A stretch of 64,000 bases of DNA from NCBI GenBank assembly GCA_031835245.2, contig JAVKOQ020000038.1, positions 186,001-250,000 on the forward strand, in the 5' to 3' direction. This document shows, in pieces, positions 1-64,000 of the stretch. The translations under genes and the position numbers were made by a program. The DNA is from Balamuthia mandrillaris. Lineage: Eukaryota. The notes beneath the pieces are model-generated. The model ran no database searches. It was not told the DNA's origin and saw nothing but the letters and a program-made list of their open reading frames with translations. Numbering within the stretch: the stretch's first letter is position 1; the number at the start of each line of letters is the position of its first letter.

Positions 1-429
1 GTCGAGATCGTGCAGGCTCCACAGAAGGTGATGCTCTATGTCCTTGTCGACGGCGTAGGGGAAGTCGTTGGGCACGAAGGTGTAGTCCTCCTCCATCACG
101 GAGTTGGAGCTAGTTCTGCTTCTTCGCTCCTCGATTGCACTGGAAGGGACGAAGCGTTTGCCATCATCCTCATCGATCTGGGGCGTCAGGCCAAACTCTC
201 TGCACAACACAAAGTCCCCAACGGTCTTGTAGTCCCGCTTGAGCTCGGCCACCCGTGCCAGGTAGACCTGCAGGTCCTCCGACAACCGCCCCAGTTGGTC
301 CAGCTTCTTCTCCACCTCGATGAACCGCTTGAGCTCGTCCCACCGCAGCCGTGTGGGCCGAGTACCATCCCAAACGGACTCTTTCTTCTGCTCTCCGTTC
401 TCCATAGCGGAGGTTGATGCCCAATTCAT
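1..429 (-). CDS. DUF3605 family (yeast YPL067C/HTC1-like) protein; 3' part runs off the window
   Basis: Manual translation from ATG 429 is open to position 1: MNWASTS...LRWDELKRFIE...LGRLSEDLQVY...KRDYKTVGDFVL...FVPNDFPYAVDKDIEHHLLWS. The NDFPY...IEH.LLWS motif is typical of DUF3605. Not in the ORF track because there is no stop in the window. Confidence 0.75.
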   Translation of the reverse strand, partial: MNWASTSAMENGEQKKESVWDGTRPTRLRWDELKRFIEVEKKLDQLGRLSEDLQVYLARVAELKRDYKTVGDFVLCREFGLTPQIDEDDGKRFVPSSAIEERRSRTSSNSVMEEDYTFVPNDFPYAVDKDIEHHLLWSLHDLD

Positions 430-963
430 ATTCGCTAGCAAGAAACCGTGCGTTAACTTTTTATTTTTTTCCGGGTAATGTTTCGCGTGATGGCTTTTGA
501 TGACGTGTGACAGCACAGATCGACGTCGATCATCCAAAGAAGATTTTGTGCAAACCACCAATCAAAAATCAAAAGAAGAGATCTTCCACGTCGACAAAAA
601 TCCAGAGATCGTCCGCAAAAAATCGAACGGGTTAGCAGAAAAACCGAAAGGCCAATCAACCGTCGCCTCCACTACCTGTGTTTTATTTTATTTTTTTGTT
701 GGGTGGTTTTCTTTGTTTTATAAAGCGCTGTCAAATCTTTTTTTTTGTTGGTTTTTTTTTTTAAAAAAAGAGTGTGTAACGCTTCCTGCCTCGTGCCGCC
801 GGCTGTTGCCTCTTTTTTTTTTTGTTTTTGTTTCTCTCCTCCTTCTTTACTGCTGTACATTTATTGGGGAGGAAGCAACAAAAAAAAAACACAAAGCAAG
901 AAGAACATAAACGAGGAAAAGAAAGGCGGACTAGCGAACGAAAGTCAGAAACATACAAAGAAG

Positions 964-1469
964 ATGGAGGTGGACTTGAATACCGATCTTCTTGATGGGA
1001 TTGTGATCGATGAAGCACCGGAAGGACCTGCAGTTGCTGCAAGCAGCAGTGCTGCTTCTTCTTCGTCGGCAGATGCTTTGCCCGTTCTTCCCGTGGGAAC
1101 GATCACAGACCAACCTTTTGAGTTCGAGTTGAGAGAAATAAAAGAAGAGGAGGAGGAAGAAGCGGGGAAGAAACAAAAAGAAGAAGAGGAAGCTGCTGTT
1201 GAAGAGGAAATTCCAGAAGAAGAAGAAGCAGAAGAGGAAGAAAAGGAGAAGGAGAAAGAGACAGAAGGAACCGTGGAGGAGGAAGAAAATGATAAGGGAA
1301 AAGGCAAAGAACCTGCTGCCCCACAGGAAAGCTCGGAGGAGAAGGAACGGAGGTTGAAGAGAGAGAAGGAGGCTAAGGCTTTGCCTCCATTGCAGCCGTT
1401 ACCCGCTCCTGCTGTCAATAAGATCTTTGAAAGGCTCCCCGAAGAAATGCGGCTGTCTATCACCGATAC

Positions 1470-1509
<40 letters not shown>

Positions 1510-3031
1510 CTATCTTTCTCTCTTTCTCTCTTTCTCTCTTTCTCTCTTTCGTAAATATAATAACATGAACAAAATGGAGCAGATGAGACACCCGCTGACG
1601 AGCTTCCATTCCAACCGAGAGAGAAAAGCGTGAATCCACCCTCCAAGAACGAGAGACGAGTCGAACTGAGCTTCCCTCCACCACCCACTCCACCAAAGAC
1701 GGAGGAAGAGATGGAGAAGGAGAGGAAGCAACAAGAAAAGGAGGAGCTCGCCAGAAGGAAGAAAGAGCAAAAGGAGATCGAACAGCTCAACAAGATGGCT
1801 TTTATGGACGACAAGCAAAGGTTGAAAGCGGAGGAAAAAATGAGGAAGGAGAAGGAGAAGGACGAGAAGAAGGAGAAGGAGAAAGCTGCTAAAGCAGAGA
1901 CCTCACGAATGGCTGCCATATCCAACAGATCGGGTCAGCTGGATGCTAAGCTGAAGGAAGCTAAGCAAATAGCCGCACAAAAGGCAGAGGAGGAGTTGCG
2001 CATGCTGCGCACGCTCACCGTCACTCGCTACACACCAGAAGGCAATCAGGCCTCCGTTCAGCTATCTCAAATCGTTATTACGTTCAACCACCCTCTTCTT
2101 CCTCCTCCGGAGAAAACAGAAGGTGAAGAAGAAGAAGAAGTAGATAAAGAAGTGAAATTGGATGGTTCTTTGTTAGAGTGGAAGCCAGAGATTGAGCCGG
2201 CGCCTATGGTAGAAGGAGAGTGGTGGGTTGGTGGCACTTCGTTGGTATACAGGACTCCTTCTGGTACGCCATTGGATCAGTGCTGGGCTCGTGCGACCGA
2301 GTATAAAGTCACAGTAAGAGCTTTTTCTTCTTCTCCTTCTTTCTCCCCTCTTCCTCTTTAGTTCATTTGATTGATGATATGGCAAAACACAGGTGCCAGA
2401 AGGTGTTCAATCCAAAGCAGGAGAACTGCCAGTCCTAGGTGAAGCCTTTTCCTTCTCCTTCCGAACGCCCACCATCAAAGTAGAAAGCACCTATCCCCAC
2501 CACAACGCCACTCGCATCTCCCTTCGACCTCTCTTCTTTGTTTGCTTTGACCAAATCATCGACAGCAAGGAAGAAATACTGCAACACATTCGACTCTACA
2601 TTCCTCCCAGTGGCAGCCCCTTGAAAGCATCCTATCACGATGATCCTTCCATCAAAGAATATGCCTCGCTTCATCTGCTGAGCGAGGAGGAGGAGAAAGA
2701 GGAGCTCAACAGGCACCGCTCAGTGGTACGCCAACCATTTGACAGCAATGCTGAAGGTCGTTGGATGTGCCTTGCCTGCGATGAGGCTCTGCCTCACGAC
2801 AAGAGAGTGGTCCTGCAGATCGGCCCGGACTTGCCATCGGCGGAAGGACCTCTTCGCTCGAAGGACTGTCATGTTCTCTCTTTCCAAACGGTACCCCCAT
2901 TTGTAGTTACCCACTATCGCCACACAGGCCTGGTATCCGGCAGACAGACCCTTGCCATCACTTTCAACCAGGACATTATACCCTCTACTTCTGCCTCGTT
3001 TGGTTTTAGTGATTTGGTTCGTGTTATCGGC

Positions 3032-3068
<37 letters not shown>

Positions 3069-6000
3069 CTCTGCTTGTCCGCTCTCTACTTCTATTCTCT
3101 CTTCTCCCTCTTGTTCTTTCTGTTGCTCATTCATCTCTTGCTTCTTACGTTTAATTTCAATTACTGTTCACAATCGCAGCCATGTCTACCATACATCACT
3201 CCTGACCCAGAAGAGCATAACGAAGCACAAGGCAGCAGCTCTTCCGCTTCCTCCTCGTCCTCCTCAATCTGTGCGGGTACATGGAGCCTTTCCGCCAACA
3301 ACTCTTTGCTTTACACTCCCTATAGAGATTGGAAGAAAGCCACCGAGTTTACGGTCACTGTTCCTCCCGATATTTGTGGCTTGTATCACGCCCAGCTGCA
3401 ACCTGCCAAAACCACTGCCACCCCTGGTGGTCTCTGCAGCAAAAACCTTCAATGGAACTTCCATACCCCCACTCCCTTGTACACTCAGACCTTCCCCACG
3501 AACGGTTTGAGCAACGTGCTCGTCAACACTCCCATTTTGGTGATCTTTGACCAGAAGATACGCCCCAAGAAAGTGATAAAGCGAATGTCGGTCTGGTACG
3601 AGCAAAAGAAGCTGATGATGACCAACAAGAAGAACGTTGCATTGCAGCTGGTAAAGAGTTTGGAGGATCTGCCCTCCTCTGCTTTCTCATCGGAGCAGGA
3701 GGCCGATAGATTGAAGGACATGATTGAGAAGGCGCCCGAGAAACAGTGGGTCTTGGCAACGCCTGCTGAGCGCTTGCCCTTCGGTACTAGTTGCCATCTC
3801 CAACTTGGTCCTAAAGTACGTTCACATTTGTTAAAATTGTTTTTATGCTTTGCTGACAATAAAACTATGTTAGCTGCCATCTGCTGAAGGATCATATGCG
3901 GATCCCGACAAAATACAACATATAAACTTTTCTACTGTGTCTCGTTTCCAAGTCTCTTGTACGTACACTATGGTTATTTTTCATTTTTTTTTTGTAAAAC
4001 TTTTTTAACGTCTCTGAAAAGATGTGCAACCGGGAAACAAAGGGTACATGACCTCTCCTGCCGGACATGTTTCCGTGTTTTTCAACCATCCATTGGTTCG
4101 CTGGAAAGGAACCCATGATGACCTTGTATGTTCAGCTATTGTGTTTCACTCTGTTCGCCTTAAAAAATGATACTGATGACTTTTTATCAGGAATGGAGGT
4201 TTGAGATATCGCCTGAGCTAGAGAGTGAAGGTACTTGGAGTACACCTTCCTCCCATGAACTGAGATTTACTCCCAATTCGAATTGGGCCGGATCGACCCA
4301 ATATACTATCACCGTAATGCACTGCCTGCTTTATGTTGTTTTCCCCAGTGCTCTGCAACTGACTTTACCACTTTCTGCAATCTTCTTTTTGGTACTTCTT
4401 TCTTCGTTCTTTCTTCTTGTTAGGTACCAGCCGGTGTAAAATCTTACCTAGGAGACGAGTTGGAAGAGGAATACACGACCACCTTCACAACCTCCGTACT
4501 TGCAGTGACCCAATACTCTTACCTCCATCATGCCTCCTCCGCAAGCGTTGGAGAGATACGGGATCCGCCAGTATGGGTCTGTTTCAACCAAATCATCGAT
4601 GCAGAGCAGGTCTTGAAACAAATCTCCATGACCTATTCTGGCTCCATGTTCCGTTCCACCTCTGTTCCACTGAGGCTGATGGACTATGATGAGGTGATGG
4701 AGTGCGAGCAGGCGCAGCATCTCATCTCTGACCAGAACGAAGGCTATTGGTTGGCTTTTAAACCTGCCGAAAAGCTGCCTTTTGCCACTGATGTCACGGT
4801 TACCATTGGACCTGATGTACGCTCTTTGTTACTTCGCTTTTATTTTTCCTCCTTCAATTATTTCTTAGTGTTGCTCACTTTATATCTATCTTACAACAAT
4901 AGTTGCCATCAGCAGAAGGGCCCTTACTATCTTCTCACAAAACAACTTTTGGGTTCAAAACTATTCCCCCGTTCCTTTGTACCAGTAACGTTATCCCTCT
5001 TCTTTAGATTTTTGAAACGTTCAAGCGATCCATTCACAAGCAAAGTCAACTCATTCTTTCTTTATTTTTGTGAATAGATTCGTTGCCGCTTGGTTATGTT
5101 AGCAATGTAACTAGTACAAATGTCCGTCTTTACTTCAACCAACCTCTTGTCAATCCTTCTAACCAATCGCTGTCCATCGATGAAATGGTTCGTAATGATG
5201 TCTTTTCTGTGCTTCTAAGAAGGAGTAGCAAAGAAAGCAATCACAAACCCTAACAAACGTAATGAACTCAATCATAATTAGAATTGGCTCCCAACTCTGA
5301 GTCCTGAACCAAAACAAAAAGGAACATGGACCTTGGTCAGTGCTTACACTCTCGATTACACACCAAATACTTGGGATATGGCCACCACTTATACTGTCAC
5401 GGTTTGTTAATTTTTATTGGGAGAGAGAGAGAGAGAGGGAGGAAGGGAGAAGGCAGATGAGAGCAGAACCACAAATATGAACTAACCGATTTGCACCAAA
5501 AGGTTGATGCTGGAGTTCGTTCGTTCTATGGAGAACAATTGGACAAGTCATTTTCCTTTGAGTTCTTTACTCCTGCTGCAGAGATTGTCCGTGCGTTTCC
5601 CTGTGCTATCCCCACCTACAATTTCAACAAAGGTGCTTCTGTGGACACTCCCATGGCGCTTCTCTTCAATCAAGCTGTGGATCCCGATCAAGCCCTTGAA
5701 AAACTGAGGTACTCTCTCTTTCATCTCTTTGTTCCTCTCTCTCTCTCTCTGCTGCTCTCTATTGTTCTAAGCTCTCTTTTCTCTCATTTATAGCGTTCAT
5801 GTCAACGATGGCATGCTCTCTTTCTTGAAGAAGCCGTACGGAAGTCTAAGTTTGATCCAACCGAATGCGCTGAGCAACCATCCTGCCCTTGAAAAGTTCT
5901 ATAATGGCTTATCTGCTTCCGAACAGGCCGCCTGTGTAATGTTCAGCTGTAACAAGACGTTCCCACACAATTCAACCATTACCGTGAAGCTTGCAGCTGG

Positions 6001-9000
6001 CGTACGATACCTTCGTTCTAGTATTTCTTGCAATTCTCTTTTCTTACGTTTATTCAGCTTGCATCAAGGGAAGGATCACGAGTAGCGCCCAAAGAACAGA
6101 GCTCACAATTTAGCACTGTTGCTGCTTTCGGCGTCCAATGTATGTGTTCTAAGATCTCTCCTCAAAAACAACAACAAACTAACCTATTTCCTTGTTTTCT
6201 AGATGCTTCGCCTACTAAGGCGATTCAACATCGTCGAACGGTCGTCAAAGTCCAGTTTACTCAACCTTTGGTTCCTATTCATCAACGAGCTGACATCCAA
6301 CACCTATCTTGGCGTCCTATCATTCAACCTTTTCCATCCATGATAGAGCCACTGAGGTGCGTTTGGCGCACTTCTAAGTCCTTTCAGGACTTGAAGCAAG
6401 TCACGAAGAAGAATGGGACAGTGCTCGTATGGAAGGACGTTGAGGCGGAAGAATCGGTTCAAGCTCAGCTGGAACTTTCTCCTTCGGATGGCATTCCTTA
6501 CTTTGAAGTAAAAGTGAAATCATGCGCCAAGAATGGCTGCATTGCTGTTGGTATGTACTTTTCTTCTTCTGCTTCTTCTTCTTCTTCGTTCATCTTCGTT
6601 CTTCTTCTTCTTATTCTTATTCTTTGTCGCATTTCACATATTCTTTGTTTAGTTTTTCGAACCTTTCTTGACATTTCAATCAACAAACGAAAACACTTAT
6701 TGATAAACAGGTGTGGCATTGATAGATCTTCCTTTACACAAGATGTTACCGGGCTGGAAGTCTCATAGCTACGGTTATCACAGCGACGATGCACATATAT
6801 ATAATGACAACAAGCCAACGGAAAGTTCAGCGTTACCCAAATGGGGAGTTGGAGATGTTATCGGTTGCGGCATAGACGCTAGTAACGATGAGATTTACTG
6901 GTAGCTTTCTTTCTTCGTTGTCTTCGTCTTCTTCCTTTTTACTTATTATTGATATGATATAGGACATTAAATGGAGAGAAAATTGTGGCTCAAAAGTTGG
7001 GCAAGAAAGACAAGAAGCTTCTTCCAACTGGTTTGCATGTTTCATGACTTTTTTTTTCCAAATGATGCTAAATATTCCGTTTTTCTCTGTTAACAGTTGG
7101 TGCTGACAATGGAGCTAAACTATGGGTAAATCTTGGCTCTGCCCCGTTTGCCTATGACCCCAAAGCAAACAATTCAACACCATCTAAGAAAGGCAGCAAA
7201 AAGTCTTCTCTGTCCAAAGCGGAGAAGAAAGAAAAGAAGAACAAGAAGAAAGAGAAGAAGACCCCACGCAAAGATAAAGAGAAGGAGAAGGAGAAAGAGA
7301 AGGAGAAAGAGGAAGGTACCATTACTGAGTCAAAACAACCATCTCCAAGAGACAAAGAAAAAGACAAAGAGGACAAAGAGGAACAACCTGTATCTTCGCA
7401 ACAATCCTTATCTGCTCCTTCTTCCTCGACCACTGCTCCTCCTCCACCATCAATCACCGGAGTAGTTGCAACGCCCGTTCAACCGCCTCCAAAAGCACCT
7501 TCCAATCGTGGGGCATGGACCTTGGTCGATCACCACACCCTCCTCTTCTATCCCATGGAGCCATGGCAGAACTCAACCGAGTTCACCGTGACGGTGCCTG
7601 AAGGAGTATCCTCCTACTACCAAGACCAAAGGCTGGAAAAGCATTATAGCTTCAAGTTTACCACTCCAACCATCCGCATCTTGAAGCTACCGCTCAGCAA
7701 CACAAGACAACTGCTGGATGCTCCCATTTACGTTCGCTTCAATCAGCTCATCGATGCGCAGGAGATGATAAAGAACGTTCAGGTATCCATCAGCAAATGG
7801 AAGTTCTCCAGCTTTGCACCGGTGCGTTTGTTGAAGAAGAAAGAGATCAATCATCCTTCTGCCTTGAATCCTGCATTTGCTGGCTATTGGCTCTGCTTCA
7901 AGTGTACGGAACCGTTCCCTTATGATACTACTGTTACCGTCAAGATTGGTCCTAAGGTTTGTTGAAATAACCTCTTCTTTCTCTGATCTCTTTTCTTTGT
8001 GTTCTCACTCTAGCTTTCTCTTTAATTTTAAAATTTTCTCCCTAAATAGCTCAAGTCAATCGAGGGAACTCTGGAAACAACTCAAGAGCAAACGTTCAGC
8101 TTTACCACTATTGGTGACTTTGCAATTATAAGTGCGTCAAACAAAACCTTTCTTCTTTTGTGACGTTTCAAAGTGAACTACACCTCTAACGTTGTTATTT
8201 GGCACCTTCAAAGATGGTACTCCCAAAGGACAACAGTCCTACTACAAAGTCCCTGTCGTTTTGGAGTTTAACCAACCGCTTCTGCCACCTGGCGCTCCTT
8301 TGGATATTAACTCTTTGGTACCGTCTCTCCTTCCTTCTGTTTTTTCGGGCTAGGATCAACTTACTCTCTCTCTCTCGCTCTCTCTTTCGTAGTCATGGAG
8401 GCCAAAGATAGAACCAGAGCCATTGTCAGGAGGTTCCTGGTCTCTCCTCAACTCAAGAAAGCTGTGCTACCGCCCCGACGAGCACTGGGAGAAGTCCACT
8501 CAATACACGGTGACCGTCGATGCTGACATCATCTCCGGCTACAACGAGCCACTTAAGAAATCTTACACGCTAACGTTCAGCACGAAGACGATGCTCGTTC
8601 GCTTCGCCTATCCTCGCCATGGCAGAAGCTTGCTCGATGCAGGAATGTTCATTCTCTTTGACCAGATAGTGGATCCTGAAGCTGTGCTCGCCACTATCAA
8701 AATCTCGACCTCCTTCTTCAAGAGCTCCTATGCTCCCGTGCGCCTAATGACCAGCAAACAGGTGAAACGCAGCAACTTTGCTCATTTGGCAACGGAGGAA
8801 CTGGAGGGTCATTGGGTGGCGTTTGAAAGCACCAAGATGCTGCCGCCTAATTCCACTGTTACTGTAACTGTTGGGCCAAAGATCCCATCGGCAGAAGGAG
8901 ACGTGCCGTCAGAGTCCACTTATTCATGGCAATTCAAAACAGTGCCACGGTTCAAAGTGGATCGCTTCTTCCCAAAGAACAGCAGCACCAAGATCTATCC

Positions 9001-12000
9001 AAGGGCTCCATGGAGCATCCGCTTCAGCAATCCCTTGAACCAAACCACTTTTGATCCGAGAGCCATTACAGTGGAACCTACTCTGCCCGATTTGAATGTA
9101 TGTGTGACCTCCGGAAAGACCATTCAACTTTATAGCAGCATGCATGAAGGCGACACTGTCTATCGCGTAACTATTGTTAGCAGCGCGATCAAAGGTTTGT
9201 TCTTCTATATGTTTCTCTCGTCTTGGTCTTCTTCTAACTTGTTTTTTGCATTTCAGACGTTTATGGACAGCCATTAGGTATCGAACATGCTGAAGAGGTT
9301 GAAGACGAAGGAGATGAAGGACAAGGCAACTTTTTGATTGAGGACATTGTCTGGGAGGTGAAGGTCTGGGAACCACCAGTGCCACGTGCTCTTAAGCCCT
9401 TCCAAGACGGACTTATTGTCTACGATCCTGTCCTTTTGGCCGCCACACAACAACCACCAACATACCACATCAAAGTGTACAACTACAAAGAGTTGCGCGT
9501 CTGTTTGTATAAGTACGTTTTGTTGTTTTTCTCTCTAATGTGGTCTTTTGATACTTGTTCTAATGCTCTCTCTCAGAATGAATCCTCGTAAGCATTGGCA
9601 TAAATGGGGCACCGAGAAGAATTACAAGTCAGTAGGTGAGAACAAGTCTGATACTCACGATTACCTCGGGTATTTCCTTCCGTCTCTTTGTTGAACAATC
9701 TTTCTTATCCTTTAAGGCGAACACTTATTGTCTCTTGTCTTTCTTAGCTACGGCAAACTGGTGGCAGATGACATTGTTCCGGTGTCCAACTACCAGAAGG
9801 ACACCTATGTGGACTTCATCGTGGACCTCTCCCCTGCGCTTAAGGATTCCTCTCGTGGCGTGGGCCAAATCGCCATCGTCATAACTCCCACCAAGAAAGG
9901 GCACTATCCCAACTCGTGGAGCGATCGAGACATCGTCAAGGCATGGATCCAGCTCACCCACATCGGCCTAGATGCTTTCCAGGGCTTACAGAGCGTGCAT
10001 GCCTGGGCGACACATCTTGTCAAAGGAGGACCCCTCAAAGGAGCCAAGTTTTGGTGGCATGAACGAGAGAAGACCAAGTTTGGAGCTGGTCTTACCATTC
10101 TTGATGCTGATCAACAAATGTACGTTATCTTAAGTTGATGTTTTCTATATAATCCTCTGATACCGTTACAATGAACAAATCTTATTTATAGGAAAAAGTT
10201 GGCGGCTCTGAACCAACAAACCTCTCCACGTGGTGGCAGCAACAAACAAGGTTCACAGGCAAGAATAGCGCCAACCACCGCGTTGAGCCTTCGGCCGATG
10301 ACCCTTGAACGAGATGTGAGCGGGCCATTCCTGAGCAACAAGGAAGGTGTCGCCGTGTTGCCACACAACACCACCAAAGCAGCAACCCTCTTTGTAGAGA
10401 AGGGAAAGGATTGTGCGTTCATCACTGGCGTATCCACTTTCACTTCCCTGTCAGCTGATACCATGCTGCTCTGGCACGTCTTTGATGACAGAAGGTTCGT
10501 CTTGTGATTCTATCCCTCTCGCTCCTCCTCGTTGTTCTGTTGAAACAATCTGCTGAAATCTTTTTGGTTTTAGCATGTATCGTCCGAAAGAAGAAGTGCA
10601 CATCAAAGGCTACGTTCGCTTCTTGAAGGTTCTCTTTCCTCTCCTTTGACTCTTTTTTTAAAAAAATTAATGTTGTACCACATTTAGCGATTGTCAAACG
10701 AACATTTTGAGCGACTTGAGTTACCTTCTTTGCAGAATGTAAACTACAGAATGGTCGACCCTCGTTCCGTCGAAGTGGCTAAAGGCAGCTCCTGCCTTTC
10801 TGGCTTTGGCTCTTTTGACTTTGTGCTCAACCTTCCGGACTCGGTAATGCCTATGTCTTTTTCTTTCTTTTTCTTTTTCGTCTTGTTATTTCGCCGTATC
10901 ATACTTGTACTCTCCTTCTTAACTGAATGTATCCTATACTTTAGATAAACTTGGGAGATGTCTCGCTGCATCTAAGCTTGGAGGATCACGAGCAGACCCC
11001 CACCTATGCCCACGTTCATACCTTCCAAGTGCAAGAATTCCGGCGACCAGAGTTCGTGGCGGAGGCTTCCGTGGAGAGCAAAAACCCACACTTCCTCGAC
11101 CCCTCCAGCAAGGCTATCCTTAAAGGCAAAGCCAGCTATTATGCCGGTGGTGGCCTGCCAGACTCTGACGCCACTTGGCGCGTGGCCTCAACGGATGCCA
11201 CTTTTGCTCCCCCTGGTCTTATGGATTATGTCTTTAGCAGTCAGACAAAGTTGTTGATCAAGGAAGAGGACATCAAGCAGGTCACCTCTTCTTCTAGTGT
11301 TAGCGTCACCTCCTTTTCCTTGGTGGGTAACGATGCTGGCTCATCAAGTGACGGAGCATTGCAACTGGTCGTTCCGAAGAAACGAGTTTCTTTGGTACCA
11401 ACTCCATTCGTACACTCTTCTGCGCAACGAAGCTCCAGCGACTGCAAACGAACGGTGAAGGGCAAGACTCGCCCTTCTGGCGAACACAAGATCGAGATCC
11501 TTCTCAAGTCGGGAATACCCAATCCTCCTCGACCGCTGAGTCTGGCAGCCGTTTTGGAGGTGATGGATCTCAACCATCAGACCTTGAATGCTACCACGCA
11601 GCTGTTGCTTCACCCTTGCGTTTACTATGTGGGATTGCAGGCCCAAGAGTCTACCATTTTGATGGACAGGCCCTGCCGTATCCGCATTGTTGTCTCTAAC
11701 ATTGGTACGTTCTTTCTCTTCGTATCCTTTCTTCACCTTCTTTCTGTTGCTGACAAAACAAAAACGTTTTGAAGATGGTAAATTGGTGGCCGGAGTGCCA
11801 GTCTATTTGACCCTCACTCGTTGGGTACGAAAGCCCTATTACAGACAGAGCAGCAGCTCTCCTTCACCGCCGCCCCCACCAATACATCAAGCAATGGTTT
11901 ACCGTACACCGCATCTGCCGTCTTCATCTTCCTCAATGATGGACATCATACCATCACAAGTACCTAGCGCATGGGAGGACATAACGGTTGATAATAAGAC

Positions 12001-12507
12001 ACCAAACTACCAAAAACATGTGGTTATATCCGGCTCCAAACCAATCGAATATGAGTTGAACTTCAGCAGCAGCAATAGCAACGATTCGTTGGTGCTCTCT
12101 TGCGACATTCATGCTTTGGTGGAAGATGGTGAGGGGCGCAAAAATGCCGCAGAGCTTTCTTTGCCAGTTCAGTCTTCAGCGCCGTCATTGCCCCCTTCTC
12201 CAACCTCTTTATATCCTTCTGTCCCTCCGCCAGCGCAACAACAACAGGACAAGGAGTTCGAGGTGATTGCGGAGGAGACTCTTGTTATCACAAGCGACAA
12301 GACTTCCTATAGAATTGGAGAAACCGCAGAGTTGCTTATTCAGTGTCCCTTCGCACCTGCTGATGGTTCGTTTTTTTCAAAATTATATTTCTTTCTCTTC
12401 TCATAACCTCTCTAAACAACATCATTGTTATAGCTTTGGTGACTGCTAGGTGCAGAGGTATCGTCAAAACCTTTTTGTACAAACTTAAGTCAACTTCTGA
12501 AGGTCCT

Positions 12508-12541
<34 letters not shown>

Positions 12542-15500
12542 CTCGCCGTTAGTTTTAACTTTGGAAACTCTTCAGTTGTTAGAGTGCCCATATTGGAGGA
12601 GTACGCGCCATCCATCAACATTCAGGTAGATACGGTTGGTCTTGCCAAGCGCTCTAACTTAGACAACAAGGAAGAGGAGAATGCTCCGCCTCGCCCTGCT
12701 CTCGCCACTGCCACCATTGAGCTTATTGTGCCTCCTGTACGCTATTCTTCTATCCGTTTTCTTTTATATCTTCCTGTTCTTTTACCGATGGTACTTATTA
12801 TAAAAAACCTAGACAACACGAGAGTTGACTGTAACAGTAACTCCGCAACACACCAAAGTAATTCCTGGCGGAGAGACCGTCGTCGCCGTTCGAGTTACCG
12901 ATCACAAAGGGCAAGCCATCAAGCGAGCTGCTGAAGTGGCGATTGTTGTGGTGGATGAGGCTGTTTTAGCCCTGAGCAACCATTCCTTATCAAACCCGCT
13001 GCAAACCTTTTATCCCACTCGACCCATCGAAACCAAACGCCAACGCTATGCAAACAGAACGCATATCAGCGTAGAGGTACATTCTCTCTCTCTCTCTCTC
13101 TCTCCCTCCCTCCCTCTCTCCCTCCCTCCCTCCCTCTTCTTTTGTTTTTTAACTTATTTATTGTTGTCGTTCTGTTTATAATGGTTTATTTAACATTTGT
13201 TACTTAAACTTTCACATGTAGAAATGGGACAACAAACAATTGGATCCACCAACTCTTCACTTGGAGCAATTGACGGCAGATTGGTCCGATGATGAGGAAG
13301 TAGCTCTCTCCGACGATGAGATCGATGTTGCTCAGTTGATAGAGGCAATCAAGGACGAGGAGGAGACCTGGCCGGAGCCTCAACTGGAGTCAGAACCTGT
13401 GGATAACGTCAAAGTGCAATACAGCAGCGATGAAGAGATTGCCGATCAAGAAGAAGAGGAAGAAGACCAAGAATACTTTAATGAGTACGGTGCAGATGAA
13501 GAACAAGAATGCTTGGAGAAGCTTGCAGAATGTGCTTTTGATGATGGAATTTGTCTCGAAGAAAAGAAGTGCGCAGAAGGAAGTAGACAAAGAAGAGCAT
13601 CGTCCCCACGTTCCAGTGGCCGTGGTGGTGGTGGTCCTCATTTACAAAGGATGTTGCACTCTTCAGGAATACCTCCACCTCCACGGAGTTCATCATTAGC
13701 CTACGACATGGCTGGTGGTTGTCCGCCGCCACCCCCTGCAGGCGCACCATGTGCCTCAAATGCCTCACTGATGATGCCATCCTACAGTGCATCTCCTTCT
13801 TCTTCTTTTGCTAAAAGGGAATGCGAGAAAATGGATTCATTTGCTCCTATGGCGCAGATGGAATGCGCTAGCTTCGCAAAGAGTGCAGCGCCAAGAAAGG
13901 CGATGAAGAAGGGTGGCTTTGGCATTAGCTTGCCTGCTCCTTCCCTTCCCTCCTTTAGTAGAAGTTCTGCTGCCCCTGTCCGCCAGAGGAAAGAAATGAA
14001 GAAAAAGTACCTCCTTCTTTCCTTCGCCGTTTGTTTTGTTTCTTCTTCAGGTTGTCTTTGATGTTGACTAACTGGATTGGTTGTTTGAGCAGGTCCATCG
14101 CTAAAGACAAGTCATTTAGCAGAGCAAAAAAAATGGAGCGCAATGCAAGAGCAGAATCTGATGATGACTGTGAAGAAGCAGATGAAGAAGAAGAGTACGA
14201 GGGAGAAATGCTGGCAGATGCAGAAGAAGAAGTGTGTCCCATAATCGCCGTTCGCAGCAACTTCAATCCATTGGCCAACTTCACGGCAAGCGTTTTGGTG
14301 GACGACGAAGGCAAAGCTCAAATAGACGTAAAGATTCCCGACAGTCTTACTCGCTACAGGTTCATCTCTCTTGTTTTGTTCTCTCTTGTTCTTTCTGTTG
14401 CTTCACCTCTTCTTGTGTTGCTCACATTACTTTTTGAAACAGAATATGGGCAGTTGCAGTGAGCAGAGATGGAAAGAGCTATGGACTCGGCGAGAACCTC
14501 ATCATCGCTCAGCTTCCTTTGGTCGTTCGCTGCACTCCTCCACGCTTCCTCAACTTTGGAGACAGCTTCGAGCTGAGCATCATCATCCAAAACCAACTTG
14601 AACAAACTCTTGACATTGACATAGGCATCAGAGTCAGTCATCACGTTGAGATCATCACGTCGGAAGAAGAAGACGGAACAGAAACAGGCATTCGTGAGAC
14701 TGGTTTCAAGGGACACGTCATCGGCGAAGGAAGACGTCTTGTCACTGTACCAATGCGCACAAAGTCCGTTGGCATGGCTTGTTTCCAGGTTCTTGTTCTT
14801 CTTCTTTCTTCTTCCTCTCTTTTGTTGCCCTTCTTCAACTTCTAACACCCTACAACAAACCGTTTCCTCTCGTAGGTGAGCTGTTCTTCAGGCAAATACG
14901 GTGATGCAGCCAACGTACAAATCCCAATCTATCCACCGGCCACAGCTGAGTCCTTTGCTCAATACGGCAGCCTGCCAGGGGACGTGGAGGTCATCCAAAA
15001 ACAGATCACCAAGCCAGCGGGAGCTCTCCCTCAGTTTGGCGCTCTGGAGCTCTCCGCCAGCAGCACCATGATGCAAGGCCTCCTTGACGCTGTGTATTAC
15101 CTCTACAGCTACCCCAACGAGTGCTGCGAACAGATCTCGTCCAAGCTGCTGGGCTTGGTGGCTTTGCATGACGTGTTGGACTCTTTCCCTAGTGACAAGC
15201 TGCCGAAGAGAAAGGAGCTGAAGAGCTTGGTCTCTGCCGATCTGAAGAGGCTGAAGAAGAGGCAGAGCAAGAACGGAGGATTTGGAATGTGGACCGCTCA
15301 CTCCACAGTAGAGTATGTTGTTTTCTCACTTATTAAGTTTATAGCACTTTTCTCACCTTTTTCACTCCACAGTCCATTCGTAAGTTGTCATGTGGCACAT
15401 TGCCTTGGATTATGTAAGGCCAAAGGCTTCGGTTTGCCTTTCTTCATTGAGAGCAGAATCGTATCATACTTGAAGGACGTTCTCTTCAGCGACATTCGCA

Positions 15501-17499
15501 CCTACAGCTCCGACGCTCGTGCCCTTATCACCTCCTATGCTCTGGTTTCTATTCTTTCTTTCTCGCGCTTCCTCTCTCTTGTTCTAACATTCTTTGTCGT
15601 CTCCATTTCATGTATATAGTATGCTCGTTATAGACTAAGTCCAGATGCATCCATTAAACAAGAGGCTGAGCAATACTACGCCTCTCATGCACCTGACGAG
15701 CTGCCAATGGAGGCATTAGGCCTTTTGTTGAGCATCTTTGCTGACACCTCAACCACCGGCACCCTCATGTTCAAGAAGCAGCAGAAGAGAAGCGCTTGCG
15801 CTGATGAGGTGGTGAGATACTTGGCCAACCACATCAAAGTGGACAAGGACACTGGTTTGGCCCATGCTCCCTCTTACTATGATGAGCTCTCTCGTCACAG
15901 TCTTCTTCATAGCAACTACCGAGTTGGTACGTTTATTTTTGGGTTGCTTTGGTGGTTTTGTTGCTGATGTTCTTTGTTGGAACAAACAAGATGCAATGCT
16001 TTTGGAGGGATTAGTGATGGCTGATCCGGAACATGAACTGGTGGCTCCGTTGGCAAAGGGACTGCTGGCCATGCGAAGAAATGGAACATGGCTCAATACT
16101 CAAGAGAATGCTTGGGCTACCATTGCTCTCAACCGCTACTTTACTGGTACCGTGCTTCTCTTCTTTGCTGCTCTTTTCTTCCTTCCAAGCTTCTCTCTTT
16201 GTGTTATAAATGTTCACCCAAACCACAAAAACAATATCAGTTTGTGAGAAGGATAAACCAGACTTTGCTGTTCGTTTCTGGTTGGCAGAGCAATACTGTG
16301 GAGAGGCTCTCTTCAAGGGCCGAAATGCCGACACCAAGTTCATCCGAGTGCCAATGCTGGAATTCTCCAAATGCGCTCAAAAGGCAAACTCCGTCCGAGC
16401 GGCGGGTGACCTTACCTTTGGGCAAGTCGATCTTCATCGCTCCGCTGCTCTGAGCAAAGAAGGTTCCAAAGTAGGCTTGGCGTTGGCTATCGATCTGGCT
16501 GAGGCGAAGAAGACAAAGAAGGGAAGAAAAGAGGAAGAAGAAGAGGAAGGGAAGAAGAAGGGTTCTCTTCTTCAAGTGCCTGGCAGCGAACAATCTTCAG
16601 CATCTCCAAGAAAAGAGAGCAAGTCGCCAAGAAAGGATTCTTCCAAGTCTCCAAGAAAAGACTCCACCAAGTCTCCAAGGAAGGATTCCTCTTCTTCATC
16701 TTCTTCTTCCTCTGGCAAGTCCCCAAGAAAGGAAGAAAAGACAAGCAAGAAAGACAAAGGCAAGTCACCAAGAAAAGGAACCAAGATCGAAGAAAGCAAA
16801 TCCAGCTCACCTCGCGACTCTGCCAAGAACAAGAAGAAGGGAGAAGAGAAGTATCCCGCAGAGGTCGCCGATTTGTTGTTGCAAAAGGAAGGCAAAGGCC
16901 GTCTCTACTACAGACTAGGCATGAGTTACGCTCCCGCTGATCTCGTCATCCCTGCAAAGAGCTTCGGCTTCACCGTGCAACGCCGCTTCTCCGCTGTTAT
17001 CACCGACGACGAGAAAGACGCAGAGAGGAAGAAGCAGCAAGAAGAGAAAGTGAAGCAAGATAAGGATGGCGTGTGGCACGTGGTCAAAGGTTCTTTGGTG
17101 CGAGTAACGTTGACGGTGACTGCGAACTTCCCGAGATACAACATTGCGCTTGTGGATAAGTTGGCAGCTGGGTTAGAGGCTGAGAATCCGGCTATCAACA
17201 AGGTGACCAAAGACAAGTCCGTGAAGGAAGAAGAAGAGAAGGGCAAAGACAAGGAGGAGGAGAAGGACAAGACAACGGTTTGGTGGCAGCATCAAAACCT
17301 GAGAGATGAGAGAGTGGAATGCTATGCCTCTGAGCTGGCCAAAGGAGTGGAGTACAAGTACGAGTACATTGCCCGAGCGACCAGCGAGGGACGCTTCGTG
17401 GTGCCGCCTTGTAGATGCGAGGAGATGTACAATCCTGACTTGTATGGTCACACCGCATCCACCATCCTTGTTGTGGAGTGTGAGAAGAAAGAAGAATAA
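964..17499 (+). CDS. Giant multi-exon bacterial-type alpha-2-macroglobulin family protein: acidic/coiled N-terminus, about 6 tandem Big_5 (Ig-like) repeat units, inserted SPRY domain, MG domains, thioester domain, C-terminal domain
   Basis: Motifs DDRRMYRPKEEVHIKG (spliced), FQVQEFRRPEF, VVVDEAVLAL, VRSNFNPLANF, IPDSLTRYR, PPRFLNFGD, YSYPNECCEQ (CxEQ at 15122-15133), TWLNTQENAWA, HQNLRDERV, EEMYNPDLYGHT. SPRY motifs LPGWKSHSYGYHSDD and WGVGDVIGCG at ~6730-6870. All exons on +; start ATG 964 is inferred. Confidence 0.85.
16603..16815 (+). repeat. Coding tandem KSPRK(D/E)S repeats inside the A2M last exon
   Basis: ASPRKESKSPRKDSSKSPRKDSTKSPRKDSS...KSPRKEE...KSPRKG in ORF 16210..17499. Confidence 0.8.
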
Positions 17500-17581
17500 A
17501 ACGCGGCAAGCAAAAGTGGAACTAGCACCATGCGAGGATTGTATTTACATATCAAATAAAAACCAAAAATATTTCTCTCTC

Positions 17582-18121
<540 letters not shown>

Positions 18122-18726
18122 TTATTTGTGTTGTTGCAAGTCTTTGTTGCTTGTGTTGTTGCGTTGAAAGCAACATTTTCGTAGCGAGAGGCATTTATAT
18201 CAACAACAATCCTTGGATGCTCAAACGACGTAGAATGGGCGACGTCGTTTCCGTCTCGCAGAAGCACCAACCGCTGAAGTGACGACGTCGCCCTTTTTTT
18301 TTTCTGGCTTCCATGAAACTTTCTTCGAGTTTGTCGACACTAACATGTTGCGGACATACCTGAATGACGTCACCTATTTCCATTTCTATTAATGGGTTAA
18401 GTAATCGATCGATCATACTGCAGCCAAACAGGACAGGTTGAGCAGTGCAGGGGGTAGCAACCTCCTTAACCTGTTGCTATGCGACGGATTACCTTAAACC
18501 AAATTGCGGTGCCTTACCTTAAACCCAAATAAGGAATCTAATTTCACGTTCTCCTACAAAACACAAGAAGAAATAACGCATAGTGTTTTCATTTTTTATT
18601 TTTTTTTTTGTTGCAGACAGAAAAATAGCAGAAGGACAACTCGCTTACGCCACCAGTCTCTCGTGGACGTGTACAACCACACACCAATTTGTTAGTTTGC
18701 TTTCAACTTTTGCAGAGGTAGACGAG

Positions 18727-20857
18727 ATGGACGGCCCTAAAGAAACAACGCTGGAGGTGCCCACGGAGGCAGTGAGCGAGCTCAGCCTTGCCCACAACAA
18801 CACCAACGACGACGGCGGTAGCTCGCCACTGCCTGCTGCTGAACAGTTCTTTGATGAGATCCCTGAAACTGGTCCTGGACTTCGTCTCACCTTCGATAGG
18901 TGTGTAGTTATTTTCACTTTTTTTTTCTTCTCTCTTCTCGGTTTTTGTAACCTCAACAAAAAAAAAAAACAGCGCAGGCAGTGAAGGTGGAGGCGGCTTC
19001 ACCATCAAAGCCGTGGTGGTGGACAACATGCCCAACCTGCGCAAGGCCAGGCGGCACCACCGCAGACAGAAGCCCAAGCGCCGCCAGAAAAAGACGGAAG
19101 CCCAAAAGGCCAAGAAGCGGCTCAAACAAAAGGAGGCCAGGAAGAAGGCCAGGGAGCAGGCCCGCTCGGCCAGGGAGCAGGCCCTCCTCCTGGCCCAGAC
19201 CTCCATCCTGGCCACGGCGGATGCTGAGGAAGCCATGACGGTCTTCTCGGAGCCACCTCCCTCTGAATACGCTGTGCTGAGGGAGAAGGTGCTCAATGCC
19301 AACAAGGACATCAACGTGGTGCAGGTCAAGGACAGCAAGAAGGTGGAGGAGCTGCTGGAGGCGGAGCTGGAGAAGGGACATGACACTGCGTTCTACTTGA
19401 CGGACCTGACCAACCTCATCGAGAAGTACCTTCAGTGGAAGAAGTACCTGCCTCGAGCTACGCCTTTCTACGGTACCTTTCTTGTTCCTTGTTCTTCTTC
19501 CCTCTTTCTTTCTTTCTGTCTTTCTTTCTTTTTCTTCCTCTTCTTATATGTTTTTGTTTCTCACTGGTAGTCTAACATTACACAAACAACCATCAGCCAT
19601 GAAGTGCAACCCTGATCCTATTATCGTGCGCTCACTGGTGGCTTGTGGCACCGGCCTGGACTGTGCCAGCAAAGCTGAGCTTCAACTCGCCCAATCTCTT
19701 GGTCTCTCTCCGGATAACGTCATCTTTGCCCATCCCTGTAAAAACCCTGGTAATGACTTCTCCTCTTTACTTTCAGTATAACCTTTCTCTTACGACTGTC
19801 CGTATAGTTCATTTGGCCTACGCGAAAGAACACAACTTTAAAATGATGACCTTTGACAACAGCTCCGAACTCGACAAGATCCACAAGCTCTATCCCGATG
19901 CTCAGGTGGTGCTCCGCATCCTGGCAGACGATTCTCACTCCCTCATGGCCTTTGGCTCCAAGTTTGGTGCCGCCAAGGAGGAGATTCCTGAGCTCATTCA
20001 ACTCTGCAAGAAGCTGGACCTGAAGCTCATCGGTGTGAGCTTCCACGTGGGCAGCGGCTGCCTCTCTGGCGAAGCCTTCCGCAACTCCCTACATATGGTG
20101 AGAGATGTGTTTGACCAAGCCAAAGAGGTGCTTGGTTACGAGCTAACGCTGGTGGATATCGGCGGTGGCTGGCCTGGTGTAGACACAGAAGCCGTAAACT
20201 TCCCCGCCATGGCCTCTGTGGTGGCTCCCTGCCTGGACGAGCTCTTCCCACCCCATGTGAGGGTCATCGCGGAGCCTGGCAGATATTTTGCCACAGAGAC
20301 GGTCACCTTGGCGGCCAACATCATATCCAGGAGGGAAAGGCAGCTGACGGGCGCCACCAAGAAACAGATCCAGTACTACCTTAGCGATGGTGTCTATGGT
20401 TCCTTCAACAACATCGTACGAATTCCTTCCTTTCCTCGCTTTTGTTTGTCATCTTCGCGACCTATTCTTTATTAATGTGCTGTTGGAAACGATATAGATT
20501 TTCGACCACGCAAAGCCCAACCCCAAGCTGCTGCCCACGAAAGCTCAGAAGGAGGCTGCCGCCGCAGCGGCAACGCCTGCTTCTACTTCTGAAGAAGAAC
20601 CCGCAGCTGCAACCACCACACCCTCGACTTCAGAGGGAGGTGGAGATGGTCGGAAGCGGGTGACCCCAGAGAAGGTCTCCAGCACCCTCTTCGGACCGAC
20701 GTGCGACAGCATCGACATCATCTGCAGCGATGTGGACCTGCCCTCGTTGGAGCCGGGCGACTGGCTGTACTTCACCGCGATGGGGGCCTACACAAGCTCT
20801 GCCGCCAGCTCCTTCAACGGCTTCAACCCTCCTTCCAGCACTTACATCATTTCCTAG
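18727..20857 (+). CDS. ODC1: Ornithine decarboxylase (fold-III PLP enzyme) with a long N-terminal extension, multi-exon
   Basis: PFY|AMKCNPD (PLP Lys), DCASKAE, FHVGSG, DIGGG, EPGRY, DGVYGSFN, FGPTCDSID, MGAYT. Confidence 0.92.
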
Positions 20858-21337
20858 CGTTCTTCTTTGTTTTTTTGTCCTTCCTCTTTGCTTTGCTTCT
20901 TTGCGCTAGCCTTGTCTTTCTATTTCATGTAAACATTTGTTTTTATATTATTCACCAACAAAAAAAAAAGTCTTTTCTTTTTTTTTTTTTGGCTTTTTTC
21001 CATTTCTTTTTTGTTTGTTTTTTTTGAAGTTTATTTTGTTTTCGTTTTTTGTTGTTTTTTTTTGTGTGTTTTTATTTTTGTTGTTTTTATTTTTGTTGTT
21101 GTTTTTTTGTTGGTTTTATATTTTTCTTTGTGTGTTTTTATTTATTTTTGTTGGTTTTTTTTTGTTGGTTTTTGGTTTGTTGGGGGAAGCGACTTGGAGG
21201 ATGACATCACGGTTCGCATATACGGGCATGGGTGACATCACAAAAGGGGGAATTACGAGCAGCAACTGCCAAACGTGTTTGGTGCCGCTGCCCCGGCTGT
21301 TTTATTGCCACTACACAGCAAAAGCGACCGAAAAGCA

Positions 21338-21339
<2 letters not shown>

Positions 21340-21403
<64 letters not shown>
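21340..21403. repeat. (GA)n microsatellite
   Basis: Directly visible; many similar CT/GA tracts occur in introns across the window. Confidence 0.95.
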
Positions 21404-21407
<4 letters not shown>

Positions 21408-21565
21408 AGCGTTTGAGGGAGGGGTTTTCGCCTCTGTGATTTGTATGCGTATTCTTTTGGGAGAGCGTGGAGCAGTTTGTTTTTTTTTCTCTCTCTCTTG
21501 GAGACCATTTATTTTATTTATTTATTTATTTTTTTTTAAAGAGAAATTAGAAGCCACATAACGTT

Positions 21566-23793
<2,228 letters not shown>

Positions 23794-23859
23794 AATCCCC
23801 TCTACATTTCAATTAAAGCATTGCTTTGTACTCAAGGCTTATCAACTGTGCGCCGCCTG

Positions 23860-24000
23860 AGTTCGCTTATTGCTATACTCCAACAGCTCAACGTGCCATT
23901 TTCTTCTCTCTCTCTCTCTCTCTCACCCGCTTCTAATGCGTTCTTGAGTTCTAGCTTCTTATTCGATGTTGAGCTGCTGGAGTATAGCGCTAAGCGAACT
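23860..24000. ncRNA. Long intergenic hairpin, pre-miRNA-like candidate
   Basis: Arms 23860-23892 and 23968-24000 are a 33-bp inverted repeat with 3 differences. An outer 8-bp stem is formed by 23831-23838 and 24017-24024. Confidence 0.45.
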
Positions 24001-24192
24001 TTTGTGTGGCTTTAGGGCCTTGAGCTCTTGCCAGGTCGAAGAACACGGCCTTGTGACAACCTTTTGGGTCGCAGTACACCTACCGCACCGGCCACCTTTT
24101 TGCCGCTCACGCTTTGTTGAAGCAAAAGCGCAGTTACGAAAGGACCCCTCCTCCTATTTTTCAGAGCATGATCTCTCTTCAGCAGGACCTGA

Positions 24193-24255
<63 letters not shown>

Positions 24256-24475
24256 GAGAGACAGAGATACAGAGAGAGAACAAGTGAGTGAGATAATACA
24301 ACCCTGTTGGGTTGCAGGCAGTGGCGACTTTGGCTCAGACGGGACCAATGCCGTCAGAGACAAGAAGAGAGAAGTTTACAAGAGTGCTGCGGTTCTCCGG
24401 GCCACACCAACCATTTTTTTCTGCATGTGTGTATGAATGTACAAATACCACAACTAAGATGAAAAGAAACCGGTC

Positions 24476-26399
24476 TTAGGCTTTGCCTGGTGGGTTCGTG
24501 CCTCTCCACCGGCACAACATGAGCTGATAGCCCAACAAAAATGCCCCACAAACAAAACTGCTGGCGGCAGCAAACCCGAACGAAAAGTTTCGTGTGGAGA
24601 CAGCCAACAGAGGGAAGAGGATCCTGCCTATGCTCCCCGCGGATGTCATGTACCCCATTTGTGTCCCTTGTGGCTTGCGACCCAACATCTTGGCAAATGT
24701 CGAGATGATGAGCACTTGACTGATGGGAGAACCCAAGCTCCAAATCAATATCGCTCCTGTGAACGAATAATAAACAGAAGAGCGAAGAAAGAAGTAGAAC
24801 AAGCACAAGAACAAGAAGAAAGAAAGTACGAAGCATGAGTACAACGAAAGGGCAAAAAGAATGAAGAACGAGAGAAGAGAGTTACCAGCCAAGAAACGAG
24901 AGAAGCGAATGCTTCCATCCATGTCAAAGTCAAGGAAGAGCAGGGAGCCAACAGCAACCACGATGAAAGACAGAATGAGCAGCAAGTAATTGGGGATCTT
25001 CTTTCGTGCAAAGTCAATCACAAAGTAGACGGCCATTCCACCAAGACCAAGATAAAAGAACATCATGCCGGCTTTCGAGACATTTTCCGTTGATGCTCCA
25101 ATAGATCGCAGATACAGCGGAGTTCCCTATTTCGTGATGGGAAGAGGAGGAGGAAAGGCTCAGAGGTTAGAGAACGACACTAAAAAGCTAAAGTTTGAAC
25201 CCATACCTCCGTCTCAAGGAGGGCAATAACGCCTCGTCCCACAAAGTTAAACAAAATAAAGAGAGTTATTCCCACGAAAGTGAACCAATACTCCGTATCC
25301 CGTTTCGTTACAGTTCCAATCGGTTGCTTCTCACTCTCTTCTTTGGTCGGTGGAATGGACTTCATCATGAAGACCCACCAAAAGAAAACCAACAAGTTGG
25401 AAAGCACTAATACCCATCCAGGAGAGGTATAACGGTCGAAGGGAACCGGTCCAATGGAAAAGTCGACCAAGGTAAGCAAAGAGCCTAACCCAGGCGTTAA
25501 GGCGAAACCGGCAAACTGACAAGCTGCCAGCCATGCCATATATCTATTTGTAAAATGGAAGAACGTAGGAAACAACAACAAATAAGCAACAACGAAAAGC
25601 AAACAGAAAGAACAACCTAAGAAGAAATAAAAAATACTCACTTGACGAGTTCTTCGGAGGAAACGAGATAAGCAATATGTGCTCTGCTAACCGAAAGCAC
25701 ACCCGTAGCGAAACCTATGATGGTCCTCGATAGCAACAAGACCCAAACGGATGTTATCTCTGCGAACGCGTACAACAGGTTGCCAACAAACGCGAGAAAC
25801 AACGAAAGCAACATCACATCCTTCACCGATCGTTTTGTGCTTAGCCATCCCAGCACCAACGATGATATCAACCGACCTTTGGTGGTGTTAGAATATCAGA
25901 TGATATTACGAGAACAGCAGCAAAATGAAACGTCAAGAAAGAAAGAAACAAGAAGACAACAACAGAGAGAGAGATAGAGAGAGAGGAGAGAGGGGAGAGA
26001 GAGGAGAGAGAGAGAGAGGAGAGAGGAGAGGAGATCAAACCTAAAGAAAAGGCGCCAACGATAACACCAACAAAAGCAACGTCGTTCAACCGCCAGAACA
26101 AGAACGGCACCGTGTGGTCATCCTTGGTCACTCGGTCCACATAACCGGCCAACGAGGGGATGACGAGCCCTCTGGAGGCCTCGCCCACCAGGGTCACCAG
26201 AAATATTCCGACAACGTTCGTCACGAACTCCTTTTGGGTGAAAGTGGGGCGCGCGGTGAGGCTCCCCTCTAGCAACGTCTCCTGCGGCAGGTCCGCTTTT
26301 TCCAGCCGATCCTCCAGGTCCTCTAGTTCCCATGAAGTTGTGTCGTCATCACTTTCACTCCCTGTATTGTTCTTACAAGTTAACAGAAAAAAAAGTAGG

Positions 26400-26439
<40 letters not shown>

Positions 26440-26578
26440 CAACAGGTGAAGAGAAGAAGAAGAAGACGAAGAAGAACAAGAAGAACAAGGGGCTACCAGT
26501 GGGATCATTGGAAAGCGAAGTGTAGCGGCCTTTGCCGACTTTCTCTTCATTCGTTTTCTCAGTGTCATTGTTAAACAT
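24476..26578 (-). CDS. Major facilitator superfamily transporter (MFSD8/CLN7-like), multi-exon
   Basis: LVGEASRGLVIPSL, GAFSLGRLISSLVLGWLS, FVGNLLYAFA, SRTIIGFATG, QFAGFALTPGLG, QGTQMGYMTSAGSIGRILFP; many transmembrane segments. Confidence 0.82.
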
Positions 26579-26943
26579 TTCTTCCAACAGAAGCGAACTA
26601 CAGAAGAAGAAAACAAAAAACAAAATGAACGATGTGGAGAATATTAGGCGATGAAGGAGAGAGGCGAAGCGAAAAGCAGGAGTTTTCAGACTTCACCTAA
26701 CCCTGTTTTCTGTTCGTTTTCTTCTGCCTCTCTCCCGTTGTGCCGTGCCAATCTACATGCGATCTCTGCAATTTTTCTGTGATTTTCTATTGGTTCGGGT
26801 GTTAATTTCGGGAATACGGCATATTTTGGATTGGTCCACGTGGACATAGTATCGGGATCTGGAGTTTTCCTATTTACGTCAGTTAATTTCACATGTACCT
26901 TAAAATTGATCACCTTAAATTGGTGTGTATTTTCTGTATCTCT

Positions 26944-29101
26944 TTACGATGTATCCCGATAGTAAGGCGAAGCATCCAACAATCTGAAATGAGACAAACT
27001 GTCCAGCAGCCACAACAATGACAGCGGCCTCCTTCCACACCGTCTTTCTATCTTTTTCACTTCTTCTGTGGAGCAAGTAGGATCGCACAGCACATAAATC
27101 GTTTCATGCCCTTCCTCCTCTTCATGTTCCTCTTTTCTTTTTCTTTTTTCTGAACTTCGTTTTTTGTCGGTGTGGTTGCTTGCCTTCCTCGTTTTTTGCT
27201 TCTTCTGAAGGGAAGAAAGAACCGTTCCTCCTCCGGCTTCAATGATGCTCTCCAGTTCTGTCTTTTTGGGGTTCGGAGGATCAAACTTTCCGGCAAGAAA
27301 AAAGGTTTTGCCATGAAACAGCTTTTTTCTAGTGTTTGTCGCGGAAGTTGAAGAAGAAGAAGAAGAAGAACAAGAAGAACAAGAAGAATTGTTAAGGCGA
27401 GCTTTGGAGGGAGCACCAGTGGCGACCGTATCTCCTCGAATTTCGAACAGGCTCTCCTCCAAAAACTTTTTTTGTTTTGAGCTGTACTCTATCCCTTTTT
27501 TTTTAATGTTAACACAAATAGAACAGCAAAAAGTAGAGACGGGAAGAGAAAGAGAAACGTACAATCCCAATTGACAATCCACACACCACCCTTCAACAGA
27601 GAGAGAAAGTATTTGATAGTGCGACGCATGGTCAGGCTGGAATCAGCCGTTACCAGATGTGTCACTTCCTTAGTGAACTTGTTAACCATTTTTCCTCCTA
27701 GCTTATTACATACTTGTCGCAGTTCCGCCTGTTTGAAATTAAAAAGAATAAAAATTCAGAAAAACAAATACAAAGAGAATAAGGAGAAGATATACCGTCT
27801 TCTTCTTGTCTAACCCGGTGCCGAGTAACACGAACTTGGGAGATGCAGAAGGTTCGGTGACGGAGGCAAATACGGCGGCCGTTGGATACTCATCTTGCGG
27901 CATGACGTCCTTTAACAAAGGTTGATGAGTTTCATTCGTTGGTTGAAGCGCTTTGCGTCCTAGTTTCTCATTATCAACATGGCTTCCCTTTCTCCTCCTT
28001 GTAGTCATTTGGTTGATTTGTTCTTCGTCTTCTGTTTCTTCTTCTTCTTCTTCTTCTTCTTTTTCTTCTGCTGTACATGCGATTGTGCTACTTCTTCTTG
28101 TTATATTCTTATTGCTCATGTTTTCTCGTTTATACCGTTTCGCAGTATTTTCTTTTGCGCTTTCGTTCTCTTTTTCTTCGTCTTCTTCTTCATTTTCCTC
28201 TGCATCTTGCTCTCGTTCTGCTTCCTCTTCTTCCCGTTTGCAACGTCGTTGTCTTTTACTGTTATTACCATTCGACACGTCTTTCAATGGAGCTCTCTTT
28301 GGCCTCCGTTTTGAAGAGGCAGTCGGAGACCGAATAGCAAAGAGAAATGGCGAAGACGAGGTTGTGGGGTCACTGGCATCTGGGTCAGAGGTTAACACGT
28401 CTTGGAGCACTTCTAAGGCGTGTTCGTGCTCATGAACCAAATGAGGATTGACTTCCGTTATATCTTGTGATGAAGGAAAGAGGGCAGAGTCATCGTTGAG
28501 GCCTTGTTCTCGTTGTTTCTCTCTCTTCGCCTTCTTAGTGTTGCTAAGATATCGCTGAAAAGAACGAGCAGAAGAAGAAGAAGAGGAAGCAGCAGCACGA
28601 GAAAGAAGCTGTTGGAGGGTTTCATAGGCAGTGGCGAGGTTGCCAAGGCAATTGTTCTTTTGTAGGGAGCGAGGAAAAGCGGGCACTTGACAGAGAGGGC
28701 AGGCGTTGCGCAGCTTGAGGCCCTCTTTGATGCAGTCGTGACAAAAGGCGTGGTTGCACGGAAGACTAAAAGGATCGTTAAATGTATCTCTGCTGCAGAA
28801 GCAAAACAATAAGCGCGTTAGGAAGCACAGAAGACAACGCACAGAGTGAGAGAATGAAGAAGAGAAGGGAGTGAGAGAGAGAGAGAGAAGCAGAGAAGAA
28901 GAAAAGAAATCAAAAAATGTGGTGAAAGGTCGAGCAACGTGAAACAAACCAAATGGCGCACATGAGCTCTTTGCCGATGGCTGCTACTTGAAACTTTATG
29001 GCAGAGAGTACGTCCTCATTGGCGCCGCCCACTGATTCTTCTCCTTCATCGTCGTCGGCGCCGTGCTCCTGCTCGTCCACTTCAGCCCTGCCCTCCTCCA
29101 T
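26944..29101 (-). CDS. BRCA1/BARD1-like RING finger plus tandem BRCT protein
   Basis: RING CAIC|RDTF...PCNHAFCHDC...CPLC. BRCT1: VTHLVT...RTIKYF...WIVNW. BRCT2: LFHGKTFFL...IIEAGGG...WLLDSLS. Confidence 0.85.
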
Positions 29102-29394
29102 CTTTCATTATGATTATTTTTTCTATATCCCCTTGTATCCAAACAATGCAAGGAATGCTTGTCATTTTATTGTCGACATATCCATTGAAATTCCATGGGT
29201 TCCCGCCTTTTTTTTCCCAACAAAACCGGTGTTGGCGCCTGCTGCTCCTCGCTTTGTCTCCCTCTTCACCTGTATATATACGATAGACGGAACCATAAGC
29301 ATATGGCTACGGCCATTGAGGAACTTGGCGCTGCGGCCTCGGTTTTTGAGGGCCTCTTTGCCGTTGGTCGGTGCGGTCATGGGCGGCCTTTCCT

Positions 29395-32084
29395 TCAGGC
29401 AACAGGCAGAGACCGAAAATAGTCCAACAAAAGAGAGATCCATTCCTCCTTAGGCAGGTTGTGGCTTTGTTGCTTCTGCTTCTCCTTCTTCTTGTTGTTG
29501 TGGCGCGGCTGCTTCTCTGATCTTGCCTCCGTTGTTGTGGTAATTTCCCCGCTTCTACTCTTCCGCCTGCGTTGCACCTCCTCTTTCAACAACCGCACCG
29601 GCAACGCCAACAAACAATCCGTCTGCGCGCCATGTCGCAAAAGCTCCGCCACAAGATTGTCGCTGGGCTCGTTTGTGAGAATGGCAAGAAGAAGAGGTTT
29701 CTTTCCTTTGACAACGTGATCTGGTTCAGCGCCATGGCAGAGCAACACTCGGACAATTGGCAACGCGGCATCTCCGTGCACTGCCAAAAGTTGAAGGATG
29801 GTCTTTTTCTCTCCTTGTGTGCGGTTCGGATTGGCTCCGCTTTGCAGAAGAACTTCCACGCAATCAAGATGAAGAGAGAGGCACGCGGCTACAAGGGGAC
29901 GAGTGGCAGATGTGATTGCAGCAGAGGACGTGGACGTTACTGGTGCTGTCTCTTCTACGTCGGCTCCATGTTCAACTAAGAGTCTGTTTGAAAAAAAAAA
30001 AGGTATTAAGCGTACTACAACAATTCGAATGGAGAAAAGCTAAAGATACAAAAAGAAAGTAGTCTCTACTTGATAACTTCTGGATAGCCACGATCAGCAG
30101 CACGAGATAACACGGTGTGACCAGTATAATAATACGGGACGTTAACCTTAGCGCCAGCTTGCAACAATAACTGTACAACAGCTGTTATGTGCTTCTGTAA
30201 TACGTACGTTGGAAAAAGAAAACTACGTTCAAAAAAAAGACGAGAGAAGCGCTAAACCTTGTTATTTTTTCCGTTTGATTTAGACCAGCCATCCAAGGCA
30301 CATTGCAAAGGTGTTCTGGTTAAACAAGCAGACTGGTTTGGGTCCCATCCCAATTCCAACAATGTTTTTACTGCGGAAGGGCGCCTAAAACAACACGCTT
30401 CATAATTTTCAAACAAGAACAACAATTCAACAAAACTAAATGGAACAAAATAGAGAAAGAAGGAGGGAGAGGGAGAGAGAGGGAGAGAGAGGGAGAGAGA
30501 GGGAGAGAGCAAACCTGTGTGCAAAGGATTAACGCGTGCGAGATCAATTGCACGAGGACGGTGCTTCTCCAGTAAATGGCGAAGTACTGCAGCATTTCCT
30601 TTGCGTGCTGCCAGATCTATTATTTGAGCCATTTCATAAGAGGAAAGGGGATCAGCAGCAGCTAAACACAAGTCCATCATGTCCACATCGCCTCTTTGAA
30701 CGATCACTTTGAGGGTTTTAAATTGTGTTGTCTGATGCATAGCCCGCAGGTTTCCAGCTGATAGCAGCATGTTGAATATTCGTTTTTGCTTAGCTGGAAC
30801 AAGAGCAGATTGGAAGTATGAAGATAAATTCCAAAGGCAATGAGTAAGGTTGGCAAAAGAAGCGAAACAGAAAGAGAAGAAATAACGAAGCAGAAACAGA
30901 CGAGCAAGAAAAAGAAGCGGAATAAGAACTAGAACAAGACGAAGAGGCACAAGACGAAGACAAAAAGAAAAAAACAGAAAGCAACACGAACAAACGTTTT
31001 ACCCCAACAAGCAACCTCGATAGGCGAGTCAAAAGCAAAAGAAGTGAAGCCTCCACCAAGTCTTCCAAAATAAAACAAAAAGCTACGAAACAGCATGTGC
31101 TCTACAATCCGTTCATAGCTTGTAAAGGGCGCCTTTGCTTCATTCACCTCTTCCTCGTCCTTATTTGCTTCTTTCTCCCTCTCTTCCTCGATTTCGTCCT
31201 CGACTAGGAATTCTTCCGTTATCCAAGTGCGCACTTCAGTAAAAGCCTTCATCTTGAATCCGCCTTGACTCGCTGCTATCAAAGCCGCATTCCATTTTCG
31301 ATACAATTCATTTGGAAGTGCTATTCCATGTTTTTGAATCCACTCATCCTCATCTCCTTCCACAAAATGTTCTGGTTTTATCACAGAAACTTCCAGTCTG
31401 TGGAGAACCGCGCGAAAGAGTTCGTAGTCTCCACTGCCGGCAGTGACAGGCAAGTATGCTGCCATTCTTTGTACTTCTGTCGAGGCATGGAGAAGCTTTT
31501 CGTTGTTCCATAACCACCATGCCGCCCGCTTGCAGCTGTGTTTCACTGCTTTTCTGAAAGGATCGTCGTCCATCCAGTAGTTAAAGTCGTTTGAGTCAAC
31601 AACCGGAGGAACAAAGCTGTTGATGAGGTTGCCAAACTCCAGCTTGAGTGTGTCGAGAAGAGAAACATCATCCAAGTTGACGATGCATCGAAAGAGTGGA
31701 AAGACAAAAGAGGGGGAACGTTGCATCTCTTGCGAAATATACTGTCGAAAGTGCTGAATAAGGTATCGTACGGTGGCCACACTGCCTTGGCCACTATTCT
31801 TCCTTTTGCATGCCCAAGCAAAGAGTTGCATTGGATTAAGAGAAAACGTTCCAGCTTTGTTTGCTTTCTCCGCTTGACGGTGAAGAAGGAGGCTGGAACG
31901 AACTTTGACGGACATACCCGTCGTAACTGCTTGATTGACTAGCAAGGAAGTGCTGCCGCTAGACACCTTTTCCCATTGTTTGCAAAGCCGGATGGCTTCC
32001 AGCCGCCAATCTATAGATGTGTAATGAACTGGTTGGCGAAGGAAGAGAACATCGAAGAAAAGAGACGAGAAGCTAGAAGCGAAG

Positions 32085-32126
<42 letters not shown>

Positions 32127-32758
32127 ACGAAAGGAGAAACCTGAAGGAAGACGGTTGGGAGGACCAAACTCGGTGTGTACGATGTAGCGCCAGAGGGGTT
32201 GGTTGTCGCGAAGAAAGTCTCTGGCAACACAACAGGTCTGTTCCAGCACGAGAAGGCTTTTGACGTCAAGGTATTGCATCACGCTTACCAACAGTTCCAC
32301 CGGGAGAACATCTTCAACACATTGTTTTTTTTTTTGGTTTGTGAGAAAAAAGAAGAGACGAAAAACAAAGATGAAGCAAACCAGTTACCCCAGAAGCAGA
32401 AGAGGTCAGGGTCGTAGTTGTCCTCATAGTTGTGGCAGGGCTTTTGAAGGTTCACAACAGCAGTCCACGGCCAGCCCCGTCTTTGCAATGCCCTTCGGCG
32501 GTCGATCCACGCCTGCTTCTGTTTTAGTTGTTGCTCCTTCCGCGCTGCCTCCAGGTAGTTTGTGGCTTGCTCTCTCCGTGCTTGGGCGGAGGCAACTTCA
32601 TCTTCTCCTTCCTCTTCTTTTGCTTCGGGTAGACGCTCCTTGGTGGTGGTGGTGGTGGTCGGTTGTTGTTGTTGACGTGCTAGAACAGTGGCTGCTTTCC
32701 TTTGGCGTTGCCTCTCCAGTCGGGTCCTGCTCTTCTTGCTGTTGGCTTTCTTCTTCAT
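29395..32758 (-). CDS. F-box plus ankyrin-repeat protein, multi-exon (start uncertain, could be 32950)
   Basis: F-box LPVELLVSVMQYLDVKSLLVLEQTC. Ankyrin-like AARKGNAAVLRHLL, VKTLLELGWDPN...TPLQCA, VEVLLQSGANPN, LLCHGAEPD, ELLRHGA. Confidence 0.75.
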
Positions 32759-33416
32759 TTGCGCCGCTACTCTCCTCCTCTTTATTTTTCCCACTGGCAC
32801 AGAAGAAGGGGGGCTTTTTTTTTTTTGGCTGGTTTGTTTTCTATCGCTGAGAGGGAGAGGGAGAGTGCAAGCGGGCAGTGTCCCCCGCTTTGCAACAAGC
32901 TCGATTGGTACTCCCTCCCCAACAGGGATTGTGGGAAGCGGCCCTCCCATGTGCCATTGCAGGAGCGCTCATGATGGCTTGCACAATGGCCAACGAGGCA
33001 GGCAGGAGCAGCGAAGAGAGTGTTGGAAATTTTCAGTGCGGTGGTCGGGTCTCGAACCGATGTTCCGCGGGTGAAAAACAGCCGAAAAACACCGTGCCGA
33101 CAGTAATAGCTTACAGCTGGGAAGAAAGCGGAAAAAGAAGAAACACCCAAGGTGAAATAAGTGAAAGCCGTAGGCCTTATTTTTGTATCAAAAAAAATAA
33201 TCTCGTAGAGATTACAAGCGAGAGCTTTTCCTCTCTCTCTCTCTCATTGTTATTTTTAGGTCTTTTTTTTTTTCGGTACTGGAAAAAAAAATCCTATTCT
33301 TCTTCTTCCAAAATTTTTTTTGTCTGGTTCGTTCGTTTTAAACCCACCGATCGCAACAGTAACAGCGAACATCAGAGAGCCGAACCTGCAAGCTTGAAAG
33401 AAGCAAACCTTCGAAA

Positions 33417-35513
33417 ATGCAAAAGCTGTTGGCCCTGAAAGCCAAGGCGAAGGAGGAGGCGGCCGCTGCCGCCGTGGCCGCTGCCGCCGCCCGCGGCACC
33501 TCCAACCTCGGCGACAACCTCAACCTCAACATCGACGCCGAGGAGATCGAGCTGCACGAGAAGCTCGGGGACGGCCGCTTCGGCGAGGTCTGGAAGGGCT
33601 CCGTCTACGCCCTGAACGTGGCCGTGAAGATCCCCTACGTGCAGGACCTGGAGGGCGAGGCCCTGGAGCGGTTCAAGCAGCAGCTCTCGGTGATGAACAC
33701 CCCCCACCCCAATACCGTGCTCTACATGGGAGCCTGCAGCGAGCCCGGCCGCTTTCGCATCGTTACCGAGCTGATGGATGGAAACCTTAGAGTACGTTTG
33801 GTCTTTTCTTTCTTTGGGAGGAGGAGGGAGACAAACTCAAACCACTAAAACAAAAAATAACAGAGACTGCTTCGTTCGCACCAACGGCTGAGCCTTTATG
33901 AAAAGATGGACATGGCACGCTGCGCTGCCCTCGCGCTTACATGGTTGCATTGCTTCAGCGATCCACCTATTATTCATGGCAACCTCACAACCTCCAACTT
34001 GCTTTACAACATGGTCCCTTCTTCCTTCCTTCATTCTTCTTCCTTCTTTCTCCTTCTTTCTTCTCCTCTCTCCTCAAAGACTGATTGAAGCTGTTAGTCG
34101 GGAAACAAATTCACCGACATTAAGTTAACTGGCTTTGGTCTCAGTCAGATAAACCAGTCTGACACGCTGCGCTGTCATGCCCCAGAGGTGTTGGGAGGCT
34201 CTCCCGCTGACGAAAAGAGCGATGTCTACAGCTTCGGTTTGGTGCTGTGGGAGTTTTTGACTCACTTGGAGCCGTTCTCTCAGCTCACGAACGAACAGTT
34301 TGTGGAGGTGGTGTTGAACCGCAACGAGAGGCCTCCAATCCCTTCCAACTGCCCTGCTGTTCTGCGTACGCTCATTGAGGAGTGTTGGCAACCTGATCCC
34401 AAAAAGAGGTATTCTATCCTCAATTACCAAAGCTCTTCCCCACTCTCTCTCTCTCTCTCTCTGCCTCATTTTCTTCCTTTCTGTTTATGGTGTTTTGTTT
34501 TTCTTTGCTGCTGTATTCGCTGCATGTTGTTTGTTTTGCTCACTCGTTTATCTCGCAAAGACCGAACTTTAAGGAAATAGCCGAACGGATGGACGTAGTG
34601 GTAGTTCACTCTGCTATCTCTGATGCCGTAGGCAGAAGTTTTTGGGAACGTTATTTTTTGAAAGAGGGAGAAGTGAACAGCAAAACATTTTTCCGGAAGC
34701 TATACAGGTAACGCTACTTATTCTCTTCTTTGACTCGTCTTTGCCCTTTCTTCTTCTGCTAATTCTCTTTTGTATTTCTCTTATCTCCTTTCTTGCGTCT
34801 TCTCTCTAGTCACTACCGAAAGCCACTACCTAAAGACACAGCACCAATGGAGGTTATTTCTCCTTACCTCACTCTATTTGGTACCTCTACGGAGCGTCCC
34901 ACAAAGAAACCAGCCAACGAGCTTCGCAACAAAGCGCCTCTCACCAAAGAGGCACTAATGGAGCTGTACAAGTTGAGAGGCTTGAAAGCATTGCTCGTGC
35001 AGTTGGACTCCACGAAGCAAAACTCAGTGGTCAGTGTGGAAAGGTTTGGAAAGATTTTGGAGTGGTTTGGTCCTTTGCTCGAGGACAACTTGGACACATT
35101 CTTGGACCGCGTACGCTTTTTCTTCGCAATGTGTTGTTTGCCCTTTTCTGACCCATAACCACGCATAACAACAAAAAAAGATACACTTGGTCCTCACACA
35201 ACCATGGTTCCACGGCGCCATAGAAACCGCTGAAGCAGAGCGGCGGCTATCAGACCAGCCGCAGGGCACCTTCCTGGTGCGCTTCAGCAACAATCCGGAC
35301 CATCCAGGAGCCTACACCATCTCTCGGGTGACCACCCCTCAGCTCTCCATAGGGCACATCCGCATCACGCATGCTCCTGGCCAGGGCTTCAGCATCAACG
35401 ACGAGCGAGACTATCCCTCGCTGGGAGCGTTGGTGCAGGACCTGCAGAGCGCGGGACATCTGAGAACGGCTTGCTTGGGCTCCAAGTATCTCAGCCTCTT
35501 CAACCTGGAATGA
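33417..35513 (+). CDS. Shk-type TKL kinase-fold protein with C-terminal SH2 domain, predicted pseudokinase
   Basis: LGDGRFGEVW, VAVK, HPNTVLYMG, IIHGNLTTSNLL, KLTGFGLS, APEV, DVYSFGLVLWE, CWQPDPKKRP. SH2: WFHG...GTFLVRFS...AYTIS. Confidence 0.85.
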
Positions 35514-35893
35514 GATATAGAGACACCCCAGATGGAATGATGAGATTGGGAGAATGAACAACAAAGAGAGAAGGAAGGAAGGATCGTTGCTAAGGAATGA
35601 TCACGCTGAGTGAACTGTGGGGAGAATGAAAGAAAGGTTTTGTAAGCTTAACTTGCTATGGATGGCTTTGGGCGGCACTTCCTCTTCCAGAGCTCTCTTC
35701 TCTCTGAGAGAAAGTGAGAGACCAACAATAAGACTTTACGTCAGTTTTCACCTAAGAAAGAAAGTACTTACATCATTTTTACAGCACAAATCCTGCTGCT
35801 TTTGAGCACCGTGACTTATTTTTTTGTGTAGCAGAGAAGAGAAGGGAGGAAAGAGAGAGAAGGGATCAAATCCTCTCCCACACACACCACAAC

Positions 35894-38800
35894 ATGGCCG
35901 ACGACTTGCTTGGGCGGTATGCTGAGGGAGGGGGCTCGCAGCTGATTCCCACCACGCGGGTGTTCTTCAAGAAGACCAAGCGCGGCAAGATCGCGCGCCT
36001 CGTCCGGGAGCACTACCTGCGTTTCAGCAGGGAGGAGGTGGAGAGGGAGCAGCTCTTCCCCGTTTCCATGGCCGTGCGCTCCGCTTTGTTGGGCAGCTTT
36101 TTCCCGCTGCAGAGGCAGGAGGCCGACATCGCTCAAGGGCAGCAACAGGAGGCCACGGCCGAGTTGCTGGCGGAGGGACTGCCGCGTCACTACGTTATTC
36201 CAGATGTGGAGACCACTAAGCATTTCTTGGAGCTGTTTGAGTTTGACCACCGCCTCACTGACATCATATGGCTGGGCACTGTGCTTCATGAGGTCATCTC
36301 TCTTTGCCATCCATTCTCTTTTACTCTGTGCTGTCTTGTGCTGTCATCCTCTCGTCTCCTCAGTTCTCTTGTTCTCGCTCTATGTTGTGCCCTTCTCGCT
36401 TCCCTGCCTTTCTGCTCTCTTGCTGTTCTCTTCTCTTCTCTTCTCTGCTCTGATTCTTGTCCCGTTCTCGCTCTTGCTTTCGCTCTCTGTGCTCTCTTCT
36501 CTTTATTGTGGTTATTGCCCTTCTCCAACTGTAAATGATATGCTGTCTGTTAGATGCGAGAGGCTTCCCAACGAGCATATAACCGCTTAAGGTTTCTCTC
36601 CTGCCGACAATATTTGTCTTCTGAGCACGATGGTTTTTGTTGCTAACTGGCATTGCCTTTAATCAACTGTAGAGCGGTGGTAGGTGATCCACGACACCGT
36701 GGAATGGTGTTCCAAAATGAACACTTCGCAGAAACATGGGTACCTCGGCTCGATACCGAGACTCCAACCCAGCGAAACCAACGAGGTTCTTCTTCTTGCT
36801 TTTGCCACTTTCGTGCTCTCTTATATCTTCCAATGGTTGCTCATTATGCTTTCTCATACAGCTATAAGAAAAGCAGTGGAATGGGTACAGGACTTTATAC
36901 AACGCGAATGGGAGAGAACTACCGTCCTACAACAACAAAACAAAGCCATTCAAGAAATGGAAGCAGGCAACAAAGACGACGGGGAAGTAGAAGTTGAAGA
37001 AGAGGAAGGAAAGGGAGAAAGGAAAAAGAAGCGAAGAGGGAGAAGAGGAAAGAAGAAGCTAACAGCAGATCAAACGCTGACCGTCATGCCGCAAGTCATT
37101 GTGCTAACTCAGTCAAAAGATTTGGTTCTAGTTGAAGAAAAAGGAACGACAGTGGTTGGTGGTTCTTTGATCTCTCAGAACAAAGCAACAGAGTCAAACG
37201 TGAAATGTATGACCTGTCAAGAATATGTGGATAGCTTCTTTGCTGATGATGTACAGTTAAAAGAGCTTTGCGACTCATTGACCCAACTGTTGCTATTGGG
37301 AGAAGACCGGTCCAGTGATAAGGATCTTGCTGGAAAGGGCTATGAAGAGGTTCATTCTACGTTCCTATGCTCTTTCTTCTCTTTACTCTTTTGGGTTTTC
37401 GTTCACATATGTTGATAACATATTGTTGCAGTATCGCGCTGATGATGTGTTGGAAGCAGAGCTCAAATCAGGAGCTATATGGAGAGGAACGTTGAGAGTC
37501 AGCACTCACAACAATGCTGAAGCCTACGTCCGCACAAATGACCATTCAGGCCTATCTTCCGACATTCTCATACAAGGCAAAGCCAACATGAATCGTGCCA
37601 TTCACGGTGATCTCGTTGCGGTGGAACTGTTTCCTCGTGAACGATGGGCTGCTCCTTCTGTGACGTTACGACGACAGGGATCAGGTCAAGGTCAGGACCA
37701 GGAGGAGGCAGGGGTGGAACAAGGAGATGATGCAACAACGACCGGCCGGTCGAGGAAAGTGTTTCCTACGGGCAAAGTGGTTGGCATATTCCAGCGAAAT
37801 TGGCGGCCGTAAGTTCCCTTCTTCCTCTTCGACTTTATGCTATTTTACTCAGTTTTTGTTCTTTTTATCTGCATCAGTTACGTAGTAACATTGCAATTAG
37901 AGCACGGCGAAAACTCGTCTGCTTCAGAAAAACTAGATAAAGAAGATAGTGCAACGTCACAAAGTTCTGCAACACAAGCTGTGTTATGCATACCAATGGA
38001 TTACAAGATCCCTAAGATACGCATCCGTACTCGCAATACCGAGTTTTTGAAAGATCAACGCTTTATTGTAGCTATTGACAGTTGGGAAAAGGATTCCTTG
38101 TATGTTTTTCACTTTCGTTCTTCAGTATTCTTTGATTTCCGTCTTTCATATTCTCATCTCTGCTGAACCTAGCTATCCGAATGGACATTATGTGCTCTCG
38201 TTGGGTCCTATTGGTGACTTGGAAACGGAGACAGCAGCACTGCTAACTGAAAACTCGGTGTCTGCTCCTCCGTTCCCTGCTGCCATCCTGAATTCACTGC
38301 CCTCATTGACTGGCCCCGACGCTTGGGCCGTTACTGAAGAAGATGTGGCTTCTCGGCGTGATATAAGAGGTTCTCTCTACTCTCATCTCTGTATTGTACT
38401 CTTTCTTTTTTCCTCGTATCTGTTATCCAACTTTTTTATCTGTCTGCAATATAGAGTCGCACCGTGTGTATAGCATTGATCCTTTAGGTTGTCAAGACAT
38501 TGATGATGCGTTATCAGTTCGGTTTTTGAACGACGGAAAAATCGAAATTGGCGTTCGTATCCTTTTGCTACTTGCCACAGGGAAAAATGAAAAGTCGAGG
38601 CATCTCGGAACCTTTCTTCTTTATCTCTTTAATCACCATTTCGTGGAAAGAAATATTCTTTAACTCGGTATCAACACGTTAACAGATATTGCCGATGTAA
38701 CACACTTTGTGCCACACAACTCGTTGTTGGATATTGAAGCCAGGGCTCGTGGCACCAGCGTTTATCTTGCTGATCGTCGCTTGGACATGTTGCCATCCGT

Positions 38801-41606
38801 TCTCAGTGAACATATCCTTTTTCAATCTTGCTCTTTCTTTATCTTCCTACTTCTCCAACTCTTTAATATTGTTCGTCACGTTATTTCCTTGACTCCTTTG
38901 CACAGCTGTGTTCTCTAAGAGGAGGCCAAGACCGATTTGCAGTTTCTGTTTTGTGGACCTTTGCATCCGACTTTCAAACAGTACACAACTCATTTCTTGC
39001 ATATACGCTTTTCTGAACATTCAAACTCACTTTTGGTTTTCCAACAACTAAGGTGGAACGAACTTGGTTTGGAAGAACCATCATCCGTTCTTGTCACGAG
39101 TTTCATTATGAACTTTGCCAAAGTATCCTTGATGAAGCGTTGAGTGAGAGTGAAAGAGAAAAGCTTCCTGATTACGATTTGCTTCGCAAGGAGTTGCTTG
39201 TATTGCTTGAAGTGTCCAGCAAGATGCAGGTTTTCTTCTTCTTTTTTTTCTTCCTTTGGAATCTGTTGATTTAAATTCTGTTTGCTGTTTGTTCTTTAAT
39301 AGCGAAAACGAACAAGACAGGGTGCACTGATACTCGCCAGCACTGAAGCCAAATTTGAGCTCAGCGAAACTCGCTCTCCAACTTCCATTCATATCCTTTT
39401 CCGTCACTTTTCTATTTTGTGTTCCTCTTTCCTTTCTGTTTGCTTTCTTTAACTCTTTCGCACTGGCAAAGAAAGAGCTTCCTGTACATGACTTAGTCGC
39501 TGAGTTCATGATTCTGGCCAATCAATATGTCGCCGAGCAGATTTACTCAGCCTATCCAGATGCTGCGCTGCTGCGTCGCCATCCCTTTCCTCGCAATTCC
39601 AAAAAGTTTCAAGAACTTATAGAAGCTGCGGAGGCACGTGGCTTCCACATTGACACCACTTCCAATAAGACGTTGGCTCGTTCCTTGGATGCTGCTGTTG
39701 TGCCGGAAGATCCCAGTGTAAATCGCTTGCTTCGTCAATTAGCAACTAAAGCTATGGAAGAAGCACAGTAAGTTATTTTACTTTTTTCAGTTTTTAGACC
39801 AAAGTGTTGCTTACATTGGCTCTTTTTCTCTCTTTATCTCTCTCCTTCTCTCTCTCTCTTTCCAGATATGTATCAACTGGATCTTATGATATTCATGATT
39901 TGTATCATCATGGATTGGCTCTTAACATGTATACACATTTTACGTACGTTGCTTTCTATTCTCTCTCCTCTCTCTCATGTACTAATTATCCACACATTTC
40001 TCTTTTGTTGCCATAAAATGAACATATAACAGCTCCCCTATTCGGCGTTATGCAGGTAAATAGGATTTCACGAAACAGCAAGTAATGCACATTTGACTAA
40101 CATGTGGTTTTTGTTTTCCCTCTACAAAAGACGTGATAGTGCATAGACAACTTCTGGGAAGCTTGATAAGGCCAACTAAAGCTCCGGCCTACTTCAACGA
40201 CGAGAAGCTGGAAGAAATCGCGCAGCATATCAACAAAAAGCACCGCAATGCCAAGCATGCTTCTAAAGATTCCTCTGAACTGTTCAAGACCATGTACTTC
40301 AAGCAAACCCCAGACAACGTAACTATTATTCTTGCTTCCTTTTTTTTTTCTCTTTCTCTCTCTCAACTTCTTACTATTTGTTCTCTTTCTGTTCTGTTTT
40401 TCTTTTCTCTCCTAAAGCTGGTGGATGGCATTATCTATCAAATGAAAGCAAACGGATTTGTGGTAGCCATCCCGAGATACGGCCTCAAAGGAGCAGTCTA
40501 CCTGCGCGACAAAGACGGCCAACTTATCGTTCCCTCAAACGCTCTCTCCTTGTCTCCCACTGCTTACACCTCTGATCTTCGCATCGTCGACTATCGTTTC
40601 GAGCCAACGCAACAAAGCATTCTTCTTAAAGTCACCTCTGCAAAGGAACCACAACAACAGTTGGTAGGCGTTCATTTGTTTGATCACGTCACGTTGCATG
40701 TTGTTGTAGATGAGAGCAGAGCGCATCGTCCCTCCGTCAAGTTGGAGCTGGTTCACTTTGGAATGGATCCAAAGCTGAAGGAGGAAGCGGCCAAGCAATA
40801 TGCTGCAGGTGGCGGTACTCGTGTCAACACCACCAAAGCCGTTTTGGAACACCAGAAGGAATTGGCCGCTGCCGCCGCCGCCGCTACAGGTTCGTTCTCT
40901 CTTCTCTTTCGTCATTTCACCTCTCACTTTCCCTTTTCTCCTTTCACTTTCTCTTCTAACTTGTAAAACAGATGAAAGCGATGAGGAGGAGGGTACCTCA
41001 TTGATAGCACCTACTTTTAGGGTACATTCCATTTACGTTTCTTTTTCATCTCTCTCTCTCTCCCCTCTCTCCTCTCCTCCCTCCTGTTCCTTATCTCATT
41101 TTTCCTTTGAACCAACATTTGTTTAAAAGACGAGAAAGATGGTAACGAGCCGAAAACTGCTGAAGGAACTGGAATCCTACAAACAAACCAAAGAGGAGGA
41201 CAGTCTCTACGCGTTATGCCAACGCCTTATACTGGCTTCTCCTTCAAAAACAGAAGCAATAGCCACAAAAGCCGGAGGAGATGAAAGCGACAAAGAGGAA
41301 GAGGAAAAAGAAAGAGAAACAGCAAAACTAGCAGCGAGCGAAGGAGGAAGGGGCAGGGGGAGAGGAGCAAGAGGAGGAAGGGGTGGAGGCAGAGGAGGGG
41401 GAACGAAGAAACCAACAACAGAAACAACGAGAAGGAGGGAGGAAGACTTGGTGGTGCGAAGATGGAGACCGGAGCAGCTGAGGAAGGAGAGAAGCTGGTA
41501 CAAGAACGTGCATGGCTACCACGAAGTCGTTGTGGAGGACGAGAACGATGCCTACTCTTCGCAAGCTACCATCGTGGAGGCTTATCACTGGGATGGCGCT
41601 TATTAA
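35894..41606 (+). CDS. DIS3L: DIS3-like (DIS3L) RNase II/RNB exoribonuclease with a degenerate PIN domain, multi-exon
   Basis: [87 protein letters not shown] motif RNDRAIR appears as RNQRAIR. Confidence 0.85.
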
Positions 41607-41974
41607 CCGGTTCGTTCAAAAAGAAACAAACCAAGGAGCAAAAAAAAAACAAAGAGTTGCTCTAGACATGAGAGCGGTAGATAGACAGGAGATACGACGA
41701 GAGAGCGGAAATTTGGGCAGAAATTCGAGGAAACCAAACCAAATATAACAGCAAAGCAAAAAAAAACAAAAGAAGAAGGCAGAAAAAAAAAAACGGTTGC
41801 GAGTGCAGGCCTGGTGGTGTGCTTTGATCTTTTTCTCTCTCCGTGTAGTAGTAGTAGTTGGTAAGTAAAAGTTCACTCTTGTCTTTCTTCCAATAGTTTT
41901 TTTTTTTTTGAAGATTGATTATTATACAATTTGGTAGTGGTAGCTCCGGGTCTCAAACAATCTTGAAGGAGAAG

Positions 41975-43091
41975 ATGCAGTCGGCGGCAAGAGGTCCTTT
42001 GCAGCAAGCGGTCCGATACGCGCACACGGTGCCGCCTCCAGGAAACTCCGAAAACAACCGCCTTCAGCTCCGAAATCTCTCGGTGGACTTGAACGAGTGG
42101 TCCGAAGAACTAATTCCTTTTGTTTTCGAGGAGTCCGTATTTCTTCTGCCTCTTTTGCTCTCCTCCTCCTCGCTTCTTCTGCATCTCGTTCTTCTTGTTC
42201 TTGTTCTTCTTCTTTCTTCTTTCTTCTTCTTTTTGTTCGTCTTGTATTTATTTTCTGATCTTCTGCTGCCTCTGCTTCCTTCCTCGCCCATTCGTTTTCT
42301 CTTTTGTAAAAAGTCTTGGGGTTGGCAATCCAATTCTCCGGGGCATGTGCACCGACCCAGAGGTAATCGGCTCCATAGCGCGAGCCTTCCATAGGCAACT
42401 AACCAGCCTGCCAACCGTCACCACACGTTCCTCGGTGAGGCTCATCTTGGCTGGCTCTCAGCCTGCCCTTGACTTTGCAATGCCGAACAACGCTGAGGAA
42501 CAAGAAGGTGAAGAGGAGCAAGGGAGGCGCGTGCAGGTTCATCGCCATCGCTACTTCATCCCGATGAGCGGTCAACGCGCGAGGCTTATTTTGCCATTTG
42601 ATGAAGAGGTGCAAGAGTTTGGTGCTCATGCCAACTCGTTCTCTTCTCGACAGAACAACCAGACCGATAGCAACAGAACAGAAGAAGAGGAGGAGGAAGA
42701 AGCAGAAGAGAATGGTTTCACAACCTTTCGAAGCCCTCAACTAAGGAATGCAGCTGAAGGTAAAGAGAAAAAGAAAGATAAAGAACGAGCAAATAGTGGT
42801 GACATGGAACAACTTTCGTCTGCCTTGGCAAAAGCGAGGTCATCGGCAGACCCTCACGCCCCAAACGCTGAAGGCAGTGGCAATCCCCCCAAAGAGACGA
42901 ACACAAAGGGGTCAAGGGTGACGGAGAAGAGATTCGTCAACGTCGTAACTTCCCTGGTCCTGCTGGTATTTATCTACAAGCAATGCCCTTGGGATACCTA
43001 CAAGTTTTGCTGTGTTGACTTTATGGAGAATCTTAGCCCTGAGATGATCCGATTCCTTGAGGAGCCTCCTGTTACCGTCGAGGCTAACTAG
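41975..43091 (+). CDS. Hypothetical protein (probably 2 exons)
   Basis: ATG 41975 exon, pyrimidine-rich intron ~42133-42312, then long ORF to TAG 43091; no recognisable family. Confidence 0.55.
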
Positions 43092-43691
43092 GTTTTGCGT
43101 CTGCCCATTCTCTTTTATCACTCTCCAGTATTGTTTATAGACTTTGTTTCATCTTCCTTTTTTTTTTTTCTTTTTTTTTAGCATCGTCTTTTACCAGCCT
43201 TTGTGCTTAACCATTGCATTCAACCAAAGAAGCCGCTGTAGAGGAGTTGTTGCGTATGCAAATGCTTGCCCATCTCCAAGTTTTGTCCGCCAATGTCCGC
43301 TACATCTATTGGAAAAGAAGCTAAGGCTCCTTCCCGTTCCTCTTCAACTTTTTTTTTGCAGAGCATCGGATGTCGTACACCACATCGATTCTGTACGGCC
43401 AGCGGTTACGGAGGACTTTGAGATTGGCAAGCATGTGCACGCTCAACTCCTCCATAGTGGCTCACGAGAACGTACTTTGCCGCCTTTGGTACTTCTTCTG
43501 TGTCCTCACGTTCGTCGCAAGAGATCAAGAGAAGAATGAGGAGATATGACAGATGAGGAGAAGAGGCAGTAATCACAAGCTGTTGTTTTGTCCTGTTTTT
43601 GTTCAAATACTTCCTGTCTTTCAAAAACATTGCCCTTTGTGGTTGCTTTGAGAGGAAGAAAGGAATGTTCCATCATTTTACGTTCCTGTGC

Positions 43692-44615
43692 TCACTTTGA
43701 GACAACCTCGCTTGTTCCATCTTCATTTCCAAAATAAGCTGTTTTACGTTTGTGTTGAATAGAATGAAAGCGATATAACCAAGAGAGAGGCAAGAGAACC
43801 ACGAGGGTAAGACAAAGACTAGAGGGATGCTAGAAACAAACAAAGAAGTGAAGAACGGAAAGCTGGGAAAGAAAACACCTACCAACAGAAGCCATGTCAA
43901 CAAACAACCCAGTCTCAACAACACCAGGCATCAGTTTGATCCGCTCATGGATGCCCTTCGGGTCCTCTATAAGCCCAAAGTCAACGTCAAGGATGAAGTT
44001 GCCATTGTCAGTGACGCAAGGGCCAGCCTTCCTTACGGCCATCCTCAGAGCTGCCTTTCCTCCGAGCTCCTCCTCCAGCCGCTTCTTGACTGGCACAAAG
44101 GCAGAAGGGATGACCTCCACAGGCACGCCTTTCTTCCATTTCTCACCCAACACTTTGCTTCGTTTGGTGGCATCCGCAACGACCACAAAGCGCTTAGCAT
44201 TGGCATCCACGATCTTTTCTTGCGTGTGACAGCCTGCACCAGAGTTACACAAACAACAGCTACAGAGTGAGTGTGGCTGAAATCAAAAAGTGTAGCAATA
44301 ATAACCTCCTCCTCCTTTTATCAACTGAAGGTTTGCGTCCACTTCGTCGGCACCGTCGATGGCCACGTCGATGACAGGATACTTGGCCAAGCTGCCCAGC
44401 ACGAGCCCTTCGCTCTGCTCGATGAGCTGCGTGGCTTGGAAGGAGGTCGGCAGGCAGATTATTTTGTTGGCCAAGCCAAGCTCCTTGACACGTTCATCCA
44501 ACCGCTGCACGGCGTAGACGATGGTGGAGCCGCTGCCTATCCCCAATACCATGCCTTCATGCAAAGAAAGGTCATCTATGGCTTGGTAGCCCGCTGCCTT
44601 CTTGCCTGCTTCCAT
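43692..44615 (-). CDS. RPIA: Ribose-5-phosphate isomerase A, 3 exons
   Basis: [65 protein letters not shown]; last exon [15 protein letters not shown]. Confidence 0.95.
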
Positions 44616-44838
44616 TCTTTCTTTCGTCTTTCTTTTTATAAAATTATTTTGGCTGTACACAATATTATTATTGGGTTTGGAAATAATTGACGATTATGAC
44701 CGCAAATTCTTAAACTATTTCATGGTATTGAAAAGTAACGATTGTATTTGCAAAAAAAGGTGAAAATTTCGAATATATTCGGAAATAAATGTATGCGACA
44801 TAACAGCGAAATGGGAAAAAAAAAAGAAGCGGGGGGCC

Positions 44839-46883
44839 TCAGAAGTGGGCGGATGCGGATTCTTGGCAGCACCTTGAAGCAAACTCAAGAGAGTCAACCA
44901 AGAACGAACTCCCGCTCAGCGTCGATTGCATAAACGAGGGCGAAGTTGCTGCCCCATCACCACCGCCACCTGTCCGTGGATAGATCCTCAACTGAGTGTT
45001 TGTTGTTGGGGAGAAGGACCTCTTTGCTTCCTCGCCATCAACAGAGAACGAGGGAGGGGAGGACGTTGTTGAAGGTCGTTGGGGCTGCTGTTGTTTGCAA
45101 AGTGCAGCAAAGAGGCGAATGCTTTGGTAGAGAAAGGGGTTTTGCTCCTCCACGCCGAGCAAGAACGGGGGAAGAGGACGGGAGGGCCGTTCCGCTCGTT
45201 GACTCTCGAAGAAGCGAAGCGGCTCCATCATATCGCATCGAACTTGTTGCTGAGGATCTTTGCTGTGGATAGAGCACCTTCTTCTTCGTTCTGAAAGATG
45301 TGCGACGGGAGAACGGCTATTTTGGTGGCGATGATTAAGGCAATGGTTAATGTGGTGAAGAACTGGGTCTTGCTCGAAGGCGGAGAGAGCAGCCCGGACG
45401 GCTGCTTCTTTGTCCCAGTCGGTTACCATCAAGGAATTTCTTTGCGATTTCTCCTCCGCTGCTGACAACTGGAAAGCATCTCTCTTCAACTTGTTTATTT
45501 CTTCCATCGCTCTTTTGATCTCTGGAGACGCCTCTTCGTCCTCTTCTTCGTCCTCTTCCTCATCCTCCTCTTGCCCCGAAGATTTGATGCCATCCGATGC
45601 TTCCTCCTCTTCTGCTTCTGCTTCTGCTTCTACTTCTGCTTCCTTCTCCTTGTGTTCCTCGTTCGGTTTTTCGGTTTTCTCTTCTGAGTCAAGCTCAACG
45701 CGTTCTGCTGGACTTTGGTCCAACTGGAAGTGGAAACTGTCCTGCACAGCAGCCAAGAGATCGTCTTGATAAAAGCGCTGCAAAACGTCATGCCAAGCAG
45801 CGATTACGCCCTTAACACGCCGCCGCTCCTTCCTCTTACTCGCCTTTGTCTTTTTCTTTTCCTGCTGCTGCTGTTGTACCCAAAACACGTTTCTGCGCTG
45901 CTCCTCCGAAAGATGATGCTGCAGCATCATTTGAACGAGCTCCTTTCCTTTTCGCACGTTTCTGCTCTCCCAAACAAAGGAATGACAGTCCCCAAGGTCG
46001 GAAAGCCCGAACAAGCCGGAGTGAAGAAGAACGCAGGAGGGAACAGTGCCATGGTCGAAAAGGAAGGAACAGGTCTTGTCTTCCGCTCTGCGATAGCAGA
46101 GGCACATGACGAGAGCCATCGCGAGGTTGGCTCCCGCCTCATCAGCGGCTATCACCAACCTTGACTGGTCTCCACCGTAGTCCTTGGCATGGGTCAAAAC
46201 CCAGAGATAGGCCTGACAGACGTCCAGAAGGGCATCGTAGAGGGTGTGAGGAGGGCTTAGGCGGTAGTTGATGGAAAAGACGACGAAAGGCCCGCTGTTC
46301 TTGGCGTTGGGGTCCGCCGCCCTGTCGCTTTGCTTGCTCCTTATATAAGGTCTATGGCTGAACCATTGAGCCGTTCTTTTTGGTTTGTTTGTTTTGTCAA
46401 AGTGAGAGGACAATAACTTTGGTTGTTGTTGTCAGGTATGTATGTATTTGTCTCTTTTCTATTGTTTTCCTTCTTTCTTTTGTTGTGCGTGGTGTGTTCT
46501 CGAAAAGCAAGGACAACAAACCTGTGGGTGAGGGTCTTGCTTCCACCACGAAACATGCCGCCATGGATGTAAAACATGACAGGAAAGGAGGCAGGGCCAG
46601 GTTGATGCTGAGGCGCAGGCGGCGTGTAGTACTGTCGAGGGATGTAGACGTCCAGCTGGTGGAAGCGAGAGGAGGAGCTCTCCTTGTAGGGAACGTCCGC
46701 CACCACGTTGGCGCGCGGTTTGGTCCAGGCCGCCTTTCTGTCCAGCAGCCCCAGCCTCAGGTCGTAGAGGAGCAGCGCCAAGGCTCGACGCAGCCACACG
46801 TAGCCATGCCAGAGGGTGGCCAGCACCAGCGCTGGAAACAGGTGCAACCAGATCACGCTCAGCCAACGGGAGGCTGGCGACAT
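44839..46883 (-). CDS. HSL-family alpha/beta hydrolase-fold protein with an N-terminal hydrophobic segment; nucleophile Ser replaced by Glu
   Basis: LDVYIP, FYIHGGMFRGGS, INYRLSP, YGGDQSRLVIAADEAGANLA (canonical GDSAG); long acidic insertion. Confidence 0.75.
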
Positions 46884-47472
46884 GATGACGGCAGTGGCCG
46901 CTAACCAGTTAGTAGTAGTAGTAGCAAAGTGGCCTTTTGTTTGTTTGGGTCTGTTCGTTTTCTTTGCTTTTGTGTCTCTGCGCCAGGGGCTGAAGAAGAA
47001 CTTAAAGAAGAAGAAGAGGTTAAACAAGCAGTGGGGTCGCTGCTATTTGACCTTCCGACAAAGTCTTGGCCGATAATAAGGCAACTCTGGGTGGCGGCCG
47101 GCGTTGCGCTACAACTTCCCCCTTCGGGAGGGGAAGGGGAAGGGAGGGCCAATGACAACCAGGCCCAAGCCTTCGCTTCGCCCTCGCCCTCCTCCCCCGC
47201 CGCCAAAAGCGGCGGCGACAGGAAGGGAGCACTGATCCTCTCCCTGTGAAATGTCCATCGCCCTTCCCTCGATTTGCCCTCTGTTTTGCTGCTACGCTTT
47301 TTGCGCGTGCTGCTGCCTTGCTGAACAAATACTGCTCTTTTGCTGCACCACCCCTGCACCCCCTCCAAACAAAAAAAAAAAAACGGGATGGCAAAGGGAA
47401 AGGAGGAGAGGAGGAAGAACGAAGCGAGACGAGATCAGAATGGGAGCAGTTGCTGAGCTTATTTTTTCTCGT

Positions 47473-49258
47473 TCAATGGATAGGAGTGGAGAGGTGTCGC
47501 TGTACAAGTTCGTAGACGGTAAAAGTAACGGCGCAAGAAGGGAGCACCCGAAGGAGGTTCGTTCCCATCCCCCGATAGAAGCTCAACCAGCCCTCCTCCT
47601 TTGGAATGCGAGCTATGACATCACGAAGGCTGTGATACTTGTCGTGGTCCGTGTGGTGCTGGTGTTGGAAGCGAGCGCGGACGACTTCATGTGGGTAGGC
47701 TGCCACGCTTGCCACCACCTTTGCTCCAGATGAAGCTGCCACCAATTCCAGCCAGTTCAATTCCTCTGTTGAGAAGAGAGATCAACAGAGAAGCAGGGAT
47801 AAAGAGAAGAGAGAGAGAGAGAGAGAGAGAGCGCGAGAGAAGAGAGAAAAGAGAGATCAACAGAGAAGCAGGGATAAAGAGAGAGAAGAGAGAAGAGAAG
47901 AGGACGGACCTTCCCCTTTCCGTTGCCTAAGATACAGTTTGAGTTTTTCGTAAAGAGGGAACTGTACAGCGACATGGAGCACTCCCACTATCTGTGGGCT
48001 CAGACCATGCCACAACGCCAACACGCCTTCTCCTCGAACTATCTTTCGAAAGGCATGCCATATGCCTCTATAGATGATCCGTCCTCTCATTTCTTGTGTC
48101 TGTTATGCATTCATGGTTTTACTCAAAGAATTATTTTTTGTACTACGGAGTCTGTATTTGTTTTTGCTTGTGTTTGTGTTGAGTTTGTTGAAGTAAAGAT
48201 TTTATACATACCTGCAGTCGTGTCTTGATCAACCAAAGTGGATTAACAAAGATGTCCGTTGTGATGCCAGCCATCACAGCAGATATCATATGTGTTTTTG
48301 CATTTTCTTCGTAACCTGCAAATACAAAACGTTGGTAAACGTTTATGAAAAAAATCAAAGTTGTGTTACACAAGAGAAAGGCATCATACCAAAACCCTCC
48401 GTCAACAACCGTTTACTCTCAGAATAAGTAGCAAAGTAAATGGCCCAGTTTGGTACTAACGCCTACCAAAGTAAATAATAGGAGACGAGGAAATAGAAGG
48501 AGAGAAGAGAAAGAAAGAAGCACAAGAAGAACAACACAAAGAACAAGAATAAGAACATTATTGCGGAAAAAAAATGGAAGGAATGAAAATGTACCAGCAT
48601 GGTGGTACCAGCACCGTGATAAAAGCCTCTAAGGCCTTCTCTGTGCCAAGTGGCACGGAGAGTTCCTGAAAATGTTGAGACGCCATTGAACGCTGGACCC
48701 ATGGTAGCACTTGCACGTTGCACTTGCAATCGTGTTTTAATAACATCTCTGAAAAAGAAAACTGTATAAGAAAAGATTACAGTACATGCTTTTCAACAGA
48801 ACACCACTACAATAAAGAAAGCAGGAAAATACTCACAGAAAAGAAAGAAACGAGGAGAGAACAAACAATAAAACGAGAAGCGGAAAGCACGGACATGAAA
48901 TGAGAAAAAAAAAGATCGTAGCAACAAAATAAACAAAAGCGTACAGAGGACAAGTAATGATCGTAGCAGCAGCTCCAGCGACAGCGCCTGACATAACATG
49001 CGTAAGATGTGGGTACCACCTGCACCACAAAAGCAATACGTAGTCGCAGTGAGTTGACTGAAACAAAACAGGAGAGGGAGAGAAGCGCGAGGTGGCTGGT
49101 GCAAATCACACCAAAAACAAAAATGAAAAGATTTTTTGTTGTTACCGGTTATTTTGCATCTGTCGCAGCCAACTATGGTTTGTTGGGGTGAGAGCTAAAC
49201 AGGAAGAAGCAGGCGCTGGGGCAGGCAACAACGTCGGCGTCGTTGTGCTCTTTTGCAT
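47473..49258 (-). CDS. Mitochondrial carrier (SLC25; NAD+/folate-FAD transporter-like), multi-exon
   Basis: Three carrier repeats: CPL|DVIKTRLQ, NPLWLIKTRLQ, YPHEVVRARFQ; also EGLRGFYHG, HVAVQFPLYEKLK. Start uncertain (49258 or 49159). Confidence 0.88.
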
Positions 49259-50117
49259 TTTTTTGTTAAAAAAAAAAAGCGGAAAAAGTGGAAGAAGCTG
49301 AAGAAGTTGATGAAGGAGCGAGGAGAAGCAGCAGGGATAGAACCAAACAAAAAAAAAGGGTAGCGCCCAGATGAAAAGAAAAGGGTGGTAGCAGCAGCAA
49401 AAGCTCCCCTCCCTGCTACTTCTTTTTAGTCCTTTTTTTCGCTCGAGGCCACAATACCAAATTGAAGTTGACGTTGACGCACAACGAACGGACCAAAATA
49501 AAAACAAAACACAAAAATGCCTCCCCTTCCTTGCTTGGTTGGGTTAAAAAGCTCTCTAACTTTGACTTGCTCTTGGGTCGCCCTGTTTTTGTGAATGGAA
49601 TGTTCTGCTCTGCCAGCACTTTTTCTCTACTGTTGCTCCGTAGATTTTGTCCATTACAAGCGTAAATGCAGGGGCCACCGCTGCGTCCGGTTCTTGGAAA
49701 ATATCTGTCCTATCGCGAGATAAGATTTCGACAGCTATATACTGTAGACATATTTTTGCCCGTTGTATTCCTGGAGAATTCTGCGCGTCAATATGATGAA
49801 AAGACAACAAAACAGCTGTAATTGTTTACACGTGAACCCTGGGTTTTATTGTTTGTGTGTGTTGGTCCGCCCAATGGTTTGCTGTTTCGTGGCGTTGAGT
49901 GCCTTCTTCTTTGCTTAATTTGAACGTGTTTATTCGCGTCTAATTCCCCGCTGTTTCTGCTTTCGTCTGTTGAGTTGGTTTTCGTATGTTCCACCATAGT
50001 TTTCCTTTGCCAGCATCTCTCCACAGCATCGTTCTTCAGGTCATGAGCGTTAATTCCTATTTTCCCAATTGCTTTAACAATGCCCACTCACCTATCCCTC
50101 ACAGCAACGATACGCCT

Positions 50118-50260
50118 CTTCACAAAGATAACGTCCCAATAGCGTGAGGGAAGAGAACAAAGTTCCTCACGCTCCTGCTCCTCCCCTGTTGGGGTTCCCA
50201 CCACGGCTGTGGACATAGACCCTGGAGTGCGAACCTTTTTGCCGGCGGAGAACAAAGAGT
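50118..50260 (+). pseudogene. Decayed Fanzor/TnpB fragment (RuvC-I region)
   Basis: VDIDPGVRTFL at 50209-50241 matches VALDPGVRTFL of the intact Fanzor. Upstream LHKDN-VPI in another frame echoes LHKDK...VPI. Confidence 0.5.
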
Positions 50261-50484
50261 CGTGGAGCCCCTCAGCGGGGGGGGCACAGAAGCTGAACAG
50301 CTTCATTTATGCTGTGGTGCATATGTGCAAGATTGGCAAAATATGCAGGGTAAATGCAGGCGATGTTCAGATTGGACCATTGGACAAGAATGGTGAATGA
50401 AAGAGAGGAGGTAGAAGAGTGTAAAAGATCAAGGCTTCTAAAAAATACAGTTGTTTAAACAGAGGTAACATACAAAATGAAAAC

Positions 50485-51588
50485 TCACTCGCTCAACTTG
50501 TGGACAGGGGTTGGAAGCTCAGAGACGCTCACCCAAGTTATGCAGTAGGAATCGCCGCCCCAACAAAGGGTTGGGTAGAGATCCTCCTGCCCTTCTTCCA
50601 AAACGCTTTTTCGTACTAGCCTATCGTCACAGTAGAGGTCGGTGATCTGCTTCCCGTTCTTGAACCAAGCTATTGCTCCTTCGCGAAGGTCAACGTACAC
50701 ACCTACCCTATCTTTGAGGCCGAAGCGTATGTCATTCAGGTGTTTACCTGTTTCATTGTTGAGGTAGAGTGTACCTACGAAGAAAATAAGAAGGTTAGTA
50801 GGAAGAATACGGAACAAACGACGGAACAGGGATTCAAACCATGGCAATGCAAACCCCAACAGGGCATCTGGGGAATGGTCTTATTGCCAATGGGAGATTG
50901 GAGAGTGGTGATGCGTTGCGGGGCGATGCCCACAAAGATGCTGCTCCCGCCAAACTTCTCAAAAAGCAGCTCAAAGTACTGTTTGCAGTTGCGACGGAGA
51001 GGGATGGTAGCGGTGGAGTTGACCCACTGGCTGGCGGACGACACGGGACCTCTTCTCGCACTAAGGTTGTGGTTCGAGACGATAATGTTTTGAGAGCTGT
51101 CCCATTGCCATCGCAGTTGCGCTGTTTGGAGGCAGTTATTTTTTTAAGAAACAGAAAGAAAAAACAAAAAGGGTAGCAAGAATGGACATACGTGTGACGT
51201 AGCCCAAGACGGCCACTACAAGTTCCGGAGGCAATTTGGAGAAAGGGCAGTCGGGCTCTCGCAAATGGCCAAAGAGGATCAAAGCCTTGGCGGCGTTGGC
51301 ATCGTGTGGGAGCCACGGTTTGTCCACATCTGACGAAGCGGTACCCCCAGGTGCTGTTGCAGTACCGGCAAACTGTTGTACCTTGCGGATCACTTTGGTG
51401 GCAGCAGAGCTAACCACCGGCGACGGAGGTGCACTTGCGTTCTCGCAAACTGTCATGGTCGTCGCTGTCGGCGTTGTCGTGGTGGTGGTCGTTGAGGTTG
51501 GCGTCGTGCTTGCTACCGTTTTGGTTGCAAGCGGTGGTGCGCTTTGTTTCTTTGTTCTGGCTTTGGGAGCGGAAGAAGAAACGCCCAT
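50485..51588 (-). CDS. SPRY/B30.2-domain protein with an MGxxxS myristoylation-like start and an F-box-like motif, 3 exons
   Basis: MGVSSS; FSKLPPELVVAVLGYV; QYFELLF...IFVGIA, FGLKDRVGVYVDLREGAIAWFKNGK, LYPTL. Confidence 0.75.
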
Positions 51589-51971
51589 TTTAGGACATCA
51601 AAAATAAAAAAAAAGCGTCTGGTTCCCTCCTCCTCCGCCTCCTCCTCCTCCTCCTCTTCCTCCGCTATTCGGCTGCGCGCAAATGAAAGTTGACAAGCTT
51701 GACAGCGGACGGGCCGTCAAACATACATTTACAACTGGTCTTTCGCTTCTCCCCTTTCTTCTTCTTCTTCTTCTAGATCTCTGCGAAGGCCCCCTCCCTC
51801 TCTCTCGTTTGGTGTCCGTCTTTTATTTCTTCCTTGCCGTTATTGTTGTCGGGTGGGCAACTTTTGTCGGCAAGATCCTGTCGTGACGTCCTTAGAACAA
51901 GTAAAGAATGGACAGCAAAAAAGTTAGAGATGATGGGCAGGTAAGTGAAATTTCGTTTTTCTGTTTTATTT

Positions 51972-52098
51972 CCCGAATTACAACACGACCCCTGTGGGTT
52001 CCTTCGGAGTTTTCACGGTCCGTGACACCAAATGCTTGGTTGTCGGGGCCGTGTGGAAACTATTTAAGCGACCGCTCCGTTCTTTCCAGTCGTATCCC
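51972..52098 (-). ncRNA. Candidate omegaRNA (Fanzor guide scaffold); 5' end and strand not certain
   Basis: Multi-branch fold: 10-bp stem 51983-51992/52045-52054 (its single mismatch is G.U on the minus strand) encloses hairpins 52013-52025 and 52027-52040. A 5-bp CCGAA/TTCGG pseudoknot links 52003-52007 to the terminus 51973-51977. Confidence 0.5.
52061..52067 (+). promoter_or_regulatory. TATA-like box (TATTTAA) upstream of tnpA
   Basis: The only AT-rich heptamer in a GC-rich stretch, about 45 nt before ATG 52110. Confidence 0.4.
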
Positions 52099-52109
52099 CC
52101 AGTCCCTAC

Positions 52110-53024
52110 ATGTCACAAACCACCACCATTGACGCTACCACTACCATTACCCCACGACTCAGAGAACCCACCGAAGATCTGCACTACGTCGCCCCCACGA
52201 AGCTGATCAAACGCTATGGCGTCTCCCTCAGCGGGCTGGCCAAGTGGCACACGGAGGGCAAGGTGGCGGCCCTCCGCACCCCAAGCGGGCACCGCCGCTA
52301 CGCGGCAGAGCACGTTAGAGAGCTTCTTGGCCTCCCCGCCGCGGTCCCAGAACCCGAGGCCACCGAAAAGATCAAGGCCATCTACTGTCGAGTCTCCAGT
52401 CACGGACAACGAGAGCACCTCAAGCATCAAGTTGAGCGTATGCGAGAAGCCTACCCGAGGCACAAGGTCTACAGCGACATCGGCTCGGGCATCAACTGGA
52501 AGCGCAAGGACTTTGTCGCCCTTCTGGAGCGAGTCCTTGCTGGACATGTCGAGGAGGTTGTGGTTGCCCACCGAGACCGCCTCTGTCGGATCGCCTATGA
52601 GCTCGTCGAGCACATCTTCCGTAGGTGCGGAACCCGTCTCCTGGTGCACCGTCCGGACGACGAGGACGACGACGAGGCCGAACCAAGCAACGTCCTCGCC
52701 GAGGACCTCCTCTCCCTCGTTACCGTCTTTGTCTGTAGACACCACGGTCAAAGACGATATACAGCTGGCCAAGGAGGCAGCTCGAGCACGTCAAAGAGGC
52801 CGAGGCAAACCGAAAAGGGCGACAGAGGAGGATCCAAACGACGACGAAGAGGAGGAGGAAGATCCGACGCTGTTCAAGACGAGAAAGATACGTCTGAGGC
52901 CCACCAAGAAACAAGCCCGGATCCTCAACCGCTGGTTCGGAGGGGCGAGGAAAGTCTGGAACACCACTCTTCGAGACTGCAAGACAACGGAGAAAGAAGA
53001 AGAGGAGGAAAAGAAGAGGAGTAG
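52110..53024 (+). CDS. tnpA: IS607 TnpA: MerR-like HTH plus serine resolvase, with a basic C-terminal extension
   Basis: YGVSLSGLAKW...RTPSGHRRY (HTH); AIYCRVSS (Ser96, 52395-52397); SDIGSGINWKRK; VVVAHRDRLCR; LAEDLLSLVTVF...HGQRRY. Confidence 0.93.
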   Translation: MSQTTTIDATTTITPRLREPTEDLHYVAPTKLIKRYGVSLSGLAKWHTEGKVAALRTPSGHRRYAAEHVRELLGLPAAVPEPEATEKIKAIYCRVSSHGQREHLKHQVERMREAYPRHKVYSDIGSGINWKRKDFVALLERVLAGHVEEVVVAHRDRLCRIAYELVEHIFRRCGTRLLVHRPDDEDDDEAEPSNVLAEDLLSLVTVFVCRHHGQRRYTAGQGGSSSTSKRPRQTEKGDRGGSKRRRRGGGRSDAVQDEKDTSEAHQETSPDPQPLVRRGEESLEHHSSRLQDNGERRRGGKEEE

Positions 53025-54168
53025 AGTGGCGTGGAAGCTGAGTCGGATGCAGGGCGTCTGCGTGGTTAAACCTAGAATCATATTCGATTACTTGGAAGAC
53101 GTCCCCTACTCCATCAAGCACGAGGCGGTAAAGCAGCTCCACGGCAATTACCTCACCTGCTGGACGCTCAAGAAGCAGGGTCATATCCGACGCTTCTCCA
53201 TCAAGTACAAGCGCAAAAAGGACCACCGCACCGAGTCCATCAAGATCCTCGGACATTACGTCCACTGGTGGAAGGGCTTCGTCTACCCTGACGAGCTCCA
53301 TGTGAACAAGCGTTGGAAAGAAGCCAATGAAACCCGCAAGAGGACACCCAGACGACGGCGGTTGCCGAATCCCCACGTTAAGCACATAGACCCCATGTTC
53401 GACCCTGTAGCGTACGCTTTAGAAGGCCTGGAGTTGGACGACAAGGGCCGACTGAGACGAACCTGCACACTGCACAAGGACAAGCGTCAACATTTTTGGC
53501 TCTGCGTGCCGATCCCAATCCAACATCATGAACGGGCTCCTGATAACCAAGGGAGCATCGTGGCCTTGGATCCAGGGGTTCGCACCTTTCTGTGTGGATA
53601 TAGTCCTACCGAGAGAACGGTGAGGGAGTTTGGACGCAACGACTTTGGTCGCATCTGGCGCCTCGGAAAGCATGCCGACGCCCTGCAGTCCAAAATCGAC
53701 CGCTCCCCACCGAGCCGCCGCAAGAGAAAACTTCGCGCTCTGCTCAAACTGAGAAAGAGGGTCACCAACCTGGTCGATGACTTTCACCGCAAGACGGCCC
53801 TCTTCCTGTGCCGCCGCTACGACCACATCATCATCCCTCCCTTTGGTGTGAAGGGCATTACGGCCACCCGAGGGAGGCGACGGAGGAAGATCGGCAAAAA
53901 GACCGCCAGGATGCTCTATTCCTGGGGACATTACCGATTCCGCCAGTGGTTGCTGCACAAGGCGAGGGAATGGGGCACCAAGGTCTACATTCGTTCGGAG
54001 GCCTGGACCAGCAAGACTTGCACCTGGTGCCTCCATGTGACTCACGAACAGAAGCAACACAACCGGCGTGAGCGAATCTTCGAGTGCGGACGCAGGGACT
54101 GTGGGATACGACTGGATCGAGATATAAATGGAGCTCGCAACATACTCCTTAGGAGCCTCTGTTGTTAA
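52216..54168 (+). CDS. tnpB: Fanzor2 / IS607 TnpB RNA-guided endonuclease
   Basis: KIRLRPTKKQARILNRWFGGARKVWN (OrfB HTH); RuvC-I ALDPGVRTF (D452); IIIPPF (P541 at the canonical Glu position); SEAWTSKTC (E595); zinc finger CTWC...CGRRDC; RuvC-III DRDINGARNI (D636). Confidence 0.93.
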   Translation: MASPSAGWPSGTRRARWRPSAPQAGTAATRQSTLESFLASPPRSQNPRPPKRSRPSTVESPVTDNESTSSIKLSVCEKPTRGTRSTATSARASTGSARTLSPFWSESLLDMSRRLWLPTETASVGSPMSSSSTSSVGAEPVSWCTVRTTRTTTRPNQATSSPRTSSPSLPSLSVDTTVKDDIQLAKEAARARQRGRGKPKRATEEDPNDDEEEEEDPTLFKTRKIRLRPTKKQARILNRWFGGARKVWNTTLRDCKTTEKEEEEEKKRSRVAWKLSRMQGVCVVKPRIIFDYLEDVPYSIKHEAVKQLHGNYLTCWTLKKQGHIRRFSIKYKRKKDHRTESIKILGHYVHWWKGFVYPDELHVNKRWKEANETRKRTPRRRRLPNPHVKHIDPMFDPVAYALEGLELDDKGRLRRTCTLHKDKRQHFWLCVPIPIQHHERAPDNQGSIVALDPGVRTFLCGYSPTERTVREFGRNDFGRIWRLGKHADALQSKIDRSPPSRRKRKLRALLKLRKRVTNLVDDFHRKTALFLCRRYDHIIIPPFGVKGITATRGRRRRKIGKKTARMLYSWGHYRFRQWLLHKAREWGTKVYIRSEAWTSKTCTWCLHVTHEQKQHNRRERIFECGRRDCGIRLDRDINGARNILLRSLCC

Positions 54169-54213
54169 TCTCTTACTAATCCCTCCATTTATATCTCGAT
54201 CCAGTCGTATCCC
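54103..54213. repeat. Perfect 31-bp inverted repeat (49-nt spacer) at the element end
   Basis: GGGATACGACTGGATCGAGATATAAATGGAG (54103-54133) versus its exact reverse complement at 54183-54213. Confidence 0.95.
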
Positions 54214-54284
54214 TTTTCCTTAAATTTTTTCTAGGAAAAAGGCCGGCTTTGGGGGAAACTTTGGAGTCCGCAAAAAGCAAGTTG

Positions 54285-55409
54285 ATGGACGCAGGCTCCA
54301 GCAGCGCAGCCGCGCACAGTGGCCCGTCGAATCACGTCCTCGTTAAAGTGGTTGGAGGACCCAAGAATGGCCGCGTGCGAGTGACCATTCTCGCCTGCCC
54401 GGAATGCGGTGCCAGCTTTGCCTCCAAATCCCTCCTTCTGGCGCACATGAAGCAACGTGGGCATGGGCTGCGCTGTGCTACCTGTGGTTGGGCTTTCCTC
54501 TCTCGTGGTGCGTGCAAGCAACACCAGAGAAAAAAGGGCCACGCCTCCTCCACTGCTGCCAACAGCAACGCAGCAGTGGCTCATAAGCCAGAAGAGGACA
54601 AAGAAGCAGCAGCCACGCGCCAATCCCTCTTGCAAAGGCAACAAGCGGCTTTATTATCGGACTTTGCGCAGAAGCTTTGGGGCTTGATGCAAGGACTTAG
54701 CCAAGAGAATATGAAAGCTGATAAAACGATGCTTGCACAGCTACGGGAACAGCAAACGAAGGCGCAGGAGAACCTCAAATCCTTGTGCGGTGCCATGGCC
54801 AGCGCTTCTAGCGAAGGCCAAAAAGCAGCACAGCGGCTGTGTGAAGAGCAACTGGCAGCTATTCGACAAGAACGGGAGGATTGGGAAAAAGAAAAACAAC
54901 ACATTAGCAACGTCAATGGTCTACAACCGAAAGTGGTAAAGGTTAATGTTGGAGGTGAAGTTCCTCTCTTCTCTTTCTTACTGTCTACTCTCCTTTCATC
55001 CCTCTTCTTTTTTCTTCTCTCGGCTTGTTTTGCTCTGTATTCATTTGTTGCATGTGCGTTTTCTCTTTCTTCCTTGTGTCTTAACTTTGTATCTCTTTCT
55101 TTCCATTTCTTCTTCTATTCACCAGGACACGTGTTCACGACCTCAAGCACAACAATGTGCATGTGCACAGGATCAATGCTGGAGGCCATGTTCTCGGGAA
55201 GGCATGCCCTAACGCCAATGGAGGACGGCTCCGTTTTTATCGACCGCGATCCCACTCACTTCAGAACAATCTTGAACTATTTGCGTGGTAACAAGCCGGT
55301 ACTTCCAGAAAACCAGACTGGCCTTGAAGAACTCCTTCAGGAATGTGAATTCTACGGGCTTGCTCCGCTTGCTTCGCTCGTTCGTAAGGCGCTGGAGAGT
55401 GTATCGTGA
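54285..55409 (+). CDS. Two C2H2 zinc fingers, coiled coil and KCTD-type BTB/POZ protein; a possible upstream exon lies before the transposon
   Basis: CPECGASF...HMKQRGH, CATCGWAF...HQRKKGH, VKVNVGG|HVFTTS, FIDRDPTHFRTILNYLR; in-frame intron ~54956-55125. Confidence 0.85.
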   Translation: MDAGSSSAAAHSGPSNHVLVKVVGGPKNGRVRVTILACPECGASFASKSLLLAHMKQRGHGLRCATCGWAFLSRGACKQHQRKKGHASSTAANSNAAVAHKPEEDKEAAATRQSLLQRQQAALLSDFAQKLWGLMQGLSQENMKADKTMLAQLREQQTKAQENLKSLCGAMASASSEGQKAAQRLCEEQLAAIRQEREDWEKEKQHISNVNGLQPKVVKVNVGGEVPLFSFLLSTLLSSLFFFLLSACFALYSFVACAFSLSSLCLNFVSLSFHFFFYSPGHVFTTSSTTMCMCTGSMLEAMFSGRHALTPMEDGSVFIDRDPTHFRTILNYLRGNKPVLPENQTGLEELLQECEFYGLAPLASLVRKALESVS

Positions 55410-55687
55410 TGCAGTCCTTACCTAAATGCGAGGAGAGAAACTTGCGAGTTTAACGAAAACAAACAACAGTTGTTCTTGTTTCTCTTCTGTACTTGGAATT
55501 ATATAACGTTCTTGCTTTAAATCCATTTTAGATTCATTGCAAATAGGTTGTCGGCATGGTGGTTGAAGAGCTTTGGCGAGATGTTGTCTGGTCCTAGCAA
55601 CCAAGACTGAAGATAGAAAACCTCAAAGTTGGAAGAAGTTTTTTTTATTTGTAAAGTTGTTGCAAAGACAACAATCATTTGTCTCCT

Positions 55688-56842
55688 TTACGCTCTAATG
55701 AGAGGAAGGAAGCCAGGCACGTATCTGACGTTTTCGCCACCAAGGCCATCCAAGCGTTCCATGTGGCGCTGCCTCAACACAAAGTCCAAGGCACGAGCGT
55801 TGCCCTTAATGTGCTCGATTTCAGTGCTGCCAAAGATGGGGATGTAGCCCTTCTCCAGAGACCAACGAAGGAGGACCTGTGCCTCAGTGGCTTCTATCTC
55901 CTTGGCTATTTCCTTGACGACTGGATGCTCCAGGATCTTGGGTAGGTTCATTCTTTGTACCAGAGTGTTGTCGGCAGAACCTAATGGAGAGAAGGCTTCC
56001 ACCGCTATACCTTTCTCTCTGCAATACTGTTGGATGAACACAACAGTTAAAAATAATAGAAAAAGGCGGTGTGTAAGAGACGAGAGAGGAACGCAAGTTT
56101 TTTACCTCACAGAGTTCGGTCTGAGGAAGGAAAGGATGGACCTCAATTTGGTTGACCGCAGGGACAGTGTTGCTGTTGCCAAGAATCTCCTCGATCTGAC
56201 GCTTGTTGAAGTTGCTGACGCCAATGTCCTTCACCTTACCTTCTTGCTTCAACTTTTCGAACACCTTCCATGTGTCCATAAATTCCTCTGAGATCTTCAA
56301 CTGCACGCATTCCATCCAACAAAAGTAAACTTATTAAATACACAAAGAATGAATGCAACGGACAAACAAAAAGGCGGAGGAGGGCGTACGTCCGGATGAA
56401 GGTTGCCTTGGTCATCCCACAGCGGTTGAGGGAGCGGGTCATTCTGGATCCTGATGGGCCAGTCGATGAGCAGCAGGTCCAAATAGTCCAGGCCCAATTC
56501 CTGCAGGCTTTCCGTGCGGGATTGCCTGGCCTTCTCGCCGTAGCGATCCGGAAAAGCCTTGCTGGTGATGAAGAGGTGCTGACGGTCCACCACTCCCTGA
56601 GAGAAAAGCTCACGGAGGGCCTCACCCACCTGCTTCTCGTTGCCGTTGATCCTGGCGCAGTCGATGTGGCGGTAGCCAAACCTGACGGCCTGCTTGATGG
56701 CATCTTTGAGCTTCTCGGGGTCGGCCCTCCACGTGCCGAGGCCCATCACGGGGATCTTGTTGCCCGAGTTGAGGGTGTGGGTGATGGTGGCCAGGTTGTG
56801 TCTCGTTACTGCTTCGTAGTCGATGTCTTCAGCTGTTTTCAT
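55688..56842 (-). CDS. Aldo-keto reductase fold protein with substituted catalytic residues, 3 exons
   Basis: IPVMGLGTW, GYRHIDCARINGNE, LFITSK, LDLLLIDWP, IGVSNF, PAVNQIEVHP, EAFSPLG, AQVLLRW. Confidence 0.88.
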
Positions 56843-57394
56843 TGTGTCGGATGGGTGTTGTGTTCCGTCTGTTCGTTTTTGAAAGAGAGAGCGAGAATGA
56901 AAGGGAGAGGAAAGAAAGAATAAAAATAAGAGGTGGATGAGCTTTAACGGTGCTTGCTTTATCGTTGTTGGTGAGGCCGGTGAGGTGAGGTAGATGGGGA
57001 GGGGGAGCATGATTGGTTCGCGCTTGAGTTTTTCCGCTTGACTTTCTCTGGTTTGCCCGTGTCTTATCGCTTGCTTCCAGTTGGGTTTGAAACAACAACA
57101 AAGTGAAAGGACGGCCAAGTTCTACTGCGCGCGATTGGCCAAGCTCAACAGCAGCAGGAAGAAGGAGAAAGAAAAAAGAAAGAAAGAAAAGAGAAAAAGG
57201 AAGAAAGAGAAAGGGAAAAGAATGGAAAAAAGCAAAGGAAGAACTTATCTCCTATATCAGGCGTATTAATAATACTAGAAGGGGAGCCGTTTGCAAACGT
57301 AATACAAAAAAGGCCATAAAACCAACTAGCAAACACGGGAGAAACTCTCTCCCTTTGGTTCTGGCCAAGATGAAGATCCCGTTGGTGTATTTTT

Positions 57395-57961
57395 TCAAGC
57401 GTCGGCGAGAAGGCGTTTGGTACCTCCGATAAAGGAGGGCTTGAAGGTTTGAGGCTCCCTCTCGAAAAAGTAAAAGAACAGGCCCAGGAAGAGGGCGTTG
57501 ACCGCTGGCAGAGCCCAACCAGGCGGCGTGACCAGCTTGCGTTGCTCCACGGCGCTTCTGACCATGCTCTCGACCACCATCTTTACGGCGTAGAGCAGAA
57601 AGTCGACGTTGACCTCGCGGCTGTAGGAGTAGGTCACCAAGCTGGAGGCGCTGCCGCTGAAGAGGGTGGCAATCCCCCAATAATAGTTGATCCACTGAGG
57701 CTGAGCGTTCTTGTTGTTGCCGGCGAGCAACACCCTGAGAAGGAACTGGCGGAAGCAAAAGCGCAGCAGCCTGTAGGTGAAGAGGTAGAGGGCCAGGGAC
57801 TTGCCGCCTTTGGCCGCTGCGGCGTAGGTGTGGCTCAGCAAGGCCGTGCCTCGCAGGCCCTGTCCCTTGCCCTCAAAAAAGGCTCCGAGGGACTTGAGCA
57901 CGCCGCCCACGACCAAGCCGTTCCTCGCGGCCTTGACCACTTCCACCAGCTCGCTCTGCAT
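57395..57961 (-). CDS. PXMP4-like (Tim17-family) peroxisomal membrane protein, intronless
   Basis: ARNGLVVG...SLALYLFTYR...EVNVDFLLY...AVEQRKL...LFFYFFEREPQTFKPSF resembles the PXMP4 pattern (judged by eye). Confidence 0.6.
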   Translation of the reverse strand: MQSELVEVVKAARNGLVVGGVLKSLGAFFEGKGQGLRGTALLSHTYAAAAKGGKSLALYLFTYRLLRFCFRQFLLRVLLAGNNKNAQPQWINYYWGIATLFSGSASSLVTYSYSREVNVDFLLYAVKMVVESMVRSAVEQRKLVTPPGWALPAVNALFLGLFFYFFEREPQTFKPSFIGGTKRLLADA

Positions 57962-58232
57962 CGCTCTCTGTTCCCGTTTCCTTTTGGTATTCTTTTTTCT
58001 TCTTTGTTTTCTTCTGCTTTCCTTTTGTACGCCAAAAATGAGCACGTGGCGATCCTTTTTAATTATGTTTCACCGGTTCGACTCTCGCCCGATGCAATTA
58101 GTTTTATTCGCTGGTGAAAAAAAAAGGAAAAAAAGCTGCACCTTACCCTCTTCTCTTCTCTTCTCTCTCTCTCACTTTGGTCGGCAGTGGCGAGGGCTGG
58201 GCTGGTCTGGGGATTAACGGTGAGAGAGCAAG

Positions 58233-58692
58233 ATGGGTTTGCTGGGCATCCTTCAGTCTGACCTTCGTGCCTTGAGCCTGGAGGCTCGTAAGAAATTTCC
58301 TGACATCAAAGAGGTGAGGCAAAATCTTTTTTTTTCCCTTTCTTTCTTTCTTTCAAAAAACAATCGAAAAAATCCCTCCTTCCATCGATTTTAATCGTCG
58401 TTTCTTTCGCAGGCTGCTGAACGAGGCATTTTGAAATTGAAAACTCTTGGGGAGAAGGGAGCTGATGAGGGTTCGTTTTCTCTTTGTCGTAAGGGACGCT
58501 AGCTTAGTTTCACAGATGTTGATAGACATAACCGACACATGTTTCTCTCTGAGCAGAACCAGAGTTGGTCAACAAAAGCGCTGACGATGTTCTACGTCCT
58601 TTCCTTTTGGCCTGTGAGACCAATAACACCAAACTGATCGCACTCTCCGTTGGCGCCTTTCAGAAGCTCATCTCTCATTCCGCTATCTCTGC

Positions 58693-58729
<37 letters not shown>

Positions 58730-61382
58730 CTCTCTCTCTTCCCTCCACTTCTCCCCTTGTGCTTCTTCTCATGTTATCAGTTCTTTTGTGCTGTTCTCTA
58801 TTTGGTAAACAAATTCTCCTTTTCTCTTTATGATGAAGGCAAAGCTACCACGTGTGATGCGAGTGTTGTCCACACAGGCTGACTTGGCAGACGACACCAC
58901 CAAACTGAAGGTCCTACAATGCATTCTCAGTCTCTTGAGCACGAAGAATGATCTTCACGGTGAAGCCTTGTCTCAGGTAAGCTACTACCATGTCATTCTA
59001 CGTCCACGCTATCTCTCTCTGTGTCTCCCTTCTGTTTTCTTGCATTGCCTAAGTTTCTTTCTGATGCACCGTTATGTTCCTGACGATTTGTTTTGCTTTG
59101 TAGCCGCTTTGTATTTGTTTTCGGTTGCACAAGAACAAAACACCCACTGTACAAAACACTGCAGCTGCCACGCTGCGCCAAATTGTTACTTTATTGTTTG
59201 ATCGCTCTGCTGCTGAATTGAAGAACCAAGGTACTTCCTCAGAGAGAGAGAGAGAGAGAGAGAAAAAGGGATTAACATATGTTTTTGTGTTGATATCAGA
59301 TGCGTCTACTTCGGATTCCATATCCAAACCAGAGCAAGGAGAAGAAATATCCACGTTATCGGGACAACGATTTCCTCAAAACTTGCCTCCTTGTATTACT
59401 GATACACACTTTTTGTTTCAGGTGAGTGCACAGGCAGTGTAATTAATGCAGAAAACAGTCGTATCTAACTTGATTTTTTTTTGAACTTCTTGTTCTGTTT
59501 GGTGCACCAACAGGACCTCTGTTCATTAAGCAGAGGAGACAATCCTGTTTGGCTTCCTTTACAGAACGTATCAAAAGCTTTCTGTCTGGAGCTTATAGAG
59601 TGTATTCTGGATAACCACTCAGAGCTCTTTTACAGAGTATACGAATATAGGCTGGTCCTCAAAGATAGAATATGCCCATTGTTAATCCAGTCCTTGCAAA
59701 TGAACATTGGTATTTGAAGTTTTTATTTTTGTTTGCTCTTTGTTAACCATGAAATTTTTTGTTGCTTCAGGATCGTTCCGTTACTCGGTCCGTCTTATGA
59801 GAATAATGAGCGTCTTTGTCAAAAACTTTATTGACTTAATGGAAGTTCGTATTTTGGATTACTTTTCAACAGCTGCACTGACAAATGTTCTTTGTGTTGC
59901 ATTCTTTTTCCAAACGCAAACAATAGATTGAATGTGAAGTCTTTCTAGAGCGAATCATCCGTATGCTCACCACAGAAACTCCCATTTGGTTAAAGACAAT
60001 TGCACTGGAAACATTACGCATATTTTGTGCAGACGTTAAGCTCATGCGGTACCATCTTCAGCACATTTTCTATTTTATTTTGTTATTTCAGTTCGAGTTT
60101 TCTTTTTAATCATTCTTCATAACAAGCGCCATATATTTAAATTATGATTCCCACGGGGTATTGAAAAAGAAGGGAGAAACTGAACGTTCAGCAGATGAGC
60201 GCTCAGGAGCAGAGGGGAGAATTTTTTATGGCATAGTACACGCTGTTGCTCAGTACATTCAACGCGTGTTCAGCATCAATGACCGGTTGTTACTAACTGT
60301 TGAACCTGTTCGCATGAAATGGTACATTACTACTATATTGTTTTCTTGAACTATATTGTTTTCCTGCACTAGTTTGGTTTGCTCATTGATTCGTCTTACA
60401 TATGATACAGCATCGACATGTTGAATAGTAAAGCTCCACCATCAACTACTAGCTTGACTTATTCGTTGATGCTTGGTCTCGAGTGTTTCATGTCCATCAT
60501 AGACGCTATCACCGACATCGCTTCCCTTTCTTCAGGAGTTTCCACTGCTGCTGATAGTACCAGTGGAACCAACAAAACTGAGAAAGCAGGAGAAACAGAG
60601 GAGGATGAGGAGGAAGGGGAAGAGAACGAAAAAGTTCAAGAGTCTCTTAAACGAGACGTACCGCCTAATGAAGAGATTAGCAAACAGATGGCAGCTATTT
60701 GTTGGGCTGGCATGCTTCCTTCCATCTCAAAACTCTTGTTCAGAACGGACGACATTGTAATCCTTCAAAGGTAACTTCTTTTTAGGTTTCTAGTTTGCCC
60801 TTCTCCCCTGTTTGCTTGTTCATTCAAACAAAATAGCTCACGAACCTTCTGTAGCATATTACGAGCCTATCAGCTTTTTATTCATTGTTGCGGCGACAAT
60901 CAGCTCTATGTGGCACGAAACGCATACTTGAACTCTTTATGCAAGTTTGCAGCCCCTCCTCACCAGAGATTCTATGCCTACTTGGATCAAACGCTTCTGT
61001 TTCTGAACAAGTGTGAGGAAGAGGAAGAACACAACAGTAGTCAAGAACAAGAACAACGCCAATACTTGAAGCTTTCCTTCTTGAAGACCATTGACTACTG
61101 TTATGGCGAGCAAGAAGAAGAAGACAAGTCAACAGAGCGAAAACGGTTTGGGGTTGCAGCCATTTTGCAAAGCGAGGCAGCGGCCTCGAAGACGTTACTT
61201 GAAAAGAACTTCTTGGCGGCCAAGTGTCTTCTCAACATCGTTAACTTTATGGGTCAACATTTAGATACGGCTTGGCTGCTGCTCTTGTCCACTCTGGAAG
61301 CTCTTGATTTTGTCATCCGCAATCCTCGGCAATTTGGTATCTACATTACATCCATTACCGATTCGCTCTTGCACCAATTGTT

Positions 61383-61416
<34 letters not shown>

Positions 61417-64000
61417 ACTTTATTTTTTCTGTGATAGGATCTTCCTTAACTACCGGTGGCGAGGAAGAGTTTTCCAATACAGGTGCAGCGACATCTGGCC
61501 TGGCTCAAGGCGGAAACTCCACCGTTTCAGGACAAAAACTCGGCGACTCGTCTCCTTCTTCTTCTTCGCTAAACCTCATTCTGCCATCTTCCACATCAAG
61601 CCTAAGTAAGGCAGCAAGTAGCGCCGCTCTCAACGCGTTAAGCTGCGAAATGGATGCGTTGTTTAAAGGCAGTGAGCATTTGGATGATTCATCCATCGTC
61701 TACGTGGTCAATTCTCTCTGCAAGCTCTCACGCAATGCGTTGGAGTCTTCTAACTTTAGCGGACCGCTCGACTTTGGTACCAACAAAATGGTGGAAGTGA
61801 TCCTCGAAAACCTATATCGATTGGACAAACTATGGGACACGGTGGCTGACCATCTTGTTTACGTTAGCAACCATCAACTCTCTTCTGTGCGTTCTGTCGG
61901 TGTGGACGCTCTTACTAAAGTAATCAGCAGCACGCTTTCCCGATTGCCTGCCGCACAATACTCTTCCTCCTCTATTCAAACCTCTTCTGCTGCTGAATAT
62001 GAACAAGTCGCAAATGGTGGCGGAGGTGGAGAGCCTCCTGCAACTTTGTTTTCCTCTTCCTCTTCGGTTTCTCTTTCACCGCGTAGTTCATTGACTGCCA
62101 GTCGTAGACCTCCTCCAGATCTCCAACTTCGGTTCGTTGAAACCTTGGATACACTTTCTCAGTCTAAGTATTCTGATACGCGGGACAAGGCGCTTCGGTC
62201 TCTAGATGTCATTCTTCAATCTTCCGGACAGGTTCTCTCCTCACTCTCTCTCACTCTCTCTCTCTCTCTCTCTCTCTGCTAGCTTCTCGTTTTTTGAAAG
62301 CCAACGCTCTAATCTGATACAACAGGCGCTATCCACGGCTTGGCCAAGAGTATTGTCCATAGTAAGGACAGTCGCTATCAACAATGACCAAGCCCACATA
62401 CAAAGGGCTTTCCAGAGCGTAGCCTTTATATGTAGCGACTTTCTTGCCAATTTACCTGTTGGTATGATATTTCATTTTAAGGACAGGCTTCTTTTTTGGT
62501 TGTCTTTGGTTTTGCTTTTTTGTTACGTTGTTTTATCATGTATGAATTTCATTTAGATTGATCGAAATACACTGCTTTGATAGATTGCTTGGCACAGTGT
62601 ATCACGAGCATTGGATGCTTTGGCTTGCAGACAGCTTTCATGAACACAAGCCTAAAGGCCGTTGGATTGCTATGGGATGTGGCTGACTTTTTAGCCAACC
62701 AACAAAAACGCTTGTTGACGCACAACGAATCAGCGTATGCTATTTATCTTCACTAGCTTTCTAAATGTTGTCGAATAGTACTGATTATGTGTTCTTTTGA
62801 AGTTCTTTATCTTCTACAAGTTCGAAAGAAGAAAGCGAGAGTTCCAACTCAACTGTAACAACTTCTCTCTATGACAGTGCGACATTAGATCGCCTTTGGA
62901 TTGCCACATTTAGGGAGCTGAAGCACTTATGCGTGGACTCTCGTCCTGAAGTCAGAAATGGTGCTGTGCGTAGTCTGTTCAAGACGCTTGCAACGCATGG
63001 GACCATCTTAGAACCTGCTACATGGGCAACCTGTATCTCTGAGGTTTCTTTTCTTTTTTTTTCTTTTCTTTTCTTTTCTTTTCTTTTCTTTTCTTTTCTT
63101 TTCTTTTCTTTGCTTTTCTTTGCTTTTCTTTGCTTTTCTTTTCTTTTCTTTTCTTTTCTTTGCTTTTCTTTGCTTTGCTTTTCTTTGCTTTGCTTTGCTT
63201 TGCTTTGCTTTGCTTTGCTTTTCTTTTCTTTTCTTTTCTTTTCTTTTCTTTTCTCTTCTTATTGCAATCACTTTTGTTATTAATGCTTACTTGCAATCTT
63301 TCTTTTCTGTCCTTTGTTTCTTCATCCTTTTTCGCTTTTTTCCCCCAAAGATTGTATTTCCGCTGATGACGGAGGTCAAACAACAGCTATCTCAGGCAAG
63401 TGATGACCGAGTAGATAACTCCGAAATGGAGAAGGGAAAGTCTCTTGTAATGTGGGTTTTTTTTCAATCTTTTATTTGATCTCTCTTCTTGCTTACTTGT
63501 TTTCTTTGGAACGGACAGCTTGGTTCATCATTCTCGAAATACAGTATTAAAGCAGTGGAATGAGACAGTGGCGTTGGCTCTCGATGGATTAGTGCAAGTC
63601 TTTCGTACTTTCTTTCCAAAGATCAGTCAGTTGACCGATTTTACAAATTATTGGCAACGCCTCATGCAAGATTTGGGACACTTTGCATCAAACAAGAGCG
63701 ACGAAGTTGCTCAGGTTTGTACCGACATCACACTGTTGCAAAATGACGTTGCTATAACCTAACTTACGTTTGAAAAACAGTGTGCAGTAGTGGCTTTGAA
63801 GGATATAATGCATAAGCATGTATCGGACGTGCGGTTCCAGGGAGTTCTATGGGAGTGCTATTGGACCACAATGACAAGAGTGGGCGAATGTCTCGTCGCT
63901 GAGCGTCAAATGAAGGTTGGCAATAACAAGGAGCAGACCATTCTTCTCCATTTTGTTGATACCATCACCAGTGTTCATCGCAAGTTTCACGATTTCTGCT
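58233..64000 (+). CDS. MON2: MON2 homolog (Sec7-family-related ARM scaffold), multi-exon, runs off the window
   Basis: [78 protein letters not shown]. Confidence 0.92.
63046..63253. repeat. (TTTTC/TTTGC)n pentanucleotide microsatellite in a MON2 intron
   Basis: Directly visible. Confidence 0.95.

What the first reader, a model, noticed from the sequence alone, without database searches (positions are those of the whole stretch)
51972..54213. Apparently intact IS607 TnpA + Fanzor2 RNA-guided transposon in an intron-rich eukaryotic genome
Seen: two uninterrupted, intronless ORFs amid genes full of introns. TnpA keeps its HTH and YCRVSS nucleophile. The nuclease has D452, Pro at the canonical RuvC-II Glu (P541), a relocated Glu before the zinc finger (E595) and D636. 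Established: this rearranged RuvC is the Fanzor/pro-Fanzor signature, and Fanzor2 derives from IS607 TnpB. Inference: a recently active, autonomous eukaryotic programmable nuclease system. Both proteins carry NLS-like basic runs (SKRRRR in TnpA; RKRTPRRRR and RGRRRRK in Fanzor).
Basis: partly seen in the sequence, partly recalled or inferred. Interest (0 to 1): 0.9.

Follow-up and report, generated by a model that had tools for sequence, protein, structure and literature searches.

The report
Amoeba Fanzor transposon with splice-site end
A multi-copy jumping gene of an amoeba encodes a bacterial-type transposase and a predicted RNA-guided DNA cutter and begins with a perfect intron start signal that likely helps hide it inside host genes, but this copy lacks the tail its sister copies carry and so likely cannot jump or make its own guide RNA.

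Summary
Real IS607-type TnpA + Fanzor2 element in an amoeba (identical proteins are labelled Balamuthia mandrillaris), not contamination. Both ORFs and all named residues check out; D452/E595/D636 match the ApmFz2 triad. It is multi-copy, with three related families and mini-elements, and groups with giant-virus loci.

"Intact" fails. After 54164 this copy lacks the tail found in sister copies (the likely right end and ωRNA 3′ half). It carries a perfect 31-nt inverted copy of its own coding end instead.

The true left end is 51940/41, not 51972: CAG|GTAAGT, a perfect 5′ splice donor built on the IS607 GG core. Eleven contigs in 4 of 4 runs start there with other flanks; bacterial relatives lack this donor. 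One sister copy sits exactly between two codons of a Rictor gene.

A transposon spliced out by the spliceosome is plausible but unproven: the family's right terminus was not seen as DNA, and no splicing of this copy was seen.

Fanzor is encoded in the +1 frame over tnpA; that frame is stop-free over the TnpA catalytic domain in 82 of 88 related loci.

The parts
51938..51941 (+). Target/junction CAGG; GG at 51940-51941 is the inferred IS607 core, CAG is shared by all insertion sites seen
   Evidence: Matches with other left flanks begin at 51937/51938 in 11 contigs of 4 of 4 runs and 3 reads of X19; Rictor model has Gln directly before the element-derived peptide
51941..51974 (+). Left end, 34 nt, starting with the donor consensus GTAAGT; shared with mini-elements and other families
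   Evidence: Only CAGGTAAGT in 64 kb, both strands, 0.12 expected; loose ends behind 51971-51974 and joints 51974->54095 and 51963->54100
52061..52068 (+). TATA-like motif, candidate internal promoter (motif only)
   Evidence: Sequence; no start-site evidence
52085..52107 (+). 23-nt antisense copy of 54094-54116, 144 nt inside the left end; one mismatch here, perfect in the family majority
   Evidence: 52099 C>A in most contigs; longest such exact match in 68 relatives is 11 nt versus 14 here
52110..53024 (+). IS607 TnpA: MerR-type HTH, serine recombinase domain (S96, RDRL), low-complexity basic tail
52216..54168 (+). Fanzor2 nuclease ORF (650 aa from first ATG), +1 frame over tnpA; triad D452, E595, D636
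52525..52644 (+). Dual-coded stretch: Fanzor W104-W143 (homologous by profile to the ApmFz2 RuvC-R segment) lies on TnpA residues 139-178
54094..54164 (+). Inferred 5′ part of the ωRNA scaffold, inside the ORF end; retained by mini-elements
   Evidence: Joints to 54095 and 54100, loose ends before 54094; bacterial relatives end 115-139 nt after the RD codon in 14 of 17 loci tested
54165..54213 (+). Copy-specific replacement of the normal tail: 18 nt with a branch-point-like TACTAAT (54174-54180), then a 31-nt inverted copy (54183-54213) of 54103-54133
   Evidence: sister tail differs; arm joined to host sequence in contigs of X10 and X2 (30 letters on the left side)
54214..54234 (+). Pyrimidine tract ending in TAG|G; likely host sequence, not element
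   Evidence: An X13 contig matches 54214-54356 and runs on unlike the window; kept unspliced in the spliced X10 contig
54285..55409 (+). Downstream host gene, C2H2 zinc fingers plus BTB/POZ, one intron 54955-55125

Best explanation
This is a 3′-damaged copy of a multi-copy amoebal IS607-type transposon that encodes a serine transposase and, in an overlapping +1 frame, a predicted RNA-guided Fanzor2 nuclease, and whose left end is a perfect 5′ splice donor that likely lets the host splice inserted copies out of its mRNAs. Mechanism for the family. (1) TnpA would excise and insert the element by crossover at a GG core inside CAGG. The core is inferred from IS607 biology; the CAG flank is shown. 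(2) One mRNA from an internal promoter would give TnpA from a weak first AUG and Fanzor from the strong second AUG (inferred, leaky scanning). (3) The 3′ end plus host flank would be processed to an ωRNA, and Fanzor would cut the empty site next to a CAGG-like TAM, restoring the element by repair from the sister chromatid (inferred from bacterial IS607). (4) In sense insertions the left end offers CAG|GTAAGT (shown). The acceptor would come from the element's right end or from a host intron (not resolved). For this copy: both proteins are intact and could act in trans on sister copies and mini-elements, but the tail after 54164 is gone, and the 31-bp hairpin would sequester the remaining scaffold, so cis transposition and ωRNA formation are likely lost.
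For: Family identity. Triad equivalence to ApmFz2 D324/E467/D501 read from the alignment and the passage. Multi-copy: family-1 cluster of 4 sequences at 5 accessions, family 2 P0004 and family 3 P0064. Left end. The 9-mer occurs once in 64 kb against 0.12 expected. No left end printed for multi-copy bacterial or viral relatives begins GG+TAAGT. Rictor: element-bearing model P0039 matches element-free P0041 at 145 of 145 aa before and 80 of 81 aa after, joined at Q843|Y844. Lost tail: 5 contigs in 4 runs (X10, X2, X6, X12) leave the window behind 54164; gene models P0003, P0040, P0004, the P0039 N-terminus and P0221 read into a shared tail absent from the window. AUG contexts. Related elements are transcribed in X19 and X20.
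Against: No joint removing this copy (51940 to 54214 or 54235) was listed in any of the 8 runs laid (tables cut, upstream exon barely covered). The spliced X10 contig keeps 54184-54234. The family's right terminus was never seen as DNA; the translations of P0039 and P0221 fit an AG acceptor or a bacterial-like CGG end equally. Bacterial relatives mostly end in ATCGG, which is no acceptor. The Rictor copy has 12 aa changes and an element-free twin exists, so that allele may simply be dead; fused gene models are found only in sense orientation, so orientation is no evidence. The published Acanthamoeba ACa-1 sequence does not start with a donor. P0038, identical to the window proteins and ending the same way, stands for 2 accessions, so the odd tail may be at two loci or on two haplotypes.
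Confidence: 0.7

Rival explanations
1. Ordinary eukaryotic IS607-Fanzor2 whose left end resembles a donor by chance or because those bases serve TnpA binding; no splicing role.
For: No splice joint seen; right-end acceptor unproven; IS607 ends are unrelated between elements and carry protein-binding motifs; ACa-1 lacks a donor start.
Against: All 7 bases around the GG core fit the donor consensus, a 9-mer found nowhere else in 64 kb; CA before GG is fixed here but variable in bacterial relatives; insertion exactly at a codon border in Rictor.
Confidence: 0.35
2. One reading: this copy is fully intact and autonomous, and 54165-54213 or 54165-54234 is a working alternative right end and ωRNA.
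For: Both ORFs are open with all catalytic residues; P0038 with the same ending has 2 accessions; the replacement has branch-point-like and acceptor-like motifs.
Against: Families 1 and 2 and the mini-elements share another tail. The replacement is a copy of the ORF end with no GG or AG at 54213. 54214 onward appears to be host. Contigs of X2 and X10 run from 54184 into this one host gene without branching. CpG-loss pattern at 5 of 8 positions against 15% of bases in CpG.
Confidence: 0.12
3. This copy is being domesticated: the hairpin either yields small RNAs that silence the family (the 5′ UTR holds a 23-nt complement) or stops Fanzor from cutting a read-through transcript that now feeds the BTB gene.
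For: 31-bp perfect stem (a weak miRNA-precursor-like Rfam hit, 29 bits against a 184 cut-off). The spliced BTB contig starts in the element-derived arm while upstream host DNA is hardly covered.
Against: Contigs cannot show starts or levels. The majority expressed family-1 sequence is not the window type. X21 expresses the BTB gene with 0 of 20 laid reads on the element. No small-RNA data.
Confidence: 0.15
4. Bacterial or viral contamination, or a chimeric assembly join.
For: GC 57% against 47% in the rest; intronless; the 54164/54165 junction and 54175-54183 are not covered by listed contigs of X2 or X10, so a local assembly fault in the loop is not excluded.
Against: An X6 contig carries 51784-51959 (flank plus left end) without a difference; right arm joined to host in X2 and X10. 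Copies sit inside host gene models. None of the 27 bacterial-genome tips falls in the 72-tip group holding these proteins, though that node is weak, 0.36.
Confidence: 0.03

Closest known systems
Eukaryotic IS607-Fanzor2 elements (ACa-1 and ACa-2 of Acanthamoeba castellanii; ISvMimi/ApmFz2)
   Same: Serine-recombinase TnpA plus DPG/relocated-Glu nuclease, no long terminal repeats; best sequence and fold match in PDB is ApmFz2; amoebal host.
   Different: Left end is a perfect splice donor (ACa-1 does not start so, ACa-2 ends were not defined). The ωRNA is inferred to start inside the ORF, as in bacterial relatives, not after it. This copy lacks the normal tail. About 22% identity to ApmFz2 in the structural alignment.
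IS607 IStrons (CboIStron; PMC10690162)
   Same: IS607 TnpA + TnpB, GG core, element borders coinciding with splice sites so that the insertion is removed from mRNA.
   Different: No group I intron found here; splicing would rely on the host spliceosome and is not demonstrated.
Introners (transposons that create spliceosomal introns; PMC9860276)
   Same: Element carries one splice site and may take the other from the target or host.
   Different: Described Introner families are short (median 30-654 nt) and derived from non-autonomous elements; this one is 2.3 kb and encodes a transposase and a homing-type nuclease. Intron status is untested.
Bacterial pro-Fanzor IS607 elements (PMC10711439)
   Same: DPG and relocated Glu, GG core, same +1 overlap of tnpB on tnpA.
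   Different: They start GG plus varied bases and mostly end ATCGG; about 30-43% identity in best segments; outside the amoeba/giant-virus group in the tree.

Membership tests
IS607 transposon | TnpA with N-terminal HTH and serine recombinase domain | tested here: met
   NF033518 150.1 bits against cut-off 110; Pfam Resolvase; PDB IS607 TnpA hits
IS607 transposon | GG core at the junctions, no target duplication, no long terminal inverted repeats | tested here: inconclusive
   GG at the left junction, fixed across 11 contigs; right junction lost in this copy and not seen as DNA in sisters; an AG or CAG core fits too
IS607 transposon | Mobile: several copies with different flanks, empty alleles | tested here: met
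   Different left flanks in 4 of 4 runs; element-free Rictor twin; empty allele in X13 only inferred from a shared contig depth of 9.5
IS607 transposon | Both ends present in this copy | tested here: not met
   Sister tail absent after 54164 and nowhere else in the window
Fanzor2 | DPG in RuvC-I, Glu six residues before the zinc finger, no canonical Glu, RuvC-III Asp | tested here: met
   D452-P453-G454, P541, E595, D636 invariant in 28 of 28 aligned sequences; definition
Fanzor2 | Eukaryotic or eukaryote-virus host and placement with Fanzor2 | tested here: met
   NCBI labels; clade of amoeba proteins (support 1.0) inside a 17-tip group (0.88) with 4 giant-virus MAG loci and other virus loci (FastTree, 144 of 214 sequences after de-duplication, midpoint root, no named Fanzor2 reference in the tree)
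Fanzor2 | N-terminal RuvC-R/thumb extension | tested here: inconclusive
   Profile A1 aligns ApmFz2 N82-S83-W84 to the conserved SW motif; region is low-confidence in the model
Fanzor2 | ωRNA at the right end | tested here: not met
   For this copy only the inferred 5′ part remains; in sisters it is inferred from mini-elements, not sequenced
Fanzor2 | RNA-guided, TAM-dependent cleavage | not testable with these tools
   Needs an RNP assay
IStron | Group I intron at the left end | tested here: not met
   Rfam scan of 51500-54700 gave one sub-threshold miRNA-type hit only; only 169 nt precede tnpA
Introner (spliceosomal-intron transposon) | Donor at the 5′ border | tested here: met
   CAG|GTAAGT at the mapped border
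Introner (spliceosomal-intron transposon) | Acceptor at the 3′ border | tested here: inconclusive
   Known only through translations in gene models P0039 and P0221
Introner (spliceosomal-intron transposon) | Precise removal from host mRNA | tested here: inconclusive

The most novel reading that the evidence does not exclude
A eukaryotic IStron: an autonomous IS607 transposon that inserts at CAG|G, is removed seamlessly from host mRNA by the spliceosome using its own two ends, and is kept in place by its Fanzor2 cutting empty sites. Its mini-derivatives would be Introners carrying guide RNAs. The 23-nt internal inverted repeat would pair in the RNA to loop out the 2-kb interior and bring the splice sites together.
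Probability: 0.3. Interest if true: 0.88.

Novelty: new variant of a known kind. Interest (0 to 1): 0.62.

Why it matters
It adds three Fanzor2 families from an amoeba not found in the Fanzor papers searched, with a predicted CAGG-like TAM, as candidate compact nucleases. If the splice-donor end is functional, it links two separate findings, bacterial IStrons and eukaryotic Introners, and names an autonomous mobiliser for intron gain; this is directly testable with existing RNA-seq. The conserved +1 overlap suggests that the Fanzor2-specific N-terminal RuvC-R segment arose by overprinting on tnpA. It also explains why gene callers fuse or truncate these ORFs. Practically, anyone cloning this locus as an intact system would take the wrong RNA.

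Tried and rejected
A viral scan with the single protein found no relative. Two metagenome scans found nothing: left-end pattern 0 matches, amoeba-clade alignment 0 confirmed of 132 stretches. No RNA holder was listed on record; X10 proved spliced, and X2 only looks RNA-like by depth. Phage collection: 21 records, only distant hits. The 1.9-Mb virus record behind L067 could not be searched further; its locus had no tnpA hit.

Rejected: the 14-nt repeat at 52085 and 54200 as a target-site duplication (both are antisense copies of the ORF end). My first idea that 54214-54234 is the element's own acceptor (it appears in an X13 contig with other upstream sequence). A spliced TnpA-Fanzor fusion as in the NCBI models (four models use three different junctions; X10 contigs run unspliced through 52599-53235). 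The start of the X10 contig at 52100 as a transcription start (it follows the variant at 52099). The CAGGTAGGT near the start of ACa-2 as a second case (it lies in frame at the end of a kinase-like host sequence and that element's ends were not defined). A pseudoknot-based placement of the right terminus (no consistent partner).

Earlier scan notes: none. Literature blanks: Fanzor + Balamuthia 0; Fanzor + introner 0; IS607 + TnpB + overlapping reading frame 0; IS607 + overprint 0; IS607 + spliceosomal intron + TnpB gave only the IStron paper; Fanzor + spliceosom gave 11 papers, none on this by title or abstract start. Balamuthia is absent from the supplements searched (one scanned file not searched). 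Repbase and subscription journals were not searched.
Full report
Observation. The window holds a 304-aa ORF at 52110-53024 and a 650-aa ORF at 52216-54168. The first is an IS607 transposase: NF033518 at 150 bits against a cut-off of 110, with PDB hits to ISC1904, ISC1926 and IS1535 TnpA. The second is a TnpB-family nuclease. Counting along the alignment, D452, E595 and D636 fall on D324, E467 and D501 of ApmFz2, its published triad (PMC11832414, passages). DPG plus the relocated Glu is the published Fanzor/pro-Fanzor fingerprint (PMC10711439, passages). The model is modest (mean pLDDT 62); its best fold match is ApmFz2.

Host and copy number. Proteins identical or nearly identical to the window's are labelled Balamuthia mandrillaris by NCBI: four sequences at five accessions, differing from the window nuclease at 0, 3, 3 and 6 of 466 aa. 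The identical model P0038 may include this very locus and is not independent. Two further families exist, P0004 (85%) and P0064 (69%). In a FastTree tree of 144 sequences (214 before de-duplication at 80%; midpoint root) these group with one unnamed metagenome protein at support 1.0. They lie inside a 17-tip group (0.88) that includes four giant-virus MAG loci and other virus loci; the 27 bacterial-genome tips lie outside the weakly supported 72-tip group. The surrounding genes are ordinary eukaryotic ones (69 of 133 open frames scanned). Contamination is unlikely: an X6 contig carries flank plus left end without a difference.

True left end. Contigs from other insertion sites begin to match at 51937/51938 in all four runs laid: 2 in X2, 5 in X6, 1 in X13, 3 in X12 (76 further loose-end rows not shown). 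Three X19 reads do the same. Gene model P0039 translates the window from 51941 directly after a host Gln. So the border is CAG|GTAAGT at 51940/41. This is the full donor consensus, complementary to the U1 snRNA 5′ end (recalled knowledge), and the only such 9-mer on either strand of the window, with 0.12 expected. It contains the GG core typical of IS607 (PMC6188088 and PMC10690162, passages). Multi-copy bacterial and viral relatives with mappable ends mostly start with GG followed by varied bases, have variable bases before GG, and mostly end ATCGG; none printed starts GG+TAAGT. Spliced out at this donor and at an AG|G acceptor, an insertion at CAGG would leave the host message unchanged (inference).

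Rictor copy. P0039 is a Rictor-like model with a whole element inside. P0041 is its element-free twin, matching at 145 of 145 residues before and 80 of 81 after, with the element between Q843 and Y844. Whether a host intron already lay there is unknown. The copy has 12 substitutions, so this allele may be dead. The N-terminus of P0039 and the C-terminus of P0221 translate part of the family's tail. They allow an AG acceptor or a CGG end and do not decide between them.

This copy is not intact. Five contigs in four runs leave the window behind 54164, and models P0003, P0040 and P0004 read through into that other tail. The window has instead 18 nt followed by a perfect inverted copy (54183-54213) of 54103-54133, folding at z = -8.2. 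Contigs of X10 and X2 join this arm to the host gene, with 30 letters on the left side, one short of the tool's bridging rule; no listed contig of X2 or X10 covers the loop at 54175-54183. An X13 contig matches 54214-54356 and then runs on unlike the window; a contig of the same depth (9.5) covers the left flank. If these are one 854-nt contig, X13 has an allele without the 2.3-kb element (inference; no joint was listed). In bacterial relatives the right end lies 115-139 nt after the RD codon in 14 of 17 loci tested; here shared sequence stops at +46. Mini-elements join the 34-nt left end to about 54095-54100, which marks the likely ωRNA start, like the ghost loci described for other Fanzors (PMC10432273, passages). 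At 5 of 8 positions tested, picked from cut tables, the window shows a CpG-loss pattern against the majority, while 15% of element bases lie in CpG; methylation-driven decay is an inference.

Expression. X19 and X20 had 93 and 90 reads laid, many on the element at 90-99% identity, so related families are transcribed in those samples; X21 had 20 reads, none on the element. X10 contigs match family 1 and are spliced at the BTB gene intron, but keep 54184-54234. No joint removing the element was listed in 8 of 8 runs laid. This counts against splicing of this copy and says little about intact sisters.

Overlapping frames. The nuclease frame is open from 52207, across most of tnpA. In related loci with a same-strand tnpA the nuclease is always in the +1 frame (41 of 41 viral, 47 of 47 bacterial). 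That frame is stop-free over the TnpA catalytic domain in 39 of 41 and 43 of 47; the +2 frame is stop-free in 0 of 41 and 2 of 47, and the +1 frame of an equal stretch of the RuvC region in 0 of 41 and 3 of 47. Loci with short tnpA hits or duplicate tnpA starts were dropped; the rest are related and were ranked with a query holding this region, so counts are not independent. The conserved W104, W116 and SW143 sit on TnpA residues 139-178, and the profile aligns the SW motif to ApmFz2 N82-S83-W84, part of the RuvC-R segment that binds the ωRNA pseudoknot. I infer that this segment arose by overprinting. Searches found no paper stating it (0 hits for overlap). The first AUG has a weak context, the second a strong one, with no AUG between them, which fits leaky scanning (inference).

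The 23-nt internal inverted repeat (52085-52107 / 54094-54116) is perfect in the family majority. The longest exact equivalent in 68 relatives is 11 nt. It may be the subterminal inverted repeat known from IS607 ends, an RNA lock on the ωRNA start, or a way to bring splice sites together; none is tested.

Comparison. IS607-Fanzor2 elements in amoebae and their viruses are known (PMC3627910, passages and supplements 1, 8, 9; PMC10530073, passages; review PMC13565253, passages). IStrons hide by group I self-splicing; none is present here. Introners hide by spliceosomal splicing but are short and non-autonomous in origin (PMC9860276, passages). I found no report of an IS607 or Fanzor element with a spliceosomal donor end, nor of these Balamuthia families; Repbase and closed journals were not searched.

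Verdict. A real, recently spread IS607-Fanzor2 family (about 97%). This copy has intact proteins but a lost right end (about 85%). The left end was likely selected as a splice donor (about 60%); seamless intron behaviour of the family is about 30%. New variant of a known kind, interest 0.62.

Noticed in passing
related loci L001-L160 and window 52216-53024: The tnpB/Fanzor frame overlaps tnpA in +1 in 88 of 88 loci counted and is stop-free over the TnpA catalytic domain in 82 of 88; candidate overprinted origin of the Fanzor2 RuvC-R segment.
   Followed up: yes
read contigs laid on window 51941-54164: Mini-elements joining the 34-nt left end to the last 70 nt of the ORF or straight to the tail; several other tail variants leave the window behind 54143-54158.
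   Followed up: partly
proteins P0039 and P0041: A Rictor-like gene with two element pieces about 150 codons apart, plus an element-free twin; another Rictor paralogue P0043 exists.
   Followed up: partly
proteins P0064 and P0040: Consecutive accessions on contigs of the same length (16,590): a family-3 element that stops mid-nuclease followed by a family-1 element, possibly a nested insertion; the 720-aa host part of P0064 has no Pfam match.
   Followed up: no
window 51300-54400, runs X6 and X13: X6 appears to hold two alleles of the BTB gene 5′ region, one like the window and one like X13.
   Followed up: no
window 2378-18181: A very long multi-exon gene or genes with bacterial Ig-like (Big_5) repeats and a bacterial alpha-2-macroglobulin MG10 domain, unusual in a eukaryote.
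   Followed up: no
window 21551-23461: GMC oxidoreductase gene split over several exons.
   Followed up: no
L067 845-3241: Fanzor-like ORF without tnpA in a 1.9-Mb virus record, sister to the amoeba clade at support 0.83.
   Followed up: partly
L110, L113, L117, L118, L121: Bacterial copies whose shared sequence ends early or inside tnpB, with ends unlike the usual ATCGG.
   Followed up: no
published ACa-2 sequence: Its tnpA appears interrupted by two short GT..AG stretches, read by eye, suggesting intron gain inside an amoebal IS607 transposase.
   Followed up: no

Follow-up and report, generated by a model that had tools for sequence, protein, structure and literature searches.

In a transposon of Balamuthia mandrillaris, the +1 frame of the IS607-type transposase gene tnpA appears to encode the N-terminal domain of the Fanzor2 nuclease of the same element, an arrangement that is likely a bacterial heritage and in which both proteins would be translated from a single mRNA through start-codon choice (a reading to which we give a probability of about 0.62). 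The overlap of the two genes, found in the window analysed (a stretch of 64,000 nt), is real and, as judged from the sequence, very likely coding. Such a clade-wide dual-coding design is apparently undescribed for this known kind of element, and the host-nuclear case, the twin ATG, the basic TnpA-tail motif of a second subfamily and the splice-site-like ends are new. The long overlap was not described in the literature searched, and supplements, subscription papers, ISfinder or Repbase may show it; it is also absent from the available portions of PMC10711439, PMC3627910, PMC10530073, PMC3673617, PMC13565253, PMC10691335 and bioRxiv 10.1101/2023.11.20.567912.

Element Identity and the Two Overlapping Frames

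The element is an IS607/Fanzor2 transposon by its profile matches, with tnpA and a TnpB-family nuclease, and its main coding features are as follows:

52110..53024, forward strand: tnpA, IS607 serine recombinase of 304 aa, with a MerR-type HTH, the RVSS catalytic motif at 52389 and a tail of 87-88 codons
52216..54168, forward strand: Fanzor2 ORF of 650 aa, in the +1 frame to tnpA, with DPG at 452-454, E595 and D636
C602/605/624/629, forward strand, within the 52216..54168 ORF: Fanzor2 zinc finger
52216..53024, forward strand: dual-coding overlap of 809 nt (two ORFs, clade-wide openness, synonymous redraw)
52833..52850, forward strand: basic motif SKRRRR of the TnpA tail, a likely nuclear-localisation signal, kept in the second subfamily

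The tnpA product matched the IS607 TnpA profile NF033518 with 150 bits (cutoff 110), with a Resolvase domain at residues 90-215 and a weak MerR match at residues 32-64, and the product of the Fanzor ORF matched NF040570 with 143 bits (cutoff 100), with HTH_OrfB (residues 221-262) and Cas12f1-like_TNB both above cutoff. Signatures of Fanzor2 and pro-Fanzor were also found, namely D452-P453-G454 in RuvC-I and E595, six residues before the zinc finger (C602). Several distinct flanks occur at one left end, and RICTOR proteins are present both filled (P0205) and empty (P0211), from which the element appears to have moved in the past. No second copy was found among the blastn matches in the 64-kb window, and the single-protein scan returned no viral relative. 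NCBI proteins with 99% identity carry the name Balamuthia mandrillaris, and the four sequences of cluster 1, which have five accessions, are all modelled by NCBI as spliced TnpA-Fanzor fusions.

Known pro-Fanzor/Fanzor2 IS607 elements, including ISvNY2A, are similar in their serine-recombinase TnpA, their nuclease with DPG and shifted Glu, their cyanobacterial relatives and their dinucleotide-core junctions (bioRxiv 10.1101/2023.08.09.552727; PMC3627910). However, the Balamuthia element differs from those described in the available portions of these sources in being host-nuclear, in its 809-nt overlap and in its long TnpA tail; neither an overlap of about 600 nt nor twin ATGs are described there. 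Intact IS607-like copies are likewise present in the genome of the amoeba Acanthamoeba castellanii, where IS607 is presented as two overlapping ORFs; how far these overlap, in which frame and how they are translated is not given in the available portions of that paper (PMC3673617).

The coordinates of the overlap, the 106 nt between its starts (ATG 52110 and ATG 52216), the ATG-free interval and the start contexts were all reproduced in the sequence as given in the initial annotation, and the chance level for an ATG between the starts is 0.5, so its absence alone is not significant. The tnpA ATG has T at both -3 and +4 and the Fanzor ATG has G at both, and the AUG preference of Balamuthia itself may differ. 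The Fanzor frame is open from 52207 onward; of 300 synonymous redraws of the window's tnpA, one kept the +1 frame free of stops across the final 125 codons, where 3.7 stops are expected. In addition, 15 Balamuthia substitutions within the overlap (among those listed), taken singly, create no stop in either frame. The proposed Fanzor start at ATG 52216 is supported, because this is the only in-frame ATG preceding the FW, WxP and SW motifs described below. The downstream candidates ATG 52546 and ATG 52597 were rejected, as both fall behind the conserved FW motif and would omit it, and the latter is not conserved (ACG in the other copies covered). Another ATG at 52032, upstream of a TATA-like motif, heads an ORF of 11 codons.

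Beyond the profile end, tnpA continues for 87-88 codons, compared with a median of 18-22 in the clade; an extension of about 85 codons beyond the usual end had been proposed, of which the long tail itself stands and the excess amounts to about 65 codons. This tail would likely supply a nuclear-localisation signal. Its basic, NLS-like character gained support at one site, SKRRRR, which is kept through synonymous changes in the second subfamily (the loose-end sequence before 52849), where the Fanzor-frame residues differ; the second-subfamily motif was decoded manually from a single 30-base consensus and is consistent with P0122. Long tails are not general in the clade, with at least 60 codons in 3 of 103 relatives and four consecutive basic residues in 4 of 103.

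Coding Content and Ancestry of the +1 Frame

Relatives were selected by TnpA alone as the best 80 matches per set, giving 239 loci (79 viral, 80 metagenomic and 80 prokaryotic), which, with the window added and redundancy reduced to below 80% identity, left 161 representatives; removal of 14 whose tnpA had a stop or was incomplete, and of 1 with an N, gave the 146 analysed. The nuclease is in the +1 frame in 130 of the 146, window included. Among the 129 relatives of this kind, the +1 frame is stop-free across the last 125 tnpA codons in 117, with 0.98 expected from synonymous redraws, these clade counts being of non-independent events in relatives that share ancestry. Openness was found in viral (46/51), metagenomic (47/51) and prokaryotic (24/27) loci, and the stop totals over the 129 relatives were 57 in +1, 1074 in the null and 1216 in +2, the last being a normal number. 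Only 2 of the remaining 16 loci, in which the nuclease is not in +1, are open.

The motif test used 103 relatives with both anchors, drawn from loci pre-filtered for a match to the leader profile (126/129 passed). FW was found in 65, WxP in 62 and SW in 55 of the 103, where a stop-free synonymous null gave 14.1, 4.7 and 14.0, respectively; this excess shows selection on residues of the +1 frame, as read from the sequences. A +1 ATG lies upstream of FW in 115 of 115 relatives and in the window. The initial annotation had proposed dual coding and, as a check, that homologous elements stay stop-free in both frames; the proposal is borne out by the clade-wide open +1 frame, found in the 117 relatives above, and by the motif excess over the synonymous null.

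The motifs fall within the following segment of the leader:

52516..52668, forward strand: overprinted Fanzor N-terminal segment, residues 101-151, with FW, LWLP and SW motifs; predicted counterpart of the ApmFz2 N-terminal domain, including RuvC-R

A second set of 79 viral loci was selected by Fanzor, and its motifs were read by eye. They are retained where tnpA lies in the opposite orientation (L263, L291, L294, L295, L296) and where it was not found in the flank (L261, L268, L277, L281, L288, L299, L306), and there is little or no motif in some other tnpA-inverted or tnpA-less loci (L254, L256, L298, L317). Ten viral loci have only a 5'-deleted relic of tnpA, which by eye starts at profile positions 93-107, the position of motif onset.

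AF2 gave ordered islands at Fanzor residues 101-117 and 144-151, with pLDDT 75-78 for residues 101-120 (88-sequence alignment). The best match in both sequence and structure is ApmFz2, the Fanzor2 of Acanthamoeba polyphaga mimivirus (PDB 9b0l), which is alike in its rearranged active site and whose N-terminal domain aligns with the Balamuthia leader from residue 100 in the predicted models. Both models align over residues 100-650 with 9b0l 53-515 (the ranges mark the first and last aligned residue only), at Z 22.3-23.5 and rmsd 4.1-3.6 with 410-417 residues aligned. TnpB structures align with the predicted models only from about residue 217. The own tnpA of ApmFz2 is presumably on the opposite strand. 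In profile alignments the SW motif falls on residues 83-84 of ApmFz2, and residues 65-74 are not reached; ApmFz2 residues 65-91 are reported as completing the RuvC fold, and Asn82 and Ser83 as contacting the omegaRNA pseudoknot (PMC11832414). According to the same paper, no other solved structure has this N-terminal domain; its available portions do not link the domain to tnpA, whereas the Balamuthia counterpart is read from the tnpA +1 frame.

The persistence of the motifs without tnpA and the structure and profile match to the ApmFz2 domain suggest that the leader is likely part of the working Fanzor enzyme. In the models, residues 101-151 (approximately) are predicted to fold onto the nuclease as the N-terminal domain of ApmFz2 does, and residues 1-100 are predicted to be a disordered stretch that spans the distance to the start codon. 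The proposed origin of the leader through overprinting on tnpA is thus supported, but its description as Ser/Thr-rich filler is not, since residues 101-151 or so match, by prediction, a structured Fanzor2 domain. The overprinting likely accounts for the structured, RNA-contacting N-terminal domain of Fanzor2, which would have originated in a second reading frame of a transposase gene. This matters for editors, as the Balamuthia gene models and Fanzor2 or pro-Fanzor constructs started at the HTH would miss the domain. A side observation concerns non-autonomous viral elements (L250-L252, L270, L272, L284-L287, L312), in which the part of tnpA retained is only the part with the +1 Fanzor motifs.

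Measured from the first +1 ATG to the tnpA stop, the overlap spans 569-632 nt in the 15 cyanobacterial loci listed; three copies within one viral genome have 692 nt, and the same frame, length and motifs were found in Moorena bouillonii PNG, Calothrix PCC 7716, Calothrix PCC 7103 and Scytonema HK-05. In a midpoint-rooted TnpA tree of 159 sequences, the leader is present in 143; 11 of the 16 leaderless sequences form one clade (support 0.999) and 5 lie elsewhere. Because cyanobacterial genomes carry the same overlap of about 600 nt, it is not a eukaryotic invention and was likely inherited from bacteria, to judge from these loci, in agreement with the cyanobacterial origin proposed for Fanzor2 (bioRxiv 10.1101/2023.08.09.552727). 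The history given in the initial annotation, in which the overlap would date from after the move to a eukaryotic host, as a substitute for the polycistronic translation that eukaryotes lack, is extremely unlikely. The weak-then-strong contexts, the TATA-like motif and the long basic tail of the Balamuthia copy would fit it, but the 569-632-nt overlap of the named cyanobacterial genomes contradicts it unless all of them are back-transfers from eukaryotes, and the 11 of 16 leaderless loci stand apart as a separate clade. The accompanying statement that bacterial IS607 ORFs overlap only slightly is true only for that separate clade.

Probable Start-Codon Choice and Its Alternatives

Expression was considered with two further features, the second of which served as a control for splicing:

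52061..52067, forward strand: TATA-like motif TATTTAA, candidate internal promoter suggested by sequence
54285..55409, forward strand: neighbouring host C2H2/BTB gene with a spliced intron of 171 nt, its splicing visible in X12 and X21

From 124 relatives with an open leader, 9 lacking a tnpA ATG were dropped, leaving 115. A +1 ATG lies 4-13 nt past the tnpA ATG in 72 of these, compared with 1 of 115 in each other frame, and such twin ATGs occur in viral (28/45), metagenomic (29/45) and prokaryotic (15/25) loci. Because the twin ATG is conserved, start-codon choice on one mRNA is favoured. The weak-then-strong order of contexts, which had been put forward as a design principle, is not conserved: a purine at -3 was found at the tnpA ATG in 67 and at the nuclease ATG in 51 of the 115 relatives, and G at +4 in 28 versus 14.

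An internal promoter would give a capped mRNA with a short leader, on which some ribosomes would initiate at ATG 52110 to make TnpA and others would scan to ATG 52216 to make Fanzor. The ancestral form would have had two ATGs 4-13 nt apart; in the Balamuthia lineage the distance is 106 nt, the first context being weak and the second strong. Leaky scanning is a plausible mechanism and the best reading of expression, with translation deduced from sequence. Close AUGs and leaders shorter than 30 nt promote leaky scanning in viruses, and the out-of-frame AUGs of influenza B segment 6 and of tymoviruses, a few bases apart, resemble those of most relatives (PMC3542737). However, those bicistrons belong to RNA viruses with measured translation, whereas the Balamuthia element is a DNA transposon, of a kind also found in bacteria, that is known by sequence. 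This suggests a way in which a bacterial element of two genes could be expressed in a eukaryotic host, as scanning ribosomes can reach both starts because both are already at the 5' end.

High-depth contigs start at 52100 (X12) and near 52046 (X3), which hints weakly at a short mRNA leader, given that contigs cannot show a transcript start. By eye, seven cyanobacterial loci (L167, L177, L178, L190, L194, L210, L220) carry -10-like motifs some 20-30 nt upstream of the twin ATGs, with no evident Shine-Dalgarno sequence. A sigma-70 scan found nothing.

That the overlap is coding but served by separate transcripts, with alternative start sites placing some 5' ends between the ATGs, is an unlikely alternative to start-codon choice. 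The 106-nt gap leaves room for such ends, and the high-depth X12 contig begins 10 nt before the first ATG, but the 4-13 nt between the ATGs of 72/115 relatives leave scant room for a second promoter, and contigs from X12, X1, X3 and X13 cross both ATGs, though contigs do not reveal 5' ends. We consider it very unlikely that ribosomes frameshift to +1 or slip within tnpA to yield an HTH-Fanzor fusion: a +1 frame open through most of tnpA (here from 52207) would permit the fusion, but the strong enrichment of a +1 ATG just past the tnpA ATG points to independent initiation.

The NCBI models imply instead that removal of an intron links the tnpA frame with the Fanzor core in a single fusion protein, leaving the leader untranslated. 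All four tnpA-bearing Balamuthia models are fused (P0121, P0204, P0205, P0206), and a pyrimidine tract followed by TAG is present at 52709-52739. However, the models use three different junctions, most of them cut the C-terminal helix of TnpA, and the splice bypasses the conserved motifs; the TAG at 52737 is TCG in X12, X19 and X20, and cyanobacteria, which have no spliceosome, show the same overlap. No splice-type joint was listed within the overlap in the RNA reads of X19/X20 or the contigs of X12, where RNA depth is about 2-10, the strain is divergent, 3-5% of each run is covered and contigs drop rare forms; X21 has no reads on the element and carries no weight either way. On balance, such a fusion is highly improbable, and start-codon choice on a single mRNA is preferred.

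Element Ends and Possible Splice Sites

The ends of the element and its presumed RNA module comprise the following features:

51938..51946, forward strand: left junction CAG/GTAAGT, resembling a consensus 5' splice site; differing flanks join at 51937/51938
52085..52107, forward strand: segment of 23 nt complementary to 54094-54116, just upstream of the tnpA ATG (22/23 paired here)
54095..54164, forward strand: presumed right-end/omegaRNA module, 5' part, overlapping the Fanzor C-terminus
54165..54234, forward strand: copy-specific 3' segment and candidate right end, with a pyrimidine tract and then AG at 54234

Flanks join at 51937/51938 in contigs of X11 (9), X1 (2) and X3 (2) and in three reads of X19, and the P0205 gene model enters the element at the same left junction. 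The junction reads CAG/GTAAGT in 9 of 11 X11 contigs, and the other 2 join only at 51942, apparently without the GT. At the other side, the P0205 model leaves the host after RICTOR Gln-191 and rejoins it at the residue that directly follows in P0211, the protein without the interruption; on this gene model, an AG would stand at the right junction of the RICTOR copy. AG or AGG is present at both junctions, the right end of the window copy being a candidate only. No match to the left-end pattern was found in viral contigs, and of 68 inverted-repeat pairs, the 25 longest include none that joins 51941 and 54234. The terminal dinucleotide of multi-copy relatives is AG, GG or TG (junctions compared in L178, L199, L218, L234, L236, L018 and L179), and none among the pairs listed has GTAAGT after the left core, from which the AG end predates the Balamuthia lineage and the donor looks new.

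Since its ends (CAG/GTAAGT...AG) resemble GT-AG sites, the element is possibly a removable intron. Introner elements are likewise transposons whose ends would permit removal from host mRNA. The same holds for IS607 IStrons (bioRxiv 10.1101/2023.11.20.567912; PMC13565253), although these use a group I ribozyme, while the Balamuthia ends resemble spliceosomal sites in sequence likeness only. Such splice-site-like ends were not described in the openly accessible literature searched. Only tentatively, a eukaryotic IStron may be envisaged, with GT-AG ends around an AG core and splicing from host exons, and with its own promoter giving an mRNA with two overprinted frames and start-codon choice. A spliced joint from 51940 to 54235 was not seen in RNA, the left flank being almost without depth in the runs used. 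If the splice-site ends work, they would constitute a new route of intron birth, and the short derivatives of a eukaryotic IStron would be a source of new introns driven by a serine recombinase. A short derivative in X1, X3 and X11 joins 51974 to 54095 and consists of the left end and the right-end module only; other internal deletions of the element are also present.

The window copy diverges from most others after 54164, its copy-specific segment providing the Fanzor stop codon, and its 3' end may be rearranged; given this differing end, it may be a copy without a working omegaRNA. A perfect inverted repeat of 31 nt, with 54103-54133 mirrored at 54183-54213, folds as a 31-bp stem, and Rfam gave no match at the gathering score and two far below it. 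The complementarity of 52085-52107 rises to 23/23 with an allele at 52099 present in four runs. A general inverted repeat between leader and 3' end was rejected, at least 12 nt being found in 7/71 relatives versus 4/71 controls. Both inverted repeats of the window (52085-52107 with 54094-54116 and 54103-54133 with 54183-54213) share one target, the Fanzor C-terminus and omegaRNA start, and may act as sites for TnpA or as RNA pairings that compete. Transcript-like contigs also extend from 54184 into the adjacent C2H2/BTB gene.

Follow-up and report, generated by a model that had tools for sequence, protein, structure and literature searches.

A perfect 31-bp inverted repeat in a 3'-truncated Fanzor2 element of Balamuthia mandrillaris is probably a break-repair scar

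Introduction

The guide RNAs of IS607 TnpB and of Fanzor2 reach past the open reading frame (ORF) to the end of the element, as described in sections of PMC10711439 and PMC10530073, and IS607 elements possess imperfect subterminal inverted repeats, according to a portion of PMC6188088. Inverse-repeat templated insertions situated beside deletions are a described product of repair, with single or primary templated tracts rarely exceeding 10 bp (sections of PMC7165422). Introners are for the most part non-autonomous (parts of PMC12130899).

The element considered here lies in a 64-kb stretch of Balamuthia mandrillaris DNA (64,000 nucleotides [nt] of assembly GCA_031835245.2; hereafter, the window). 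This copy finishes in a perfect inverted repeat, which the original prediction had taken for the end of the element.

Results

Table 1. Features of the element and of its host flanks, in window coordinates
Feature	Positions	Strand	Evidence
GCAG directly before the element; likely target motif with AG recombination core	51937..51940	+	Loose ends of other copies
Element left end, GTAAGT, matching the consensus 5' splice donor	51941..51946	+	P0122 junction
Candidate TATA-like TATTTAAG, some 45 nt upstream of the start of TnpA	52061..52068	+	Single occurrence in the window
Leader antisense arm, gapped over 47 columns	52067..52107	+	22/23 core (52085-52107) complementary to 54094-54116
TnpA, MerR-type HTH plus serine recombinase (IS607 type)	52110..53024	+	Pfam Resolvase 4.7e-16, MerR 8e-4; IS607-family TnpA structures
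Fanzor2/TnpB ORF, 650 aa, overlapping TnpA; stop made by truncation	52216..54168	+	D452, E595, D636
Start of conserved 3' cis segment, likely omegaRNA scaffold start	54094..54164	+	Contigs of other members match from 54093-54095
Left arm (RuvC-III codons), serving as template for the inverted copy	54103..54133	+	Inverted-repeat search
18-nt linker past the truncation point; supplies the stop codon; branch-point-like TACTAA	54165..54182	+
Right arm, the 31-nt inverted insert abutting host DNA	54183..54213	+	Missing from the X14 allele
Host flank, pyrimidine tract plus acceptor-like TAG	54214..54234	+	17/20 pyrimidines; present in the element-free X14 allele
Host C2H2 zinc finger/BTB gene, frame open through an intron-like stretch	54249..55409	+	Pfam BTB_2 8.8e-16, zf-C2H2

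The IS607/Fanzor2 identity first proposed for the element is borne out by its Pfam domains, by IS607-family TnpA structures, and by the TnpB-type chain 9b0l, a mimivirus-type L79 protein that is the closest TnpB-type solved structure when protein P0122 serves as the query. All three catalytic residues, D452, E595 (in EAWTSKTC), and D636, are present and are invariant in 24 aligned sequences, with E595 in the rearranged position just before the zinc finger. Near-identical proteins are annotated from B. mandrillaris, and the element is multicopy, its depth in run X1 ranging from 71 to 250 compared with about 14 on the left flank. At least two further diverged subfamilies occur in the same organism, represented by P0002 (78%) and P0124 (68 to 88% identity). 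Two RNA runs, X20 and X21, contributed 91 and 88 reads from a strain that is 90 to 99% alike, with 54180-54313 outside their cover; between 52170 and 54180 these reads cover, at low depth and in both mate directions, TnpA and Fanzor sequences from related subfamilies.

The right arm of the inverted repeat is the exact reverse complement of the left arm (31 nt, 100%), with 49 nt between them, confirming the perfect antisense copy originally described. The remaining details of that description are also correct: the left arm comprises codons G630 to G639 (GIRLDRDING) of the 650-aa ORF, including D636, and the stop codon, TAA at 54166-68, falls within the loop. About 3e-12 such repeats are expected by chance in 64 kb. 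The RNA fold of the hairpin has a z score of -6.6, none of 200 shuffles being equally good. At 54120 and 54123, the bases of the arm are those of its own subfamily, positions at which contigs of other subfamilies differ.

A third antisense copy, overlooked in the original prediction, lies in the leader (Table 1). Position 52099 is A in all of the X1 depth, which raises the core from 22 to 23 of 23 complementary bases, and the complementarity surpasses that of 200 of 200 shuffles, the best of which reached 21. In the minimum-energy fold of 51941-54164, the leader is predicted to pair with 54094-54138, looping out both ORFs; when the new 31-nt arm is added to this fold, the arm is predicted to displace the leader pairing. 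The leader is antisense to RuvC-III codons and sits just before the TnpA start, where it could allow the 3' RNA to block TnpA translation. In view of the subterminal repeats of IS607 elements, the leader arm may instead act on DNA.

The hairpin does not coincide with the end of the family's elements, as had been supposed. In five of five contig runs (X1, X2, X10, X11, and X14), contigs of sister copies depart from the window at 54164 and extend at least 62 nt farther into a conserved right end. Read by eye, the letters past 54164 encode the protein tails GVARWSHMGAC (P0001/P0123) and AALPDGANGG... (P0002), indicating that these loose ends are element sequence and not flank. Among the five accessions of a 90% cluster, three read past LCC and the two of P0121, which is identical to the window ORF over residues 201 to 650, stop there. 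The copy in the window is therefore 3' truncated, and the right end of the family, which lies at least 62 nt beyond 54164, is missing from it. The original prediction had named presence in this copy only as what would refute it, and this is largely what the read-through in five of five runs and three of five accessions indicates. One P0121 accession may correspond to this locus and the other to a second haplotype or a duplicate; because the two share the same stop, the scar may exist twice.

The truncation also bears on mobility. The segment that starts at 54094 is conserved into the loose ends of sister copies and is cut at 54164 in the window copy, which would thus have lost most of its likely guide scaffold; without a complete guide RNA or a right end, the copy would presumably be immobile. 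Short, internally deleted copies keep the 3' segment, as seen in a joint of 51974 to 54095 in X1 and in loose ends in X11. These retain about 55 nt of the left end together with the sequence from 54095, the leader arm being absent. In such copies, a hairpin of 5 to 6 bp forms with the start of the 3' segment. The 24 letters within the X1 deletion joint were at one point read as a remnant of the leader arm, a reading that was rejected when they matched the continuation of the left end at 51975-51991.

The arm is the sole 31-mer that occurs twice in 53900-54500, so that contigs assembled with a k of 31 are expected to break at 54132, 54103, and 54184, as was observed. In three of four runs, which derive from different studies, contigs begin exactly at 54184 and continue into the host flank (without other letters in X10 and X11, and with two gaps in X2), indicating that the junction of arm and host is not a fold-back artifact of GCA_031835245.2, a concern voiced when the repeat was first noticed. 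In the fourth run, X14, the match begins only at 54214, with other letters upstream. No contig covers 54173-54183 in any of the four runs (X2, X10, X11, and X14), and the letters of the loop come from the assembly and from NCBI protein P0121. Because an extra truncated copy should lower the depth after 54164, the lack of any drop (252 versus 252 in X10 and 463 versus 484 in X11) counts against a scar. Contig builders may prune hairpin loops from k=31 graphs, and such pruning, along with poor recovery of hairpin fragments, may explain both the absence of loop contigs and the flat depth.

The same contigs would be produced by a longer palindrome that had collapsed in assembly, and the true locus could be such a palindrome, or else the host flank could be joined to an inverted 3' piece from a second copy, with the 49-nt loop a product of assembly or polishing. 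This alternative accommodates the contigs that continue without a break from 54103 into the real right end, the fact that none contains 54165-54183, and the X10 and X11 depths that do not fall past 54164. We nevertheless regard it as unlikely, since a longer palindrome predicts a depth equal to that of element plus flank (about 610 in X10 and 710 in X11), whereas 252 and 484 were found, and since P0121 stops at the linker's stop codon in two accessions. The arm/host junction is real whether the locus is a scar or a longer palindrome.

We conclude that the 31-bp hairpin is probably a break-repair scar in the DNA of one 3'-truncated copy and not a functional end. At the break, family sequence is left at 54164, the right end is deleted, and there follow 18 unexplained bases, the inverted copy, and then host DNA. 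The template of the inverted copy, which consists of the bases 31 to 61 nt upstream, ends 31 nt before the break. The linker has no second match within the 64-kb window when up to three mismatches are allowed, its best local match being 11 of 18, and no microhomology is seen by eye at either end of the right arm. In such a repair event, the broken end would have used the RuvC-III codons as its template, either by folding back or by template switching, and 31 nt would have been copied before being joined to the host end. Of the recombinase end created by template switching that had been offered as one origin of the repeat, the template switching is supported, by the deletion with its inverted copy, but the recombinase end is not, the real end having been lost.

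In the X14 allele, the host flank is present from 54214 with no arm, and a 324-nt contig from X14 connects 51831 with 54317. More speculatively, the element's own Fanzor may have cut an empty allele, with the copying that followed aborted short. TnpB and Fanzor cut at a distance of roughly 15 to 21 nt, and in X14 a GCAG finishes 20 nt short of 54214, close to the place expected for the end of a Fanzor target, which fits aborted homing. The ten letters seen upstream in X14 share only GCAG with the left flank of the window, which renders this step weak. An ATG frame upstream at this locus shows, by eye, no in-frame splice to the zinc finger/BTB gene, arguing that no coding exon is interrupted here.

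Whether such a scar could have been retained because it silences this copy is a separate matter: the 31-bp transcript hairpin might feed small-RNA silencing of the family or block leader pairing. This proposal draws on the very stable fold of the hairpin, on the displacement of the leader duplex predicted for the arm, and on X10 and X11, in which no element-free allele was seen at 54214. We consider it quite improbable, because the hairpin occurs at one locus, without covariation of its arms, and is missing from the X14 allele, and because the match to an Rfam microRNA precursor (MIR847) is subthreshold, at 29 bits against a gathering score of 184.

To survey inverted repeats in viral relatives, which are distant (24 to 43% identical), 79 viral loci were fetched, the motif was located in 49, and 6 duplicates were dropped, leaving 43 that were scored. 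None of these 43 distinct loci has an inverted match of over 16 nt to the RuvC-III codons. Another 30 viral loci lay outside this scoring, 5 of which were scored separately and gave 12 to 13 nt. A search for relatives by single protein in viral contigs found none, and DNA patterns for the hairpin arm and for the left end had no viral matches. The right-end motif was encountered at eight viral loci and one metagenome locus; all nine were dropped as chance matches because none encodes a Fanzor relative by tblastn. At five viral loci (L016, L017, L032, L035, and L046), the RuvC-III region has its best inverted match, of 12 to 15 nt, about 450 to 490 nt upstream, and these matches may represent conserved pairing or shared ancestry. 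L014 and L015 are 2.1-kb copies of IS607 type, 98% identical, that lie with both of their ends in a single viral contig. This is the one viral multicopy pair to have TnpA together with both ends; it lacks a GTAAGT donor, and it could be used to define the target and guide of another Fanzor2-like family.

That the hairpin is a conserved functional end, whether a transcript terminator or processing signal, a recombinase site, or a self-complementary guide as suggested at the outset, is highly improbable despite its perfect complementarity and its position beside the stop codon, as it stands in place of the real right end, sister copies lack it and carry the conserved right end, the repeat occurs in none of the 43 viral relatives, and the guide RNAs of known systems run on to the element end.

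The left end of the element maps, by loose ends, to 51937-51942. Matches to other copies start at 51937 in five X1 contigs, at 51936 in X14, and at 51938 in X20 RNA reads, and two X1 contigs match only from 51942, that is, without the G of the donor. The end reads CAG/GTAAGT (51938-51946), and this nonamer, CAGGTAAGT, occurs once in the 64 kb, both strands counted; we take GTAAGT to be the consensus 5' donor.

In the NCBI model P0122, the element lies within a Rictor-like gene, the host sequence ...GLQ running straight into the translation of the left end, and as in the window, the Q is encoded by CAG at the left junction. Host residues L190-Q191 precede the element and the host resumes at Y895, corresponding without a gap to F815-S816 and Y817 of human RICTOR. 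In this one exon insertion (one of one found), removal of the element restores the host reading frame, as judged from the gene model. If the last intron of P0122 starts from the element's GT after the G894 codon, its acceptor AG is immediately upstream of Y895, and an intron spliced out between the left-end GT and this AG would restore the Rictor-like gene at this one site. The dinucleotide GG is excluded at the P0122 site, where a Leu codon precedes CAG, and an AG core would fit both P0122 junctions. Searching for further host genes with the element fused to them turned up only P0124, which was uninformative.

These features, together with the leader, offer coherent, if unproven, signs that the family behaves as a spliceosomal intron with a bridging duplex. 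The leader arm covers two AGs (52088-89 and 52101-02), each behind a tract with 15 to 16 pyrimidines in 20, and the P0122 model uses one of them. In its fullest form, the reading is that of a spliceosomal IStron: the element would insert after CAG with GT/AG ends, and the duplex of leader and RuvC-III codons would hide the two internal acceptors and loop out the 2-kb ORFs, such that the spliceosome removes the whole element; folding of the guide RNA would instead open the acceptors and permit the transposase to be made. The 31-bp hairpin would then be a natural mutant, from aborted Fanzor homing, in which the switch is broken. We advance this full reading only tentatively, and splice-compatible ends by themselves are likelier than the complete switch. 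The short deleted copies lack the leader arm, which agrees with a duplex required only where the intron is long. Several points weigh against an intron: no spliced read was encountered, two X1 contigs lack the donor G, the viral pair L014/L015 has no such donor, and no DNA sequence showed the true right end, the right AG coming from the P0122 model alone. The RNA runs X20 and X21 do not count for either side, as they are thinly read and come from a diverged strain, and reads spliced at other loci would have no place to align here. There is no Rfam match to a group I intron in 51500-54600 at an E value of up to 1. In the window copy, the TACTAA of the linker (54174-54179) stands about 55 nt before the acceptor-like AG of the host at 54233-34, and by these motifs, the truncated copy might still be spliced out.

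Discussion

The hairpin alone is an ordinary scar, but if it stems from aborted homing, it is a natural trace of a Fanzor cutting its own host genome. As in other templated inverse-repeat insertions, the insert matches, in reverse complement, DNA close to the junction, flanking DNA has been lost, and the insert is absent from sister copies and from the empty allele. Compared with the Pol theta-type TINS treated in sections of PMC7165422, its 31 perfectly matched nucleotides are at the long edge, no microhomology is seen, and the 18-nt linker looks untemplated.

With ApmFNuc/ISvMimi and ACa-1/-2, as presented in portions of PMC3627910 and PMC10530073, the element shares a MerR-HTH serine recombinase overlapping a Fanzor2 with a rearranged catalytic E, and with the IS607-Fanzor2 elements of those same portions, a conserved 3' segment that overlaps the end of the ORF. 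Like IS607 elements, it has an inverted repeat inside its ends, which in IS607 is imperfect and subterminal (part of PMC6188088). Unlike in known IS607/Fanzor2 elements, the junction looks like CAG/GT and not GG, a consensus splice donor forms the left end, and the inverted repeat is located 145 nt inward, its partner being coding sequence; the window copy, moreover, has no right end.

A literature search, with subscription papers and Repbase outside its scope, returned no IS607 or Fanzor element described as a spliceosomal intron. Balamuthia had no matches in the searched supplements of the papers cited, including those of PMC10711439 and PMC10530073, and IS607, Fanzor, TnpB, and Balamuthia had none in the searchable parts of PMC12130899 and 12 of its 14 supplements. 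The classes of introner listed in those parts are TIR, LTR, non-LTR, Helitron, and Crypton, whereas the family here is IS607. It would resemble introners in that transposon ends supply the GT and AG and exon insertions are spliced out, and if the reading is true, serine-recombinase elements join the known origins of new introns, and the choice between splicing and guide-RNA folding becomes an RNA switch open to testing.

The closest parallel is with the IStrons of IS607 group B (parts of 10.1101/2023.11.20.567912 and PMC13565253), which likewise combine a transposase, an RNA-guided nuclease, and removal from host RNA, the last being inferred here. Unlike IStrons, the element has no group I intron by the Rfam search, and it would be the spliceosome of a eukaryote that removes it. 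If it is so spliced, transposition, RNA-guided cutting, and splicing are joined in a eukaryote as they are by IStrons in bacteria.
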